64,000 nucleotides of DNA from Candidatus Nitrospinota bacterium M3_3B_026 (GTDB lineage: Bacteria > Nitrospinota_A > UBA7883 > JBPRGF01): assembly GCA_051418015.1 (NCBI GenBank), contig JBPRGF010000019.1:31408-95407 (forward strand), read 5' to 3'. Every line of letters starts with the position of its first letter. The first letter of the stretch is position 1. Both the position numbers and the translations under genes were made by a program. Below the pieces are notes generated by a model. That model was not told the origin of the DNA, did no database searches, and worked only from the letters and a program-made list of their open reading frames with translations. Positions 1 through 64,000 of this stretch are shown piece by piece.

Positions 1-288
1 CCCGGAGCGGGTGTAAGCCTGACCCCCGGAAGGAGTTCTCATCTTGAAGTAGCCCGCGCCGGCCACGGCCATGTCCAGCGCGCCGCCGCCGCCGATCAGG
101 GCCCCCTGCGCGCCCGACTTCTGTGTCGAGACTGTCATCACCCCGCGCCCCTCTCCCATGGAGGCGAGGTTGACCCTGGAGGCTTTGAAGCCGGGGGTGT
201 TAACGTTCGCGACGTTGTTGGCGGTGGCCCGCGTTCTGTTTATATAGGCCCGGAGCCCGGAGAGGGCGGCTCCCATCCCTTCTATCAT
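1..288 (-). CDS. Flagellar hook/basal-body rod family protein (FlgE/F/G-like), 3' end outside the window
   Basis: Hand translation from ATG at 288: MIEGMGAALSGL...TANNVANVNTPGFKASR...LDMAVAGAGYFKMRTPSGGQAYTRSG. Contains the ANNxAN, LD.A..G.G.F and YTRxG motifs; GGAGG RBS upstream. Not in the ORF track. Confidence 0.88.
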   Translation of the reverse strand, partial: MIEGMGAALSGLRAYINRTRATANNVANVNTPGFKASRVNLASMGEGRGVMTVSTQKSGAQGALIGGGGALDMAVAGAGYFKMRTPSGGQAYTRSG

Positions 289-375
289 AGAGCGCCTCCA
301 CGGCAAGATACGTTACAAACCATTCTACAGGCTCCCCGCCCGCCCGGCAAGCGCGGGCAAAATCTTCCATCTCTT

Positions 376-403
376 TTATCGGAGCTTCGCCCCGTTAACT
401 TTA
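376..403 (-). promoter_or_regulatory. sigma28 (FliA)-type promoter for the hook/rod gene
   Basis: Minus strand TAAA-N16-TCCGATAA versus consensus TAAA-N15-GCCGATAA. Confidence 0.6.
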
Positions 404-438
404 TGGGGCAAAAACGGGAAATTTTTTCCCCGCGCAGC

Positions 439-465
439 TAAAGAAAAGAGAGATCCGGCCGAAAC
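439..465 (+). promoter_or_regulatory. sigma28 (FliA)-type promoter of flagellin
   Basis: TAAA(439-442)-N15-GCCGAAAC(458-465), upstream of fliC. Confidence 0.75.
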
Positions 466-622
466 AATGATTAGGCGAAAAACGGATCAAAGGAAAACGC
501 GAAAGAGGAAAGGAGGTAAAAGGCGAAAACGTTCTGTTACAGGACCTGGCGCGAAGGCGGGAAGGGAGATCCGGCTTGAAGCGCAGGGAAGCGGTAAACG
601 TATCATGGAGGAGACATAAGTC

Positions 623-1471
623 ATGGCATTACGAGTCTACAACAACGTTTTTTCACTCACGGCTCAGCGTCACCTGGGCAACAACAACAGCGCCCTGGGA
701 AGTTCGCTCGAGCGTCTTTCTTCCGGTCTGCGGATAAACCGCGGCGCCGACGACGCGGCGGGTCTGGCCATATCCCAGGCCCTGCGGGCGGACATTCGGT
801 CGCTGAACCAGGCGCTCCGGAACGCCAACGACGGCATCAGCCTCATCAACACCGCCGAAGGCGCCCTCTCGGAGCAGTCGTCCATCCTCATTCGTATGCG
901 CGAGCTGGCCTCTCAGGCCGCCACGGGCACCGTCGGCGACACGGAGCGCGCCACGATTAACAACGAGTTCAACCTGCTCAGGGACGAGATCACGCGTATA
1001 TCGCAGGTGACGGAGTTCAACGGTCAGAAGCTGATCGACGGTTCGCTGGCCTCTTCGGCCAGTTCGGTTGTCATCCAGGTCGGAATGCAGAACACCAGCT
1101 TCGACAGGATCAACCTGAACACGGCTGTCGACCTGACCGCCATCGACGCCACGGCGCTGGGTCTCGACACCGTGCAGGTGTCGGCCGTTGACGCGGCCCT
1201 CACCGCGATGGACAAGATCGACTCCGCCCTTTCCGTGGTGACGTCCGGGCGCGGCAAGCTCGGCGCGGTGCAGAACAGGCTGATCAACACTATCAACAAC
1301 ATCTCCGTCAGCGCCGAGAACCTCCAGGCGGCCGAGTCGCAGATCCGCGACGCGGACTACTCCAAGGAGATATCCGACTTCACGAAGAACCAGATCCTGG
1401 TGCAGGCCTCCACGGCCATTCTCGCCCAGGCGAACCTGGTGCCTCAGTCGGTGTTGCAGCTGTTGGGATAA
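623..1471 (+). CDS. fliC: Flagellin (282 aa)
   Basis: LERLSSGLRINRGADDAAGLAIS, RMRELASQA, GKLGAVQNRL, ESQIRDAD, AQAN..PQSVLQLL. Confidence 0.97.
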   Translation: MALRVYNNVFSLTAQRHLGNNNSALGSSLERLSSGLRINRGADDAAGLAISQALRADIRSLNQALRNANDGISLINTAEGALSEQSSILIRMRELASQAATGTVGDTERATINNEFNLLRDEITRISQVTEFNGQKLIDGSLASSASSVVIQVGMQNTSFDRINLNTAVDLTAIDATALGLDTVQVSAVDAALTAMDKIDSALSVVTSGRGKLGAVQNRLINTINNISVSAENLQAAESQIRDADYSKEISDFTKNQILVQASTAILAQANLVPQSVLQLLG

Positions 1472-1579
1472 CGCCTGCCTGACGAAGCCAGTCCCGCTCC
1501 GGCCTCGCCGGGGCGGACGGGCTTGGCGCCAAAGCCGCCGGGTTGACGCCCCGCGGCGCGGCGCCAGCGGCTTAATGAA

Positions 1580-1613
1580 GGCGGGAGGCTTTCAGAGCCT
1601 CCCGCCGTTTTTT
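1580..1613 (+). terminator. Rho-independent terminator after fliC
   Basis: 11-bp stem GGCGGGAGGCT/AGCCTCCCGCC followed by a T tract. Confidence 0.8.
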
Positions 1614-1781
1614 ATGGTGGGCGCGAACACAGAAAAAATCCTCACGCCTTCTTCCATGACTCCCCGCCCGCCGCGAACAATCCTCCCCCTCGGCTGTTCA
1701 AATACAAACCGGGAGCCGGGCGGATCCCCGGGGACGCGGGCCGGGCCGGGCGTAAAGTTTTGATCTGGTATAATTCCTGAA

Positions 1782-2831
1782 ATGTCTGAAGACAACACCG
1801 GCAGGATTCTCATCGTCGACGACGAGGAGAGCATCAGGACGTTCATCAACCGCAGGCTTTCCCGGCTCGGTTATGAATGCCGGGTCGCCGAGGACGGAGC
1901 CGCCGCTCTCGCCATCGCCGCCGGAGAGAAGTTCGACGTGGCGCTGACGGACATCAACATGCCGCGGATGGACGGCCTCGAGCTTTTGCGCAGGCTCCGC
2001 GGGATGGACGAGACCATATCCGTCATCATGGTCACCGCCGTGGTCGACATGAACGCCGCCGTCACTTCCCTGAAGGAGGGGGCGCTCGATTACATCACCA
2101 AGCCGATCGAGAGCGAGAAGCTCGTGGTCAGCGTCGCCAACGCCGTGGAAAAGGCCAGGCTCTTGAGGGAGAACATCGATTACCGCGACCACCTCGAGCG
2201 CATGGTGGAGGAGCGCTCCGCCGAGGTCAGGGAGAAAAGCCTGCGGCTCAAGCAGTTTTTCGTGGAGACCACGATGGCCCTGGTCTCCGCTATCGAGGCC
2301 AAGGACAAGTACACCGAGGGCCACAGCAGGAGGGTGGCCGAATACTCGAGAAAAACCGCCCTGAAACTCGGGCTGTCCGGCAACGAGGCGGAGATGGTCT
2401 TCGTGGCCGGATCCCTTCACGATATAGGCAAGATCGGGATACCCGACAGGGTGCTGAGCAAGCCGGGGGTCTTCAACGACGAGGAGAGGAGAATAATGAA
2501 CAGGCATTCGACCCTCTCCGCGAACATACTGGCGTACATCGAGGATTACAAGGATATCAAGGAGATGGTGCTGAGCCATCACGAGCGCTATGACGGCGAT
2601 GGGTATCCCGAAGGCCTCGCGGGCGAGGCGATCCCCCTCGGCGCGAGAATACTGGCCGTGGCCGACACCTTCGACGCGATGACGTCGGAGCGCCCCTACA
2701 GGCCCAGGATGTCCGCGGAAAGGGCCGTGGAGGAGATCAGGAGGGGCATGGGGCAACAGTTCGACCAGCGTGTCGCCGCCGCGTTCATCGCCCTTGTGGA
2801 GGAGGGCGAGATAGACGGTGATAAGGGATGA
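1782..2831 (+). CDS. Response regulator with HD-GYP phosphodiesterase domain (RpfG-like)
   Basis: Receiver motifs ILIVDD and DINMP..DG; HSRRV, LHDIGKIG, HHERYDGDGYP, RPYR. Confidence 0.93.
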   Translation: MSEDNTGRILIVDDEESIRTFINRRLSRLGYECRVAEDGAAALAIAAGEKFDVALTDINMPRMDGLELLRRLRGMDETISVIMVTAVVDMNAAVTSLKEGALDYITKPIESEKLVVSVANAVEKARLLRENIDYRDHLERMVEERSAEVREKSLRLKQFFVETTMALVSAIEAKDKYTEGHSRRVAEYSRKTALKLGLSGNEAEMVFVAGSLHDIGKIGIPDRVLSKPGVFNDEERRIMNRHSTLSANILAYIEDYKDIKEMVLSHHERYDGDGYPEGLAGEAIPLGARILAVADTFDAMTSERPYRPRMSAERAVEEIRRGMGQQFDQRVAAAFIALVEEGEIDGDKG

Positions 2832-3754
2832 GCCGCGCCGCCGCCATAGACCTCGGGACCAACACTGTCCGGATACTTGTGGCCGAGCCCGACGGCGGCG
2901 GGTTCAACCAGCTTTTCTCCGATCAGGTCATAACCCGCCTCGGGGAAGGCATGGGAGCCTCGGGCAGGCTCAGGCCCGAAGCTGTCGAAAGGACGGCGGA
3001 GGCCGTGGAGGAGCTTTTGCGCCGGGCCGCGTCATATAAACCCTTCCGGCTCGCCGTTACCGCCACCAGCGCCGCCCGGGAGGCGGCCAACACGGACGAG
3101 CTCGCCGCCGCGATCCGAGAGGCCTCCGGGGCGGCTCTCAGGGTGATCTCGTGGGAGGAGGAGGCGCGCCTTACGCTCCTGGGGGCGTCGCTGGCCGTCG
3201 GCGGGGCGGGGCGGTTCGTGCTTTTCGACATCGGCGGGGGCAGCACGGAGTTCATATTGGCCGAGGAAGGGCGGCCGGCCTCCTTTCGCGGCTCGGACCT
3301 TGGCGTGGTGAGGCTGGCGGAGACTTACATCACGAAACATCCCGTTGTTGACTATGAGTACGGGAGAATGTTACAGGAGATCAGCGGGAAGGTGGACGAA
3401 GCCTTCACCGGCCTTGAGGCCGGCGGCGGTGAGGAGCTTGTCGGCGTGGCGGGGACGGTGACGTCGCTGGCGGCGATCGACCTGAACATGGTGGAGTACT
3501 CCCCCGCCAGGGTGAACAACCACCGCCTCACGGCCGGGGCCGTGGGCAGGATAAAGGAAAGGCTTTTCGCCATGACGCTGAAGGAGCGGGCCAGGATCCC
3601 GTCGCTGAAAGGAGGGCGCGAGGACCTCATCGTCCCGGGAGTCGCGATCGTCGAGTCGGTCATGGCGCGGGCGGGCTCTGAAAGCGTGACGGTCTCCGAC
3701 TACAGCCTCAGGGAGGGGATTATCCTGGACATGGCCCGGACAGACGGCCCATGA
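2828..3754 (+). CDS. ppx: Ppx/GppA family exopolyphosphatase (short form)
   Basis: IDLGTNT, ATSAAREA.N, EEEARL, DIGGGSTE, LREG. Confidence 0.92.
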   Translation: MSRAAAIDLGTNTVRILVAEPDGGGFNQLFSDQVITRLGEGMGASGRLRPEAVERTAEAVEELLRRAASYKPFRLAVTATSAAREAANTDELAAAIREASGAALRVISWEEEARLTLLGASLAVGGAGRFVLFDIGGGSTEFILAEEGRPASFRGSDLGVVRLAETYITKHPVVDYEYGRMLQEISGKVDEAFTGLEAGGGEELVGVAGTVTSLAAIDLNMVEYSPARVNNHRLTAGAVGRIKERLFAMTLKERARIPSLKGGREDLIVPGVAIVESVMARAGSESVTVSDYSLREGIILDMARTDGP

Positions 3755-4554
3755 GCGCGGCGCCTCTCGCCCTGGCCGCGGCCATGATCTCCATCGCCTT
3801 TGTCGGCCCGGCCTACCTCGCGAACAAGGAGGGGAACAAGCTGTACGCGGCCGGGCGCTATAAGGAGGCGCTTGCCGAATACCGCAGGGCCGGGATGGCC
3901 GACCCCGAGTCCGAGACGGTGAAGTACAACATGGGGAACACCCTTTACAGGTTGAAAAGATACGAGGAGGCGGCGCAGGCCTATTCTTCGGTCGTCTCCT
4001 CCGGGGACGGGGGACTGGAAGGGATGGCCGCCTTCAACCGCGGCGGCGCCCTGTACAGGGCAGGGGAGGCGGCGCAGGCCCAGGGGAACCCGGACGGGGC
4101 CCTTAAGTTTTTCGAGGCGGCGGCGGGCCAGTACAAGAATCTGCTGAAAGAATATCCTTCCGACAACGACGCGCGGCACAACCTGGAGCTGGCCCTCGAG
4201 AAGATCAGGGAGCTTGAAAAACAGCGGAAGGAGCGCGACAGGGAGGATAATAAGACCAAAGGCGGCGGGCAACAGGAAAAGAAGGCCGGGAAGGAGGAGA
4301 AGGAGCCCACCGGCGGAGAAGACGGCGCCGGGGAAGAGGGGCGGGATGAGCGCAGGGAGAATGAAAACCGCCTCGCAAAAGAGGACCGCGGGAATAAGCA
4401 GGAGCAAAAAAAGCGGGACAAGCCGCAATCGGACAGGGCCGTGGAGCAGGCGAGCCGCGTGTTCAGGGCCGTGGAGCAGGACGAGCGCGCCCTGCGGGAG
4501 AAACTGAGGCTGAAGGCCCTCGGCGAGGCACCGCAAAAAGAAAAGGACTGGTGA
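3751..4554 (+). CDS. TPR protein, BatC-like
   Basis: N-terminal hydrophobic segment; GNKLY..Y.EAL..Y, YNMGNTLY, DARHNLELAL; charged tail ending KDW. Confidence 0.7.
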   Translation: MSAAPLALAAAMISIAFVGPAYLANKEGNKLYAAGRYKEALAEYRRAGMADPESETVKYNMGNTLYRLKRYEEAAQAYSSVVSSGDGGLEGMAAFNRGGALYRAGEAAQAQGNPDGALKFFEAAAGQYKNLLKEYPSDNDARHNLELALEKIRELEKQRKERDREDNKTKGGGQQEKKAGKEEKEPTGGEDGAGEEGRDERRENENRLAKEDRGNKQEQKKRDKPQSDRAVEQASRVFRAVEQDERALREKLRLKALGEAPQKEKDW

Positions 4555-4558
4555 CCCC

Positions 4559-5428
4559 ATGACATCCCTCGCCATTATCGGCGGAAGCGGCGCTTACAAC
4601 ATCCTTGGGCGCGAGGCGCTCGGCAGGGTGAAAACGCTCAAGCCGGTGCGCACACCCTTCGGCAAAAGGGACAACATCCACAAGGCTCGCATGGGCGGGC
4701 GGGACGTTCTTTTCCTGTCCCGCCACGGGGAGGACGGGTACAGGATATCCGCCCCATTCATAAACTACAGGGCGAACATCTGGGCGCTCAAGGAGTTGGG
4801 CGTGGAGCGTATAATCGCCTGGTCGGGCCCCGGCGTAATAAACCCTTCGTTTTCCGTCGGCGGCTACACCGTGCCCCACGACATCATCGACATGACGAAA
4901 CGCCGTCCTTCCACGTTTTTCGAGAAGGGCGGGCTCGGTTTCATAAGGATGAAAAACCCCTTCTGCCAGGACCTTCGCCACGCGCTGATGTACGCCATGG
5001 AGGAGGACGGGCTGCGGTATTACGATGAGTCTGTCTATCTTTGCACGGAGGGGCCGAGGCTGGAGACGCCTGCGGAGATACGCCTTTTCCACTCCTACGG
5101 CGCCGACCTTGTGGGGATGACGCTCGTCCCCGAGGCTTTCCTCGCGCGGGAGCTGGAGATGTGTTACGCGGCCCTGTGCTACCTGACGAACTACGCTGAG
5201 GGGGCGGCGGAGCGCGCGTACAGGGAGGGGGAGCTTTTCGAGGGGATGCAAAGCGCCAGGGAGAAAGAAGACGTGGAGGAGGCGATGGAGCGCCTTCCGC
5301 GCTTGGCCGCCGCCGCCCTGGCCGCCGCGGCGGCCCACGAGCGGGAATGCGAATGCAAGGACGCCATGCTTCGCTACAAAAAAAGAGGGGACATCACCGA
5401 CGATTGGCGAAAATGGATCGACCCCTGA
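4559..5428 (+). CDS. MTAP-family purine nucleoside phosphorylase, probably methylthioinosine/6-oxopurine specific
   Basis: IIGGSG, TPFG, RHG, NYRANIWAL, EGPRLET.AE, DLVGMT..PEA.LARE, TNYA. Confidence 0.88.
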   Translation: MTSLAIIGGSGAYNILGREALGRVKTLKPVRTPFGKRDNIHKARMGGRDVLFLSRHGEDGYRISAPFINYRANIWALKELGVERIIAWSGPGVINPSFSVGGYTVPHDIIDMTKRRPSTFFEKGGLGFIRMKNPFCQDLRHALMYAMEEDGLRYYDESVYLCTEGPRLETPAEIRLFHSYGADLVGMTLVPEAFLARELEMCYAALCYLTNYAEGAAERAYREGELFEGMQSAREKEDVEEAMERLPRLAAAALAAAAAHERECECKDAMLRYKKRGDITDDWRKWIDP

Positions 5429-5435
5429 GCGCGCC

Positions 5436-6701
5436 ATGCCCGCCGCCACGCTGAAGGTCACCGCGAAGCTCCTGATACTGGACAGTTCGCAGGTCCTGGA
5501 TCACGCATCGGTCATAGTCCACGGCGGCGCCGTCGCCGAAATCGGCCCCGCGGAGAGCCTGTCGAAGGTGAAGGCTGACCGGCGCCTGACGCTCGCGTCC
5601 CATGTTGTCCACCCCGGTCTTGTGAACGCCCATACGCATCTCGATCTTTCGTTTCTCAATGGCAGGCTCAAGCCCCGCGCGCCCTTCACGGAATGGATAC
5701 GCGCCCTCGCCGCCGCCCGGGCGGCTGCGGGAGGGGAGGCCGTCGATAGCGGGATACGGCGCGGGCTGGCGCGGCTCATGGCCGCCGGGACAACGCTGGT
5801 GGGGGACATATCAACGGACGGACGGTCCATCCCGCTAATCATGGGGGCGGGCCTGCGCTCCGTGGTGTTCCACGAGACGCTCGGGTTCGCTTCACGGCTC
5901 GCGGACTCCAGGATGGCGGAGCTTCGCGGGAGGGTGGAGTCCGCGCCATCCTCGCCTCTTTTGACCCACGGCGTCTCTCCCCACGCGGTCTACTCCGTCT
6001 CGCCGCGGCTGATGCGCGCCGTGGCGCGATACGCGGTGCGGGGCGAAAGGCCGCTTGCCATCCACCTGCTGGAGACGCCGGAAGAGGGTCTGTTTTCGCG
6101 AAAAGGGACCGGCCCTTTCCGTGACCTGCTGGAGTCCTTCGGCGTGTTCGACCCCGCCTCCGTCCCCCGCTGCTCGCCGATGAACGCCGTCAAAAAATCC
6201 GGCGCCCTGAAAGGCGCGCTGGTCATACACTTCAACCACCCCGGGCGGGGCGGCTTGGCGGCGCTGGAAAGAGAAGGAGCGAAGGTCGTGGTGTGCCCTC
6301 TCTCCAACCGCTGGTTCGGACGGGAGATGACCGCTCCCGTCCACGATATACTCGACAGGAAAATCCCCCTCGCCCTCGGGACGGACAGCCTCGCCTCCAA
6401 CACGGACCTCGACGTCGCCGCCGAGGCGCGGGCGCTGATGAGAGAATACGGGGATATCGGCCTGGCGAAGGCTTTCGAGATCGCCACCGAGGGGGGCGCG
6501 AAGGCGCTCGGCTTCCCCGAAGGGTGCGGGACGCTGCGGCCCGGCGCGCCCTTCGACGCGGCGGCGGTTCTGGTAAAATCCGGGCGGAGGGTAAACCCGC
6601 TCAGGGCGGCGCTTGCCAGGGGCCGCCGGGTGGAAAGGCTCTGGGTGGCAGGGCGTGAGTTGAAAAACAAGGAAAACCCTCGCGCAGTCCGGCCGCTATA
6701 G
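5436..6701 (+). CDS. Amidohydrolase-family nucleoside deaminase (MtaD/MqnF-like)
   Basis: PGLVNAHTHL, SPHAVYSV, IHLLET..E, CPLSN, LGTDSLASN. Confidence 0.82.
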   Translation: MPAATLKVTAKLLILDSSQVLDHASVIVHGGAVAEIGPAESLSKVKADRRLTLASHVVHPGLVNAHTHLDLSFLNGRLKPRAPFTEWIRALAAARAAAGGEAVDSGIRRGLARLMAAGTTLVGDISTDGRSIPLIMGAGLRSVVFHETLGFASRLADSRMAELRGRVESAPSSPLLTHGVSPHAVYSVSPRLMRAVARYAVRGERPLAIHLLETPEEGLFSRKGTGPFRDLLESFGVFDPASVPRCSPMNAVKKSGALKGALVIHFNHPGRGGLAALEREGAKVVVCPLSNRWFGREMTAPVHDILDRKIPLALGTDSLASNTDLDVAAEARALMREYGDIGLAKAFEIATEGGAKALGFPEGCGTLRPGAPFDAAAVLVKSGRRVNPLRAALARGRRVERLWVAGRELKNKENPRAVRPL

Positions 6702-6705
6702 CTTG

Positions 6706-6736
6706 TCGTCGTCCTGAGCGAAGTGAAGGACCTTGA
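6706..6736. repeat. GTC-tagged REP-like palindromic unit
   Basis: GTCGTCCTGAGCGAAGTGAAGGACCT, in which GTCCT pairs with AGGAC. Intergenic; resembles the units at 60468-60540. Confidence 0.45.
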
Positions 6737-6840
6737 TTTCATTAAAAGGCAAGGTCTCTCGCCGAAAGGCCCGGGAAGGCGAAGACAGAGAAAACCGCTG
6801 TTTGCTCCAAGGTTCCGACGAGAAGGAGGTTCTGACAAAG

Positions 6841-8238
6841 ATGGGCGACATAAGGATAGATTACACGAACGTCATGGCCTCCGCCGTTGGGGAAGAAAAC
6901 GGCCTCGCGGACGAGCAGCTCAAGGCCCTGAAGGGGCGCGCCCGGCGGATACACCGCGAGCTTCAGGCCAGGCGGCGCAAGGGCGAGCTGCCTTTTTATG
7001 AACTGCCGTACAAGGCCGCCGAGGCCGAAAAGGTCAAAAAAGCCGCCAGGGTGATCCGGAAAGAGTTCAACACCATGGTAGTCCTCGGGATCGGCGGCTC
7101 CGCGCTGGGGACGACGGCGCTTTTCACCGCCCTCAAAAGCAGTTCCCACAACAGCCTGCCCGCCGGGAAAAGGGGCGGCGTCAGGCTCCACGTGGCGGAC
7201 AACATCGACCCGGACCAGTTCGGCGAACTGCTGGGCTCCATCAGGCCGAAGGAGACCGTCTTCAACGTGATATCGAAGAGCGGGGCCACGGCGGAGACGA
7301 TGAGCCAGTTTCTGATCGTGGCGGACCTCCTCAAAAAAAAGCTGGGGCGAGGCTGGAAAAAACACGTCGTCGTGACCACGGACGAAAAGTCCGGCCCGCT
7401 CCGGGCCATCGTGAATAGATTCAGGCTCAAATCCTTCATCGTGCCAGAGGGCGTCGGCGGCAGGTTCACGGTGTTGACCCCTGTCTCCCTGCTGCCCGCC
7501 GCCGCGGCGGGGGTGGACATAGCGCAGCTTCTGCGCGGCGCGGCGAGGATGGAGGAGAGGACGTGGGAAGAAGACCTAATGAAAAACCCGGCCAGTCTCC
7601 TCGCCGCCATTCATTACCTGCTGGACACGGCGAAAGGCAAAAAAATAACGGTGATGATGCCGTACTCCGGCAGGCTGCGCGACGTGGCGGACTGGTTCCG
7701 CCAGCTCTGGGCGGAATCGCTCGGCAAGAGACTGGACCTCGACGGCGCCCCAGTTCATGTCGGGCAGACGCCCGTCAAGGCCCTCGGCGCCACCGACCAG
7801 CACTCGCAGGTCCAGCTCTACGTGGAGGGGCCTTTCGACAAGCTGGTCTGTTTCCTGGAGGTGGAGCGTTTCGAAAAGGACCTTCCCATCCCGAAAGGCT
7901 TCGAGGACCAGCCGGGGGTTGCCTACCTTGGCGGCCATTCTTTAGGGGAGCTTATGAACGTGGAGAAGCGGGGGACGGAATACGCCCTGACGGTGAACCG
8001 GAGGCCGAACATGACCATAAAGGTCCCCGAGGTAAGCGCGCACACGGTGGGGCAGCTTCTATACCTTCTGGAGGCCGCCACGGCCTTCGCCGGGGGGTTG
8101 TATAAAGTCAACGCCTTCGACCAGCCCGGAGTGGAGTTCGGCAAGCAGTACACGTACGCCATGATGGGCAAGCCTGGGAGCGAGGGCGGGCGCGCCGAAT
8201 TCGAGCGGGCCTCCGGAGTGGAGCGGAGGATTTTGTAG
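6841..8238 (+). CDS. pgi: Glucose-6-phosphate isomerase
   Basis: LGIGGSALG, ISKSG.T.ET, GGRFTV, QLWAESLGK, DQHS..Q, FDQPGVE.GK. Start placed at ATG 6841 because of AGGAGG at 6824. Confidence 0.95.
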   Translation: MGDIRIDYTNVMASAVGEENGLADEQLKALKGRARRIHRELQARRRKGELPFYELPYKAAEAEKVKKAARVIRKEFNTMVVLGIGGSALGTTALFTALKSSSHNSLPAGKRGGVRLHVADNIDPDQFGELLGSIRPKETVFNVISKSGATAETMSQFLIVADLLKKKLGRGWKKHVVVTTDEKSGPLRAIVNRFRLKSFIVPEGVGGRFTVLTPVSLLPAAAAGVDIAQLLRGAARMEERTWEEDLMKNPASLLAAIHYLLDTAKGKKITVMMPYSGRLRDVADWFRQLWAESLGKRLDLDGAPVHVGQTPVKALGATDQHSQVQLYVEGPFDKLVCFLEVERFEKDLPIPKGFEDQPGVAYLGGHSLGELMNVEKRGTEYALTVNRRPNMTIKVPEVSAHTVGQLLYLLEAATAFAGGLYKVNAFDQPGVEFGKQYTYAMMGKPGSEGGRAEFERASGVERRIL

Positions 8239-8244
8239 CGGGAT

Positions 8245-8276
8245 AAAAAAAGACCCCCAATGGGTATGGGGGCCTT
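8245..8276 (-). terminator. Terminator between the convergent pgi and dsrE2 genes
   Basis: Minus strand GGCCCCCA-loop-TGGGGGTC followed by T7. Confidence 0.7.
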
Positions 8277-8306
8277 CACGGCGCGCAGTTTCGAAGCCGC
8301 GCCTTG

Positions 8307-8798
8307 CTAGACGAAAAGCTGTATATCTGATTCCGCTGCGTAGTCGAGGAAAGCAGCCGCGCCGCCCACCTCGATGCCGTCGATCAATTCCTCTTTTTTG
8401 ATCCCCATCACATCCATGGTCATCTGGCAGCCGATCATCCTGACACCGCTTTTAACGCAGGAGTCCAGCAGGGAGGGGATGGTGGCCACGTTGGCCTTGC
8501 TCATCCAGCTGTTCATCATCGCCGTGGCGACGCTCGTCATGCCGGGCAGGACGCCCAGTATGTTCGGAACGGACATGCCAGGGATGGGGTCCGGCATGGC
8601 GGGGTTTGCAAGCGGAGGCACCTTCAGCGATTTGTATTTGTGCTTGTTGATGATATCAAGCCCATAAAAGGTGAAAAATATTCCCGCCTCCATATCCATC
8701 GCCACGGCCGTCGAGGCCAGGATGAGCGGCGGATACGCCATGTCCAGCGTGCCCTTGGAGGCGATCAGGGCGATGCGCTTTGGCTTTTCGTCTGCCAT
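8307..8798 (-). CDS. dsrE2: DsrE2/DrsH-like sulfurtransferase
   Basis: ASKGTLD.AYPPLILASTA, IFFTFYGL, GCQMTMD, GAAAFLDYA. Confidence 0.85.
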   Translation of the reverse strand: MADEKPKRIALIASKGTLDMAYPPLILASTAVAMDMEAGIFFTFYGLDIINKHKYKSLKVPPLANPAMPDPIPGMSVPNILGVLPGMTSVATAMMNSWMSKANVATIPSLLDSCVKSGVRMIGCQMTMDVMGIKKEELIDGIEVGGAAAFLDYAAESDIQLFV

Positions 8799-8826
8799 TT
8801 AAGACTCCTTTATTCAAGTAGTTCCC

Positions 8827-9159
8827 TCAGCCCTTCTGCACGAAGAACTGGTACACGCCTTCCTTTTCGCTGGATCCCAGAATCTTGTTGCCCGTCCGCT
8901 TGGACCATGCGGACATATCGCTGACCGAGCCGGGATCCGTCGCCAGCATCTCCAGCACCTGCCCGGAGGAGAGCTCGTTCATGGCCATTTTGACCCGCAA
9001 AATGGGCTCTGGACACGTAAGCCCCTTGCAATCAAGTGTTTTTGTCACATCCATACCCGCGCCTCCTTCGCCGGAGCTTTCCGCCTGTTCGGCGGCCGCG
9101 GTGGGTTTTTCCTCTTTTTTTTCCTCTTCCTTGGATTTCCCCCATCCGAAAAGAGCCAT
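8827..9159 (-). CDS. tusA: TusA-family sulfur carrier with N-terminal extension (alternative start at 9054)
   Basis: LDCKGLTCPEP (CPxP motif), GQVLEMLATDPGS..D...W. Confidence 0.88.
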   Translation of the reverse strand: MALFGWGKSKEEEKKEEKPTAAAEQAESSGEGGAGMDVTKTLDCKGLTCPEPILRVKMAMNELSSGQVLEMLATDPGSVSDMSAWSKRTGNKILGSSEKEGVYQFFVQKG

Positions 9160-9291
9160 AAACTTCTCCTTTATAAAATCAGGTTGCCTGGCCGAAAACG
9201 CGGGGTTCCCCAACTGTCAGCCGCAATTTCGCATGACCGGGATACATTATATTCCAGATGCTTTATAGATTCTAAGGAATCCGAATGGATT

Positions 9292-9331
9292 CACAAAGCG
9301 TCTCCGGGGGAGCGAAGCCCCCCACGGAGAC
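9292..9331 (-). terminator. Probable terminator of the flg-csrA-fliW operon
   Basis: Minus-strand GC-rich hairpin GTCTCCG.GGGGGGC-TTC-GCTCCCC.GGAGAC followed by GCTTTG (weak U tract). Confidence 0.45.
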
Positions 9332-9409
9332 TGACGGGGTGGGGGCAATAGCTTGAATTTTAAGTGAGACATTCCCCGCGAGTTTGCCCGGGCGGGTGGG
9401 GGAGGGCGG

Positions 9410-9859
9410 CTATCCGGCCATCGTGGCCGACTCGGTATTCTGTATGATTCTGTGCTTGGTGGTGTAACCGCCTTCGTTGTTAAGCATCTGCCTGGCGAGC
9501 TTCGTGGCCTTGTTCATGACCAGCGGCCCCTGCAGGTTGGCGGTCATCTGGTAGGGATCCTCCGGAATTGTGACAACGACGCGGACGGCCAGGTCCGAGA
9601 GTTTTTCGGCGTTGAGGCTTTTCATCTCCTCCCTGGAGAGGTTGACCCTGTAGTCCGGCATGAACAGCGCCGGATCCATGACGATGAACCCCAGGTTCGG
9701 CTCGTCCACCGCCTGCAAAAGCCTCAGGGGAGAGCCTTCCAGGAACTCAAGCTCCACGTACCGCTTATAATCGGGGAACCCTATTATCCCTTCGGGTAAG
9801 GTTATTATCCCCTCGGCGTCTATCTCGATCTCACCTGCGCGGGCGGATTTTATTCTCAT
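9410..9859 (-). CDS. fliW: Flagellar assembly factor FliW
   Basis: GIIGF, LQAVDEP.LGFIV.DP, MTANLQGPLVMN; lies next to csrA. Confidence 0.93.
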   Translation of the reverse strand: MRIKSARAGEIEIDAEGIITLPEGIIGFPDYKRYVELEFLEGSPLRLLQAVDEPNLGFIVMDPALFMPDYRVNLSREEMKSLNAEKLSDLAVRVVVTIPEDPYQMTANLQGPLVMNKATKLARQMLNNEGGYTTKHRIIQNTESATMAG

Positions 9860-10113
9860 CCTGTCTTCTCACCTTCTTCCGGCTTTTTCTTCGGGAACAC
9901 GCCCGCCAGCTTGTCCATGTTTATCGGCTCCAGGACGGCGGCGCGGCGGTTTTCCTCCTGTATTTTGGCGTAAACCTCCTCCCGGTGTATCGTCATGTTT
10001 CTGGGCGCTTCTATGCCAAGGCGCACCTGTCTGCCCTTGATGTCTATGACGGATATCTTGATGTCGTCGCCGATGGTGACGGACTCGCCCAGCTTCCTTG
10101 TCAGAACCAGCAT
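9856..10113 (-). CDS. csrA: Carbon storage regulator CsrA
   Basis: MLVLTRKLGESVTIGDDI...VRLGIEAP...IHREEVY..IQEENRRA. Confidence 0.97.
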   Translation of the reverse strand: MLVLTRKLGESVTIGDDIKISVIDIKGRQVRLGIEAPRNMTIHREEVYAKIQEENRRAAVLEPINMDKLAGVFPKKKPEEGEKTG

Positions 10114-10178
10114 CCGGAACCCTCCATGGTTTTCTCAGGCGTCCTGCGTCGCGGGCCATCCTAAAGCTCCTCTCCGGA

Positions 10179-11711
10179 TCAGATGAAATCCAGCAAGCTG
10201 GGCTGTATGATCGCCGCCGACGATTTCAACGTCGCCTGGTAGGCCGTCTGCAACATCGCAAGCTCGCTGGCCGACTCCACGAAATCGGCGTCCTCGACCT
10301 GTGATTTAAGCTTGGTGTTGTCGAACTTCGACTGCTCGACGGCCTCCCGGGTCGTGACGACCTGCCTCGCGCGCGACCCCACTTGCCCCCTCACGGAGCT
10401 GGTGTTTCCCATCGTGGAGCCGAGCAGGTCGATCGCGCCTAGTATAGCCGTTGTGTCGTCGGCTTTCAAGGCGGCGGAGAGCGTCTGGAGAACCGGTATG
10501 ACGTTTTGCCCTCCCCCTATCCCTAAAAGCTCCGCGGTGTCGCCCACGCCGGTCTCCTTCGCGAACGCGACGGTGTTCGGGTCTGTGGAGCTTACGGAAA
10601 GCTTCCTGCCGGAGGCGTCTATCGAGGCGGATACGTTGATCCCCGCGCCGGCGGCGTTTATGGAGGTTATGACGTCCTGGACAGTGGTGGCGCCGGCGAA
10701 GGAGACCGTGGCGGACGCGCCGCCGTTCACCAGGGTTATGTCGCTGAGGGTCATGCCGTCTCCGCCGTACAGGTCGCTTACCAGCGTGGAGCCTGTGACG
10801 TCCGGGTCAAGGTCGTCGCCGGTGAAGACGCTGGTGTTCCTGCTTCCTTCGATCCCGAGCGCCCCAGCCGTCCCGGCGCCGCCGTCAGTTATGGATAAAG
10901 CCTGGGTCGGCGTGGCGGTGGCGTCCGTCAGGACGAGGGCCGTCCCGTCGGAGGAGACGGAGGCGGTGACGTTCAGCCCGGAGGCGTTGATTGCCGATAT
11001 CACGTCCTCGACGTCGCCGGTGGCGGCCATGGCCGCGGTGACGGTGATGACGGCGGAGGCGCCGGCCCTGTCGGTGATCGTGAAATTGCCCGCCGGGACG
11101 CCGGAGCCGCCGTTCAGGCCGGAAAGGAGCGTCCCGTTGTTGGCGGAGGAGACGGCGGGGTTCATGTCCGTGGTCAGAAACTCCGAGGCGCGCACGGATA
11201 TGGGGATGGTCAGCCCGTCGGTTATCTCCGCCCTCATGTTCTTGCCGGAGCCGGCGTAGGCGCCATTGGCGTCGACGGCCTCCGCCTCCGAGCGCTGGCC
11301 GGAGAACAGGTACCGGTCTCCCACCCTGGTGTTGCCGGACTGGATCATCTGTTCGATCATGGTGTCGATCTCGTCGGCGGCGTTGAGCCTCGTCTGGGCG
11401 CTGGCGAGGCCCCCGGACTGCTGGAGGGTCAGCTCCTTGGCCCTCTTCAGGGCGTCATGGACGGAGCCTATGACCGAGTCCGCCGTGTTCAGAAACGACT
11501 CGGCGTTCTCCATGACCTTGAGGTACTGGCCGGACTGGCCTATGTCGGTACGGAACTTGAGGACCTCCATCATCCCCACGGGATCGTCGCTGGGCCTGTT
11601 TATGCGCTTGCCGGAGGAGATCTCCTCCTGCGCCTTCAGGAGCCCCTGGTTGTTGCGGAAGGCGTTTATCAGGGTGTTGTTGTACATCATCCGGTTGCTT
11701 ATCCGAAACAT
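10179..11711 (-). CDS. flgL: Hook-associated protein 3 (long form, 510 aa)
   Basis: ISSGKRINRPSDDPV, GDRYLFSG, YQATL...IIQPSLLDFI. Confidence 0.93.
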   Translation of the reverse strand: MFRISNRMMYNNTLINAFRNNQGLLKAQEEISSGKRINRPSDDPVGMMEVLKFRTDIGQSGQYLKVMENAESFLNTADSVIGSVHDALKRAKELTLQQSGGLASAQTRLNAADEIDTMIEQMIQSGNTRVGDRYLFSGQRSEAEAVDANGAYAGSGKNMRAEITDGLTIPISVRASEFLTTDMNPAVSSANNGTLLSGLNGGSGVPAGNFTITDRAGASAVITVTAAMAATGDVEDVISAINASGLNVTASVSSDGTALVLTDATATPTQALSITDGGAGTAGALGIEGSRNTSVFTGDDLDPDVTGSTLVSDLYGGDGMTLSDITLVNGGASATVSFAGATTVQDVITSINAAGAGINVSASIDASGRKLSVSSTDPNTVAFAKETGVGDTAELLGIGGGQNVIPVLQTLSAALKADDTTAILGAIDLLGSTMGNTSSVRGQVGSRARQVVTTREAVEQSKFDNTKLKSQVEDADFVESASELAMLQTAYQATLKSSAAIIQPSLLDFI

Positions 11712-11748
11712 CGCCTCACCTTCTTCGGTATCGGGGCCTTTTCAATTA

Positions 11749-11776
11749 ATATCGGAAAAAGGCGCGAAAAGGCTTA
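11749..11776 (-). promoter_or_regulatory. Internal sigma28-like promoter upstream of flgL-csrA-fliW
   Basis: Minus strand TAAG-N16-TCCGATAT in the flgK-flgL spacer. Confidence 0.5.
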
Positions 11777-11789
11777 GAGAAAGTTTCCG

Positions 11790-13481
11790 TCACCGCCCCA
11801 GCGCCACCAGCGTCTGCAACAGCTCGTCCAGCACGCCCACGAGGCGCGCGCTGGCCTGGTAGGCGTGCTGGTTTTTTATGAGGTTGACCATCTCCTCATC
11901 CAGCGACACCCCAGCCACCTGCTCGCGGCGGTTGTCCAGCTCGAAGTTTATAAGCTCCTGCTGGTTGTACGTGGAGTCGGCCTCCTTGGCCGACACGCCC
12001 ACCTGCCCCACCATGGAGTTGTAATACTCGGCGAAGGTGGCCGTGCCCGAGGCGGCGGCGGTGGCCTTGTTCATGGTCATCTCGCTCTGGACCTGGGCGA
12101 TCCTGAGGGCGTTGTCCCCGTCGCCCTGCGTTGTCGTAAGCCCGGCGGCCACCTTGTTCGGGTCGGTGACCAGGGCGCTGTTCACGGACATGTTGATGGA
12201 GGCGTCCTGTGCGGCGTTGACGGTGAAGGTGTCGCCGTCCTGCGGGGCGCCGGTGATGGCCACCTGGATCCCCTGTCCCAGGAAGTAGTTTATGTTATTG
12301 CCGGAAACATAGGCCTCGGTGGCCACGGTGGTCCCGTTGGACCGGTCCTGGATCACGAGGTTCCCGCCGTTATAGGTCACCTGGAACTTGTGCAGGTTCA
12401 CGTTCCCGGGATCGACTATCGTCCCCGTTCCGATGGCCCCCGTCCCCTGGTTGTCCCTGCCGTTGGAGACGCCGACGGAAAGTCCGGAGAAAAAGTCCTG
12501 CCCGGTGCTCCCGTCGAGGCCGAAACCCTCGCCGTGCAGGCTGTTTATGTCCCGAGCCATGGTGGCGGCGAGCAGGTCGAGCTTGTCGATATAGCCCGCC
12601 ACCTCGGTGTCGCGCATGTATATCCAGGACGCCATGGCCCCGTCCTGTATCTCGCTTGTTATGTCATAGCTGGTTCCGGAGGCGTCGTTCCAGTAGACGT
12701 CGCTCGCCAGGGGGTCGTCGGAGCGGACGCGGGTGGTCAGCTCGAAGGCGGTCTGCCCGATGACAAGCGGCCTGCCGCCTTTCATGGTGACCATCACCTC
12801 GTTGTTGGAGTCCTCCACCACGTTCACGTCCACGTAGCCGGAAAGCTCCCGGATCAGCGCCTCGCGCTTGTCGCGGAAGTCGTTGGCGTGGACGCCGAAA
12901 ACCTCGGTCTCGTGGATCATCTGGTTCATCCTGACGACCTCGGAGGAGAGGCGGTTTATCTCCGTGACCGTGGAGGTGACCTTGGTGTCCAGGTCCTCCC
13001 GCAGGTTTTTCATGTCCTGGTTGAGCTTGTTGAAGAACGTGGCCATGTTGCGCCCCTGGGATATGACGTCCGTCCGCTCTGTCAGGCCGCGGGGGTTGAA
13101 GGCCAGGTTGCGCCAGGAGAGGAAGAACTGGTCGAACAGGTTGTTCAGGCCCTTCTCGCTCGACTCGTTGAACACCACCTCCAGCCTGGAAAGGAAATCC
13201 TGCTTGGCGTCCCAGTAGGCCGTGGTGGAGCTGTTGGTCAGCCTCTGGCCCTCCAGGAACTGGTCGTAGTGACGGACGATCGACGTGGCGCGGACGCCGG
13301 TCCCTATCATCCCCGGAACGCCGCCGGGCTGTATGGGGAACGCCGCCTCCAGCTGGAGCTGCTGCCGGGTGAAGTCGGGGTTGTTGACGTTGGATATGTT
13401 CTGGCCCGTGACATCCAGGGCGATCTGGTGGGTCAGCAGGGACATCTTGGCGATGTTCAGCGCGCCGTATACGTTCGGCAT
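11790..13481 (-). CDS. flgK: Hook-associated protein 1
   Basis: TGQNISNVNNP.FTRQ, GTGV, AND.RD.R, GVSLDEEMVNLIK.QHAYQASAR. Confidence 0.95.
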   Translation of the reverse strand: MPNVYGALNIAKMSLLTHQIALDVTGQNISNVNNPDFTRQQLQLEAAFPIQPGGVPGMIGTGVRATSIVRHYDQFLEGQRLTNSSTTAYWDAKQDFLSRLEVVFNESSEKGLNNLFDQFFLSWRNLAFNPRGLTERTDVISQGRNMATFFNKLNQDMKNLREDLDTKVTSTVTEINRLSSEVVRMNQMIHETEVFGVHANDFRDKREALIRELSGYVDVNVVEDSNNEVMVTMKGGRPLVIGQTAFELTTRVRSDDPLASDVYWNDASGTSYDITSEIQDGAMASWIYMRDTEVAGYIDKLDLLAATMARDINSLHGEGFGLDGSTGQDFFSGLSVGVSNGRDNQGTGAIGTGTIVDPGNVNLHKFQVTYNGGNLVIQDRSNGTTVATEAYVSGNNINYFLGQGIQVAITGAPQDGDTFTVNAAQDASINMSVNSALVTDPNKVAAGLTTTQGDGDNALRIAQVQSEMTMNKATAAASGTATFAEYYNSMVGQVGVSAKEADSTYNQQELINFELDNRREQVAGVSLDEEMVNLIKNQHAYQASARLVGVLDELLQTLVALGR

Positions 13482-13496
13482 GATCTCCTCCCCGCT

Positions 13497-14015
13497 CTAA
13501 AACTTCCTGTTCACCACGCGGCCGGGCTTGAGCTTGCCGTTCGAGGCGCCGTTCCGGGCGTAGGTGGACTCCGGCGCTGCCAACTCCTGCAGCTTCAGCG
13601 CGGCCTGGTAGTTCAGCCTCATCAGGCGCTCCAAAAGGCCGCGGTTGAATTCGTTCATCTTGGTGACGCTCTCCACCTTGCCGCGCAGCAGGACGCGAAG
13701 GTCGAGGAGCCTGGCCCTGGTCTCTCCGGCCAGAAAATCGGATATCCCCGCTATCGTAAGCTCGTCCTCCGGCGTCCCGGTCTTTTCGGATATCCTCCGC
13801 AGAAGCCCCAGCCTGGCGCTGTCCAGGGCCTTTATCCTGGCGGCGACGCCGGTCTTGCTCCTCACGGCGGCGTCGAGGTCGTCGAGCGAATGGTTCTTTA
13901 TGGCGGCGCGCTCAGCCTCGAGGGCTTTTTCCATGCCCCCGTAGAGGTCGACGTTCAGCGCCAGCGTGTCAGCAAGCTCGCTGGCCAGATTCTTGATATC
14001 CTTGTCCGTTTTCAT
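13497..14015 (-). CDS. flgN: Flagellar export chaperone FlgN
   Basis: Helical protein with N..N..LL near the C-terminus, immediately upstream of flgK. Confidence 0.8.
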   Translation of the reverse strand: MKTDKDIKNLASELADTLALNVDLYGGMEKALEAERAAIKNHSLDDLDAAVRSKTGVAARIKALDSARLGLLRRISEKTGTPEDELTIAGISDFLAGETRARLLDLRVLLRGKVESVTKMNEFNRGLLERLMRLNYQAALKLQELAAPESTYARNGASNGKLKPGRVVNRKF

Positions 14016-14025
14016 CCTGGTTCTC

Positions 14026-14418
14026 TTATCGGCGTCCCGGCTCGCCGGCTGGAGGATTTTTTGGCCCGGAGCCGTCGTCCTCTAACGCTGGCATAAGCTG
14101 CGCCACCAGCGCCGAAGAGAGGCCGTCATGCTGGGAAAAGGCCATCTCCCGCGCCATCTTTTCGTCCAGCATGTCGGTGAATATCCTCTCGCCGGAACTT
14201 TCCTTTATAAGCCCGCTCTTTTCGACGGTGGACCTCATGCTCTTTATCATCTGGTGGAAAAGGATCGACTCGAACTCCTTCGCCAGCACCTCAAGCTTTT
14301 CCTTTTCCGAAATGCTCTTGTCGCCGGAGAGGGACTCCAGCTCCTTCAGGCCAAGCCCCCGGGACGCCTGACGGGGTTTCCCGGCGGCCTGAACGTTCCC
14401 CGCGGAGTTTATGTCCAT
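14026..14418 (-). CDS. flgJ: Rod-binding protein FlgJ (no muramidase domain)
   Basis: AKEFESIL..QMIKSMRSTV, IFTDMLDE..A; start taken at MDINSAG (14418). Confidence 0.88.
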   Translation of the reverse strand: MDINSAGNVQAAGKPRQASRGLGLKELESLSGDKSISEKEKLEVLAKEFESILFHQMIKSMRSTVEKSGLIKESSGERIFTDMLDEKMAREMAFSQHDGLSSALVAQLMPALEDDGSGPKNPPAGEPGRR

Positions 14419-14453
14419 AGCTTGCCTGTCCTTAGTCCTCGTCAAAGGGTGTA

Positions 14454-14469
14454 TGCAGGTTGGGCGCCG
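14454..14469 (-). promoter_or_regulatory. sigma54-type promoter upstream of flgJ
   Basis: Minus strand CGGCGC-CCAAC-CTGCA (GG-N10-GC). Confidence 0.5.
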
Positions 14470-14489
14470 AAAACGAAAAAACACCCCGG

Positions 14490-15671
14490 CTAGATGATCT
14501 CCAGCCTCGCGTCCAGCGCCCCTGCGGCTTTAAGTGTTTGAAAAATCGTTATTAAATCGTGCGGCGTAACCCCCATGGCGTTCAGCGCCTTCACCATATC
14601 TCCGATGTTCACCCCCGGGTCCATCATCATCACCCGGTCAGTTTTTCCTCCCAGCTCCTCCACCGTCAGCAGCGTCTTCGGCACGACCACCGTCTGTCCG
14701 GCGGAGAGGGGCCTGGGCTGGCTGACCTCCGCTTCCTCCTCGATCCGTATCGTCAGGTTCCCGTGGGAAATGGCCACGCGGGAGATTTTCACGTTCTCAC
14801 CGATAATGACGGTCCCCGTCTTCTCGTCCACGATGACCTTGGCCTGTGAGTCCGTCTCCACCTCGAGGCTCTCTATGGCCGCCACCAGCTCCACCTTTCT
14901 GTCGGAGTATTCCGGCGGCACGGAGACCCTGATGGTCCCGGAGTCCAGCGCCTTCGCCGTATCGGCGCCGATGGCGGTGTTTATGGCGTTGACGGCGCGC
15001 TGGGTGGTCGTAAAATCAGGATTGTTCACGGCCAGGGTAAGCTCCGTGACCTCCGAGAAATCGAACCCCACCTCTTTTTCCACCACCGCGCCGCCCGTTA
15101 TCCGCGCCACGGTGGGATGGTTTCTGGTGACGGAGGCTCGCCTCCCGCGCTCCGCGTAGGCGCCGCCGACGGAGACGGCCCCCTGGGCCACGGCGTAAAT
15201 CTCGCCGTTGGGCGCCTTCAGCGGCGTCAGGATGAGCGTGCCGCCCTTCAGGCTCCCGGCGTCGCCGAGGGAGGAGACGGTCACGTCTATGCGGCTGCCC
15301 TGCCGGGCGAAGGGCGGCAGGTCGGCGGTGACCATCACCGCGGCGACGTTCTCCACCCGGACGTCGCGCAGCTGGCGCACGTCCGACACCCCCAGCCTGG
15401 AGTCGACGAATTTCCGCACGTCCACCGTCGTGCCCATCCGCTCCAGCATCGAAAGCAGCGTCTGTATGGTGAAAGGGGTTTTGTAGGACTTGTCGCCGGT
15501 GTTCTGCAAACCCACCACGAGGCCGTAGCCGATCAGCTGGTTGGAGCGCACGCCCTCGATCGACGCGATGTCCTTCAGCCTTGCCGCCGAGGCTGGCAGA
15601 CCGGAAAAAAGCGCCGCCGCCAGGGCCGCCAAGAGCGCCGGGGCCATGATTTTCAATCCATTTCGCGTCAT
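14490..15671 (-). CDS. flgI: Flagellar P-ring protein
   Basis: RLKDIASIEGVRSNQLIGYGLVVGL, NVAAVMVTA.LPPF, SLKGGTL. Confidence 0.97.
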   Translation of the reverse strand: MTRNGLKIMAPALLAALAAALFSGLPASAARLKDIASIEGVRSNQLIGYGLVVGLQNTGDKSYKTPFTIQTLLSMLERMGTTVDVRKFVDSRLGVSDVRQLRDVRVENVAAVMVTADLPPFARQGSRIDVTVSSLGDAGSLKGGTLILTPLKAPNGEIYAVAQGAVSVGGAYAERGRRASVTRNHPTVARITGGAVVEKEVGFDFSEVTELTLAVNNPDFTTTQRAVNAINTAIGADTAKALDSGTIRVSVPPEYSDRKVELVAAIESLEVETDSQAKVIVDEKTGTVIIGENVKISRVAISHGNLTIRIEEEAEVSQPRPLSAGQTVVVPKTLLTVEELGGKTDRVMMMDPGVNIGDMVKALNAMGVTPHDLITIFQTLKAAGALDARLEII

Positions 15672-15684
15672 GAGACCGTCTCCA

Positions 15685-16329
15685 TCAGAAAGGCCACAGG
15701 CTTCCCAGCACCCTCGCCAGCCAGTTCGGCCGCCTGCCGCCGTCCATGCCCCCCGCGCCGGTGTACGTTATGTCCGCGTTGGCCATCTGGGAGGACAGGA
15801 GGGTGTTGTTGTAGGTTATGTCGTCCGGGCGCGCTATGCCGCGGACGATGATGTACTGTTCCTCGTCGTTTATCTTCATCCGCCGCTGACCTTCGATCAC
15901 CAGATTGCCGTTGGCCATCACCTCCCTGACGATGCAGCTTACCGTCGCCGAGAGCTGGTCGGACCGGCCCGTCTGGCCCGCGCCCTTGAACTTCACCCCG
16001 CCGCCGAGCTCCATCTCCGTCGGCGACGCCGCGCCGGTGTCGAGCTTGAGGGAGTTGTTGACGGAGTGTTCGTCGGTGGTGTTGGACTTGTTGATGGCCG
16101 TCGTCTTCTCCACCACGTGGACGGTCACGATATCCCCCACGCGGCTTGCCTTGTTGTCGGCGAAGAGCATGTTCTTCTTGCCCCCTCCGGGCCACAGGGA
16201 GCCTTTTTGGTAGGTCTGCTTCTCCGGCGGCGCCTCCACCTCCGGCCGCTCCGGGGGGGTGGTGGCGCACGCCGACAGGGCCAGGAGGGCCGCGGCGGCG
16301 AGGATCGCTCCGGCGTTTCGCATTCTCAT
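15685..16329 (-). CDS. flgH: Flagellar L-ring lipoprotein
   Basis: Lipobox LSAC; GSLW, D.KA..VGDIVTV, NGNLVIEG, C-terminal WPF. Confidence 0.95.
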   Translation of the reverse strand: MRMRNAGAILAAAALLALSACATTPPERPEVEAPPEKQTYQKGSLWPGGGKKNMLFADNKASRVGDIVTVHVVEKTTAINKSNTTDEHSVNNSLKLDTGAASPTEMELGGGVKFKGAGQTGRSDQLSATVSCIVREVMANGNLVIEGQRRMKINDEEQYIIVRGIARPDDITYNNTLLSSQMANADITYTGAGGMDGGRRPNWLARVLGSLWPF

Positions 16330-16340
16330 TTTTCCTTACC

Positions 16341-17078
16341 CTAAAACTCCACCCCCACCTCGCCGGGGCCTGTCACCCTCGCGTTGATGGTCTTGTTGGA
16401 GTCTATGTTCACGACGCGGATCCAGTCTCCCTCGTCGCCGTCCTGTCCCGCCCTGCCCAGGGCGGTTATCCTCATCGGCCCCGACGAGGCCACGATGGTC
16501 ACCACGTCCCCGGTCCGCACAAGCTTTGGGCTGGATAACCTGTTGGAAAGCAACGGGTTGCCCGCCCTGACGCTCACGTCAAGCTCCCTGCCGACGGCCT
16601 GGCCCAGGCTCGTGACGTAGCCTGAATATCCCGCGCCGGCCCTGATCCTTTCCAGCTCGACGTCGTCAGCCTTTATCACCTCGCCCCTCTTGAGGTCGCG
16701 GGAGGCGACGGCCACCTTCATGGAGACGGACGCCTCCGCCAGGACGTTGATCCTGGCGATGTCTTTGCCGCCCCTCCTGAACGTGGCGGTGACGAACACG
16801 CTGTTTCCCCGGCGGTTCTGGTCGGGTATTTGTATTTCGACCGCGTCGTAGCCCTCAGGCTCTTTGTATCGGTCCGGCACGACGGCTTTCACCTCCTCCA
16901 CCGTCCTGTCCGGGCCTGAAAGCTCCTCGTGGAGCTTTTTTTCTATCAGCGCGGAGAGGCGGGCGGCAAATTTTTCCCGCTCCGCTTTCTCCGACCCGCC
17001 CGCCGGGACGGGCGTGACGGCCAGGGCCGAGAGCGCGAGGAGGGCCGCAAGGGCCGCTCTCACCACGTATCCAGCCAT
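16341..17078 (-). CDS. flgA: P-ring assembly chaperone FlgA
   Basis: Signal peptide; SAF-like region; LVRTGDVVTI, GDWIRVVN..S. Confidence 0.92.
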   Translation of the reverse strand: MAGYVVRAALAALLALSALAVTPVPAGGSEKAEREKFAARLSALIEKKLHEELSGPDRTVEEVKAVVPDRYKEPEGYDAVEIQIPDQNRRGNSVFVTATFRRGGKDIARINVLAEASVSMKVAVASRDLKRGEVIKADDVELERIRAGAGYSGYVTSLGQAVGRELDVSVRAGNPLLSNRLSSPKLVRTGDVVTIVASSGPMRITALGRAGQDGDEGDWIRVVNIDSNKTINARVTGPGEVGVEF

Positions 17079-17097
17079 GATCTTTCCCCTTTTCTCA

Positions 17098-17886
17098 TCA
17101 GCGCTTCAGGTTCGACGCCTGCTGGAGCATCTCGTCCGAGGCCTGCACGGCGCGGGAGTTCACCTCGTAGCCGCGCTGGGCGATTATCATCTGCGTCAGC
17201 TCCTCCACCACGGAGACGTTTGACACCTCCAGGAAACCCTGCAGGATCGTGCCGAACTCGTTGTTTCCGGCCAGGCCCGTGATCGGGGGGCCGGAAGCCT
17301 CGGTCTCCTTGTACAGGCTCTTGCCCTCGGACAGCAGCCCGGCGGGGTTGACGAAGTTGGCAAGCTCTACCTGTCCCACCTCGTTAGGGGTGGCCGAGCC
17401 GGGCTGAAAGGCGCTGACCATACCTTCCCGGTCGATGCTGACGATCGTGGCGTCCTGTGGGATGGTGATGGACGGGTAGAGCGGATAGCCGTCGACGTTG
17501 ACTATCTGGCCGTTGCTGTCGAGCTTGAAGTCGCCCGCCCGGGAGTAGGCTATCGACCCGTCGGGTTTTTCTATCTGGAAGAAGCCCTTCCCTTCTATGG
17601 CCATATCCAGCTCGTTCTGGGTGTTCCTGAAATCGCCCTGCAAAAACATCTTCGTCACGCCGGCCGGCTTCACGCCGAGGCCGACCTGTATGCCGGTGGG
17701 GACCTGGTTGCCGGTGGAGGTGATGGTCCCCGGCGCGCGCAGGGTCTGGTAGAGCAGGTCCTGGAAATCCGCCCTGCTTTTCTTGAAACCCGTGGTGTTG
17801 ACGTTGGCCAGATTGTTGGCTATGACGTCCACGTTGAGCTGCTGGGCCACCATTCCCGTGGCGCCTGTGTATAGCGATCGGATCAT
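17098..17886 (-). CDS. flgG: Distal rod protein
   Basis: [60 protein letters not shown]. Confidence 0.97.
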
Positions 17887-17913
17887 CTGCGTAAACCTCC
17901 AGTGAATCAGCCG

Positions 17914-18711
17914 TTACGAGGCGGCCCTTCCCACCTGCAGGATGAGCTGCGTTGTCATGTTGTCGGACTCCTGTATCGCCTTCTGGTAGGTCTCGGCGGC
18001 GCGCTGGTTCTGTATGATTCCCGTCATCTGCCGCACGATGTTGACGTTGGAGCCCTCCAGCCTGCCCTGCCACACGCGGACATCGGAGGCTGTAAGAGCG
18101 GCTTCGGGGCTCTGGGCCCGGTAGAGCCCGGAGCCCTCTTTCGTCAGCTCGTAGGGCTTTTCGAAATCGACCAGCTTGAGCCTTCCGCGGCCCTCCTGGT
18201 AGGCGACGTTTCCTTCATCTTCCCGCTGCGTCCAGATGTAGCCGTTCTCGTCGATCGTCACCGGGCCGGGCTCAAGCCCCAGGTAAACCGGCTGGTTCGC
18301 CTCGCTCAACACCATGTGGCCCTCGGAGGTGACAAGCTCTCCGCCGGGACCCACCCTGAGGCTTCCATTCCTCGTGTAGCGCTCGCCTTCGTAGGTCATC
18401 ACCGCCAGGAAACCGTCCCCCTCCAGGGCGACGTCCAGCGGGTTCCCCGTCTCGCGTATGGGGCCCTGGGAGAAGTCGGAATACATATCCTTCGCCGCCA
18501 CGTACTCGCTGTGGCGGGCCCGGCTGACATCCAGCGCCTTCTCCGTGGGCGCGGGGCCTGTCTTCTCGCTTTCGGCCAGGAAGGACTCGAACACCAGCTG
18601 GTCCGCTTTGAACCCCGGCGTGCTCACGTTCGCGAGGTTGTTCGTCAGCGTGTCCAGCCTGCGCTGGGCGGCCATGGCGCCGGAGGCGGCCACGTACATT
18701 CCCTTGTACAT
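17914..18711 (-). CDS. flgF: Proximal rod protein
   Basis: NNLANVSTPGFK, TGNPLDVALEGDGF, YTRNG, LEGSNVN; precedes flgG. Confidence 0.92.
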   Translation of the reverse strand: MYKGMYVAASGAMAAQRRLDTLTNNLANVSTPGFKADQLVFESFLAESEKTGPAPTEKALDVSRARHSEYVAAKDMYSDFSQGPIRETGNPLDVALEGDGFLAVMTYEGERYTRNGSLRVGPGGELVTSEGHMVLSEANQPVYLGLEPGPVTIDENGYIWTQREDEGNVAYQEGRGRLKLVDFEKPYELTKEGSGLYRAQSPEAALTASDVRVWQGRLEGSNVNIVRQMTGIIQNQRAAETYQKAIQESDNMTTQLILQVGRAAS

Positions 18712-18753
18712 TCTTGACGATTTCCCTGAAAAATTCGTTCGACACGGTTATGG

Positions 18754-18769
18754 AGCAAGGACGATGCCA
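18754..18769 (-). promoter_or_regulatory. sigma54 promoter of the flgF operon
   Basis: Minus strand TGGCAT-CGTCC-TTGCT, a near-consensus -24/-12. Confidence 0.82.
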
Positions 18770-18845
18770 TAATCGGCGTTCAAATTTTTGACGCGCGGAA
18801 GGATCACGCCCGCGCCGATCCCGGGGGGCGAATACCGAGCTAGAT

Positions 18846-18963
18846 AAGGAAGGTCCGGGAGAGGGTTTTTGGGGTCTGCGCGACGGCCATTTTTCAGCGC
18901 GGACTAAATCGCCTGCCCAAAAAAGAAGGAGGGTCCGGGAGAGGGTTAAAACCCTCTCCCGGA
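18846..18963. repeat. Direct repeat whose second copy forms a perfect palindrome
   Basis: GGTCCGGGAGAGGGTT at 18852 and 18932; 13-bp stem TCCGGGAGAGGGT-TAAA-ACCCTCTCCCGGA at 18934-18963. Confidence 0.7.
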
Positions 18964-18982
18964 TACAAGATCTAACGGATAG

Positions 18983-19135
18983 GGGGTTCCGCAGATCCCG
19001 TGAAGGCTTATTTACTGATTAATCATCGTGAGGGAACCATGACCTCGCTCTCGGCGAATCAGCAAGATCCCCTTGGAGACTCCTCACGCTTTTATTATAC
19101 ATCCTTTTACTGAAATTTAGATGCCTGCGGACCCC
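18983..19135. other. Element with terminal inverted repeats and nested pairing (MITE or structured ncRNA)
   Basis: GGGGTTCCGCAG...CTGCGGACCCC termini; inner CGTGAGG/CCTCACG; AT-rich compared with flanks. Confidence 0.45.
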
Positions 19136-19351
19136 GCGGGATTCATTTTTCCGGCGGAGAATCCCCCGGTATTTCCGGGCTCGTTTTCGGCCGCGTCCAC
19201 CGGCTTGTTATAAAAGCGGTTATTGCGGGAGAACCCGCGGGGACGGCCGCCGCGGGAAAAATACAAGAAGTGGAAAATTTCCCCGAAGATGTTAACATCT
19301 AACCCGCGCGCGTCGCCGATTTAAAAAAAAACAACCGGCGGATCAGGGGCC

Positions 19352-20893
19352 ATGGCAAACGTCGAAAAAGAAGGAAAAAAGGGGGACGGATTCGTCCAGA
19401 GGGCCGGGCTCGCCGCAGGCCCCGCCGCGCTCGCGGTTATCATGATATTTTTCGACCTGGACCCGGCCCGGCCGGAGGTGACGAGAACCGCCGGCGTGGC
19501 GGCGCTCATGGCGATATGGTGGATGACCGAGGCAGTCCCCCTGGCCGTCACGGCTCTTTTGCCCATGGCGCTTTTCCCGGCCCTGGGGGTCATGAGCGGC
19601 AGGGCCGTCGCCCCGCTCTATTTCAACCACATCATCTTCCTTTTCATCGGCGGCTTCATGACGGCGCTGGCCATGCAGCGATGGAGCCTGCACAAGCGGA
19701 TAGCCCTGCGCATACTACTCGCCGTCGGGGCGAGCCCGGGCAGGGTCCTCTTCGGCTTCATGGCCGTCACGGCGTTTCTATCGATGTGGATATCCAACAC
19801 CGCCACGACCATGATGATGACCCCCATCGCCATCGCCGTGATAATGGAGATGGAGGAGCTTTCCGGAAAAGGGAACACGGAAAAGTTTTCCATAGGGATA
19901 CTGCTGGGGGTGGCCTACAGCGCATCCCTGGGCGGCATCGCCACGCTGGTGGGGACGCCGCCGAACCTCTCCTTCGCCAGGATATTCAACATAACCTTCC
20001 CCGGCGCGCCAGAGATATCATTCGCCCAGTGGTTCATTTTCGCTTTGCCGATATCCCTCGTCTTCCTTGCGATCCTGTGGGTTCTGCTCTACCTGCTGTT
20101 CCACCCCGGAAAAGGAGAGACCCCCATAAGCTTCAAGGTCTTCAGGGAGCAATACGAGCGCCTGGGCCCGATGATATACGAAGAGAAGGTCGTCCTCGCC
20201 GTTTTCGTCCTGCTGGCGTTTTTGTGGCTTTTCCGGGCGGACATATCCATCGGCGCGGTGACGGTCCCGGGGTGGTCCCGCGTTTTCCCCGACCCGTCAT
20301 TCATCAACGACGGCGTGGTGGCGGTGGTCATGTCCACGATCCTTTTCATTATTCCGGCGAAAAGCGGCGGCGCGGCCAGGATCATGGACTGGGAGACGGC
20401 GGAGAAGCTGCCCTGGGGCATCGTGCTGCTTTTTGGAGGCGGGTTCGCCCTGGCCAGCGGGTTCAAGGAATCGGGCCTTTCCATGTGGCTCGGGGGAAGG
20501 CTGGAGGGCGTGAGCGCCCTGGACCCGCTCCTCATCGTCGCCGCCATCTGCTTTTTGCTGACGTTTCTCACAGAGCTTACGTCGAACACGGCCACGGCGG
20601 AGATGCTCCTGCCCGTGCTGGGGGCGCTGGCGGTGGCTGTGAAGGTCAATCCCCTGTTGCTGATGATCCCCGGAACGCTGGCCTGTTCCTGCGCATTCAT
20701 GCTCCCCGTCGCCACTCCGCCGAACGCCATAGTCTTCGGCAGCGGAAGGCTGAGAGTGGCCGACATGGCGAAGGCGGGCATTTTGTTTAACCTTATCGGG
20801 GTTGTTCTCATCACCGCGGGGGTCTACCTGCTCGGCGGGGCGGTTTTCGATATCGACCTTGGACGGTTCCCGGATTGGGCGGCGGACCGCTGA
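19352..20893 (+). CDS. SLC13/DASS family sodium:anion symporter
   Basis: WWMTEAVP, LHKRIAL, two SNT motifs (WISNTAT, TSNTAT), GTPPN, ATPPNA. Confidence 0.93.
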   Translation: MANVEKEGKKGDGFVQRAGLAAGPAALAVIMIFFDLDPARPEVTRTAGVAALMAIWWMTEAVPLAVTALLPMALFPALGVMSGRAVAPLYFNHIIFLFIGGFMTALAMQRWSLHKRIALRILLAVGASPGRVLFGFMAVTAFLSMWISNTATTMMMTPIAIAVIMEMEELSGKGNTEKFSIGILLGVAYSASLGGIATLVGTPPNLSFARIFNITFPGAPEISFAQWFIFALPISLVFLAILWVLLYLLFHPGKGETPISFKVFREQYERLGPMIYEEKVVLAVFVLLAFLWLFRADISIGAVTVPGWSRVFPDPSFINDGVVAVVMSTILFIIPAKSGGAARIMDWETAEKLPWGIVLLFGGGFALASGFKESGLSMWLGGRLEGVSALDPLLIVAAICFLLTFLTELTSNTATAEMLLPVLGALAVAVKVNPLLLMIPGTLACSCAFMLPVATPPNAIVFGSGRLRVADMAKAGILFNLIGVVLITAGVYLLGGAVFDIDLGRFPDWAADR

Positions 20894-21010
20894 AAAACGG
20901 GCGCGCCGCGCCTTATCCGGCAAGCATAAAAACCTCGGGAAGCTTCCATATATTTTCATCTATACCAGCATAACAGATTCTTATTTTTACGTTTTTCTGA
21001 AAAAAAATTC

Positions 21011-21039
21011 TTGACTTCGAAACTTCATCCAAATAATAT
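21011..21039 (+). promoter_or_regulatory. sigma70-type promoter of the porin gene
   Basis: TTGACT-N17-TAATAT with an A/T-rich upstream tract. Confidence 0.6.
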
Positions 21040-21147
21040 TCGTCCTCATCGGATTCCTGCTCTTCTTTGATGAGGCAGGAAGAGGAGGGTGTTTTTAAGG
21101 GGCATTATTCAAACGAGGCGTATCACTAAGAGGAGAGGATTGTCAAA

Positions 21148-22263
21148 ATGAGAAAAACCAGCAAAGCTTTATTGATGGCGGCGGCCATGGTGGCGGCCAT
21201 CGCGTTCAGCTCGGCGCCCGCGCAGGCGTACGAGGTCAACAGCGACCACAAGATTTTCGGCCTCGGCCAGGTCTGGGTCGTCCTTAGCGAGGACGCCAGG
21301 AACGAGGCCAAAGCCGCCGACGGCAGCGACGGTCAGGACACGGCCTTCGGCTTCAAGGCCAAGCGGTTCCGTTTCGGGTTCAAAGGCAACATGCTTGACG
21401 GGCTGGTCGGGTACAAGATCCAGACCGAGTTCGCCGGCTCCTCTGCGGGGCTGAAGGACTACATCATGACCCTCAACCCCGGCGCGGCCAGCATCGCGGT
21501 CGGTCAGTTCAAGCCTTACACGAACTACGACGCCCTGCGCAGCGCCTCCAAGCTCAAGAACATCGAGCGCGCGATGGCCATGAAGAGCACCGCCAGCGGT
21601 TTCTTCGTGGACAACAACAGCTTCCGTGACCTCGGCGTCTCCCTGAAGCTGAAGAACCTTGGCCCGGCGACGCTGTTGATCTCCGCGACCAACGGCACCG
21701 GCGCCGGCTCGGCCAGGGACGTCGGCGGCTCCATCAGCAGCGGCGCGGTCTTCGCCAACGCGGCGGGCGACGCGGCCTACGGCGTGGGCGTTATCGTGAA
21801 GCTGGCCGGCGGCATGGTCCGCGTGAACGGCTCCTACATGATGAACAAGCACGACAACTTCGTGACCAAGGGCGACAAGAGCACAGCGGCTGACGTCAAC
21901 CGCTCGCTCATGTCCGCCGGGTTTGAAGTTGACCTGAAGAACGTCGGCCTGTGGATCGACGGCGAGTACGCCGCGCTGACCTCCGACGACGAGGACTACC
22001 AGCTCGGCGGCTCCGAGGTCTCCGGCTACTATGCCCGCGCGGGCTTCTGGGCCATGCCCAAGGCTCTCGAGGTCGTGGCCCGCTACGAGAACCAGGACAA
22101 CAAGCCCAATGGCGGGGACACCGTCTCCACCTCGCAGATCACGGCCGGTGTGAACTACTACATCGACAAGAACTTCAAGGCTCAGCTCGAGTACGCCGCG
22201 CGCGACTACGAGGAGGGTGATGACGACAACACCATCAGGGCCAACCTCCAGGTGAAGTTCTAG
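21148..22263 (+). CDS. Outer-membrane porin (OprO/OprP-like)
   Basis: Signal peptide; F..KR.R.G.KG, GQFKP, RDLG, AGVNYY; C-terminal QVKF beta-signal. Confidence 0.82.
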   Translation: MRKTSKALLMAAAMVAAIAFSSAPAQAYEVNSDHKIFGLGQVWVVLSEDARNEAKAADGSDGQDTAFGFKAKRFRFGFKGNMLDGLVGYKIQTEFAGSSAGLKDYIMTLNPGAASIAVGQFKPYTNYDALRSASKLKNIERAMAMKSTASGFFVDNNSFRDLGVSLKLKNLGPATLLISATNGTGAGSARDVGGSISSGAVFANAAGDAAYGVGVIVKLAGGMVRVNGSYMMNKHDNFVTKGDKSTAADVNRSLMSAGFEVDLKNVGLWIDGEYAALTSDDEDYQLGGSEVSGYYARAGFWAMPKALEVVARYENQDNKPNGGDTVSTSQITAGVNYYIDKNFKAQLEYAARDYEEGDDDNTIRANLQVKF

Positions 22264-22287
22264 GACGTTTGCTTTACGTTTTCAGCG

Positions 22288-22322
22288 GGGGCCCGGCCGC
22301 GAAGGCCGGGCCCCTTTTTTTT
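22288..22322 (+). terminator. Rho-independent terminator after the porin
   Basis: 11-bp stem GGGGCCCGGCC/GGCCGGGCCCC followed by T8. Confidence 0.88.
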
Positions 22323-22391
22323 GTCATGGCCGCTGGGGCGGGTGTGATATATTAACCGACTTTGATGACCTTCTCGAATGAGCCACCAAGC

Positions 22392-24227
22392 ATGAGAGTG
22401 AAAAGGCTCCAGCGGCTTGCCGTTCACGCCGCGGTTCTGGCCGTGGCCGTGTCGCTTGTCCACCCTGGCCCGCGGGAAGCCGGCGCCGCCTCCACCGAAT
22501 CCGCCGCGATGATGGCCGAGTCGGCGCTTGAAAAACTGAAGCCCCGCATGATCCCGCCCAGGGGCGCCGTGGCGGCGGTGAAGGACGGGACTGTCTACAT
22601 CAGCAACGAGGCAGGCGCGGCGGTCGAGCAGGGGAGGGTCCTGACGATCGTCCGCGAGACGGAGACCATAACCCATCCCGTCACCGGTGAAAAGCTCGGG
22701 ACGATAGAGGAGAACGCCGGCGCCGTTCGCGTCGTCTCCGCCGATGACAGGCTCATCACCGCCGAGGTCCTCCCGGGCGGTGGGCCGATCCGCGAGGGCG
22801 ACAGGGTCAAGGCCGGGTCCGGGTCCGCTCTCCGCGTGGTTATCGCCCCCGCCTTTTCGCTCCAGTCCCTGGACGGCTCCGCGCTCGCCGAAAATATCCG
22901 CGGCGTGATAGGGAAATGGGAAGGCGTCCAGCCCGTCAGCGTTTACGTGGTCGAACGTTTCCTGCACGACGAGGGGATAGATGGATACCGGGCGCTTGCC
23001 GACCCCTCCCGCTTCCCATCGCTCAAGAGCCGCCTCGGGGCGGACTACCTGATCCTGCTAGAGATCAGGGAGGAGAATGAGGCCGTCCTGATGGACGCGT
23101 CGCTTTTCGATCTTGGCGATGGGCGTAAGGTGGCGTCCAGCAAGGGGTTTGCGAAGAAAACCGCCGCCCCCGCCCCGGCGCCGCCCGCCGAAAAGAGGCC
23201 CCGCAAGGAGGCGGAGGCGCAGCGTCCCCCTTCCAGGGCCGAGACGATGATCCCCGCCGGCTCCAGGGCCAGGACGTTGCGCAGGTTCGACGGCAGGATC
23301 ACCGCCCTCGCCGCGGACGACCTTGACGGCGACGGGGAAAAGGAGATCATCGCCGGGTTCGACGGCAGGGTCGCGGTCTACGAGTTCGACGGGGAGCGCC
23401 TCGAACTGTCCTGGGAGAAAAAGCTCGAAAGCGGTTTCCAGGTCGTCGGCCTTCAGGCCGTGGACGCCGCCGGCGACGGCGTTGTGGAGGTTTACGTGAA
23501 CAGCGTCTTTTCCAACAGGGTGAGCTCTTTCATATTCGAGCGCGGCGGGAGCGGGGCGTATGGCGTGACCCGCGAGGGTCTGAACTATCTTTTCTACGCT
23601 GGGGAGGACGGCCGGCTTTACGGCCAGAGGCAGAACGCCGACAACGGCCTCAAACAGAAAATCCTCGCCCTCGGCTGGAAAGGCGGCTCGCTGACCTCCG
23701 AGCCGTTTCTCGACATACCGGACAAGAGCAGGCTCAGCGGCATACACGTCCTGGACATAGACAACGACGGCCGCATGGACGCCGCCGGGTTCGACTACCA
23801 GCACAGCCTCGTCTATTACTCCAGCCGGATAGGGGACTGGGTGAAAACGCCCGGAGAATACGGCGGCTCGAACATGACCATAACCGTGGCGGGCATAGGC
23901 GATGTCGACACATACCACCAGTTCCAGCCCGCCCTCGCCGCGCTGCCGGGCGAAGGGGAATACAAAAGCCTGCTCGCGGTGAAAAACGAGGCGAGGGTGC
24001 GTTTCACCAGCTCCGAGACTTTCACAAGGTCCCGGGTGGCCCTCCTGGCCCACGACGGGATGGCTTACTACGAGAAGGCGGTGACACCGAAAACCGCCGG
24101 AGTGATAAACGGCGCCGCCGTCCTGAACCCCGCGGACCCGGCGCTCGCGCTTATAGGCAGGAGCCAGACCTCGTTCCTGGGGCCGGACAAGTCCGAGCTT
24201 ATTCTCGTGAACCTTGACCGCTACTGA
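22392..24227 (+). CDS. Exported FG-GAP/VCBS-repeat protein
   Basis: Signal peptide; HPVTGEKLG motif; DLDGDGEKEI, DAAGDGVVEV, DIDNDGRMD. Start uncertain (22365 or 22392). Confidence 0.72.
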   Translation: MRVKRLQRLAVHAAVLAVAVSLVHPGPREAGAASTESAAMMAESALEKLKPRMIPPRGAVAAVKDGTVYISNEAGAAVEQGRVLTIVRETETITHPVTGEKLGTIEENAGAVRVVSADDRLITAEVLPGGGPIREGDRVKAGSGSALRVVIAPAFSLQSLDGSALAENIRGVIGKWEGVQPVSVYVVERFLHDEGIDGYRALADPSRFPSLKSRLGADYLILLEIREENEAVLMDASLFDLGDGRKVASSKGFAKKTAAPAPAPPAEKRPRKEAEAQRPPSRAETMIPAGSRARTLRRFDGRITALAADDLDGDGEKEIIAGFDGRVAVYEFDGERLELSWEKKLESGFQVVGLQAVDAAGDGVVEVYVNSVFSNRVSSFIFERGGSGAYGVTREGLNYLFYAGEDGRLYGQRQNADNGLKQKILALGWKGGSLTSEPFLDIPDKSRLSGIHVLDIDNDGRMDAAGFDYQHSLVYYSSRIGDWVKTPGEYGGSNMTITVAGIGDVDTYHQFQPALAALPGEGEYKSLLAVKNEARVRFTSSETFTRSRVALLAHDGMAYYEKAVTPKTAGVINGAAVLNPADPALALIGRSQTSFLGPDKSELILVNLDRY

Positions 24228-24236
24228 GCTCGAGGA

Positions 24237-26092
24237 ATGTTGTCACAAAAGCGTTCGGGGATTTTCACTTCGTCCGGCGCTGGTACGCCGACGCTGAAGG
24301 CGCCCGCCGCCGTCCTGGGAGCGGCGTTTGCCCTTGCCTTTTTCTCAGCCTCCTCCTTCGCGTATTCCCTCGATGCCGAACGGCTGGCAGGCAGGCTCGC
24401 GAGGCTGGTCATCCCCTTCGAAAGCCACGTGGCGAAAGTCCGCCAGGGCGAGGCGTACATAACGATCCCCGCCGGGGCGAGGTTTCTCGAGGGCGCGCTC
24501 GTCCGGATCGTCGGCCCGGAGGGCGGCGCCGTGGCCTACGGCAGGGCGCGCAGGGTGGAGGAGAAATACGCCGTCGTCACGATCACGGCGGCGAAGGAGC
24601 CCATCGTCCCCGGAGAAGCCAGGGCGAGGGGGCTCACGCCGCCGGTCCGCATCCTGTGGCTTGCGGAGAGGACGGAGGAGGGCGCGGAAGCGGAGGCGCT
24701 CGTCAGGCTCGAGGAGGCCGCGCGCGGCCGGGGGGTGTTCGACCTGCCGCCCTCGGACGTGGGCGTTTTTTTCCTCGAAAAATATCCCGGCGCCGCCCTC
24801 GGCGAGATCCCGCGGAAAGATATCGAAAACCTGGCCGAGTCCGTCAGGGCCAGCCTTGTAGCCTTTGTCCGGGCCGAGAAGTCCAAAGACGCCGTTTCCC
24901 TGCGAGTGACCATTCTCGCCCCCGGCGGCGAACGGCTGGCCGTGGTGGAGGACGAATGGAGGCTTGAAAAGACCGCCGCCGCGAGAAAAGAGGAGGCCGC
25001 CGGGGCCGAGGAGTCCGTCCCGGGCGGCGAGGGCGCGCAAAAAGCATCCGGCGGCTTTTTGCGGGGAGAGTGGAAAGGCGGCGCGGCCAGACCCTCCGGC
25101 CCTCCCGTTGCGTTGATGAGCGTGAGGGACAAGCTGCGCTGGAAAAAATACACCGTGAGCGGCGCGGCGCTTTCCGCGGCCCTTTTCCGGCCCGCTCCCG
25201 GCGCGGCGGCGTTTCTGGCCGTGGCGTTCGAAAACAGGATCAGGGTCTATTCCATGGACGGCGACGACCTCAGGCCCGTCTGGGAGAGCGCGGCGGACGG
25301 AGGGCTCGAGATCATAAGCGCCGCCGTCCATGACGCCGACGGATCGGAAGGTCAGGAGATATTCGTCAACGCCCACCGGGGGGCGTCGCTGGAGTCGTTC
25401 ATCGTTCAGTTGACGGAGACGGGTTTCGAGGTTACGGCGTCGGGCGTCCCGTACTATTTTTCCGCCTCCTCCGACGGCTCCCTGCTGGCCCAGAGGGGCT
25501 CGGACGACCCCCGGATCGTGAGAAACGAGGTCTACACCGTCAGCAGCTCGAACGGCAGGCTGGAGTTTATACCCGCTTTCGCGCTGAGGGGAAGCGACAC
25601 ACCCATAGGCCTGAACAGGCTGGACGTGGACGGCGACGGGACGCTGGAGATCGTCGGCATGTCCCCCCGTGGCAGGCTCCTGATATTCACCCAGTCCGGC
25701 GTTCTCGCCTGGAGAGGCTCAGGGTTCGGGCTGACCGGGAGGATCATCCAGCTGGTCATCGGCAAGGGACGGACGATGCCGGTTCCAGTCCCTCCGGCGC
25801 CGTTGCTGCTGGAGTCCGTCGCGGGCCCCGTCCTGGCCGTCGGCGGCGCGGAGTATCGGGAGGGGGGTGTTTTCGGTGGCGCGAAGCTTGAAAAGGGCGC
25901 GGTGAAGTTCATCTCGGTTAAAGAGGACGAGTACGTTATCCAGGACGTCATTCTCTCCGCCGAAGGGTGGATAAGCGACTTCGTGGAAGCCCCGGAGGGC
26001 GAACGGGACGCCATAGGCTTCATCCGCGCGCGGCCGGGGCTTGTCTCCGGCGAGTCGGAGATTTTCGTCCCCGTTATGGAGAAGCCGTCCCC

Positions 26093-26096
<4 letters not shown>
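24237..26096 (+). CDS. Exported FG-GAP-like protein, probable paralogue of the upstream gene
   Basis: Signal-like segment; [23 protein letters not shown]; similar length and layout. Confidence 0.65.
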
Positions 26097-28060
<1,964 letters not shown>

Positions 28061-28147
28061 AAGGCGCAGCTCCCAGCTTGATCCCAGGTTGAAACAGCTT
28101 CCCTAAATCTTATATCCAATCGGCCGCCGAGTGAAGCGCCATCGGTG

Positions 28148-28921
28148 TTAAAAATCCATAGGGACTCGGCGGCGGACCTCCTCCAGGCGTCTTTTTTCAA
28201 TCTCCGCCGCGACGATCCCTTCCCCCTCCTCCCGCAGACCCAGTACCCCCCCCCAGGGGTCGATGATGGCCGTGCTCCCAAAAACCCTTCGCCCGGCCTC
28301 CCCGCCCGTCAGCGCCGGGGCGATCAGGTAGCATTGGGTCTCGATGGCCCTGGCGCGGATGAGCGGGAGCCAGTGGTCCATGCCGGTCTCGTAGGTAAAC
28401 GCCGACGGGGCGGCGATAACCTCCGCCCCCATCCGCCTGAGCTTTTGGAAATGCTCGGGGAAACGAAGGTCGAAACAGGCGCCAAACCCCAGCGTCCAGT
28501 CCTCCACCTTCGCGACGGCCGCCTCCCGGCCCGGCTCGAGCCAGTCGCTCTCCCGATACTCCCGGCCCGGGACGGAGGCGTTGAAAAGATGTATCTTCCG
28601 GTACCTGCCCGCCTCTTCGCCATCGGGGCCGAAAAGGACGGAGACATTGGCCGCCTTGCCGGCCGCCGCCGGGAGGAGGACTCCTCCCGCGAGAAGGTAT
28701 ATCCCGTTCTCCCGCGCCAGGGCGCTCATCGCCCCCAGCGCCTCTCCGCCCCTGGCCGCCGCCTCGGCCCATGTGTTTTCCGGGCCATAGTAGGAGAAAT
28801 ACTCCGGCAGGGCCGCCAGCCGCGCGCCGCCAGCCGCCGCTTCCCGCGCCAGCGAGAAGGCCGAGTCCAGCGCGGCGTCCATACTGCCGCTTGCGTTCAT
28901 CTGGATGGCGGCGATTTTCAT
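28148..28921 (-). CDS. Carbon-nitrogen hydrolase (Nit1-like)
   Basis: E-K-C triad: LPEYF, YRKIHLF, CFDLRFPE; also ARAIETQCY, DPWG. Confidence 0.9.
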   Translation of the reverse strand: MKIAAIQMNASGSMDAALDSAFSLAREAAAGGARLAALPEYFSYYGPENTWAEAAARGGEALGAMSALARENGIYLLAGGVLLPAAAGKAANVSVLFGPDGEEAGRYRKIHLFNASVPGREYRESDWLEPGREAAVAKVEDWTLGFGACFDLRFPEHFQKLRRMGAEVIAAPSAFTYETGMDHWLPLIRARAIETQCYLIAPALTGGEAGRRVFGSTAIIDPWGGVLGLREEGEGIVAAEIEKRRLEEVRRRVPMDF

Positions 28922-28976
28922 GAGGATGTCCTCGCCGAAGGATTCATGGATCGCCGCTGCGCGCGGCGCGGTCTTT

Positions 28977-30608
28977 CTATATCTTGAACTTTTTCACCAG
29001 GTTGTCGAGCTCCATGGCCACGATGTTCAGGTCGTTGGCCGCCCGGGCGGTCTCCTCGGCGCCCGTGGCGGTCTCGTGCCCTATCTGGTCCATGGACGAC
29101 ACGCTGTCCGATATCGACTTGATCGAGACTGACTGCTGCTCCACGGAGGCGGCTATCTGGTTTATCTGGTCGTTCACGGCCTCCACGGACTCCACGATCT
29201 TCCGGAGAGCCTCGCCCGCCTTGTCGCTCATCTCCACTCCCTTGACGACCTCCGCCGCGCCGGTTTTCATGGATTCCACGACAGCCGCCGCCTCGCTCTG
29301 GATGGCCTCTATCATCTGGGCGACCTCCTTCGTGGCCCTGGTGGTGCGCTCGGCCAGTTTTCTGATCTCGTCCGCCACGACGGAAAACCCAAGCCCCTGC
29401 TCTCCGGCCCGGGCGGCCTCTATGGAGGCGTTCAGGGCCAGCAGGTTCGTCTGGTCGGCGATGTAGTCGATCACGTTTATTATCTCGCCTATCCGCCGGG
29501 AGCTTTCGCTCAATGCCCCTATGTTATCAACGGAGTGTTTCACTGTCTCGTCGATAAGCCTCATCTCGCCAATGGATTTTCGCACCTCGTCCATACCGCT
29601 GTTGGCGTCCTCCATGACGTTCCTTGACATTGCGGCGGACCTGTCGGCGTTGGCGGCTATGTTCTCCACGGTGGAGGTTATCTCCTTCATCACGTAGGCG
29701 TTGTTGTTTATCTGCTCGCTTTGCGACTTCACCCCCCGGGCTATCTGCTCCGATGATATGGTCGTCTCCGCCGACGCCCCGGCGACGGTCTCCGAAAGCT
29801 CCGCCACGCGGGATATCATCCGGCGGATGCGGTCTATGAACAGGTTGAAGGCGCGGGCCAGGTCGGCCAGTTCGTCGTTTCCGTGGACCGTGAGCCGCCT
29901 CGTGAGGTCGCCCTCGCCCTCGACTATGTCATGCATCCGCTCCGTGGTCTCCACGATGGGCTTGACGATCAGTTTCTTCAAGGCAAGGTACAGCAGGACG
30001 ATTATCAGCAGGACTATGACGGCGTTGAACGCGACGAAGCTCCTCTTGAAAGAGGCGATGGCGCTTTCGGCCGGCCTCAGGTCAAGCTCGAGGCTCAGCG
30101 CTCCCAGGACGTCCCCGGCCTTGACCTCGTGGCAGTCCATGCACCTGGTCCCGTGATAGTTTTCCCTGGCGATGAAGGGCACGACCGCCCGCAGGTACCT
30201 GGCGCCCCCCTCCTCCTCCTCCACCACCTCCATGCGCGGCCGCCTGGTCTTTATGACTTCCTTGTCTATCTCGTCCGCGGGACGGTCATGATCCCCCAGG
30301 GCGGGAAACTGCTTTTCGTTGAGCGGCGAGCGGAAAAGCCGCGCCTCGCGCACCTGATCCCAACTGTTCAGCTTCTTTATGAAAATGTCGCGCCGTTCCC
30401 TTACCTCCCCGGTGAGCATCATGGTGTTGAGCGCGTCCAGGACAAGGTCCGCCGTGTTCAGGGCGAAGCGGCGGGAACTCTCCTCGGCCAGCGACCTCAT
30501 CTCGCTTTGTATCCACGGGATCTGGACGAAGAAGTAGAGCAGTACCAGCGCCCCGACCAGGGGGAGCATGAACTTGCCGGATATGGTCGAAAAGAAAGGT
30601 CGAGCCAC
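28977..30608 (-). CDS. Methyl-accepting chemotaxis protein with a periplasmic heme-c motif
   Basis: Two TM helices flanking a domain with CMDCH; HAMP (GDLTRRL..DEL); [23 protein letters not shown]. Start GTG 30608 or 30647. Confidence 0.93.
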
Positions 30609-30816
30609 AACAGCCCCTTGCAAGTCGAGAAAACAAGGCCGCCTCACCCCCTGCGAGCCGGCCCGGGATTTTAAACCACGCCACGGAATGAATGTATTTT
30701 ATATTATGCCAAACAGGCGGAAACGGTCAACAGTCCGGGCGCTCAAAAGTATCCAGATGACCCGGACAGCGAAAGGATTCAGCCGAACGCGAGACGGGCC
30801 GGGGACTTTTGCCCGC

Positions 30817-30849
30817 AAAAAAAGTGGCCGGCCGTTTGCGGCCGACCAC
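30817..30849 (-). terminator. Terminator after the acidic lipoprotein gene
   Basis: Minus strand GTGGTCGGCCG-CAAA-CGGCCGGCCAC followed by T7. Confidence 0.82.
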
Positions 30850-30880
30850 ATAAGGGAAAGGACGTGAATCGCCAACAGAA

Positions 30881-31666
30881 TCAATTGTTCGTCGAGTCGT
30901 CGTTGGAGTCGTTATCCGAATCGTTGTCCGAGTCGCCGTTGGAATCGTTGTCGGAATCACCATCGGAGCCGCTGTCCGAATCGTTGTCCGAATCATCGCC
31001 GGAATCGTTGTCCGAATCGTCGCCGTCATCGTCCGCGCCGTTGTCCGAGTCGCTGGAGGAGTCGCCGTCCGCGTCGTCATCGACTCCGTCGTTGTCGTCG
31101 TCCACGTCGATCTCGTCCTCGAGCCCGTCGTTGTCGTCGTCGTAATCGTCCAGGTCGTTCTCACCGTCGTCGTCGGTGTCCACTTGCTCCAGGGGGTTGT
31201 GCTGCGGCGTGGCGGCGGCCTGGGCCGTAGACGCCGCGCCGGCGGGCACGGTCACCAGGCCGAGGTCGATGGGCGCGGCCGCGCTGGAAGCGGGCGCCGG
31301 TATCGTCGTCGTCGTGGACGTTCCCGAACGGTTGGATGGGAAAGTCACGTCCGCCACCGGCTGGTTCGCGGTGTCCACCACGCTGATCTTGTAGCTGTCG
31401 CCCGCGGGGACCTCCACCTCGAAGGCGGCCGTGGGGCCGGTCAGGGCCTGAGGGGAGCTGTAGCCGTCGTAGACGGCGGCCTGGTAGACGGCGCCGTCGC
31501 GGCGCCTGGTGGCGGCCACGCCGGAGACGCTCGAAAGGTCGCCGGTCAGCGCTCCGCTGATGGTCCGCGTGCTCGCCGAATCGCTCCCTCCGCCCGAGCT
31601 CGACCCGCACGCGGCCAGCGTGAGCGCCAGCAGGAGAGCCACTGCGTTCGTGGCTATGGTTCTCAT
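30881..31666 (-). CDS. Lipoprotein with Asp-rich TSP3-like and DSDN-repeat tail
   Basis: Lipobox LAAC-GSSSGGG; DTDDDGENDLDDYDDDNDG..; repeated DSDNDS; AGGAGG RBS. Confidence 0.8.
   Translation of the reverse strand: MRTIATNAVALLLALTLAACGSSSGGGSDSASTRTISGALTGDLSSVSGVAATRRRDGAVYQAAVYDGYSSPQALTGPTAAFEVEVPAGDSYKISVVDTANQPVADVTFPSNRSGTSTTTTIPAPASSAAAPIDLGLVTVPAGAASTAQAAATPQHNPLEQVDTDDDGENDLDDYDDDNDGLEDEIDVDDDNDGVDDDADGDSSSDSDNGADDDGDDSDNDSGDDSDNDSDSGSDGDSDNDSNGDSDNDSDNDSNDDSTNN
30885..31180 (-). repeat. Coding low-complexity repeat (degenerate 12-nt units encoding Asp-Ser-Asp-Asn)
   Basis: Recurrent TCCGAATCGTTG-like units on the plus strand. Confidence 0.8.
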
Positions 31667-31730
31667 CGTCCTATCCTCCTTAAAATACGCGAAATTTTGG
31701 AAAAATCTTTTCCCATCAACTCATTTTATT

Positions 31731-31859
31731 CGCAATAACCGTTCCAAGAAAAATCTATTCAAGTTACTATTTACATAACAATATGTTATTGAACAGGGCG
31801 AGAAGCTTGGGGGGCGTGGAGCCTGTCCTTTTTCAGGACGGATGTCATCCGCCGGGACA
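31731..31859 (-). promoter_or_regulatory. sigma54 promoter with IHF-like site and tandem enhancer-like palindromes
   Basis: TGGAAC-GGTTA-TTGCG (31731-31746, minus); TAACAATATGTTA (31776-31788); TGTC-N9-GACG (31824-31840) and TGTC-N9-GACA (31843-31859). Confidence 0.65.
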
Positions 31860-32006
31860 GCCCGTATATTATAGTGCACACATCCGTGGCGTGGCAGGCT
31901 CTCACAGCGGGCCGAGCGGCCGCGCCGCTATTGACTTTGCGGCGTTTTAGCCCCATAACTATAGCGAAGAAGAGGGATTACGTCGTTACCCCCGGAGGCT
32001 TTCCAA

Positions 32007-33194
32007 ATGGCGGCGCGTCTTTTTATCAGAAGTGTTCTCGTGGTTTTCTCTTGCGCGGCGCCGCTCCTTGCCGCATCCGCGTCCAACGCCGCCCCCATAA
32101 CAGCCCGCGCCGTCCACGTGGAGGGGGAGGCCAGCTACGTGGCCGCCAGGGACGCCGAAACCTACAAGGTGGAGATCAATACCCCTTTCGCCGAGGGAGA
32201 CCGCGTCATAACCGGCGCGGACGGGAAGCTGGAGATAGAGTTCGACACTGGCGACCTTCTGCTCATGGACAGCGGGGCGGAGCTTGTGATCCGCGCCCTG
32301 GAACGCGATGAAAAAGGGACCGCCTCGGCGGTGTTCGATCTTGCCGCGGGCCGGGTCAAGTCCCTCGTCACGGGCCTTGCGGGCAAAGGCTCCCGGTTCG
32401 AGATACACACCAGGGCGGCCATATCCGGCGTGGCGGGGACGGAGTTCTACGTCGAGACGGAAGAGGATGCCACCAGCGTATACAACACCAGCGAGCCCGG
32501 CGGGGGCGACGTATTCGTCCAGGGGCGCGACGCGGCGGGTACGCGGGTTATCCTGACGCCTGGGACGGGCACGACCGTGGCGCTCGGCCTTGCGCCGGTG
32601 GCGCCTTTCATATTGAAGCCAGAGCTTTTGAAATCGCTTGGTGAGCTGATGTTCCACACCGGCGGCGCGGGCGCGGGAGGCGCGGCGGCCCCCGCCGCGG
32701 CGGGCGGGACGGGGCTGAGCGGAACGACGATCGCGGCGATAGGCGCGGGAGGAGGGCTGGCCGTCGTGGCCGCCGGATCCTCCGGAGGAGGCGGCGGAGG
32801 AGGAGAGCCTGGAGACCAGACGCCTGACACCGGGGACGGCTCCACGCCATCGCCGCAGCCGGACGGCCAGACGCCGGACGTGGCGGGGGACTGGGCGGGA
32901 ACGTGGACAGTGGTCCACCCGCAGGCCTGTGCGGGTCTGGGGGGGTCGTGGACGGCGGCGCTGAACGTCTCCGGCGGCAAGCTCTACGGTTACGGGACGG
33001 CCAACGGGTGGAGCGGAACGGCCACGGGAACCTGGGACGGGAACACTGCCACGTGGGCCATAGGCGGGGGCGGCGAAGGGATCACCTTCTCGGGCGTGGT
33101 CACGGGGAACACGATGTCGGGGACATGGGGGAGCACGGAGGACTGCGCCGGGTTCGGCTCTTTGAGCGGGACGTTCAGCGGCTCCAAAAGATGA
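32007..33194 (+). CDS. Exported FecR-domain protein with a C-terminal beta-rich domain
   Basis: Signal peptide; EGDRVITGADG, FEIHTRAAISGVAGTEFYV; Gly-rich linker; WAGTW..TMSGTW..SGTFSGSK. Confidence 0.75.
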   Translation: MAARLFIRSVLVVFSCAAPLLAASASNAAPITARAVHVEGEASYVAARDAETYKVEINTPFAEGDRVITGADGKLEIEFDTGDLLLMDSGAELVIRALERDEKGTASAVFDLAAGRVKSLVTGLAGKGSRFEIHTRAAISGVAGTEFYVETEEDATSVYNTSEPGGGDVFVQGRDAAGTRVILTPGTGTTVALGLAPVAPFILKPELLKSLGELMFHTGGAGAGGAAAPAAAGGTGLSGTTIAAIGAGGGLAVVAAGSSGGGGGGGEPGDQTPDTGDGSTPSPQPDGQTPDVAGDWAGTWTVVHPQACAGLGGSWTAALNVSGGKLYGYGTANGWSGTATGTWDGNTATWAIGGGGEGITFSGVVTGNTMSGTWGSTEDCAGFGSLSGTFSGSKR

Positions 33195-33305
33195 TCCGAT
33201 AGGGATATAATAACCCCCAGCGAAGCGGCCCATGGGAGGACGCGCCGCGCGGCCTGTACGCTCCCTGTTTCGCGGCGAAGGCGCATCTCTTTCAGGGCGG
33301 CGGCA

Positions 33306-34790
33306 ATGGACGATTACACACGGGTTGCGCGAAAACGCGCGCGAAAAGCGGACATGAGGCGAGAAAACAGGACAAAACCCGCCGTGACACGGCGCGGCGC
33401 CGGAAAACTGGCGCGAACGATCGCTCTTCTCGCCGCGTCCCTGCTCCTTGCCGCCGTCCCCGGCGAAGGGGCGGGAGGAGATGACGGCGTCCTCAGCCTG
33501 ACGCTGGAGGACGCGGTGAACATCGCCCTGACCGCCAACCGCAGCCTCATAATGTCCCGCCGCGGCCTCAAGGACAGCAGGCTGTCAGTGGTGTCGGCGA
33601 AGTCGGACTTCGACGTCAAGATATACCCCGCCGCCACGGCCCAGGCGGCAGGCGGAGACGCCTTCACGTCCGAGACCCTGGGGCTTGGCGTGTCGCTTGA
33701 GAAGAAGTTCGCCACGGGCTCCCGGCTCTCCATAACCCCGGCGGTGGCGAGCCTCGACGGGGACGAAGGGTCGAGCGTGGACATATCCCTCGAGCAGCCG
33801 CTGTTCCGCGGCGCCGGCCTCGCCACGAACCTGAACGAAGTGAAAGCGGCGGAATACTCGCTCCGGTCGTCGGAAAGGAGAGACTACCAGGCCAGGGTCA
33901 ACGTGATGATGTCGGCCGTCTCCGCGTTCTACGAGGTGGCCCGGCAGCGGGAGATATTGAGGCTGAACGAGGAGCTCGCCGAAAGGCTGCGCGGCCACGC
34001 CGAGGCGGCGAGGGCGAAGGAGAAGGCAGGCTACGCAAGCCCCATAGACGTCTACAGGGCCGAGATACGCCTGAAGGACGCCGAGGACAGCGTCGCCGTG
34101 GCGGCGGAGTCCTACCAGAACGCCGGAGACAACCTCAAGACCATCCTGGCCCTGCCGCAGGATAAGCCCCTGGCCGTCAGCGCGCCGCTCGGTCGGGAGG
34201 GGGTCAGGATGGAGCGGGCGCGGGCTGTCGTCGTCGCCATGAAAAACAGGGTGGAGATAGAGCAGGCCGAGGAGAACATCGCCGAGGCGGAGAGGCTCTC
34301 CGGGGTGTCGTGGCGGCGGATCCTGCCGGACATCAACCTGGCGGTGGACTACTCCCGGTTCGAGAGCGCCGGGGGGGAGGCCCTGGGCGAGAGCAGGTGG
34401 ATGGCGCGGCTTGTCGGCCGGTCGGACGTGGCGAGGACGCGGGAGAGGATCGCCCACCAGCGCGCCCTGTTCGGCCTCGAGGACGCGAAGATCCGGCTGG
34501 AGCAGGTCAAGGACGAGATAACGAAACAGGTGGCGGCCAGCCTGCGCGCCCTGCGAAGGGCGGACGACCTGGAGAGGATACGAGCCGAGCAGATAACCCA
34601 GGCCGAGGGCAAGCTGGAGCTTGCGAAGGTAAAGTTCAACCACGGCCTGGCGGACAACTTCGACCTGATAGAGGCGGAGATGGAGCTTCGCCGCGCGGTC
34701 ACGAACCGCCTGGTCGCGGCCATAGACTACATCGTGGAGACCTACAGGCTCCGCGCCGCGCTGGGTACGCTGCTGGAGCGCGAAGGATGA
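33306..34790 (+). CDS. TolC-family outer-membrane channel
   Basis: LTLEDAVNIALTAN, LEQPLFRG, duplicated helical halves; upstream of adaptor and ABC genes. Start uncertain. Confidence 0.85.
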   Translation: MDDYTRVARKRARKADMRRENRTKPAVTRRGAGKLARTIALLAASLLLAAVPGEGAGGDDGVLSLTLEDAVNIALTANRSLIMSRRGLKDSRLSVVSAKSDFDVKIYPAATAQAAGGDAFTSETLGLGVSLEKKFATGSRLSITPAVASLDGDEGSSVDISLEQPLFRGAGLATNLNEVKAAEYSLRSSERRDYQARVNVMMSAVSAFYEVARQREILRLNEELAERLRGHAEAARAKEKAGYASPIDVYRAEIRLKDAEDSVAVAAESYQNAGDNLKTILALPQDKPLAVSAPLGREGVRMERARAVVVAMKNRVEIEQAEENIAEAERLSGVSWRRILPDINLAVDYSRFESAGGEALGESRWMARLVGRSDVARTRERIAHQRALFGLEDAKIRLEQVKDEITKQVAASLRALRRADDLERIRAEQITQAEGKLELAKVKFNHGLADNFDLIEAEMELRRAVTNRLVAAIDYIVETYRLRAALGTLLEREG

Positions 34791-36250
34791 CGGCGGGCCG
34801 GATAATCAAGAACGCCGCCGTGGCGGGGCTGGGGCTCGTCCTGGCGGGGGTTCTTCTCATATCGTCCCATTCCAGCATGGGGGTGGACTCGGCCGATATC
34901 AGCCTGGCCCCCGTCAAAAGAGGCGGGTTCGAAGTCCGCGTGGAGGCGGTGGGGACGCTGGACGCGGAAAGGTCATACATCGTCTCGTCGGAGATCAAGG
35001 GCGATCGGGGGAAGATAATTCACCTCGCGCCGGACGGGGAGTGGGTGGAGGAGGGCGGCGTTTTGGTGAAGTTCGACCCGACCCCCTTCGAGGAGGAGAT
35101 ACTGTCGCTTGGCGGAAAGGTGAAGTCCGGCGAGGCCGTCCTGGAGTCCACCCGCCAGGCCCTGGAGTGGGAGAAGAGCCAGGTTGAAAAGGAGATCAAG
35201 GTGGCCGAGCTGAACTACAAGTCGGCCAGGCTGGAGCTTAGCAAGCTGCTCAACGGCGACGGGCCGCTGCGCCTTGCCCAGCTGCGGGAGGAGGTGGAGG
35301 AGAAACAGCAGAACTACGAGAAGCACAAGAGTTTCGTGAAAGACCTGGAGGAGCTGGAGCAAAAGGGCTACAGCAACCCGGCCGAGATAAGCCTCGCCCG
35401 GGAGAAGACCGGCAGGCTGAAAAAGCTCTACGAGATATCCAGGGAGAAATACGAAAGCTACAAAAACTACGTGCTGCCCTCGCAGGTGGAGAGCATGAAG
35501 ACCAAGGTCAGCCAGGCGGAGGTGGAGGCCGAGCAGACGAAGAAGGGGGGCGAGTTCAGGATCGGAAAGGCGAAGGCGGCCATAGAGAAAGCCCGGCAGG
35601 ACCTTTTGACCGCCGGGGAGCGGCTGAGGCAGGCCCGGGCCGAGCTTGAGAAGACCGTCATCCGCGCTCCCTTCGACGGCATAGTCGTCTACTACGAGAC
35701 GTTCCGGGACAACGTGAAAAGAAAACCCAGGGTGGGGGACACCGTCTGGCGCAACCAGCCCATCATGTACCTGCCGGACATAACGTCCTTCGTCGTCAAG
35801 ACGAGGATAAGGGAGATAGACCTGCACAAGATCGAAAAAGGGCAGAAGGCGGACGTCCGGGTGGACGCCTACCCCGGCGCGGAGCTTTCCGGCGAGGTCG
35901 CGGCCATCGGCGCCCTGGCGGAAAAAGAGACCCACGGCATGGCGGGGATGGCCACGGAAAAGACTTTCCAGGTCACGGTGGCGGTGAAGGGGCGGGACAT
36001 CCGCCTGCGCCCCGGGATGACGGCGAGGGTCTCCGTGCTCAGCGATGTCGTGGAGAACGCCCTCGTCGCACCCGTAAGCTCCGTGTTCAGCGACGCCCGG
36101 GGCAAGTTCGCCTACAGGAAGACGGGGGCCGGGTTCGAGAAGGCATACGTGAAGATCGGGCGGCGCAACGAGGACTTCGCGGAGATACTCTCCGGCCTCG
36201 CGGAGGGCCAGGCCGTGAGCCTCGCCGAGCCTGGCGCGTCTCTTTTCTGA
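34787..36250 (+). CDS. Periplasmic adaptor (MacA/HlyD-like) with a long coiled coil
   Basis: N-terminal TM; IRAPFDGIV, LRPGMTARV. Start at ATG 34787, overlapping the TolC stop. Confidence 0.87.
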   Translation: MTAGRIIKNAAVAGLGLVLAGVLLISSHSSMGVDSADISLAPVKRGGFEVRVEAVGTLDAERSYIVSSEIKGDRGKIIHLAPDGEWVEEGGVLVKFDPTPFEEEILSLGGKVKSGEAVLESTRQALEWEKSQVEKEIKVAELNYKSARLELSKLLNGDGPLRLAQLREEVEEKQQNYEKHKSFVKDLEELEQKGYSNPAEISLAREKTGRLKKLYEISREKYESYKNYVLPSQVESMKTKVSQAEVEAEQTKKGGEFRIGKAKAAIEKARQDLLTAGERLRQARAELEKTVIRAPFDGIVVYYETFRDNVKRKPRVGDTVWRNQPIMYLPDITSFVVKTRIREIDLHKIEKGQKADVRVDAYPGAELSGEVAAIGALAEKETHGMAGMATEKTFQVTVAVKGRDIRLRPGMTARVSVLSDVVENALVAPVSSVFSDARGKFAYRKTGAGFEKAYVKIGRRNEDFAEILSGLAEGQAVSLAEPGASLF

Positions 36251-36258
36251 TATCGTCC

Positions 36259-36936
36259 ATGCCCGGCGCCGTAATAGAAGCCCGCGAGGTAAGCAGGACC
36301 TACGACATCGGCGCCGCGCCCGTCGAGGCGCTGAAGAGCGCGAGCCTCACCGTGCGCAAGGGTGACTTCGTCTCCATAATGGGCCCATCCGGCTCCGGCA
36401 AGACATCGCTGATGAACATCCTGGGGCTGCTTGACACACCGTCCGGGGGGACGTTGCTTTTCGACGGCGAGGACATGAGCGGCGCGGACGACGACGAGCG
36501 CTCGGCCATCCGGGCGCTCAGGATAGGGTTCGTTTTCCAGACCTTCAACCTGATTTCGTGGATGAGCGCCTGGGAAAACGTGGAGCTGCCGCTGCTTTAC
36601 GGCCCTTTCGGCGAGAAGGAAGCCAGCGAAAGGGTCCACGCGGCCCTTGAAAGCGTCGGCCTCTCCCACAGGGCCGGGCACAGGCCGGCGGAGCTGTCCG
36701 GCGGGGAGGCGCAAAGGGTGGCGATAGCCAGGGCCCTTGCCGCCGGGCCGCTGGTCATACTCGCCGACGAGCCGACTGGCAACCTCGACACCAGGACGGG
36801 GGAACGGATACTCGACATCTTCGAAAGGCTGAACGAAGAGGAGGGGGCGACGATCCTCGTGGTGACCCACGACGAGAGAGTCGCCGCCCATTCGCGGCGG
36901 ATGATGAGGATAGTGGACGGGGAGCTTTTCCAGTGA
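36259..36936 (+). CDS. ABC ATP-binding protein (MacB/LolD type)
   Basis: GPSGSGKT, IGFVFQ, LSGGEAQRVAIARAL, ADEPTGNLD. Confidence 0.95.
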   Translation: MPGAVIEAREVSRTYDIGAAPVEALKSASLTVRKGDFVSIMGPSGSGKTSLMNILGLLDTPSGGTLLFDGEDMSGADDDERSAIRALRIGFVFQTFNLISWMSAWENVELPLLYGPFGEKEASERVHAALESVGLSHRAGHRPAELSGGEAQRVAIARALAAGPLVILADEPTGNLDTRTGERILDIFERLNEEEGATILVVTHDERVAAHSRRMMRIVDGELFQ

Positions 36937-38192
36937 CGCCTTGGGGAGTCAGGCTTTTCAAGACCAGGCGGGTTTTGAAAATGAGCGCCCGGGCGCTTGG
37001 GCGGCGCAAGCTGCGGGCGGCGTTGAGCGCCCTGGGGGTCGTCTGCGGCGTGGCTGCGGTCTTCTCCATGATCTGCGTGGGCGAGGGGGCGCGGCGCCAG
37101 GCGATGCGGTCGATCGAGAGCCTCGGCATGAAAAACATCCTGATCAAGAGCAAGGACCTGACCGAGGAGCAATGGGCGAAGGCCGTCGAGAGCCACTCCC
37201 GCGGCCTCAGGATGGCCGACGCCGAGAGGATGGCGAACGTCCTGCCCTCCTCGGCGCGCGTCGCCGCGCTGAAGGAGCTCAACGCCACAGCGCTCGCGGA
37301 AAAGAGCGGGGCGGCGCCAAAGGCTCTTGCCGTGTCGGCGGATTACGGAGCCGTCCGCCCGCTGAGGCTCGCGTCGGGCAGGTTCATCTCGGCGCTGGAC
37401 GTGGAGCGCAAAAGCCGCGTCCTTGTCCTCGGGGCGGACGCGGCCGAGGCCTTCGGCCCTTCGGCGAGGACCGGCGGGAGCGCGCGGATAGGCGGCGTCG
37501 AATACAAGGTCATAGGCGTCCTGGCGAGGCGGAGCCTTGCGACGGCCAAGGGCGCGCCTGTCTCTGTCCGTGATTTCAACCAGGCGGCTTTCATCCCACT
37601 GGGCTCGGAGCCCGCGGCGGCGGGCCGGAGCGGGCCGCGGGCCGACGGGGCCGTCAGCGAGATCATCGTCGAGACGCGAGAGACCGGGGACGTGATGAGC
37701 GCGGCCCGCGTCATCGACAGGGTCCTGAGGATAGCTCATTCCGGCGCGGACGATTATTCGTTGGTGATACCGCTGGAGCTTTTCCGGCAGGCCAAAGAGA
37801 CCGGCAGGACCTTCAGCCTGGCGCTTGGGTCCATCGCGGGGATATCGCTGCTGGTGGGGGGGATAGGGGTCATGAACATAATGCTGGCCACGGTCTCGGA
37901 AAGGAGGAGGGAGATAGGGATAAGGCGCGCCGTGGGCGCTAGCCGGCGCAGTGTCATGGCGCAGTTTCTGATCGAGACGACGCTGCTCACGACAAGCGGC
38001 GGCGCCGTGGGGCTTGCCGCGGGGCTCGTTATCGTGACGCTGATCTCGAAATTCTCCGGATGGGAGACGGCCATCGTCCCGTGGTCGATCGCCCTGTCGC
38101 TTTCTATGTCCTTCGGGGTGGGGTTTTTCTTCGGCCTCTACCCCGCCTGGACCGCCGCCAGCGCCGACCCGATAGAGGCCCTGCGGGACTGA
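36933..38192 (+). CDS. MacB-type ABC permease
   Basis: ISLLVGGIGVMNIML.TV.ERRREIGIRRAVGA, FGLYPA..A...DPIEALR. Confidence 0.93.
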   Translation: MTPWGVRLFKTRRVLKMSARALGRRKLRAALSALGVVCGVAAVFSMICVGEGARRQAMRSIESLGMKNILIKSKDLTEEQWAKAVESHSRGLRMADAERMANVLPSSARVAALKELNATALAEKSGAAPKALAVSADYGAVRPLRLASGRFISALDVERKSRVLVLGADAAEAFGPSARTGGSARIGGVEYKVIGVLARRSLATAKGAPVSVRDFNQAAFIPLGSEPAAAGRSGPRADGAVSEIIVETRETGDVMSAARVIDRVLRIAHSGADDYSLVIPLELFRQAKETGRTFSLALGSIAGISLLVGGIGVMNIMLATVSERRREIGIRRAVGASRRSVMAQFLIETTLLTTSGGAVGLAAGLVIVTLISKFSGWETAIVPWSIALSLSMSFGVGFFFGLYPAWTAASADPIEALRD

Positions 38193-38955
38193 CCCCGCGC
38201 GGACAGGGCGCGGGCGCCGCCGGAGCTTTTGAGCAGGCGCGGCATCCGGTGAGCGGCTTCAGACTGAATTTTCTTATCGAACAGTCCCTCATGTCGAGGG
38301 ATACGAGCCCGTCCGATACGCTCCCGTATCCTGAGAGAAGCTTGACCGCCTCCATGGCCGCCATTGCGCCTATGGCGTGCGCCGCCGCACCGAAGACGGG
38401 GAACCCGAACGGGTCCCAGTCGGGCGGGTCGTCCGGATAGAGGCAGTCTAGACATCCTGTCACCCCCTTCCTGAAGAGCGCCATCTGCGCCTCGAGCCCG
38501 TCCATGGCGGCGAACAGGAGCGGCAGACCGTTTTCCATGGCCAGCCGGTTCAGCGCCCGGCGCTCCGGAAAGTTGTGCCGGGCGTCGATGACGAGGTCCA
38601 CCCCGGCCATGAGCGGCGCGAGCCCCTCCACGGTGATCCCGATGTCATGCGCCTCCACCTCCACGAACCTCGAGTATTCCTCCAGCCTCTCCTTCGCGGT
38701 CATGACGCGGGACTTGCCGACGCTCTCCTCCTTCATCAGCGTCTGGCGATTCAGGTTCGTCTCCGTGAGGGGCCCGGAGTGGACGAGGACAAGCTTTCCG
38801 ACGCCCGCCCCAGCCAGAGCGTAGGCGATCTCGCCGCCGAGCCCCCCAATCCCGGCGAGCAGGACCGCACAGCCGCGGAGCGCCTCCTGATGTTCCCGCG
38901 TGAAACCATGGTGGATCATCTGGCGCCGGTATCTCTCCCTCTCCTCGGGCGTCAT
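38104..38955 (-). CDS. hesA: HesA/MoeB/ThiF-family protein
   Basis: ERYRRQ, GIGGLG, TNLNRQ, CLDC and CRAC; last gene of the nifB operon. Start at ATG 38955. Confidence 0.85.
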   Translation of the reverse strand: MTPEERERYRRQMIHHGFTREHQEALRGCAVLLAGIGGLGGEIAYALAGAGVGKLVLVHSGPLTETNLNRQTLMKEESVGKSRVMTAKERLEEYSRFVEVEAHDIGITVEGLAPLMAGVDLVIDARHNFPERRALNRLAMENGLPLLFAAMDGLEAQMALFRKGVTGCLDCLYPDDPPDWDPFGFPVFGAAAHAIGAMAAMEAVKLLSGYGSVSDGLVSLDMRDCSIRKFSLKPLTGCRACSKAPAAPAPCPRGVSPAGPLSGRRWRRSRRGRGRRKTPPRRT

Positions 38956-38966
38956 CCGTCTCTTCC

Positions 38967-40082
38967 TCAATTGATGAATTTTTCCGCAATTCCCGCCAGG
39001 CCGCTGCCGCCGACGGCCTTCTTCGTCCTTACCGCAAGGCTCCGTATCTCGTCCACGATCGCCCCATCCGCCTCCGCCGGAGCCGTAAGGCCAAGCTCCA
39101 CGAGCTTCGCGCGGACGGCTTTCCTCCCGGAATGTTTTCCAAGCGAAATACATCGTTTCGCGCCGACCATCTCCGGGGCGAAAGGCTCGTACATCGCCGG
39201 GTCTTTCAGGACGCCGTCCACGTGTATCCCCGACTCGTGGGTGAAGACCAGCGGGCCGACGATGCTCTTCGACGCGGGCAGAGGCCGCCCGGCCGCGCCC
39301 AGGACGTATTCAGCGAGCCCTTTCAACCGCGTGGCATCCACGCCGGTTTCCAGCCCCATCACGACCTTCAGCGCCATGACGACCTCCTCCAGCGGCGCGC
39401 CTCCGGCGCGCTCGCCGAGCCCCGCCACGGTCGCGTCGACAAAAGCCGCGCCGGCCTTCACCCCGGCGATGGCGTTCGCCGTGGCCAGGCCGAGGTCGTT
39501 GTGCGTGTGGGCCTCTAGGTCCATCGGCCCCGTCCGCTCAGCGAGCCTCTCCAGCCGCTCCTTGAACGAGAAGGGGTCGGACAGCCCGACGGTGTCGCAC
39601 ACCCTGAGCCGGACGGCGCCCGCGTCCCGGGCGGCTTTTCCGAAATCCGCCAGGAACCCCTCATCGGCTCTCGTGGCGTCCTCGGCCCCGATCGAAAGGA
39701 CAGCCCCGGACTCCAGGACGAACTTCGCTATCTCCGCCACCCTGCGCAGAATCCAGCCCTTGTCCCTGCCGAGCTTCTTGCGGATCATGAGGCCGGAGAC
39801 CGGCAGCGAGACGTGTATATGCCGCGCGCCGGTCTCGAGGGATCGTTCGATGTCGTCTTCCACGGCCCTGTTCCACGCGATGACGGAGGCGGAGAGGTCA
39901 AGCCGCGTTATCTCCCGGACAGCCTCGGCCTCCTCCGGGCCCATGGCCGGGATCCCCGCCTCGATGTAATGGACCCCCGCCTCGTCGAGCATCTTCGCGA
40001 TCGCGATCTTTTCCTCGACCGTGAAGGCGACGCCCGGGGTCTGCTCCCCGTCGCGCAGGGTGGTGTCGACTATCTTCACCAT
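38967..40082 (-). CDS. nifV: Homocitrate synthase
   Basis: DTTLRDGEQTPG, IEAGIPAMG, GAEDATRAD, HTHNDLGLATAN, HESGIH; nif context. Confidence 0.93.
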   Translation of the reverse strand: MVKIVDTTLRDGEQTPGVAFTVEEKIAIAKMLDEAGVHYIEAGIPAMGPEEAEAVREITRLDLSASVIAWNRAVEDDIERSLETGARHIHVSLPVSGLMIRKKLGRDKGWILRRVAEIAKFVLESGAVLSIGAEDATRADEGFLADFGKAARDAGAVRLRVCDTVGLSDPFSFKERLERLAERTGPMDLEAHTHNDLGLATANAIAGVKAGAAFVDATVAGLGERAGGAPLEEVVMALKVVMGLETGVDATRLKGLAEYVLGAAGRPLPASKSIVGPLVFTHESGIHVDGVLKDPAMYEPFAPEMVGAKRCISLGKHSGRKAVRAKLVELGLTAPAEADGAIVDEIRSLAVRTKKAVGGSGLAGIAEKFIN

Positions 40083-40092
40083 GGCCTTTTCC

Positions 40093-40293
40093 TCACAGCT
40101 TTTTCGCGTCAAGCGTCACGGGCAGGCTCGGGCGCCTGGAGCTGGGCGCCACGTAAATCCTCATCCCCCCGGCGAGGGTGAGCGTCCCGCCGAACTCGTG
40201 CTCCGGGTCGCCCGCCACTATCTTCGCCTCGAGGTCTTTTTTGGGGATGTAAACGCTGAGCCCGCCGTTCTGCTCTCTTATCGTGACTTTCAT
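40093..40293 (-). CDS. nifT: NifT/FixU
   Basis: MKVTIRE..GGLSVYIPKKDLE...FGG...L..G...LPVTL.A. Confidence 0.9.
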   Translation of the reverse strand: MKVTIREQNGGLSVYIPKKDLEAKIVAGDPEHEFGGTLTLAGGMRIYVAPSSRRPSLPVTLDAKKL

Positions 40294-41699
40294 GCTCCGT
40301 TCCTTTTCTCCATCGCGGATTCGTCCATGGTCGGCGCGGCGCCCTTGGCGGCAAGGCGCGAGGCCGCCTCCACGACGGCCCGCTCGATCGGCGTGTAGGG
40401 AAGATCGGTCACCGGCTTCACGCCCGCCTCGGCGAGTCTTTTCGCCGGGCCGTATCCCACCCGCAGGCAGACCACGGCATGGCAGCCGGAGATCGTCTCG
40501 ATGATCCGCTCCAACGGGTCCTCGCCGCCGCATTCGGCTGGGCCGCCGCAGTAGCTCTCCACTTTTCTGACGTTGACGAGCCTCGCCTCACCTCCCGCGA
40601 CCCTGTAGATGAAAAACTCCTTCGCATGGCCGAAATGCTGGTTCACCAGCCCCAGCCCCTTCGTGCAGGCGGCTACCAGGAACCCGCCATGCGCGCCGGG
40701 CTTGCCTTCCCTCCCAGACGCGGCGCGGCGGGCCAGAAACTCGCCGACACGTCTTTTCCACTCCGCCCGTCCCGCCGCTCCGTTGTCCTCCGGCGCCGGC
40801 GCGGAGGCGAGCGCCTCCTTGGTGAAACCGGCGAAGCCGTCCTTCCCCAGCCTCCCGGCGGCGTCGGCGCGGCACTGCCTGCAATGGGCCATCTGTTTCA
40901 TATCCCCGCAGGCCTCGCGGACGGCCTCCAATTCCGCGGCGGCAGGCTCCGGCCAGCCCATCACGCCGAGCTTCGTTCCGTGCTCGGGGCGCGATATCAG
41001 CGGCATGATGTTGTGAATGAAAACGCCCATGAGCTTGAGTTTTTTCGAAATGAACGGCAGTTCTTCATCGTTGATCCCCGGTATCAGGATGGAATTGACC
41101 TTGACCAGTATCCCCTTCTCCACGAGAGCGCGGATCCCCTCCCGCTGCGCCGCAAGGAACTTCTCCATCGCCTCTTGGCTGTTTGATTTTCTCCCGCTCA
41201 CGGCCACCCATTCATATATCCTCCGCGCCGTCTCCGGCTTGAATGTGTTGACGGTGACCGTGACGTGCCCTACGCCCAAGTCCGCTATCTCACCGGCGTG
41301 GTCCGGAAGCTTCAGGCCGTTGGTGGAAAGGCACAGCGCAAGGTCCGGGAACCGCTCCCTGATCAGGCGCAGCGTCTTGAACGTCCGGCCGGGGTTGGCC
41401 AGCGCGTCCCCCGGCCCGGCGATGCCGATCACCGAAAGCTCCTTCATCCTCACGGCGGCGTGGCGGACTTTCCGCAGCGCCTCTTCCGGTTTCAGCCGCT
41501 CGGAGACGACGCCGGGGCGGGATTCGTTCGCGCAATCGTACTTCCTGTTGCAGTAGGCGCATTGGATGTTGCATCCCGGCGCGACGGCCATGTGCATCCT
41601 CGCGAAGAAATGATGCGCGCTTTCGGAATAGCAGGGGTGGCGGGCCGTCCGCTTGTCCATCGCGGCGGCCGCGAAACCCTGTGGGGAACATCCTCTCAT
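40290..41699 (-). CDS. nifB: FeMo-cofactor biosynthesis radical SAM protein with C-terminal NifX-like domain
   Basis: HPCYS, CNIQCAYCNRKYDC.NESRPG, GIAGPGD, HCRQCRADA, VNQHFGHAKEF. Confidence 0.96.
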   Translation of the reverse strand: MRGCSPQGFAAAAMDKRTARHPCYSESAHHFFARMHMAVAPGCNIQCAYCNRKYDCANESRPGVVSERLKPEEALRKVRHAAVRMKELSVIGIAGPGDALANPGRTFKTLRLIRERFPDLALCLSTNGLKLPDHAGEIADLGVGHVTVTVNTFKPETARRIYEWVAVSGRKSNSQEAMEKFLAAQREGIRALVEKGILVKVNSILIPGINDEELPFISKKLKLMGVFIHNIMPLISRPEHGTKLGVMGWPEPAAAELEAVREACGDMKQMAHCRQCRADAAGRLGKDGFAGFTKEALASAPAPEDNGAAGRAEWKRRVGEFLARRAASGREGKPGAHGGFLVAACTKGLGLVNQHFGHAKEFFIYRVAGGEARLVNVRKVESYCGGPAECGGEDPLERIIETISGCHAVVCLRVGYGPAKRLAEAGVKPVTDLPYTPIERAVVEAASRLAAKGAAPTMDESAMEKRNGA

Positions 41700-41737
41700 T
41701 CGATCGCTCCAGCGGTTTGAATCTTGCGATATGACAG

Positions 41738-41753
41738 AGCAAACGGAATGCCT
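41738..41753 (-). promoter_or_regulatory. sigma54 promoter of nifB
   Basis: Minus strand AGGCAT-TCCGT-TTGCT (GG-N10-GC). Confidence 0.75.
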
Positions 41754-41820
41754 CCGGTCCCCGGCAGGCGCAAAGTGTTGAACCGTTTGCGCGTAAAGGA
41801 TCGCCGCGCGGCGGGCTCCG

Positions 41821-41855
41821 TGTAGCCTAAGCGACAAATTGTAAGGTTTTCTACA
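41821..41855. promoter_or_regulatory. Two tandem NifA upstream activator sequences
   Basis: TGT-AGCCTAAGCG-ACA (41821-41836) and TGT-AAGGTTTTCT-ACA (41840-41855). Confidence 0.82.
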
Positions 41856-42647
41856 TTGACCCTCGGCCACCTGTCATACACGAACATGATCGGCGCTCCC
41901 TCCTCATACTTCGCCTCGCCCGCGTTCAACACGTCTCCCGTCCCGACGCGCATAAACGGAGTCCGGGAGATGAACGGTCCGCTTTTCGAGACGCTGGACC
42001 AGCATGGGAAGGATGACGCGCCATACGTGTTCATGGAGCACATGCGCGTCATGTTCGGCCTGGACGAGGCGCCCGCCGAGGGTGGGAAGCGGCGGCGCAG
42101 GGCAAGCTACCTGCGGCTTTTGCGGGGATGGTTTTTCGACTCCAACGGGGCCGAGGGCGCCGTTATGAAAGGATGGGCCGAGTCCCGCTTCGGCCTGCGG
42201 CCCCTTTACCACGCCGAGCCGATCGACAGCCCGCGCTCCCCTGCCTATTACGTCTACCTGTCGGAGAAGATGAGCCCGCGGTTCAACAACAACTCCATAT
42301 ACTCCCAACTCGACCTGTTGTACGAGTATTGCCAGTATTACCTGGAAAGGTTCGGCCCGGAAAAAAGACGGTTGACCCTTTTCCGAGGGGCGAACATGAC
42401 GCGCCGTGAGCAGCAGGTCATCGAAAGGCGCGGCAGGAGGCTGTGGGTCGTCCGCAACAACAGCCTCGTCTCATACACATCCTCGAAGGAGCGGGCAGAC
42501 GAGTTCGGCGACACGATCATCAAGATCGAGGCGCCCTTCGAGAAGATTCTCTGCTTCCCTGGCCTGCTGCCGGGCGGCCTTCCCGCGTCGGAGGGCGAGA
42601 TCATCATCCTTGGCGGGGATTATCTTTCGGAGATACTCGATTTTTAG
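41856..42647 (+). CDS. draT: NAD+--dinitrogen-reductase ADP-ribosyltransferase
   Basis: GVREMN, ASYLRLLRGW..DSN..EGAV.KGW.ESRFGL, NNSIY.QLDL.YE, FRG, SYTS, FGD, EGE...GG. TTG start; in-frame stop at 41823. Confidence 0.93.
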   Translation: MTLGHLSYTNMIGAPSSYFASPAFNTSPVPTRINGVREMNGPLFETLDQHGKDDAPYVFMEHMRVMFGLDEAPAEGGKRRRRASYLRLLRGWFFDSNGAEGAVMKGWAESRFGLRPLYHAEPIDSPRSPAYYVYLSEKMSPRFNNNSIYSQLDLLYEYCQYYLERFGPEKRRLTLFRGANMTRREQQVIERRGRRLWVVRNNSLVSYTSSKERADEFGDTIIKIEAPFEKILCFPGLLPGGLPASEGEIIILGGDYLSEILDF

Positions 42648-42661
42648 CGCCCGCCCGCGCC

Positions 42662-43552
42662 TTATGGAAGCGGCCGGACGGGGAACATGCTCAAAAGCTC
42701 CTCGACCTGCCGTTCGATCCTCTCCTTCACGCCGCCGTCCAGCTTTCTGAGCCAGCGGGACGGGATGGACTCCGGCCCATAAAACGCTCCCCCCAGCTGG
42801 CCCGCCAGCGCGGCGTTGGTGTCGGCGTCCCCTCCCTGGTTCACGACGCCGACGAGGAGCGACTCGAAGTCATACGTGTTGAAGAAAAAGTGAAGAACGG
42901 TTCTGACGGTCTCGACGATGTACCCTCCGGCCTCGCCTTTGTACCGGCGGTGGTCGAACTGTCCGCGCTGCTCGATCCATTCCCTCGCGATGGACTGCAG
43001 CGGCGCGGCCTGCCCTTCCAATATCGCCGCTCTCGTCAGGCTCCCCAGCATCAGCGTCCCGGCGCCGGATTCCTCGTTGTTGTGGGTTATCCTCGCCTGG
43101 CCGATTGACCATTCCTCGAAGGCGGCGGCTCCGCTCAGCGCCGCTATTATCACGGGCAGGTTGCGCATCGCGGCGCCGTTCCCCGCGGAGCGCCCGGAGC
43201 GCTCCGCCACGAGGCGCCCTTCGTTGATGTACCCGAAGAGGCCGCGGCGAACCGTGTCTCCCATGTCAACCGGCTTCGACCTCATCCACCGGACGAAATG
43301 ATCCGCCGCCGTGGCGGCGTCGAACCCCTTCGCCTCCAGAAGCGCGTCGCCGAGGGCCAGGGCCATCCCGGTGTCGTCGGTGACCCTGCCCGCCTTCAGC
43401 CGCAGCCACCCGCCGCCGATCATGTTTTTATGCACCCCGTGCCGGGCGGCTATCTCCCGCGGGGTCATGAACTCCGTGGTGGCCCCCAGCGCGTCGCCCA
43501 CGGCGAAGCCCAGGTAGGCGGCCCTTGCCCTCTCCTCTACGCCGTCACTCAA
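42662..43552 (-). CDS. draG: ADP-ribosyl-[dinitrogen reductase] glycohydrolase
   Basis: GDALGATTEFM, GGGWL, VTDDT, AGNGAAMR, VVNQGGDADT. Confidence 0.93.
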   Translation of the reverse strand: MSDGVEERARAAYLGFAVGDALGATTEFMTPREIAARHGVHKNMIGGGWLRLKAGRVTDDTGMALALGDALLEAKGFDAATAADHFVRWMRSKPVDMGDTVRRGLFGYINEGRLVAERSGRSAGNGAAMRNLPVIIAALSGAAAFEEWSIGQARITHNNEESGAGTLMLGSLTRAAILEGQAAPLQSIAREWIEQRGQFDHRRYKGEAGGYIVETVRTVLHFFFNTYDFESLLVGVVNQGGDADTNAALAGQLGGAFYGPESIPSRWLRKLDGGVKERIERQVEELLSMFPVRPLP

Positions 43553-43561
43553 AGCATTCGG

Positions 43562-43852
43562 CTAAAACGCGGCCGGCGCCGTGAAGGAATGGCATCCTTT
43601 CGGGCAGACCCGCGAGCAGGCCATGCAGCCTATGCAAAGCCCGTCGTCGGCCACCGTCATCACCATGGCGCCTTCGTCCTCGTAGTCGTCGTCCTCGATG
43701 TCGAGATCCATCCGCTCAACGAGGCTGAACACGCCATGGCCGCAGACCTTGTAGCATCTGCCGCAGCCGATGCAACTCTCCGGGTCCACCGCGTCTATGA
43801 AGGACGGTGTGTAAGCTTCTCCGTTTTTCCTGTAAGCCGTGTAAGCGCTCAT
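43562..43852 (-). CDS. fdxB: nif-specific ferredoxin III
   Basis: CIGCGRCYKVC and CIGCMACSRVCP separated by an acidic loop. Confidence 0.9.
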   Translation of the reverse strand: MSAYTAYRKNGEAYTPSFIDAVDPESCIGCGRCYKVCGHGVFSLVERMDLDIEDDDYEDEGAMVMTVADDGLCIGCMACSRVCPKGCHSFTAPAAF

Positions 43853-43863
43853 GATCCTCTCCC

Positions 43864-44322
43864 CTATTCGTCATCATCGTCGTAGCTATGAAAGCGGTCC
43901 GGGTCGTCTTTTCGGACGATCTTCGCAAGCCATGGCGGGGCGGGGCCCTTGAGAACGTCCATAACCTGGGAGCAGAGCCGGACGATCGCCCTCTCCTCGC
44001 TCGCGATCATGGGTTGTATCTTTCTCCTGGTCAGCCTCGCGGCGGCGGGGCCGCCTATCGCCGACGAGTAGACGATGTGGCATCCCTCCAGCGCGTCTAT
44101 CTTCGCGGCGAGCTTGTTGTCGTTTCCTTTCTCGTCGAGACCGGCGCCGTCGAAGATTATTCTGCCCGCCTTCGAGAATCCGTCCCTGGAGATATCGTAC
44201 AGGACGAAATTTGCGCCCCAGCCGAAATGCTCATCGACGTTCACGCCGTCGCTGGTCGCGAAAGCCACCCGCAGCGCGCCCTCGGCCACGGCCGGCGTGG
44301 TGAGCCTGGCTATGACTTTCAT
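43864..44322 (-). CDS. nifX: NifX
   Basis: VAFATSD...VDEHFG, KIDALEGC, AIGGPAAA, PPWL.K. Confidence 0.92.
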   Translation of the reverse strand: MKVIARLTTPAVAEGALRVAFATSDGVNVDEHFGWGANFVLYDISRDGFSKAGRIIFDGAGLDEKGNDNKLAAKIDALEGCHIVYSSAIGGPAAARLTRRKIQPMIASEERAIVRLCSQVMDVLKGPAPPWLAKIVRKDDPDRFHSYDDDDE

Positions 44323-44325
44323 TTC

Positions 44326-45609
44326 TCACCTCAAGGTTTTTTGAAGGTTGGAGACATACGGAGCGGTCTTTTTCCGCGCCGCCATGACGGCGTTGGCAAG
44401 CTCCATGTACAACCCCGCGGCGCCCCGGTAGCCGGCGCGAATCTTTTGCGGCTCGCCGATCCGGTCATACACGGGCAGACCCGCCCGGACGGCCGGGGCG
44501 CCAAGCCTTTCGGCAAGCTCCGCCACGTGGCTGTTCCCGGCCATGATGACGTCAGGGTCGCCCCCAACCTCCCGCTCGACATCTTCCAGACCGCCTTCGG
44601 GGAACCCATCCGCGGGAAGGGAGCAGACCCCCGAGACCACTGCGCCGATATCCTCGAGCGGCTTCTTCCAGCGGATGATGAACTCCGGGTCGCCAGCGAC
44701 GATCGCGCGTTCGCCGGTGAGATAAAAATGCGTGTCCAGGATCACATCCTGCAAATGGCGCCTGTGGCGGCGTATCCTCTCCGGGACGGGAGCGCCGGAC
44801 ATGCGCGACAGCAGGCCGTAAAACCCGTCGATCTCATCCAGCGTCGAAAGCGAGTCGAAGTGGGCCGAGTCCACGCCGTTAACCTCCGCGAACCGGCGCC
44901 CCGCCTCCTTCATCGACCGCCCGAGCGTTATCACCATGGCGGAATCGGTCAGCGTCCTTATCTCGTCCACCGGCGTCCCTCCCGCCGCCGCGGGGTTGAA
45001 CTCCTTCTCCGTCGCGAAACCGAGCAGGCTCGACCCAAGGTCGGGGAAGACAACCGGCCTCAGCCCGAAAAGCTCGACAGACTCCTTGACCATCTCGATC
45101 TCGGCGGGGGTGAAATAGGGCCCGGGGAATATCGCCACCTGCTTTTTTCGCGGCGCGGAGCGCGGGGCCGCGAGAGTCCGCGACATCGCTTCGAACGCCT
45201 TCACCCAGCCCGTCTGAAACGAGCCTTCATAGTCCGGCGTGTTCACGTGGACTATCGTGGCTCCGGGATTTTTCCGTCCATACTCCTTCACCATCCAGCC
45301 AGGGTCCGCGCCGGAGGTCTCCGCCACGCCGGTTGTGAGCAGGCCGATGAGCGCGGCGTTTTCCCTGACGTTGTCCAGGGCCTCTTCAAGTTCCTCCCCG
45401 CCGCCCATGACGACGGAGACGCTCGTCATGGCCGTGGTCTGGAAGGGCATGGGCTCGCGAAAATGCTGTATGAAAAGTATCTTGGCGAAGGCCGTGCACC
45501 CCTGGACGCCGTGCCACAGCGGGACGCTTCCTTCGACGCCCATGAACGCAAGCGCTGCCCCGGCGGGCTGGGAGAGCTTTATCGGGTTCGTGGTCAGGTA
45601 CTTGCTCAT
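44326..45609 (-). CDS. nifN: FeMo-co scaffold NifN
   Basis: NPIKLSQP.GAALAF.G, HG.QGCTAF, HFREP.P.QTTAM, G.PVYDR.G. Confidence 0.94.
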   Translation of the reverse strand: MSKYLTTNPIKLSQPAGAALAFMGVEGSVPLWHGVQGCTAFAKILFIQHFREPMPFQTTAMTSVSVVMGGGEELEEALDNVRENAALIGLLTTGVAETSGADPGWMVKEYGRKNPGATIVHVNTPDYEGSFQTGWVKAFEAMSRTLAAPRSAPRKKQVAIFPGPYFTPAEIEMVKESVELFGLRPVVFPDLGSSLLGFATEKEFNPAAAGGTPVDEIRTLTDSAMVITLGRSMKEAGRRFAEVNGVDSAHFDSLSTLDEIDGFYGLLSRMSGAPVPERIRRHRRHLQDVILDTHFYLTGERAIVAGDPEFIIRWKKPLEDIGAVVSGVCSLPADGFPEGGLEDVEREVGGDPDVIMAGNSHVAELAERLGAPAVRAGLPVYDRIGEPQKIRAGYRGAAGLYMELANAVMAARKKTAPYVSNLQKTLR

Positions 45610-46976
45610 GGCGCCACCCCCGGCGGATCATCACCGAAAGGGTCCGGCCTTCTCGCCAGGGCGAAGGCGGGGCTTTCGATCTCGCGCGCTATCATCTCTG
45701 CCAGGTTCACGTGTCCGTCGAAGCCGGTGAACGGGGCATGGCGCTCCTGGTTGACGTCGACGAACGGAAGCCGCGCCTTGAGGGCGGTGTACTGGTTGCG
45801 CCCGCCGGCGAGGAGTATGTCCGCGCCTTCCGCGTGATATAGGTCGAGCAACTTGCGGGGGGAGCCTTCGCTTATCATCTTCGCGTCCCTGCCCATAAGC
45901 TCGATGATCCGCGCCTTGTCTTCCGCTGTGGACTTTTTCGTCCCGGTGGCGATCACCTCCATCCCAAGCTCCTGCAAGGCGCCGACCAGCGACCAGCTTT
46001 TCACCCCGCCCGTGTAAAGCAGGGCTTTCTTGCCGGCAAGGCGCGTCTTCAGCGAGTCCAGCGCTGGTTTTACTTTCTCGTACTCCTCCTTCAGGACCGC
46101 AAGCGCCCCCGCCGAAAGCTCCGCCGAGCCCATCAGCTCAAGCATCGCCAGTACGGCCTCGATGGTGTTCCTGGATCCATAGAAAGACCCCTCGAAATAC
46201 GGTATTCCATACTTCTCCTTCATACCCCTCGCCACGTTCAGAAGAGCGCGGGAGCAGACCATCATGTTCACGTCCGCCCTATGCATCATCGCCACCTGGT
46301 GATACCGCGCGTCGCCGGACAGCGAACAGATGACCCGTATCCCGATCCTGTCCAGCAGGCGCAGCGGGCTCCAAAGCTCCCCGGCAATGTTGAACTCGCC
46401 TATGAGGTTGACGTTGTACGGATGATCGGCCTTCGGATCCATCGTCCCGATCACGCGCTCAAGGAGGGCGGCTCCCGCGATGCGGTTGCCGAAATTTTTC
46501 GTCCCCGTGAAGCCTGGCGAATCCACCGCGATGACGGGCGTCCCGGTCTTTTCCGTCAGCGCTCTGCAGACAGTCTCCACGTCGTCGCCGATCATGGCCG
46601 TGACGCAGGTCTGGTAGACGAAGACCGCGCCGGGCCTGCGCTTCCTGATGATTTCCTTCACGCCCTTGTAGAGCTTCCTCTCGCCGCCGAAGACCACGTC
46701 GTTGTTGCCGATGTCGGTGGTGAAGCATGTCCTGTAAAGCGCCGGGCCGGACGAGAGCGACCCGCGGTTTCCCCACGTGTTCCCGGCGCACGATATGGGG
46801 CCATGGACGACGTGGGCGGCGTCGGTTATCGGCTGGAGCGTTATCAGGGCGCCGTCGAAGGAGCAGCCGCCCGCCGCCTTGCCGGGCGTGGGGCGTGGGC
46901 AGGAGGTTTCTTTCTTCCTTGCGTTGTGGGAGCAGTCCGGCTCCTTGTAAAGCTCCCGGACGGCCGAAAGGATCAT
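45606..46976 (-). CDS. nifE: FeMo-co scaffold NifE
   Basis: GGCSFDGA, HGPISC, VYQTCV, YTGGVKSWS, AGGRNQY, NQERH. Confidence 0.96.
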   Translation of the reverse strand: MILSAVRELYKEPDCSHNARKKETSCPRPTPGKAAGGCSFDGALITLQPITDAAHVVHGPISCAGNTWGNRGSLSSGPALYRTCFTTDIGNNDVVFGGERKLYKGVKEIIRKRRPGAVFVYQTCVTAMIGDDVETVCRALTEKTGTPVIAVDSPGFTGTKNFGNRIAGAALLERVIGTMDPKADHPYNVNLIGEFNIAGELWSPLRLLDRIGIRVICSLSGDARYHQVAMMHRADVNMMVCSRALLNVARGMKEKYGIPYFEGSFYGSRNTIEAVLAMLELMGSAELSAGALAVLKEEYEKVKPALDSLKTRLAGKKALLYTGGVKSWSLVGALQELGMEVIATGTKKSTAEDKARIIELMGRDAKMISEGSPRKLLDLYHAEGADILLAGGRNQYTALKARLPFVDVNQERHAPFTGFDGHVNLAEMIAREIESPAFALARRPDPFGDDPPGVAP

Positions 46977-46978
46977 CG

Positions 46979-48505
46979 CTACCTCACGAAATCGTTGTTG
47001 AAATCAGCCTTCCTGTCCAGGTCCTCGAGGATCGCGTTCACGCTCCACTGCAGCAGGTTTATGACCCCCTGGTAGCCGAAGACGGGGTACCGATGCAGAT
47101 GATGCCTGTCGAAGATCGGGAACTGCGCCCGTATGAGCGGGACGTCGAACTCCTTGGATATCTGCTTGCCATACGTGCTCCCGACGATGAAATCGACCGG
47201 ATCAGTGGCGATAAGGCTGCGCAGATGCCACAGGTCCTTGCCGTTGTGGATGGTCATGCCCCTGGCGAACGGCGCATCGGCGTATTTTTTCGTAAGGCGC
47301 CTGCCGACACGCTTCGTCGCGTTGGTTATCACCACGTGGACGGGCTCGGCCCCCATCTCCATGTAGAATCCGATGAGCGCCTCGACGTATGAAGGGTCGC
47401 CGAAGATGGCGAACCTCTTGCCGTGCAGGTAGTAATTCGAGTCGGCCATGGCGTCGAGGGCGCGGCCGCGCTCTTTTTCCAGATCCACGGGGATAGGCCT
47501 GCCGGTCAGTTCGCTGACCTTCATCAGGAAGGCGTCGGTCCCGGCGACGCCGAGCGGCGTGGCCCCGTCGACGAACTCCGTCCCCCACACGTTCTTCACA
47601 AGCTCCGCGGTGGCCTTCCCCGCGCTGTCCGGCAGCAGGGCGAAGACGGCTTTTGAGTTTCTGGCCTCCTTTACCTGCTCGATGGTCGTTCCTCCATCGT
47701 ACATCCGGTACTCGCCGTCCATGGGTGTGTCGAGGGTGTCCGAGTTGTCGCCGAGGATGACGTGATCGGCCCCCATCGCATCCAGCAGCCTTTTCACCTC
47801 CCTTATGTTGCCGACGCAGAATCCGTCGAACCCGGGGATGATGGCGATCTTGCCGTTATCCGCCTTGGCCTTAGGCTCGTCTCCGGCCAGGTGGAACAGC
47901 ATCCCTCTCATCATGTTGTCGTAGCCTGTCAGATGGCTCCCAACGAAAGATGGGGTGTGGGCGAAGGGAACCGGAAGATCCTCCGGGACGGCCCCTTCCT
48001 TCCTGGCGTTCTTGATGAAGGCGTTCAGGTCGTCGCCGATCACCTCCGCCATGCAGGTCGTGCAGACGGCGATCATCTTCGGCTTGTAGAGGGCGTGGGC
48101 GTTTCTCAGGCCGGCGATCATGTTCTTCTGCCCGCCGAAGACAGCCGCATCCTCGGTCATGGAGTCCGACACCGCGGCGAATGGCTCCTTGAAATGCCGG
48201 TTGAAGTGCGACCGGAAATAGGCCACGCACCCCTGCGACCCGTGGGTATACGGCAGGCATCCTTCAAACCCCGCCGCGGCGAATATCGCCCCCAGCGGCT
48301 GGCAGGCCTTCGCGGGGTTGATCGTCAGCGCGCCCCTGGCGAAGTTTTTGTCTTTGTACTCCGTTCCACGGGTGTACTCCGCCATTCGAGCGGCCTCCCC
48401 ATCCGGGGCGGGTTTTTCGAAAGCCTTCTTCTTCACGGCGGAGGCTTCATACTCCTCCAGGCCGAAAAGCGTGTTGTGATCCCTTATAACCATGTCTTCA
48501 GGCAT
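46979..48505 (-). CDS. nifK: Nitrogenase MoFe protein beta chain
   Basis: [52 protein letters not shown]. Start 48505 or 48508. Confidence 0.97.
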
Positions 48506-49964
48506 CATCCCCTCCCTGCGCCGCTCCATTCTTCCAGGGCGGCGTTATCTTCCTGTATGCCGGGGCGCTCACGGCCATGTCCATGTCGCGGGCGAAAACC
48601 GCGAATCCGTCGTAGCCGTGATACGGACCGGAGTAGTCCCACGAGTGCATCTGGCGGAAGGGCACGCCCATTTTCTGGGATACGTATTTCTCCTTCACGC
48701 CGGAGCCGACAAGGTCGGGCCGTATCCTTTCTATGAATTTCTCCAGCTCGTACCCCGTCACGTCGTCGTAGATCAGCGTGGCCTCCTTCGCCTCGCCGAT
48801 GGTGCGGTCGTAGTCGTCGTTATGGCCGAACTCGTAGCCCGTCCCCACCACATCCATGCCGAGGTCCTCGTAGGCCCCGATAACGTGGCGCGGGCGCAGG
48901 CCGCCGACGTAGAGCATCACCTTTTTGCCTTCGAGGCGCGGGCGGTATCTGGCGATCACGGCGCCCATAGCCGGCCTGTGGCGCTCTATTACCTTCTCGG
49001 CGTTCTCCTGTATCCTCGAGTCGAAAAAGGCGGCTATTTTCCGGATCGATTCCTCGATCTTCGTCGGGCCGAAGAAGTTGTACTCGATCCACGGGATGCC
49101 GTACTTCTCCTCCATGTGGCGTGAGATGTAGTTCATCGAGCGGTAGCAGTGCAGCAGGTTCAGCCTCGCCCGGTGGCCGGTCCGAAGCTCCGAGAGCGTC
49201 CCGTCGCCCGACCATTGCGCCACGACGCGCAGCCCCATCTCCTCCAGGATGATCCGCGACGCCCAGGCGTCGCCGCCGATGTTGTAGTCGCCTATGATGG
49301 CGACGTCGTAGTCCGTCGCGCCGTCCGGCTCCTCCGTCCCCAAAACGTGGTCGCGGATCGTGTCGTTGGCAATGTGGTGGCCCAGCGACTGGGAGACGCC
49401 CCGGAAACCCTCGCAGCGGACGGGGATGACGGGCTTGCCCGTCTCTTTCGCCATCTTCTTCGCCACGGCCTCGATGTCGTCGCCGATGAGGCCGACGGGG
49501 CACTCGGACTGAATTGTCACCCCCTTCGCCAGCGGGAACATCTCATGGACCTCGCGGATGATCTCCTCCAGCTTCTTGTCGCCGCCGAATACGATGTCCT
49601 TTTCCTGGAAGTCGGAGGTGACCTGCATGGCCACGAAGTTGTCCACCCCCGTCGTCCCGCGGGAGTAGTTGCGGCGCGTTCCCCAGGAATACTGCCCGCA
49701 GCCGACGGGGCCGTGGGATATGTGGACCATGTCTTTTATCGGCCCCCACACGACACCCTTCGACCCCGCGTAGGCGCAGCCCCGGATGGTCATGACGCCG
49801 GGCAGGGACTTGCGGTTCGCCACGACGCACCCGGCGGAGCTTTCAAGCCCGGCGTCGTTGACATACAGGTGCTTCTCGCGGTCGGCCCTGGCCTCCTCCG
49901 GGTACATCGAGAGGACCTCCGATATCAGCGTCTCGCCTGATTCTTTCGTCATTTCAAACGGCAT
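48498..49964 (-). CDS. nifD: Nitrogenase MoFe protein alpha chain
   Basis: RGCAYAG, HGPVGC, SECP, HCYRS (FeMo-co Cys), [18 protein letters not shown] (FeMo-co His). Confidence 0.98.
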
Positions 49965-49994
49965 CTTTCGCGTCTCCAAAACGTGGTTGACGGC

Positions 49995-51008
<1,014 letters not shown>

Positions 51009-51056
51009 TCATGAGCAACCACCGCTTTCACGCGCCACGGAGCCGCGCGGTGGCTT

Positions 51057-51072
51057 TGTAGCGTTCCTTACA
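51057..51072. promoter_or_regulatory. NifA upstream activator sequence
   Basis: TGT-AGCGTTCCTT-ACA. Confidence 0.8.
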
Positions 51073-51202
51073 AGAGCCTACAAAATGCGGCTTCCCGAAC
51101 AGCGCTCCGGGCGCCTCTCCTTTAGGCGCGAACGCACAAATTTCAGGCGCCACAGGAGCGCGGCGCGGCCGATTCGCGGCGAATCCCGGGGGTTTTACTC
51201 CG

Positions 51203-51218
51203 CGGCGCCCTATTTGCT
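51203..51218 (+). promoter_or_regulatory. sigma54-type promoter of nifZ-nifL-nifA
   Basis: CGGCGC-CCTAT-TTGCT (GG-N10-GC), 34 nt upstream of the nifZ start. Confidence 0.62.
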
Positions 51219-51252
51219 TATGTCTTGCTCAGGGAATTAAGGAACAGAAGCC

Positions 51253-51717
51253 ATGGAAGGGTTTGAGCCGGGAGAGAAGGTCCGCCTTCTCTACGACATC
51301 AAAAACGATGGTACCGTCTTCGGCAAAAGACGCGGCGAGCAGCTCGAGCGGGCGGGCGCCATCGGTTTTGTCAAACGGCGGGGACGCTTTCTCGATGATA
51401 TCGTCTACGACGTCCACTTCCTGGACACCGACGCCATAATCGGCCTCAGGGAAAAAGAGCTGATCCCCGCCTCTGCCCGATGGCGCCCGGCCCGGCTCAA
51501 AAAAGGCGGCGAAGCCATCGCCGCCGCCGAGCTGCGCTTCCGGGGGCGGGTGGTCGCCGGGAAAGGGGCGAGAGGGACGATCGGCGCGGTCCGCTATCAC
51601 GAAAAGCACGGATACGTGTACGAGGTTAAGTTCCACGGCGCGGAGGGTTTTGTCCTCGTGACGGAGAGCCAGGTATGCGGATCCGGCGGCGCGGCTGGAG
51701 GTTCCTCGAAGCCATGA
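51253..51717 (+). CDS. nifZ: NifZ
   Basis: GEKVR...DIKNDGT..G..RGE.L...G..G.V...G.FL...VY.VHF......G.RE.EL. Confidence 0.88.
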   Translation: MEGFEPGEKVRLLYDIKNDGTVFGKRRGEQLERAGAIGFVKRRGRFLDDIVYDVHFLDTDAIIGLREKELIPASARWRPARLKKGGEAIAAAELRFRGRVVAGKGARGTIGAVRYHEKHGYVYEVKFHGAEGFVLVTESQVCGSGGAAGGSSKP

Positions 51718-53327
51718 TCGTCGCGCATCTGCTGGACGACCTTTCCCACATCCGCAGGGAGCTTGCGCTGTGGGCGCCCTCCGACGACCACGGCAGGCGC
51801 GCCCTTGACGCCATCGGCGAGCGCATAGCTAGGCTCGACTGTGAAGTGGCCAGGCTGGAGCGCGAAAACGCCGCCCGGCTGGAGGAAAAAAAGCAGCTGG
51901 AGATAGCCCTCCTCTTCACCGACGACGCCGTCTGCGTGACCAGCGCCGGCGGGGAGATCCGCCTCATCAACCCGGCCTTCGAAAGACTCTCCGGCGTCCC
52001 CGGGGAGGAGAACATAGGGTCGTCCGTCTACGCGCTGTGGGAGGATGTCTCCGCCGCAAAGACCCTGGAGAGCATGAGGTCGGAGGCGCTGTCCGGCGGG
52101 ACGTGGCGCGGCCGCCTCCGCGCCGCCTCCCGCGATGGGGAAGAGCGCGTGGCAGAGGTCACCGTCGAGCCGATAATCGGCCACGACGGCGTCATCAACA
52201 GCCTGGTCTTCACCCAGAGGGACATCACCGCCGGGGTGAAGGCGGAAAGGGAGCTTTCCGCCCAGAAGGAGCTGCTGGAAAAAATCCTGAATCTCTCCTC
52301 GAACGCCGTCGTGGCGCTCGACGCGGGCGGCGGCTGGCTCCTTGACAACCTCGCGGCGAAGACGCTCATCGCCGACCTTGGCCCCGGCGGCAGGGAAGAG
52401 CTCGGGCGAGCGCTGCTCGGCTGGCTTTCGGCGAACCCGTTTCCGAAACGGCGGAAGCTGACCCTGACCCTCGCCAACCGGACAGAAGCTCACTACTACG
52501 TCCAGGCTGAAAAAATCCCCGGTGAATACCTGTTTCCAGGTTGCGCCGGAACGAGCCTTTTCCTCGTCACGATGTCGAACATCACGGAGCTGGAGCGCAA
52601 GAGCAGGGAGGTAATCGCCAGGAGGCAGGCCATGGCCTCCCTGAAGCAGGAGAAGATCCTGGCCCATGACGAGATGGCCAACGGCATCGTATGCAAAATG
52701 TCCCAGCCGCTGAACGTGGCCCGCGCCATCACCGGCAGGATGCGGACGCTGATCGCCGAAAACGACATGGAAGGGGTCACCAACAACCTCGCACTCCTGC
52801 AGGAGATGATAGGGGCGATGGAGGGCCTGATGGGCGAGTTCAAAAGGATGTCCGAGGCGGACGCGGCGGAGAGCCCACGATGCGGAATCGGCGAGCTTTT
52901 CGAGTTCGTGGACGTCATTTACAGGAGCAGGGCGGAGGAGGAGGGTGTGTCCCTCCAGATCGAAAACGGGCGGCGGGGTGTGGCCGTTCCGATGGCCGGG
53001 GAGACCATGCGGATGGCCATCGCCATGCTCATGGACAACGCCTTCGACGCCGTGGCGGACGGCGCGGACAAAAGGATCCGCCTCCGCCTCGAAGAGCCGG
53101 GGGATGAAGTCCGCGTCATTGTGGAGGACAGCGGCCCCGGCGTCCCCGGGGAGGACCGGATACGGGTCTTCGAGCCTTTCTTCACGACCAAGAGCGGGCG
53201 GCGGGGTTTGTCGCTGGCGCTTGTCAGCCAGGCCGTTAACAAGGCCGGGGGGAGCGTCGCCGCCGGGGCGTCGCTTTTGGGAGGCGCCGCTTTTTCCCTT
53301 GCGTTTCCATTGAAGACAGACCCATGA
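51714..53327 (+). CDS. nifL: NifL-like PAS-PAS-GHKL protein
   Basis: PAS1 (INPAF..LSG..W.G..RDIT), PAS2 (LLDN...K.L..DL), His-less H-box region (NGIVCKMSQPLN), DNA.DA, EDSGPG, FEPFFTTK; ATGA overlap with nifA. Confidence 0.72.
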   Translation: MIVAHLLDDLSHIRRELALWAPSDDHGRRALDAIGERIARLDCEVARLERENAARLEEKKQLEIALLFTDDAVCVTSAGGEIRLINPAFERLSGVPGEENIGSSVYALWEDVSAAKTLESMRSEALSGGTWRGRLRAASRDGEERVAEVTVEPIIGHDGVINSLVFTQRDITAGVKAERELSAQKELLEKILNLSSNAVVALDAGGGWLLDNLAAKTLIADLGPGGREELGRALLGWLSANPFPKRRKLTLTLANRTEAHYYVQAEKIPGEYLFPGCAGTSLFLVTMSNITELERKSREVIARRQAMASLKQEKILAHDEMANGIVCKMSQPLNVARAITGRMRTLIAENDMEGVTNNLALLQEMIGAMEGLMGEFKRMSEADAAESPRCGIGELFEFVDVIYRSRAEEEGVSLQIENGRRGVAVPMAGETMRMAIAMLMDNAFDAVADGADKRIRLRLEEPGDEVRVIVEDSGPGVPGEDRIRVFEPFFTTKSGRRGLSLALVSQAVNKAGGSVAAGASLLGGAAFSLAFPLKTDP

Positions 53328-54886
53328 GCGACCTGTCCGAAAGGGCCATGCAGGCCGTCCACCTGGTGTCGGAGCGCATGGCCGGCGCGAGCGATATCGG
53401 CGGCACGATCGGGAGTATCCTGTCCATCCTCAACGACTCGCTGGGATATGGAAGCGGGATGGTGACGCTGCTCGACGAGCGGTCGGAAGGGCTGCTGGTC
53501 GAGGCCGTCCACGGAATCTCCAGCGACCGCTACAAGGACGTACGCTACAGGAAGGGGGAAGGGCTGACCGGGCTCATCCTGGAGACGAAAGCGCCGCTTG
53601 CCATCCCCCTGGTGAAAAACGACCCCCGGTTCGTCAACAAGCTCTCCATATACCCTCCCGGCGTGGCTTTCGTGGGGGCGCCGATACAGGTGAACGGGGA
53701 CGCGCGCGGGGCGTTCTCCGTCTCCGTTCACGCCTCGGAGCGGTTCCGGCTGGATGAGCACGTCAGGATCGCCTCCACCTTCGCCAACCTCATCGGCGCG
53801 GTGTTCACGCGGCTGATCGACGCCGAGAAGGAAAAGGAAAACATCAGGCGCGAAAAAAGAAGGCTGGAGAGCCAGCTTCGGACGGTCTACCGGCCCGAAA
53901 ACATGATCGGCGTGAGCAAGAAGATGGAGGAGGTGTTCGACGCCATTGACCAGACGGCCAAGTGGAACGTCACGGCGCTGATCCGGGGAGAGTCCGGCAC
54001 GGGCAAGGAGCTGGTGGCGAAGGCGATCCACTACCGGTCGCCCCGGTCCGGCGGCCCTTTCGTAAAGCTCAACTGCGCCGCCGTGCCGGACTCCCTCCTG
54101 GAAAGCGAGCTTTTCGGGCACGAGAAGGGCGCCTTTACCGGCGCGGCCGCCGCCAAGCCGGGCCGGTTCGAACTGGCCGACAAGGGAACCCTTTTTCTCG
54201 ACGAGATCGGCGACACGACGCCCGCTTTCCAGGCGAAGCTGCTGCGGGTGTTGCAGGAAGGGCAGTTCGAAAGGCTCGGCGGAACACAGACTTTGACCGT
54301 GGACGTCCGCCTCATAGCCGCCACCAACGTGGACCTGGAGGAGGCGGTGGCGAAAAACAGGTTCCGCGAGGACCTTTACTACCGGCTGAACGTCATGCCG
54401 ATATACCTGCCCCCTCTGCGCGAGCGCAGGGAGGACATACCGCACCTCGTCTACTTCTTCCTCGAAAAACTCGGCGGGGAGGCCGGGCGAAGCATATCGA
54501 TGAGCCAGGAGGCGATGGCGCTGCTTTGCAAATGCGACTTCCCAGGCAACGTCCGTGAGCTGGAAAACTGCGTTCGCCGCTCCGCCGTCAAATCGAGCGG
54601 AGAGGTCATCCGGGCCGAGGATGTCCCCTGCCACTTCTCGCAATGCGGAGGCAGGCTGATCCGGACAAAGATGGCCGAGGCGTTCCCGCGCGGACAGGGC
54701 GCGGACGAGGACGCCCAGGGCGGCCCTGGCGAAATACTTTCCATCGAAAACGAGCGCGACAGGATACTGGCGGCGCTGAAAAAGGCCGGATGGACGCAGG
54801 CGAAGGCCGCGAGGATGCTGAACATGACGCCGAGGCAGATCGGCTACCGGATAGCCAAGCTCAATATCGACCTTGAAAACTATTGA
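53324..54886 (+). CDS. nifA: Nif-specific sigma54 activator NifA
   Basis: GAF domain, GESGTGKE, GAFTGA, CX11CX19CX4C, HTH QAKAARMLNMTPRQIGYRI. Confidence 0.96.
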   Translation: MSDLSERAMQAVHLVSERMAGASDIGGTIGSILSILNDSLGYGSGMVTLLDERSEGLLVEAVHGISSDRYKDVRYRKGEGLTGLILETKAPLAIPLVKNDPRFVNKLSIYPPGVAFVGAPIQVNGDARGAFSVSVHASERFRLDEHVRIASTFANLIGAVFTRLIDAEKEKENIRREKRRLESQLRTVYRPENMIGVSKKMEEVFDAIDQTAKWNVTALIRGESGTGKELVAKAIHYRSPRSGGPFVKLNCAAVPDSLLESELFGHEKGAFTGAAAAKPGRFELADKGTLFLDEIGDTTPAFQAKLLRVLQEGQFERLGGTQTLTVDVRLIAATNVDLEEAVAKNRFREDLYYRLNVMPIYLPPLRERREDIPHLVYFFLEKLGGEAGRSISMSQEAMALLCKCDFPGNVRELENCVRRSAVKSSGEVIRAEDVPCHFSQCGGRLIRTKMAEAFPRGQGADEDAQGGPGEILSIENERDRILAALKKAGWTQAKAARMLNMTPRQIGYRIAKLNIDLENY

Positions 54887-54910
54887 GCCCAGGACGCCGC
54901 GGGACCGCCG

Positions 54911-55603
54911 TCACAGCTTCTTGCCGGACCAGACAACCCTGCCGAGGATATCCACGGCGCCTGTTCCGTTTTTCGGAATCACCTGGTCCTCGTAGGCGGT
55001 GTTGTCGCACTTAACCTTGACCCTTCCGTCATACATGCGCTGGACGCGCCTTGCGACGACGGCCCGGCCTTCCCGCAGCGCGTAAATGGCGTCGAACACG
55101 ATGTCGCGTTGACCGATATCCAGGAGAAGTATGTCCCCTGAGTTTATGGTCGGCTCCATGCAATCCCCCGAGACCGTTATCATCACGAGGGAGTGGCTGT
55201 TGTCCCGGAGCCGGTTTTTTATCCACTCGTCATCGAGCGGGAAGGACGCCCCGCCGCCGGACCGCCGGGGAAGAGACGTCCCATCCCACAGGGTCCCGGC
55301 GTCGAAAAACGGAACGTACAGAAAATCCTCGGCAGTCTCCCGGGGGCGCCCGCCTCTCTGTATGGGCCCCTCGCCCGTCGCCAGCCATTCCACGGTCACC
55401 CCGGCCGCTTTCGCCATGGCCACGAGCCTTTTCCGGGTTGGGTCCGACTTGCCGGAAAGGTAAAGCCCGACGGCCCTCCTCGAAACGCCGGACTTTTTCG
55501 ACAGGGCGGTGGCGTTCCCGGCCATCATAGCAATATACTCCATTCTCTGCCTGAAGGAGAGCCGCCCGGCGCGCCCCGTGCCGTCCAAAGCCGCCCTCTT
55601 CAT
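54911..55603 (-). CDS. Phage CI-like repressor (HTH plus degenerate S24 peptidase domain)
   Basis: N-terminal HTH ending VEWLATGEGP; VSGDCMEPTINSGD; DNTAY; ILGRVVW. Confidence 0.85.
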   Translation of the reverse strand: MKRAALDGTGRAGRLSFRQRMEYIAMMAGNATALSKKSGVSRRAVGLYLSGKSDPTRKRLVAMAKAAGVTVEWLATGEGPIQRGGRPRETAEDFLYVPFFDAGTLWDGTSLPRRSGGGASFPLDDEWIKNRLRDNSHSLVMITVSGDCMEPTINSGDILLLDIGQRDIVFDAIYALREGRAVVARRVQRMYDGRVKVKCDNTAYEDQVIPKNGTGAVDILGRVVWSGKKL

Positions 55604-55735
55604 TCCCCGCCGCCCGGGCCTTGAGAGTTTGGAAGATATAACATATTGTATAACATAATATTATCGCCGCGCCCCGGCGCGGGGCGGCGGTAATATCTTT
55701 TGCCTTTTTTGGGGGTGAGATGTTTGATTTTTTTA

Positions 55736-55764
55736 TTGATTGCTTGGCATAATTCTGCTATGCT
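55736..55764 (+). promoter_or_regulatory. sigma70-type promoter of the ner-like gene
   Basis: TTGATT-N17-TATGCT with an extended TGn. Confidence 0.55.
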
Positions 55765-55785
55765 TTTGCCGTTGTGGGGAAGGAT

Positions 55786-56124
55786 ATGAACATACCAGAG
55801 AGCGCCCGCGAGAGAAGGGAGTGGATAAAGTACCAGCTCCGGCTCCGGGGGGACAACCTCGCCTCCATCGCCCGCGAGATGGGGGTAAGCAGGCACGCCT
55901 CCATCCTGGCGCTGCGCAAACCCTATCCCAGGATGGAGCGCGCCATAGCTGGGAAACTCGGGATGAGCCCCTCGGCCCTCTGGCCGGAGCGTTACGACAG
56001 CAATGGTACGCCGAACCGGCGGCGGGGGCGGCCACGGTCTTCCGGGGAACGGAATAATCTTCCTAACCATGTTGATAAAGATAGTACCAATATCATCGAC
56101 GGACGCAACCATAAAAAACGCTGA
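55786..56124 (+). CDS. Ner/Nlp (SfsB)-family DNA-binding protein
   Basis: IKYQLRLRG..LA.IAR..G....AL.KPYPRMERAIA..LG..P..LWPERY. Confidence 0.85.
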   Translation: MNIPESARERREWIKYQLRLRGDNLASIAREMGVSRHASILALRKPYPRMERAIAGKLGMSPSALWPERYDSNGTPNRRRGRPRSSGERNNLPNHVDKDSTNIIDGRNHKKR

Positions 56125-56382
56125 TTTCAAAGAGGGCGCCTGGGCTGGCGGGTCCTGGGGCGTGCTTGTATGAACCATACTATCAATAAGTTTTGAGTGG
56201 CCGGAACTGGTATCTTTTACATTGCGAAGCGAATACGGCGCGGTTTGAAAGCCGCTTGGCGGATCATCCGCGATACAGGCCGCGGGTATTAATTGTAGAC
56301 GATATGGCGTGGCTGTGGCGGGTGGAAGGCAAAGATAGCGCTGACCGCTGGCAACAGAGACCTCCAGGGCGTATGGGAGAGC

Positions 56383-56805
56383 ATGATGGACGGAGCGGAC
56401 AAGACGGGGCGCGTCCTGGTCATTGACGACGCCAGCCTCGTGCGCGAGCTTGTGAGATGGACGCTGGAGAAAGAGAGCTACGCCGTCACGGAGGCGGCCG
56501 ACGGGATAGACGGCGTCAGGCTTTTCCGCGAGAGCCGGTTCGATCTTGTGATTACGGACCTGATCCTTCCCCGCATGGACGGGCTGGAGGTGATCACGGA
56601 CATAAAGAGGGAAGACCCTGGCGCCAAGATCATCGCCATCTCAAGCGGCGGGCTTTCCGCCAGGGGCAAGAGCGTGAATTATCTTCTTTCCGTCGCGGAG
56701 AGGCTGGGGGCGAACAGGTCGCTGCTGAAGCCTTTCACCGGTGAGCAAATACTGGGCGCCGTCCGCGACCTTTTGACTGACACAGACACCGCCGGAAAGG
56801 TGTAA
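56383..56805 (+). CDS. Single-domain response regulator
   Basis: VLVIDD, DLVITDLILP.MDG, IIAISSG, LLKPF. Confidence 0.9.
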   Translation: MMDGADKTGRVLVIDDASLVRELVRWTLEKESYAVTEAADGIDGVRLFRESRFDLVITDLILPRMDGLEVITDIKREDPGAKIIAISSGGLSARGKSVNYLLSVAERLGANRSLLKPFTGEQILGAVRDLLTDTDTAGKV

Positions 56806-57050
56806 GGGGGGGGGCCCCCGGTCGCCTCGGGCTCCTCCATGATTTTCTCAGCGGTCAGCGCGGGATCCATCCCACGTGCCGGCCCTGAAAAAAAAACAGA
56901 TCCGCGCCCTGGCGGGGCTTTTCGTCATACAATAGAACCTGACTCTGAAAAAGCCCCGGAAGCCGCGTCAAAAGGGAGTCTTATTTTCGCGGCCATCACG
57001 GGAAATCGCCAGAAGACGATGAAAACGCCGCTGTCTCGCAGGATTAACGA

Positions 57051-58616
57051 ATGACAAGCCAACGCCCGGCCGCCCCTCCGCCGCGCGCGGTGGATTTCCT
57101 GAAGAGCGAGACCGCCGCCGCCATCGCGGTGTTCACGGCCGCTCTCGCCGTCCGGCTCGTCCACAACAGCCACATGATAGCGAGCCCCTTATACCATGTC
57201 CCCATGGGGGGGCATGTGCCTTACCTGTTGATGGCAAGAGAGATAGTCGAAAACGGCCTTCTTCCCTGGGACAGGGCCTTCAGCGTCAACAGTCCGCTTT
57301 ATCCATACATCCTGGCGGCTCAATACCAGGCCGCGGGCGGAGAAAACTTTTTGGCCGTCAGGTTTTTCGGCATGGCGGCGGACGGCGTGACCTGCGCTCT
57401 TGTCACGTTGCTGGCGTACCGCCATTTCGGGGCGCTGGCGGCTTATGCCGCCGGGGCGCTGGCCGTTTTTTACGGTCCGATGATATTTTACTCCGCGGAG
57501 CTGATAGCCGCCGTCTACAGCGTCTTTTTCCTCACGCTGGGGATATTCCTGCTGGACAGGGACGGCGGGCTTTCGCGCCACCTCGCCTCGGGTTTGTTCA
57601 TCGGCCTTGCGGCCGGGACGCGCCCGAACCTCGTTCTCGCCGCCGCGCTGGCCGTCCTGGCGCCCTATGTCCTCGGGAGGCCGGAACGGCGCGCCAAGGC
57701 CGCCGCGGTGGCCCTGGGGGCGGCGCTTGCCGTCTCGCCCATCACCATAGCCAACTACGCCATGAGCGGCCAGCTCGTTCCCATCACTCTCAGCGGAGGG
57801 CACAACCTCTACCTTGGGCACAACCCCGCCTCCATGGCCGGCTACGCGCCTCCGAACCCGGGCCGCATGGGGATGTACATTTTCGACGACATGAAAAAGC
57901 TGGCCGAGGAGGAGACGGATCGGGAGATGAAAGACACGGAGGTGTCCGGCTACTACGTGTCGAAAACCATCGACAGCGTCCTGGCCGGCCCGGCCCGCGA
58001 GGCGGCGCTTCTCGTGAAAAAAGCCGCCGCCGCCGTCAATGATTACGAGGCGACGACGTACGCGGACTACTATTTCCAGAAGGAGATATCCCCCGTGCTG
58101 GCGTGGGCGCCCGGCATGGGGCTGGTGTTTCCCCTGGCGGCGGTGGGGATGGCTGCCGCGGGGAGAGGGCGCTTCGTCCTGCTAATCCCGGTCATAACCA
58201 CCTTCGCCACCATACTGGTCTTCTTTTTCGTCTCCCGGCTGAGGATGCCGATGGCGCCTTTCCTGATAATTTTCGCGGGCGGGGCCGTGGCGTCTCTGGC
58301 CGGGTATATAAGGGCGAAAAGATGGTCCAGGACCGCTCTCACCGCGGCCCTCATGACGCCGCTTTTCGTCCTTGGCTCCTGGGAGTTCGTCAAGAGCGAC
58401 ACCTCCAACGAGTGGAACAAGGCCGGCGTTGTCCTGAGGGCGAACGAGCGCTACCGCCAGGCGGAGGCGGCCTTCATCCGCGCGGCGCGGGAAAACCCGG
58501 CCAACCCCGACTCTTACCGGAACCTCGCCGTCCTGTATGAAAAGACCGGCGCGCCCGGGAAGGCCGAGAAGATGCGGGAGCGGGCGAGGCTGCTGACCGG
58601 ACAGGGCGCGGGATGA
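57051..58616 (+). CDS. GT-C (ArnT/PMT-like) membrane glycosyltransferase with C-terminal TPR
   Basis: Multiple TM helices; PLYPY.LA, TRPN, NLYLGHN, RLRMP; TPR tail. Confidence 0.75.
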   Translation: MTSQRPAAPPPRAVDFLKSETAAAIAVFTAALAVRLVHNSHMIASPLYHVPMGGHVPYLLMAREIVENGLLPWDRAFSVNSPLYPYILAAQYQAAGGENFLAVRFFGMAADGVTCALVTLLAYRHFGALAAYAAGALAVFYGPMIFYSAELIAAVYSVFFLTLGIFLLDRDGGLSRHLASGLFIGLAAGTRPNLVLAAALAVLAPYVLGRPERRAKAAAVALGAALAVSPITIANYAMSGQLVPITLSGGHNLYLGHNPASMAGYAPPNPGRMGMYIFDDMKKLAEEETDREMKDTEVSGYYVSKTIDSVLAGPAREAALLVKKAAAAVNDYEATTYADYYFQKEISPVLAWAPGMGLVFPLAAVGMAAAGRGRFVLLIPVITTFATILVFFFVSRLRMPMAPFLIIFAGGAVASLAGYIRAKRWSRTALTAALMTPLFVLGSWEFVKSDTSNEWNKAGVVLRANERYRQAEAAFIRAARENPANPDSYRNLAVLYEKTGAPGKAEKMRERARLLTGQGAG

Positions 58617-58750
58617 GCAAGGCCTGCGCGGGAATCCGGGCGCGGCATCAAGACATCCACTTAAAAATTGGCTTTTTCAACCGTCCGTGGTATTGTACCC
58701 GCCGCGCCACTGAGTCTGAACTGAGTCTAAACAGTGGGAGATGTTGAAAA

Positions 58751-60334
58751 ATGCAGCGCGGTTTTCTTTTTGACGGGATATTCATATTCACGGCCCTGCT
58801 CGCCTCGTTGTTCATGATCCTCGCCTCCTGTAGCGGCGGAGGCGGCTCCGGCGGCTCTACGGACAACACCGCCGACCCGGACAAGATATATTACGGCGGT
58901 TCGGTGAACGGCGGCGGCGATATCGGGGTGGCGGTCACCAGGGGTGACGTGTCGGAGGCCATCACCTTCGAGGGACACACGGACGGCGCTGGGAACATAG
59001 ACAGGGTCGACGGAGTGGTATACGCCAACAAGGATACCGGCGGAACGCTGACGATATACTACGGGTCCGACCTGCGTCCCAGCAGGGTGGTGGACTCCGT
59101 CTCCGGCGTCACCTTCGAGCTGGGCGAATACGCCGACGGGGCGGTGACCGCAACGATCAAGGACGCCAAAGGGACGGTCCTGGCGGACAACTACCGGATG
59201 GAAATGGACGCGGCGGCGTTCAACTATTTCGCCGACGCGAAGGCCGCCGCCCGCGCCGGGGCGCCGAGCGCGCTGACGGACTCCGAGGCGTACGCCGTGA
59301 ACGTCACCTCCGCCGGAGCCGGGGTGGCCGCCGGGGCCGTGGCCTGCGGGGCTTCCATTGTCGCCACGGGTGGTACGGCGGGGGCCGCCATGCCGGTGGC
59401 GGTGGCGGCCTGCGGCGGTTACGTGGTGTCGGTGATCTCGGCCTCCTGCACGGTGGCGGAGGCGCAAGGCGGCCTGTGCGACGCCATGGTGAAGGTGGAC
59501 GGCATCGTCATGACCGTAAACTGCGCTGGCGGGTCCGCGGTGGACTGCGTCCTGCTCGCCGGAAATGTGGTAATGGCAAGCGTTACGGAGACAAAGAACG
59601 AATCAGGCGACAACTACGCCACCTCGTATTCCCTGAAGTTTTCCATGTGGGAGGAATATTATGAACACAGCACCGGCGGATGCCTCCCCGGCGCCCCGTT
59701 ATACGCCTGCCCGAGACTCGATGGCGAGACGACGGTCCCTCTCGAGCTGACCGGCGAGCCCGTCTCCGACGGAGAAGGAACGCGGTACGTGATCCTCGAA
59801 GGAGAGGTCTGGACATCCGCCGCCGTCTCTGTGAGTTATCCATCGCTCTACAATCTTACTAATTCCAGCGGCGCGTGCTCCGCCACCTGCGACATCCCCT
59901 CCACGGTTGACCTGGACCTTATGTTCGGCGTGAACATATACGTCGATGAAAAGACGAACGAGGTGACCGGCGCCGACGTCGTGTTGGAACGCATCGCCCC
60001 AGCCGGCTCGGAGGCGGGAAGCTGCACGCTTTCATGTCCGAATGGTACCGTCGTGGAGAATTTTCCCTATGGTCCGCTCCTCCTCTGGGTGTGGGGCGCG
60101 GCTGGAGGGGGTGGTTGTTCCGCCGTGGGTCCGGAGGTGGTGTTGAAAGACCTTCAAACCGGCGGAGAATACGGGGTCGTGGCGGCCGGAAGCTACCAGA
60201 GAGCCGTCATGTGCCAGGGCCTGCTGGCCGGCGGGATGGGTTACGATGTCGAGGTGACCAGGAGTTATATTCCCCAGGAGGACGTGGACACGGAGACCCC
60301 CTGTTATCCGGGGTCGCCTTCCTCCTGCTGGTGA
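58751..60334 (+). CDS. Hypothetical cysteine-rich lipoprotein
   Basis: Lipobox LASC-SGGGG; 527-aa ORF; no recognised family. Confidence 0.62.
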   Translation: MQRGFLFDGIFIFTALLASLFMILASCSGGGGSGGSTDNTADPDKIYYGGSVNGGGDIGVAVTRGDVSEAITFEGHTDGAGNIDRVDGVVYANKDTGGTLTIYYGSDLRPSRVVDSVSGVTFELGEYADGAVTATIKDAKGTVLADNYRMEMDAAAFNYFADAKAAARAGAPSALTDSEAYAVNVTSAGAGVAAGAVACGASIVATGGTAGAAMPVAVAACGGYVVSVISASCTVAEAQGGLCDAMVKVDGIVMTVNCAGGSAVDCVLLAGNVVMASVTETKNESGDNYATSYSLKFSMWEEYYEHSTGGCLPGAPLYACPRLDGETTVPLELTGEPVSDGEGTRYVILEGEVWTSAAVSVSYPSLYNLTNSSGACSATCDIPSTVDLDLMFGVNIYVDEKTNEVTGADVVLERIAPAGSEAGSCTLSCPNGTVVENFPYGPLLLWVWGAAGGGGCSAVGPEVVLKDLQTGGEYGVVAAGSYQRAVMCQGLLAGGMGYDVEVTRSYIPQEDVDTETPCYPGSPSSCW

Positions 60335-60467
60335 CTTTTCGGCGTCAAGCGGGACCGTGAAAGACGGGCCCCTCCGCCTCGCCCGGGCTTCGGCCCGGCG
60401 CGAGATCGGCGTTCCCCCTTGCAGGGGGAGGGGGACTTTTGGGGGATCGGGCCCGGCGCCTCCTCCC

Positions 60468-60540
60468 TGTCGCCCTGAACTCGTTTCAGGGCCTCGCGCC
60501 ATCGTGGTTTGTCATGCCGAACTCGTTTCAACATGACAAA
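60468..60540. repeat. Two GTC-tagged REP-like palindromes
   Basis: TGTCGCCCTGAACTCGTTTCAGGGC and TTTGTCATGCCGAACTCGTTTCAACATGACAAA share the core GAACTCGTTTC. Confidence 0.65.
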
Positions 60541-60643
60541 CCCAGCAAAGTCCCTGCCCGCCGGGGAGGCGTAGGGGGCGCCGGATGCCGGGTTTTTCTT
60601 TACCCGATTCACCCCGCGTTTTAAAATCCCGCTTTAAAAATTG

Positions 60644-60672
60644 TTGACAGGCCCCGATTATTTCTCTAAACT
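60644..60672 (+). promoter_or_regulatory. sigma70 promoter of the str operon
   Basis: TTGACA-N17-TAAACT. Confidence 0.8.
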
Positions 60673-60751
60673 TTTTCATTTTTTCGATGTTGACGGACGG
60701 CGCTTCCGGCGAACGGAAGGCGGCCGTTTTTTTTAAGGGAGATATATAAAG

Positions 60752-61129
60752 TTGCCGACGATAAACCAACTGGTGAGGAAAGGGCGGAAAAAGGTCGTGA
60801 ACAAGACCAAGAGCCCCGCCCTCACAAGTTGCCCTCAAAAGCGCGGCGTGTGCGTGAGGGTATACACCTCCACGCCCAAGAAGCCAAACTCCGCCCTGCG
60901 GAAGGTGGCCCGGGTGAGGCTTACGAACGGCCACGAGGTGACGACCTACATCCCCGGAGTGGGGCACAACCTGCAGGAGCACGCCATCGTGCTTATCCGC
61001 GGCGGCAGGGTGAAAGACCTTCCCGGCGTGCGCTACCACGTGGTCCGCGGCACGCTGGACACTCTCGGCGTGGAGGCGCGGCGCCAGGGCAGAAGCAAGT
61101 ACGGCGCGAAAAGGCCCAAACAACAGTAG
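60752..61129 (+). CDS. rpsL: 30S ribosomal protein S12
   Basis: [35 protein letters not shown] start. Confidence 0.98.
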
Positions 61130-61150
61130 AAGAACAGGTTCGATTTAAAG

Positions 61151-61621
61151 ATGCCGAGACGACGGGTTATAACCAAAAGAGCCGCCCTGCCGGATCCCAA
61201 GTACAACGACGTCCTTGTGAGCCGGTTCATAAGCGTGGTGATGAAAAGCGGGAAAAAGAGCCTCGCGGAGCGGCTTTTCTACCGAGCGATGGACATCGTG
61301 GGCGAGAAGACGAAAAATGACCCCCTCGATGTTTTCAGGCAGGCCGTGGAGAATGTAAAGCCCTCCCTGGAGGTCAAATCCAGGCGCGTGGGCGGCTCCA
61401 CGTACCAGATCCCGGTGGAGGTCAAGGAGGACAGGAGGGTGGCCCTCTCCATCCGCTGGATCACGGACAGCGCCCGCAAGCGTGGCGAACGCGGTTTTTT
61501 CAACCGTCTGGCCGCGGAGCTGATCGACGCGGCCAACAACTCCGGTACGGCGGTGAAGAAAAAGGAAGACACCCACAAAATGGCGGAGGCCAACAAGGCC
61601 TTCTCCCATTACAGGTGGTAG
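61151..61621 (+). CDS. rpsG: 30S ribosomal protein S7
   Basis: [32 protein letters not shown]. Confidence 0.98.
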
Positions 61622-61640
61622 TCCAGGAAGGTTTTTGAAA

Positions 61641-63746
61641 ATGGCTCGCAAGATACCCCTCGACAAGATCCGGAACATCGGGATAATGGCGCACATCGAC
61701 GCCGGGAAGACGACCACCACCGAGCGGGTCCTGTTCTACACGGGCATAACGCACAAGATCGGCGAGGTCCACGAGGGTACCGCCGTCATGGACTACATGG
61801 AGCAGGAGCAGGAGCGCGGCATCACCATAACCTCCGCCGCCACCACCTGTATCTGGAAGGATCACACCGTCAATATAATAGACACCCCCGGCCACGTCGA
61901 TTTCACCGTGGAGGTGGAGCGCTCCCTGCGGGTGCTGGACGGCGCCGTCGGCGTTTTCTGCGCCGTGGGAGGCGTGGAGCCGCAGTCGGAGACGGTGTGG
62001 CGGCAGGCGGACAAGTACAAGGTGCCCCGCATCGCTTTCGTGAACAAGATGGACCGCGTGGGGGCGGACTATTTCGACGTCGTTGGCCAAATAAGGGAAA
62101 AACTGGGGCACAACGCCGTGGCCATGAACATCCCCATAGGCGAGGAGGACAAGTTCACCGGGTTCGTCGACCTGGTCTGCATGAAGGCCGTCATATACAC
62201 CTCCGACGATGTTCTCGGCTCGACATTCAGAACCGAAGAGATTCCCGCCGAACTCAGGGGCAAGGCCGCCGAATACAGGGAAAAGCTGATAGAGGCCGTG
62301 GCGGACGTTGACGACGAGATAATGGAGGCCTACCTCGGAGGAGAGGAGATCAGCGAGGAGAAAATCATAGCCGCCATCAGAAAAGGCGTGCTCTCCATGA
62401 AGCTGATCCCCGTGCTTTGCGGCTCCGCGTTCAAGAACAAGGGCGTGCAGGCGCTGCTGGACGCCGTCGTGAAATACCTCCCCTCGCCCATGGACGTCCC
62501 GCCCATCAAGGGGCTGAAGCCGGGGACCGATGAGGAGGACGAGAGGAAACCCTCCGATGACGAGCCCTTCTCCGCCCTGGCGTTCAAGATAATAACCGAC
62601 CCCTTCGTGGGTCAGCTGGCCTTCTTCCGCGTATACTCCGGCCAGATGGAGGCCGGGTCCTATATCTTCAACAGCACCAAGGGAAAAAAGGAGCGGCTCG
62701 GGCGCATCCTCAAGATGCACGCCAACAAGCGCGAGGAGATAAAATCCGTCAAGACCGGCGATATCGCCGCCGCCGTCGGCCTCAAGGACACGGCCACGGG
62801 GGACACCCTCTGCAACGCGGGCAAGCCGATCCTGCTGGAGTCGATGGAGTTCCCGGAGCCGGTCATCCAGGTGGCCATCGAGCCCAAAACCAAGGCCGAG
62901 CAGGAGAAGCTCTCCGAAGGACTGGCCAAGCTGTCCCGGGAGGACCCGACCTTCAGGGTGAGCACCGACGCCGAAACGGGGCAGACCCTCATCGCCGGGA
63001 TGGGCGAGCTGCACCTGGAAGTCATCGTGGACAGGCTCAAAAGGGAGTTCTCCGTCGACGCCAACGTCTCCAAACCGATGGTGGCCTACCGTGAGACGAT
63101 AAAGAAACCCATGAAGGCCGAGGGCCGTTTCGTCCGGCAGACGGGCGGGCGCGGCCAGTACGGCCACGTGCTTATAGAGCTGGAGCCTTTGCCCGCGGGC
63201 GAGGGGTTCGTGTTCGAGAACAAGATCGTGGGCGGCTCCATCCCCAAGGAATACATCCCCTCGGTGCAAAAGGGCATAGAGGAGGCCATGCAGACCGGCA
63301 TCCTCGCAGGCTACCCCGTCGTGGACTTGAAGGTGAGGCTCTACGACGGGTCCTACCACGAGGTGGACTCGTCCGAGATGGCTTTCAAGATCGCCGGCTC
63401 CATGGCTTTCAAGGACGGGATGAAAAAGGCCTCCCCCATCCTGCTGGAGCCGATCATGGGCGTGGAAGTGGTGACGCCAGAAAGCTACATGGGCGACATC
63501 ATGGGCGACCTTTCGTCGCGCCGTGGAAAGGTGGCCGAGATGTCCGAGCGGGCGAACGCCAAGATCATCAAGGCGAACACCCCGCTGGCGGGCATGTTCG
63601 GGTACGCCACGGACCTAAGGTCCATGTCCCAGGGGAGGGCCTCCTACACCATGAGCTTCTCCCACTACGAGGAGGCCCCGCGCATGGTCGCCGAGGAGAT
63701 AATAGCCAAATACTCCGGCAAGCAGGCCGAGCAGATGGCCTCATAG
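61641..63746 (+). CDS. fusA: Elongation factor G
   Basis: [44 protein letters not shown]. Confidence 0.98.
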
Positions 63747-63850
63747 CCGGGAAGGCGCCGGCGGATGGCTGGCGCCGGTGGGACGGGGGCTGGCGCAGCC
63801 CCGGGATTTGTTATAAACTATTCAGTTCTCGCTCGATCGGGAGGTTTTAA

Positions 63851-64000
<150 letters not shown>

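Follow-up and report, generated by a model that had tools for sequence, protein, structure and literature searches.

A four-cysteine NifA encoded next to a divergent NifL homologue in uncultured bacteria

Reviews describe two exclusive ways of keeping nif genes off in the presence of oxygen, the NifL flavoprotein or the cysteine motif of NifA, and the same dichotomy, on which the initial annotation of the locus described here was built, is stated in two papers (PMC9866876; PMC10590331). In Azotobacter vinelandii, Klebsiella and other Proteobacteria, nifL is followed by a translationally coupled nifA (PDB 9qq6; PMC12998190), and charge reversal at E366 of A. vinelandii NifA leads to escape from NifL (PMC12998190). 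In Bradyrhizobium, Azospirillum and Herbaspirillum, NifA itself carries the motif CX11CX19CX4C, as described in PMC9866876 and PMC10590331.

The locus analyzed here, together with a small group of related loci (below, the clade), shares features with both types. As in NifL-NifA systems, a NifL-like partner gene precedes nifA and is translationally coupled to it, and this NifA has a backbone (GAF, AAA+, HTH) that most resembles that of NifL-partnered NifAs, with Glu at the position of A. vinelandii E366. However, unlike the NifAs adjoining canonical NifL, none of which has the motif (0/24 in a Pseudomonadota sample), it contains CX11CX19CX4C, in spacing and context (C-x2-[FW]PGNVRELENC...C-x4-C) identical to those of the Bradyrhizobium, Azospirillum and Herbaspirillum proteins. 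It also differs from the alpha- and betaproteobacterial NifAs with the motif, which lack a NifL-like ORF upstream (17/17 motif-bearing proteobacterial NifAs sampled), have Ala at the E366 position (15/15) and form a clade of their own, whereas the NifA of this locus has a NifL-like gene upstream and Glu at this position, and is sister to a motif-less lineage.

The nifZ, nifL-like and nifA genes and their surroundings

The sequence studied, hereafter the window, is a 64,000-nt stretch of assembly GCA_051418015.1 (contig JBPRGF010000019.1, forward strand, 31,408 to 95,407), to which all coordinates below refer. The relevant features are as follows.

41738-41753, minus strand: sigma-54-like site by the TGT-N10-ACA pair of nifB
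41821..41855: pair of TGT-N10-ACA sites upstream of nifB, directly adjoining the start of draT
41856..42647, plus strand: draT (PF07357 DRAT, E 2.1e-86)
42662..43552, minus strand: draG (PF03747 ADP_ribosyl_GH, E 5.4e-56)
49995..50969 (listed ORF), minus strand: nifH (PF00142, E 1.4e-132), first gene of nifHDKENX
50950..50965, minus strand: -24/-12 element of sigma-54-like type ahead of nifH, TGGCACGCCCTGTGCC, differing from the consensus at 2 positions
51057..51072: TGT-N10-ACA site of the NifA upstream-activator type, between nifH and nifZ
51203..51218, plus strand: -24/-12 element of sigma-54-like type, 35 bp ahead of nifZ, CGGCGCCCTATTTGCT, 2 mismatches
51253..51717, plus strand: nifZ (PF04319 NifZ, E 3e-24), first gene of the nifZ/nifL-like/nifA operon
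51714..53327, plus strand: nifL-like gene, 537 aa (N-terminal helical hairpin, PAS1, PAS2, dimerisation helices, GHKL)
53324..54886, plus strand: nifA, 520 aa (GAF, AAA+ sigma-54 activator, linker, HTH)
54533..54646, plus strand: Cys motif of nifA, CX11CX19CX4C, from the translation

The ATG of the nifL-like gene at 51714 overlaps the TGA of nifZ (51715-51717), and the start of nifA at 53324 precedes the end of the nifL-like gene at 53327, giving the overlap already pointed out in the initial annotation, of 4 nt according to the ORF list. Given that each start overlaps the preceding stop, the three genes are chained by overlaps. The operon is divergent from nifHDKENX on the minus strand, where the translation places the likely ATG of nifH ~87 nt inside the listed ORF; nifZ is also found immediately 5' of the pair in 5 of 10 related loci. 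Some 95 bp separate the TGT-N10-ACA site at 51057..51072 from the sigma-54-like element of nifH, and three of the four such sites of the window are located upstream of sigma-54-like elements (nifH/nifZ and nifB). Both patterns occur in the 64-kb window at or below chance, without excess (4 TGT-N10-ACA sites vs 3.4 expected; 11 sigma-54-like sites vs 20 expected), so that these candidate sites are backed by their position alone.

A divergent NifL homologue

The best NCBIfam match of the partner protein is nifL (TIGR02938, 129.6 bits over model positions 15-492 of 494), followed by AtoS at 91.4 bits. The nifL score is below the curated cut-off of 242.45, and canonical NifLs in 25 genomes score 482-890 bits against the same model. 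Among the PDB sequences, the best match is A. vinelandii NifL (9qq6_A, E 2.5e-22), to residues 55-527 of which phmmer aligned residues 72-527 of the partner. The same structure is the top Foldseek match of the AF2 model of the partner (pLDDT 80.8), with E 8.6e-32 and TM 0.62/0.66 over 500 columns, the runner-up reaching E 1.2e-21 and TM 0.37. The order PAS1-PAS2-DH-GHKL is colinear with that of A. vinelandii NifL both in the sequence and in the AF2 fold. The NifL-like character of the partner that had been proposed at the outset is borne out by these family, sequence and fold matches and, judging from sequence and predicted structure, the partner is a genuine but divergent NifL homologue.

Unlike canonical NifL, the partner remains under the family cut-off, keeps few NifL-specific PAS1 residues, lacks the RWFxC insert in PAS2 and has an extra N-terminal helical hairpin of ~60 residues, which is apparent from the alignment and the AF2 model. 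It is 22-27% identical to NifL-like metagenome proteins. The NifL-family tree recovers the 11 rows of the clade, the 25 canonical NifLs and the 10 other PAS kinases each as monophyletic, and a branch with SH-aLRT 99 parts the 10 other kinases from the clade and canonical NifL; with all three groups monophyletic, this tree cannot place the clade as the sister of canonical NifL. Another 33 candidate loci (L019-L051, from Chitinibacteraceae and others) matched only the PAS/GHKL parts and contained a sigma-54 activator ORF in 0/33 cases by our filter, and were set aside as unrelated kinases.

As in A. vinelandii NifL, the PAS-PAS-DH-GHKL architecture comes without a functional kinase His and with the N and G1 boxes of GHKL retained (N442, D472, G474 and G476, invariant in the clade). 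A Pfam search found no HisKA domain in the partner, and the column of the phospho-acceptor His is occupied by C in the window's protein, by Y in its relatives, and by Y, F or H in the NifL-like metagenome proteins. The G2 box reads GLSL, not GMGL, in 11/11 clade members. With neither HisKA nor a phospho-acceptor His, the partner cannot, as far as its sequence tells, act as a kinase.

Of the 38 PAS1 columns that canonical NifL conserves, the clade retains 10. Residues of the N-[EQH]-S-x-L-S segment and of the T-P segment, conserved in 25 canonical NifLs and taken here to include the flavin contacts, are replaced, variably within the clade; the searched passages of PMC3466315 and PMC10372690 contain no list of flavin-contact residues. 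The initial annotation described the partner as a flavin-less NifL. With only 10/38 columns kept, the absence of flavin is suggested, but the loss of residues does not prove the absence of the cofactor, and the claim stands in this weaker form. The loss of NifL-type PAS1 residues would also be compatible with a flavin or another redox cofactor.

NifA, its cysteine motif and the distribution of the pair

By both curated model and domain architecture, the predicted product of 53324..54886 is NifA: it matches TIGR01817 with 590.4 bits (cut-off 528.85) over model positions 3-532 of 534, as the only match above the cut-off in the whole genome, and contains the Pfam domains GAF_2, Sigma54_activat, AAA_lid_14 and HTH_8, with a Fis-type HTH and GAFTGA in the translation. 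At the border between AAA+ and the linker, the passage CKCDFPGNVRELENCVRRSAVKSSGEVIRAEDVPCHFSQC forms C404-X11-C416-X19-C436-X4-C441 (nt 54533-54646); the ORF translation thus yields the same residues and coordinates as those given earlier for an exact CX11CX19CX4C. All four Cys are invariant in 10/10 aligned clade NifAs, which are 52-68% identical to that of the window, and are also present in 2/2 further relatives. Invariance across proteins this divergent shows that the motif is no coincidence.

An adjacent nifL-like/nifA pair is present in 13/13 distinct genomes, all 12 readable NifAs of which have the four Cys, and in the 11 loci examined nifA invariably starts within a few bases of the partner stop. 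In the phylum of the window, the nifL-like gene and nifA are found in an identical set of 6 of the 33 genomes, adjacent to each other, so that co-occurrence is exact. Two related loci are publicly labelled Nitrospinota, and other clade records carry the labels SAR324 and related. When the Cys motif was surveyed against an adjacent nifL, the combination was found with the 12 readable NifAs of the clade and at none of 50 NifA loci in the Pseudomonadota sample. The proposed combination of a Cys-motif NifA with a NifL-like partner is real, and the pair is conserved and rare, and belongs to uncultured bacteria. In the literature searched, we found no description of a Cys-motif NifA paired with a NifL-like protein. 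"Regulatory nif genes" have been noted in non-nitrite-oxidising Nitrospinota MAGs (PMC10839748), in a paper whose main text contains "nifA" 0 times and whose passages on assimilatory nitrogen metabolism name no NifL/NifA features. Given that curated NifL models miss the clade, annotation-based surveys would call these diazotrophs NifL-less.

The position of A. vinelandii E366, which is E349 in the NifA of the window, is occupied by E in 10/10 clade NifAs, in 2/2 further clade members and in 9/9 NifL-partnered NifAs (22 E and 1 D at 23 readable canonical loci), and by Glu in only 1 of 39 NifL-less NifAs. Since E is general among sigma-54 activators (6/6 in the outgroup), the Glu of the clade represents retention rather than a new adaptation. 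On the side of the partner, E298 of A. vinelandii NifL aligns with the conserved E320, and R323 and E488 are replaced by T and Q, respectively, i.e., two of the three tested contacts are lost. A complex prediction (NifA 186-450 together with two chains of the partner segment 296-537) gave 0.00 in a run that had no controls and counts neither way on binding.

The sister group of the clade in the NifA tree is the motif-less gamma-type group (UFBoot 99 / SH-aLRT 97), which includes NifL-partnered NifAs, and the NifL-less Cys-motif NifAs form a separate clade (100/97) that is not the sister of the clade studied here. Forcing the clade together with the Cys-motif NifAs lowers the lnL by 11.6 (p-AU 0.046), a borderline value for a group that was defined only once the tree was known. 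In the sister lineage, motif positions 1, 3 and 4 are never Cys (33/33 sequences). By per-domain identity, NifL-partnered NifAs are the nearer group for GAF, AAA+ and HTH alike, and Cys-type NifAs are nearer for the 45-residue Cys segment alone. A mosaic NifA, with a Cys-type C-terminus on a NifL-type body, left no sign in the per-domain identities; these segments are too short for trees.

Possible mode of regulation and origin

By analogy with A. vinelandii NifL, a dimer of the NifL-like protein would keep NifA inactive, gripping its AAA+ domain via the dimerisation helices and GHKL. With most of the NifL-specific residues of PAS1 replaced, the most likely seat of O2/redox control is the Cys motif of NifA itself, and the partner would report other states, such as adenylate, PII or some PAS ligand. 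The genome encodes heme-copper oxidase homologues and contains 6 PII-family matches, which makes O2 and PII plausible inputs. Our preferred reading, to which we assign a probability of about 0.55, is that a NifA of the NifL-partnered lineage with four Cys works together with a non-kinase NifL-like anti-activator, O2/redox being sensed mostly by NifA and other signals by the partner; the binding, the inhibition and this split of signals are what we infer.

It is rather unlikely that oxygen is sensed twice, with the partner perceiving redox or O2 through another cofactor or ligand in the altered PAS1 or in PAS2, redundantly with NifA and with no division of labor. The PAS1 fold is predicted to be intact (residues 71-170, with block pLDDT values of mostly 82-90), the partner shares the NPAFE and RD elements with NifL, and the domain-level Foldseek matches include FAD- and heme-binding PAS sensors (3ewk, 8js5), all of which would fit such redundancy; however, the residues of the two segments conserved in canonical NifLs vary within the clade, and the invariant PAS1 columns of the clade include no conserved His/Cys suggestive of heme or a cluster.

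The partner might, instead of being an anti-activator of NifA, be a co-activator, a PII scaffold or the regulator of some other protein, linked to nifA through a mobile nif cluster. The sub-cut-off NifL score, the two altered contact residues and the N-terminal helical extension would all be compatible with such a role, which nevertheless appears improbable given the invariable location of the partner directly upstream of nifA, nearly contiguous at every locus examined, the exact co-occurrence of the two genes within the phylum, the lack of a phospho-acceptor His and the retained Glu at the E366 position. Still less probable, in our estimate, is that the Cys motif survives as a structural relic, or else forms a non-sensory metal site, with all signals passing through the partner as in canonical NifL-NifA. 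The clade NifA does belong to a lineage that otherwise functions without the motif, and the mode of O2 sensing by the motif is described as unsettled even in model organisms (PMC10590331), but one would expect a relic to be eroded, as happened in the sister lineage, whereas the four Cys are invariant in 12 NifAs of modest overall identity.

The early suggestion that the locus is an evolutionary intermediate has gained support from the position of the clade next to the motif-less lineage in the NifA tree. We tentatively consider the possibility, on balance doubtful, that the clade represents the ancestral NifL-NifA module, in which an anti-activator derived from a PAS kinase joined an already O2-sensitive four-Cys NifA; subsequently, the PAS1 flavin of proteobacterial NifL would have taken over O2 sensing, and the motif would have been lost. 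In that case, what textbooks present as two modes of O2 control would be successive stages of one lineage, not alternatives, and uncultured bacteria labelled Nitrospinota, SAR324 and related would hold a living intermediate. Since both parts coexist in a natural and conserved system, it allows a direct test of the recruitment of NifL and of when the motif became dispensable. The pair also offers Cys-motif sensing on a NifL-type backbone, with a homologous solved complex as a guide, and a compact orthogonal regulator set for nif engineering.

Both draT and draG are located inside the nif cluster of the window. Finding DraT/DraG next to NifLA is in itself no novelty; Azoarcus has been reported to possess both.

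The nifZ operon and its NifL-like product

In the window, a plus-strand operon of nifZ, a gene for a 537-aa protein (hereafter, the partner) and nifA diverges from nifH.

38104-50969, minus strand: nifH, D, K, E, N, X, a ferredoxin gene, draG, nifB, a nifT-like gene, nifV and a ThiF-family gene
41856-42647, plus strand: draT
51057-51072: TGT-N10-ACA site between nifH and nifZ
51253-51717, plus strand: nifZ (PF04319)
51714-53327, plus strand: 537-aa gene (partner)
53324-54886, plus strand: nifA

The nifZ stop is overlapped by the ATG at 51714, and that of the middle gene by the nifA ATG, as the initial annotation had it for the latter; DraT and DraG, which it invoked, are encoded within the nif cluster, on opposite strands. 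At the tail of the cluster, the ThiF-family (E1-like) gene (38104-39153) overlaps the end of nifV. A 146-aa ORF (40093-40533) that overlaps the end of nifB matches the NifT/FixU domain in residues 81-143 only; translation begins either further inside the ORF or at its start, giving a product with an N-terminal extension.

Pfam recognizes one PAS domain and HATPase_c in the partner, with no HisKA domain found. Among curated families it matches NifL (TIGR02938) best, at 129.6 bits over model positions 15-492 of 494; this is well under the cut-off of 242.45, and AtoS is second at 91.4. The closest PDB sequence match is chain A of 9qq6, "Structure of the Azotobacter vinelandii NifL-NifA complex" (partner residues 72-527 aligned to 55-527, E 2.5e-22), and the same chain is the top Foldseek match (E 8.6e-32, TM 0.62/0.66, 500 columns; runner-up E 1.2e-21, TM 0.37) of an AlphaFold2 model built from 11 homologues (mean pLDDT 80.8). 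The model consists of an N-terminal helical hairpin (residues 2-67), PAS1 (72-170), PAS2 (198-289), two long helices (291-377) and a GHKL domain (389-532). The phospho-acceptor His column, mapped via the H of A. vinelandii "IHRLQGP", is occupied by Cys in the window, Tyr in its relatives, and Tyr, Phe or His in NifL-like metagenome proteins.

The window NifA passes the curated NifA model (590.4 versus the cut-off of 528.85 bits) and is the only protein to do so in the 2.85-Mb genome, which has 30 sigma-54 activator matches. The Cys motif, CX11CX19CX4C, is present exactly as first annotated: C404-DFPGNVRELEN-C416-(19)-C436-HFSQ-C441, nt 54533-54646. The 64-kb window has just four TGT-N10-ACA sites, among them the one between nifH and nifZ and two upstream of nifB; each of these three has a sigma-54-like -24/-12 element at a distance of ~90-145 bp. 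Since neither pattern exceeds chance across the window, only their placement is evidence. At 41821-41870, the draT start lies immediately 3' of the two tandem sites upstream of the divergent nifB, and therefore draT and nifB may share a predicted NifA-bound control region.

Distribution of the pair

Word-indexed searching across 5.8 billion proteins yielded only seven clusters close to the partner (32-100% identity), followed by a gap until E ~1e-32, where NifL-named matches start. When 1.84 billion cluster representatives were scanned in full by HMMER with a partner profile of the clade (the window's pair and its relatives), there were ~15 full-length single-stretch matches (E <=1e-106) and two fragments, with giant multi-PAS proteins below. 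Scanning one genome per species, we identified 10 related loci (L009-L018), publicly labeled Nitrospinota, SAR324, "Candidatus Lambdaproteobacteria", "Deltaproteobacteria" or unclassified MAGs. In all 10, nifA is directly downstream of the partner gene, and nifZ is directly upstream of it in 5; the Cys motif is found in nine, and the tenth, L017, ends at a contig edge. Within the window's phylum-level group, 6 of 33 species genomes encode the partner, and the same six have a NifA over the cut-off, always adjacent; three of these loci are identical to L009, L010 and L016, and two others, G007 and G032, are new genomes, both with the Cys motif. Altogether, the two genes are adjacent in 13/13 distinct genomes and the motif is present in 12/12 readable NifAs.

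According to published accounts, NifL belongs to gamma-type systems and the Cys motif occurs where NifL is absent (PMC9866876; PMC10590331); NifL-NifA pairs have been described for Gamma-, Beta-, Alpha- (Martelella) and Zetaproteobacteria (PMC8219145; PMC11773926). The comparison of the motif with an adjacent nifL, proposed in the initial annotation, was made in two evenly drawn samples, both of Pseudomonadota only. Among 400 genomes of the class to which one betaproteobacterium belongs, 25 encode a NifL over the curated cut-off; the four-Cys pattern is present in none of the 24 activators shown downstream of these, and in the 23 with a readable PGNVRELEN segment, the first motif position carries H, Y or another residue, and Cys is absent from the third and fourth. 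Among 50 NifA loci over the cut-off in 401 genomes from the phylum of the same betaproteobacterium, 17 have the motif without an upstream NifL-like ORF, 9 have NifL without the motif, and none combines the two. About half (24/50; L099, L111, L120-L146) have neither, with no NifL-like gene within 1.3-1.9 kb upstream, and group into two clades, both well supported and nested with NifL-partnered NifAs; their O2 sensing falls outside the two-mode textbook picture.

In the open full-text literature, we found no description of a Cys-motif NifA paired with a NifL-like protein, although an earlier mention is possible; "regulatory nif genes" of Nitrospinota MAGs are noted, without detail in the available passages, in PMC10839748. 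The pair is a variant of NifL-NifA that we did not find described before in that literature; the observation that drew attention to it is confirmed, and the interpretation attached to it is supported in part only.

Phylogeny of NifA

A maximum likelihood tree (IQ-TREE, LG+C20+F+G4) was built from 64 rows: 10 clade NifAs, 15 with the Cys motif but without NifL, 9 NifL-partnered, 24 with neither, and an outgroup of 6 further sigma-54 activators from the same genome; excluded were the 372-aa NifAs L141 and L142, the truncated L017, the G007 and G032 NifAs, and the paralogue L006. The clade (100/100) and the Cys-motif NifL-less NifAs (100/97) are both supported, and the clade joins all motif-less NifAs on one branch (UFBoot 99/SH-aLRT 97). 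A tree constrained to unite the clade and the Cys-motif NifAs is 11.6 log-likelihood units worse (p-AU 0.046), a borderline value for a grouping picked after the tree was seen and with long outgroup branches. The clade is also closer in sequence to NifL-partnered than to Cys-motif NifAs in GAF (31.0% versus 22.6% identity), AAA+ (63.6% versus 59.5%) and HTH (66.9% versus 53.2%), the Cys segment alone being nearer the latter (44.9% versus 37.5%). Under the outgroup root, the simplest reading is that the motif is ancestral, that a NifL-type partner was already present at the base of the clade plus the gamma-type group, and that the motif was later lost once. The suggestion that the clade is an evolutionary intermediate is credible on this topology, the grouping with the Cys-motif NifAs being rejected at a borderline level only.

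Proposed division of sensing

We hypothesize that the partner is most likely a NifL-type steric anti-activator that would act on NifA via its DH and GHKL domains, that O2/redox sensitivity would be supplied by NifA's own Cys motif, and that the partner would bring in other signals. Several heme-copper oxidase homologues and six PII-family matches in the genome make O2 exposure and PII signaling plausible.

Compared with 25 canonical NifLs drawn from genomes, the clade retains both the N and the G1 box of GHKL, but has GLSL instead of GMGL in the G2 box (11/11), lacks the RWFxC insert of PAS2 (11/11), and has varied residues in place of the N-x-S-x-L-S and T-P segments. Of the 38 PAS1 columns conserved in at least 88% of canonical NifLs, it keeps only 10. 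In flavin redox signaling, a central role falls to the N-E-S Glu (A. vinelandii E70). Judging from the alignment, the flavin was likely lost, in line with the description of the partner as flavin-less; PAS1 as a second, different redox sensor is a less likely alternative. A vestigial Cys motif also appears less likely to us, and the four Cys are invariant across the 10-sequence clade NifA alignment.

The remaining rival is a non-inhibitory role for the partner. On the contact surface, charge reversal at NifA K230, E356, E360 or E366 is reported to release NifA from NifL (PMC12998190). The E366 position is Glu in 10/10 clade, 9/9 NifL-partnered and 6/6 outgroup sequences, in G007 and G032 (2/2), and at 22 of the 25 canonical loci of the class sample (1 Asp, 2 unreadable), whereas it is Ala in 15/15 Cys-motif NifL-less NifAs and Glu in 1 of the 24 with neither feature; as relatives are not independent, these counts represent a few events, not 60. 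By sequence comparison, this Glu is ancestral, given up by partnerless NifAs and held by partnered ones, including the clade. On the NifL side, A. vinelandii E298 aligns with the conserved E320 of the partner, and R323 and E488 are replaced by Thr and Gln. Overall, steric anti-activation remains our preferred reading over a non-inhibitory role.

The nif region is preceded (1-18711) by a large flagellar block (flagellins, FliW, FlgK, FlgN, FlgI, FlgH, FlgA and rod proteins), and a DsrE-family gene lies upstream at 8307-8798. Directly 3' of nifA, on the opposite strand, is an S24-peptidase/HTH repressor gene of LexA/CI type (54911-55603), adjoined by a small winged-HTH (HTH_35) ORF (55774-56124) and by ORFs with a low third-position GC of 0.50-0.56 versus ~0.85 elsewhere. 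This segment (54911-56178) may be a mobile-element remnant bordering the nif region.
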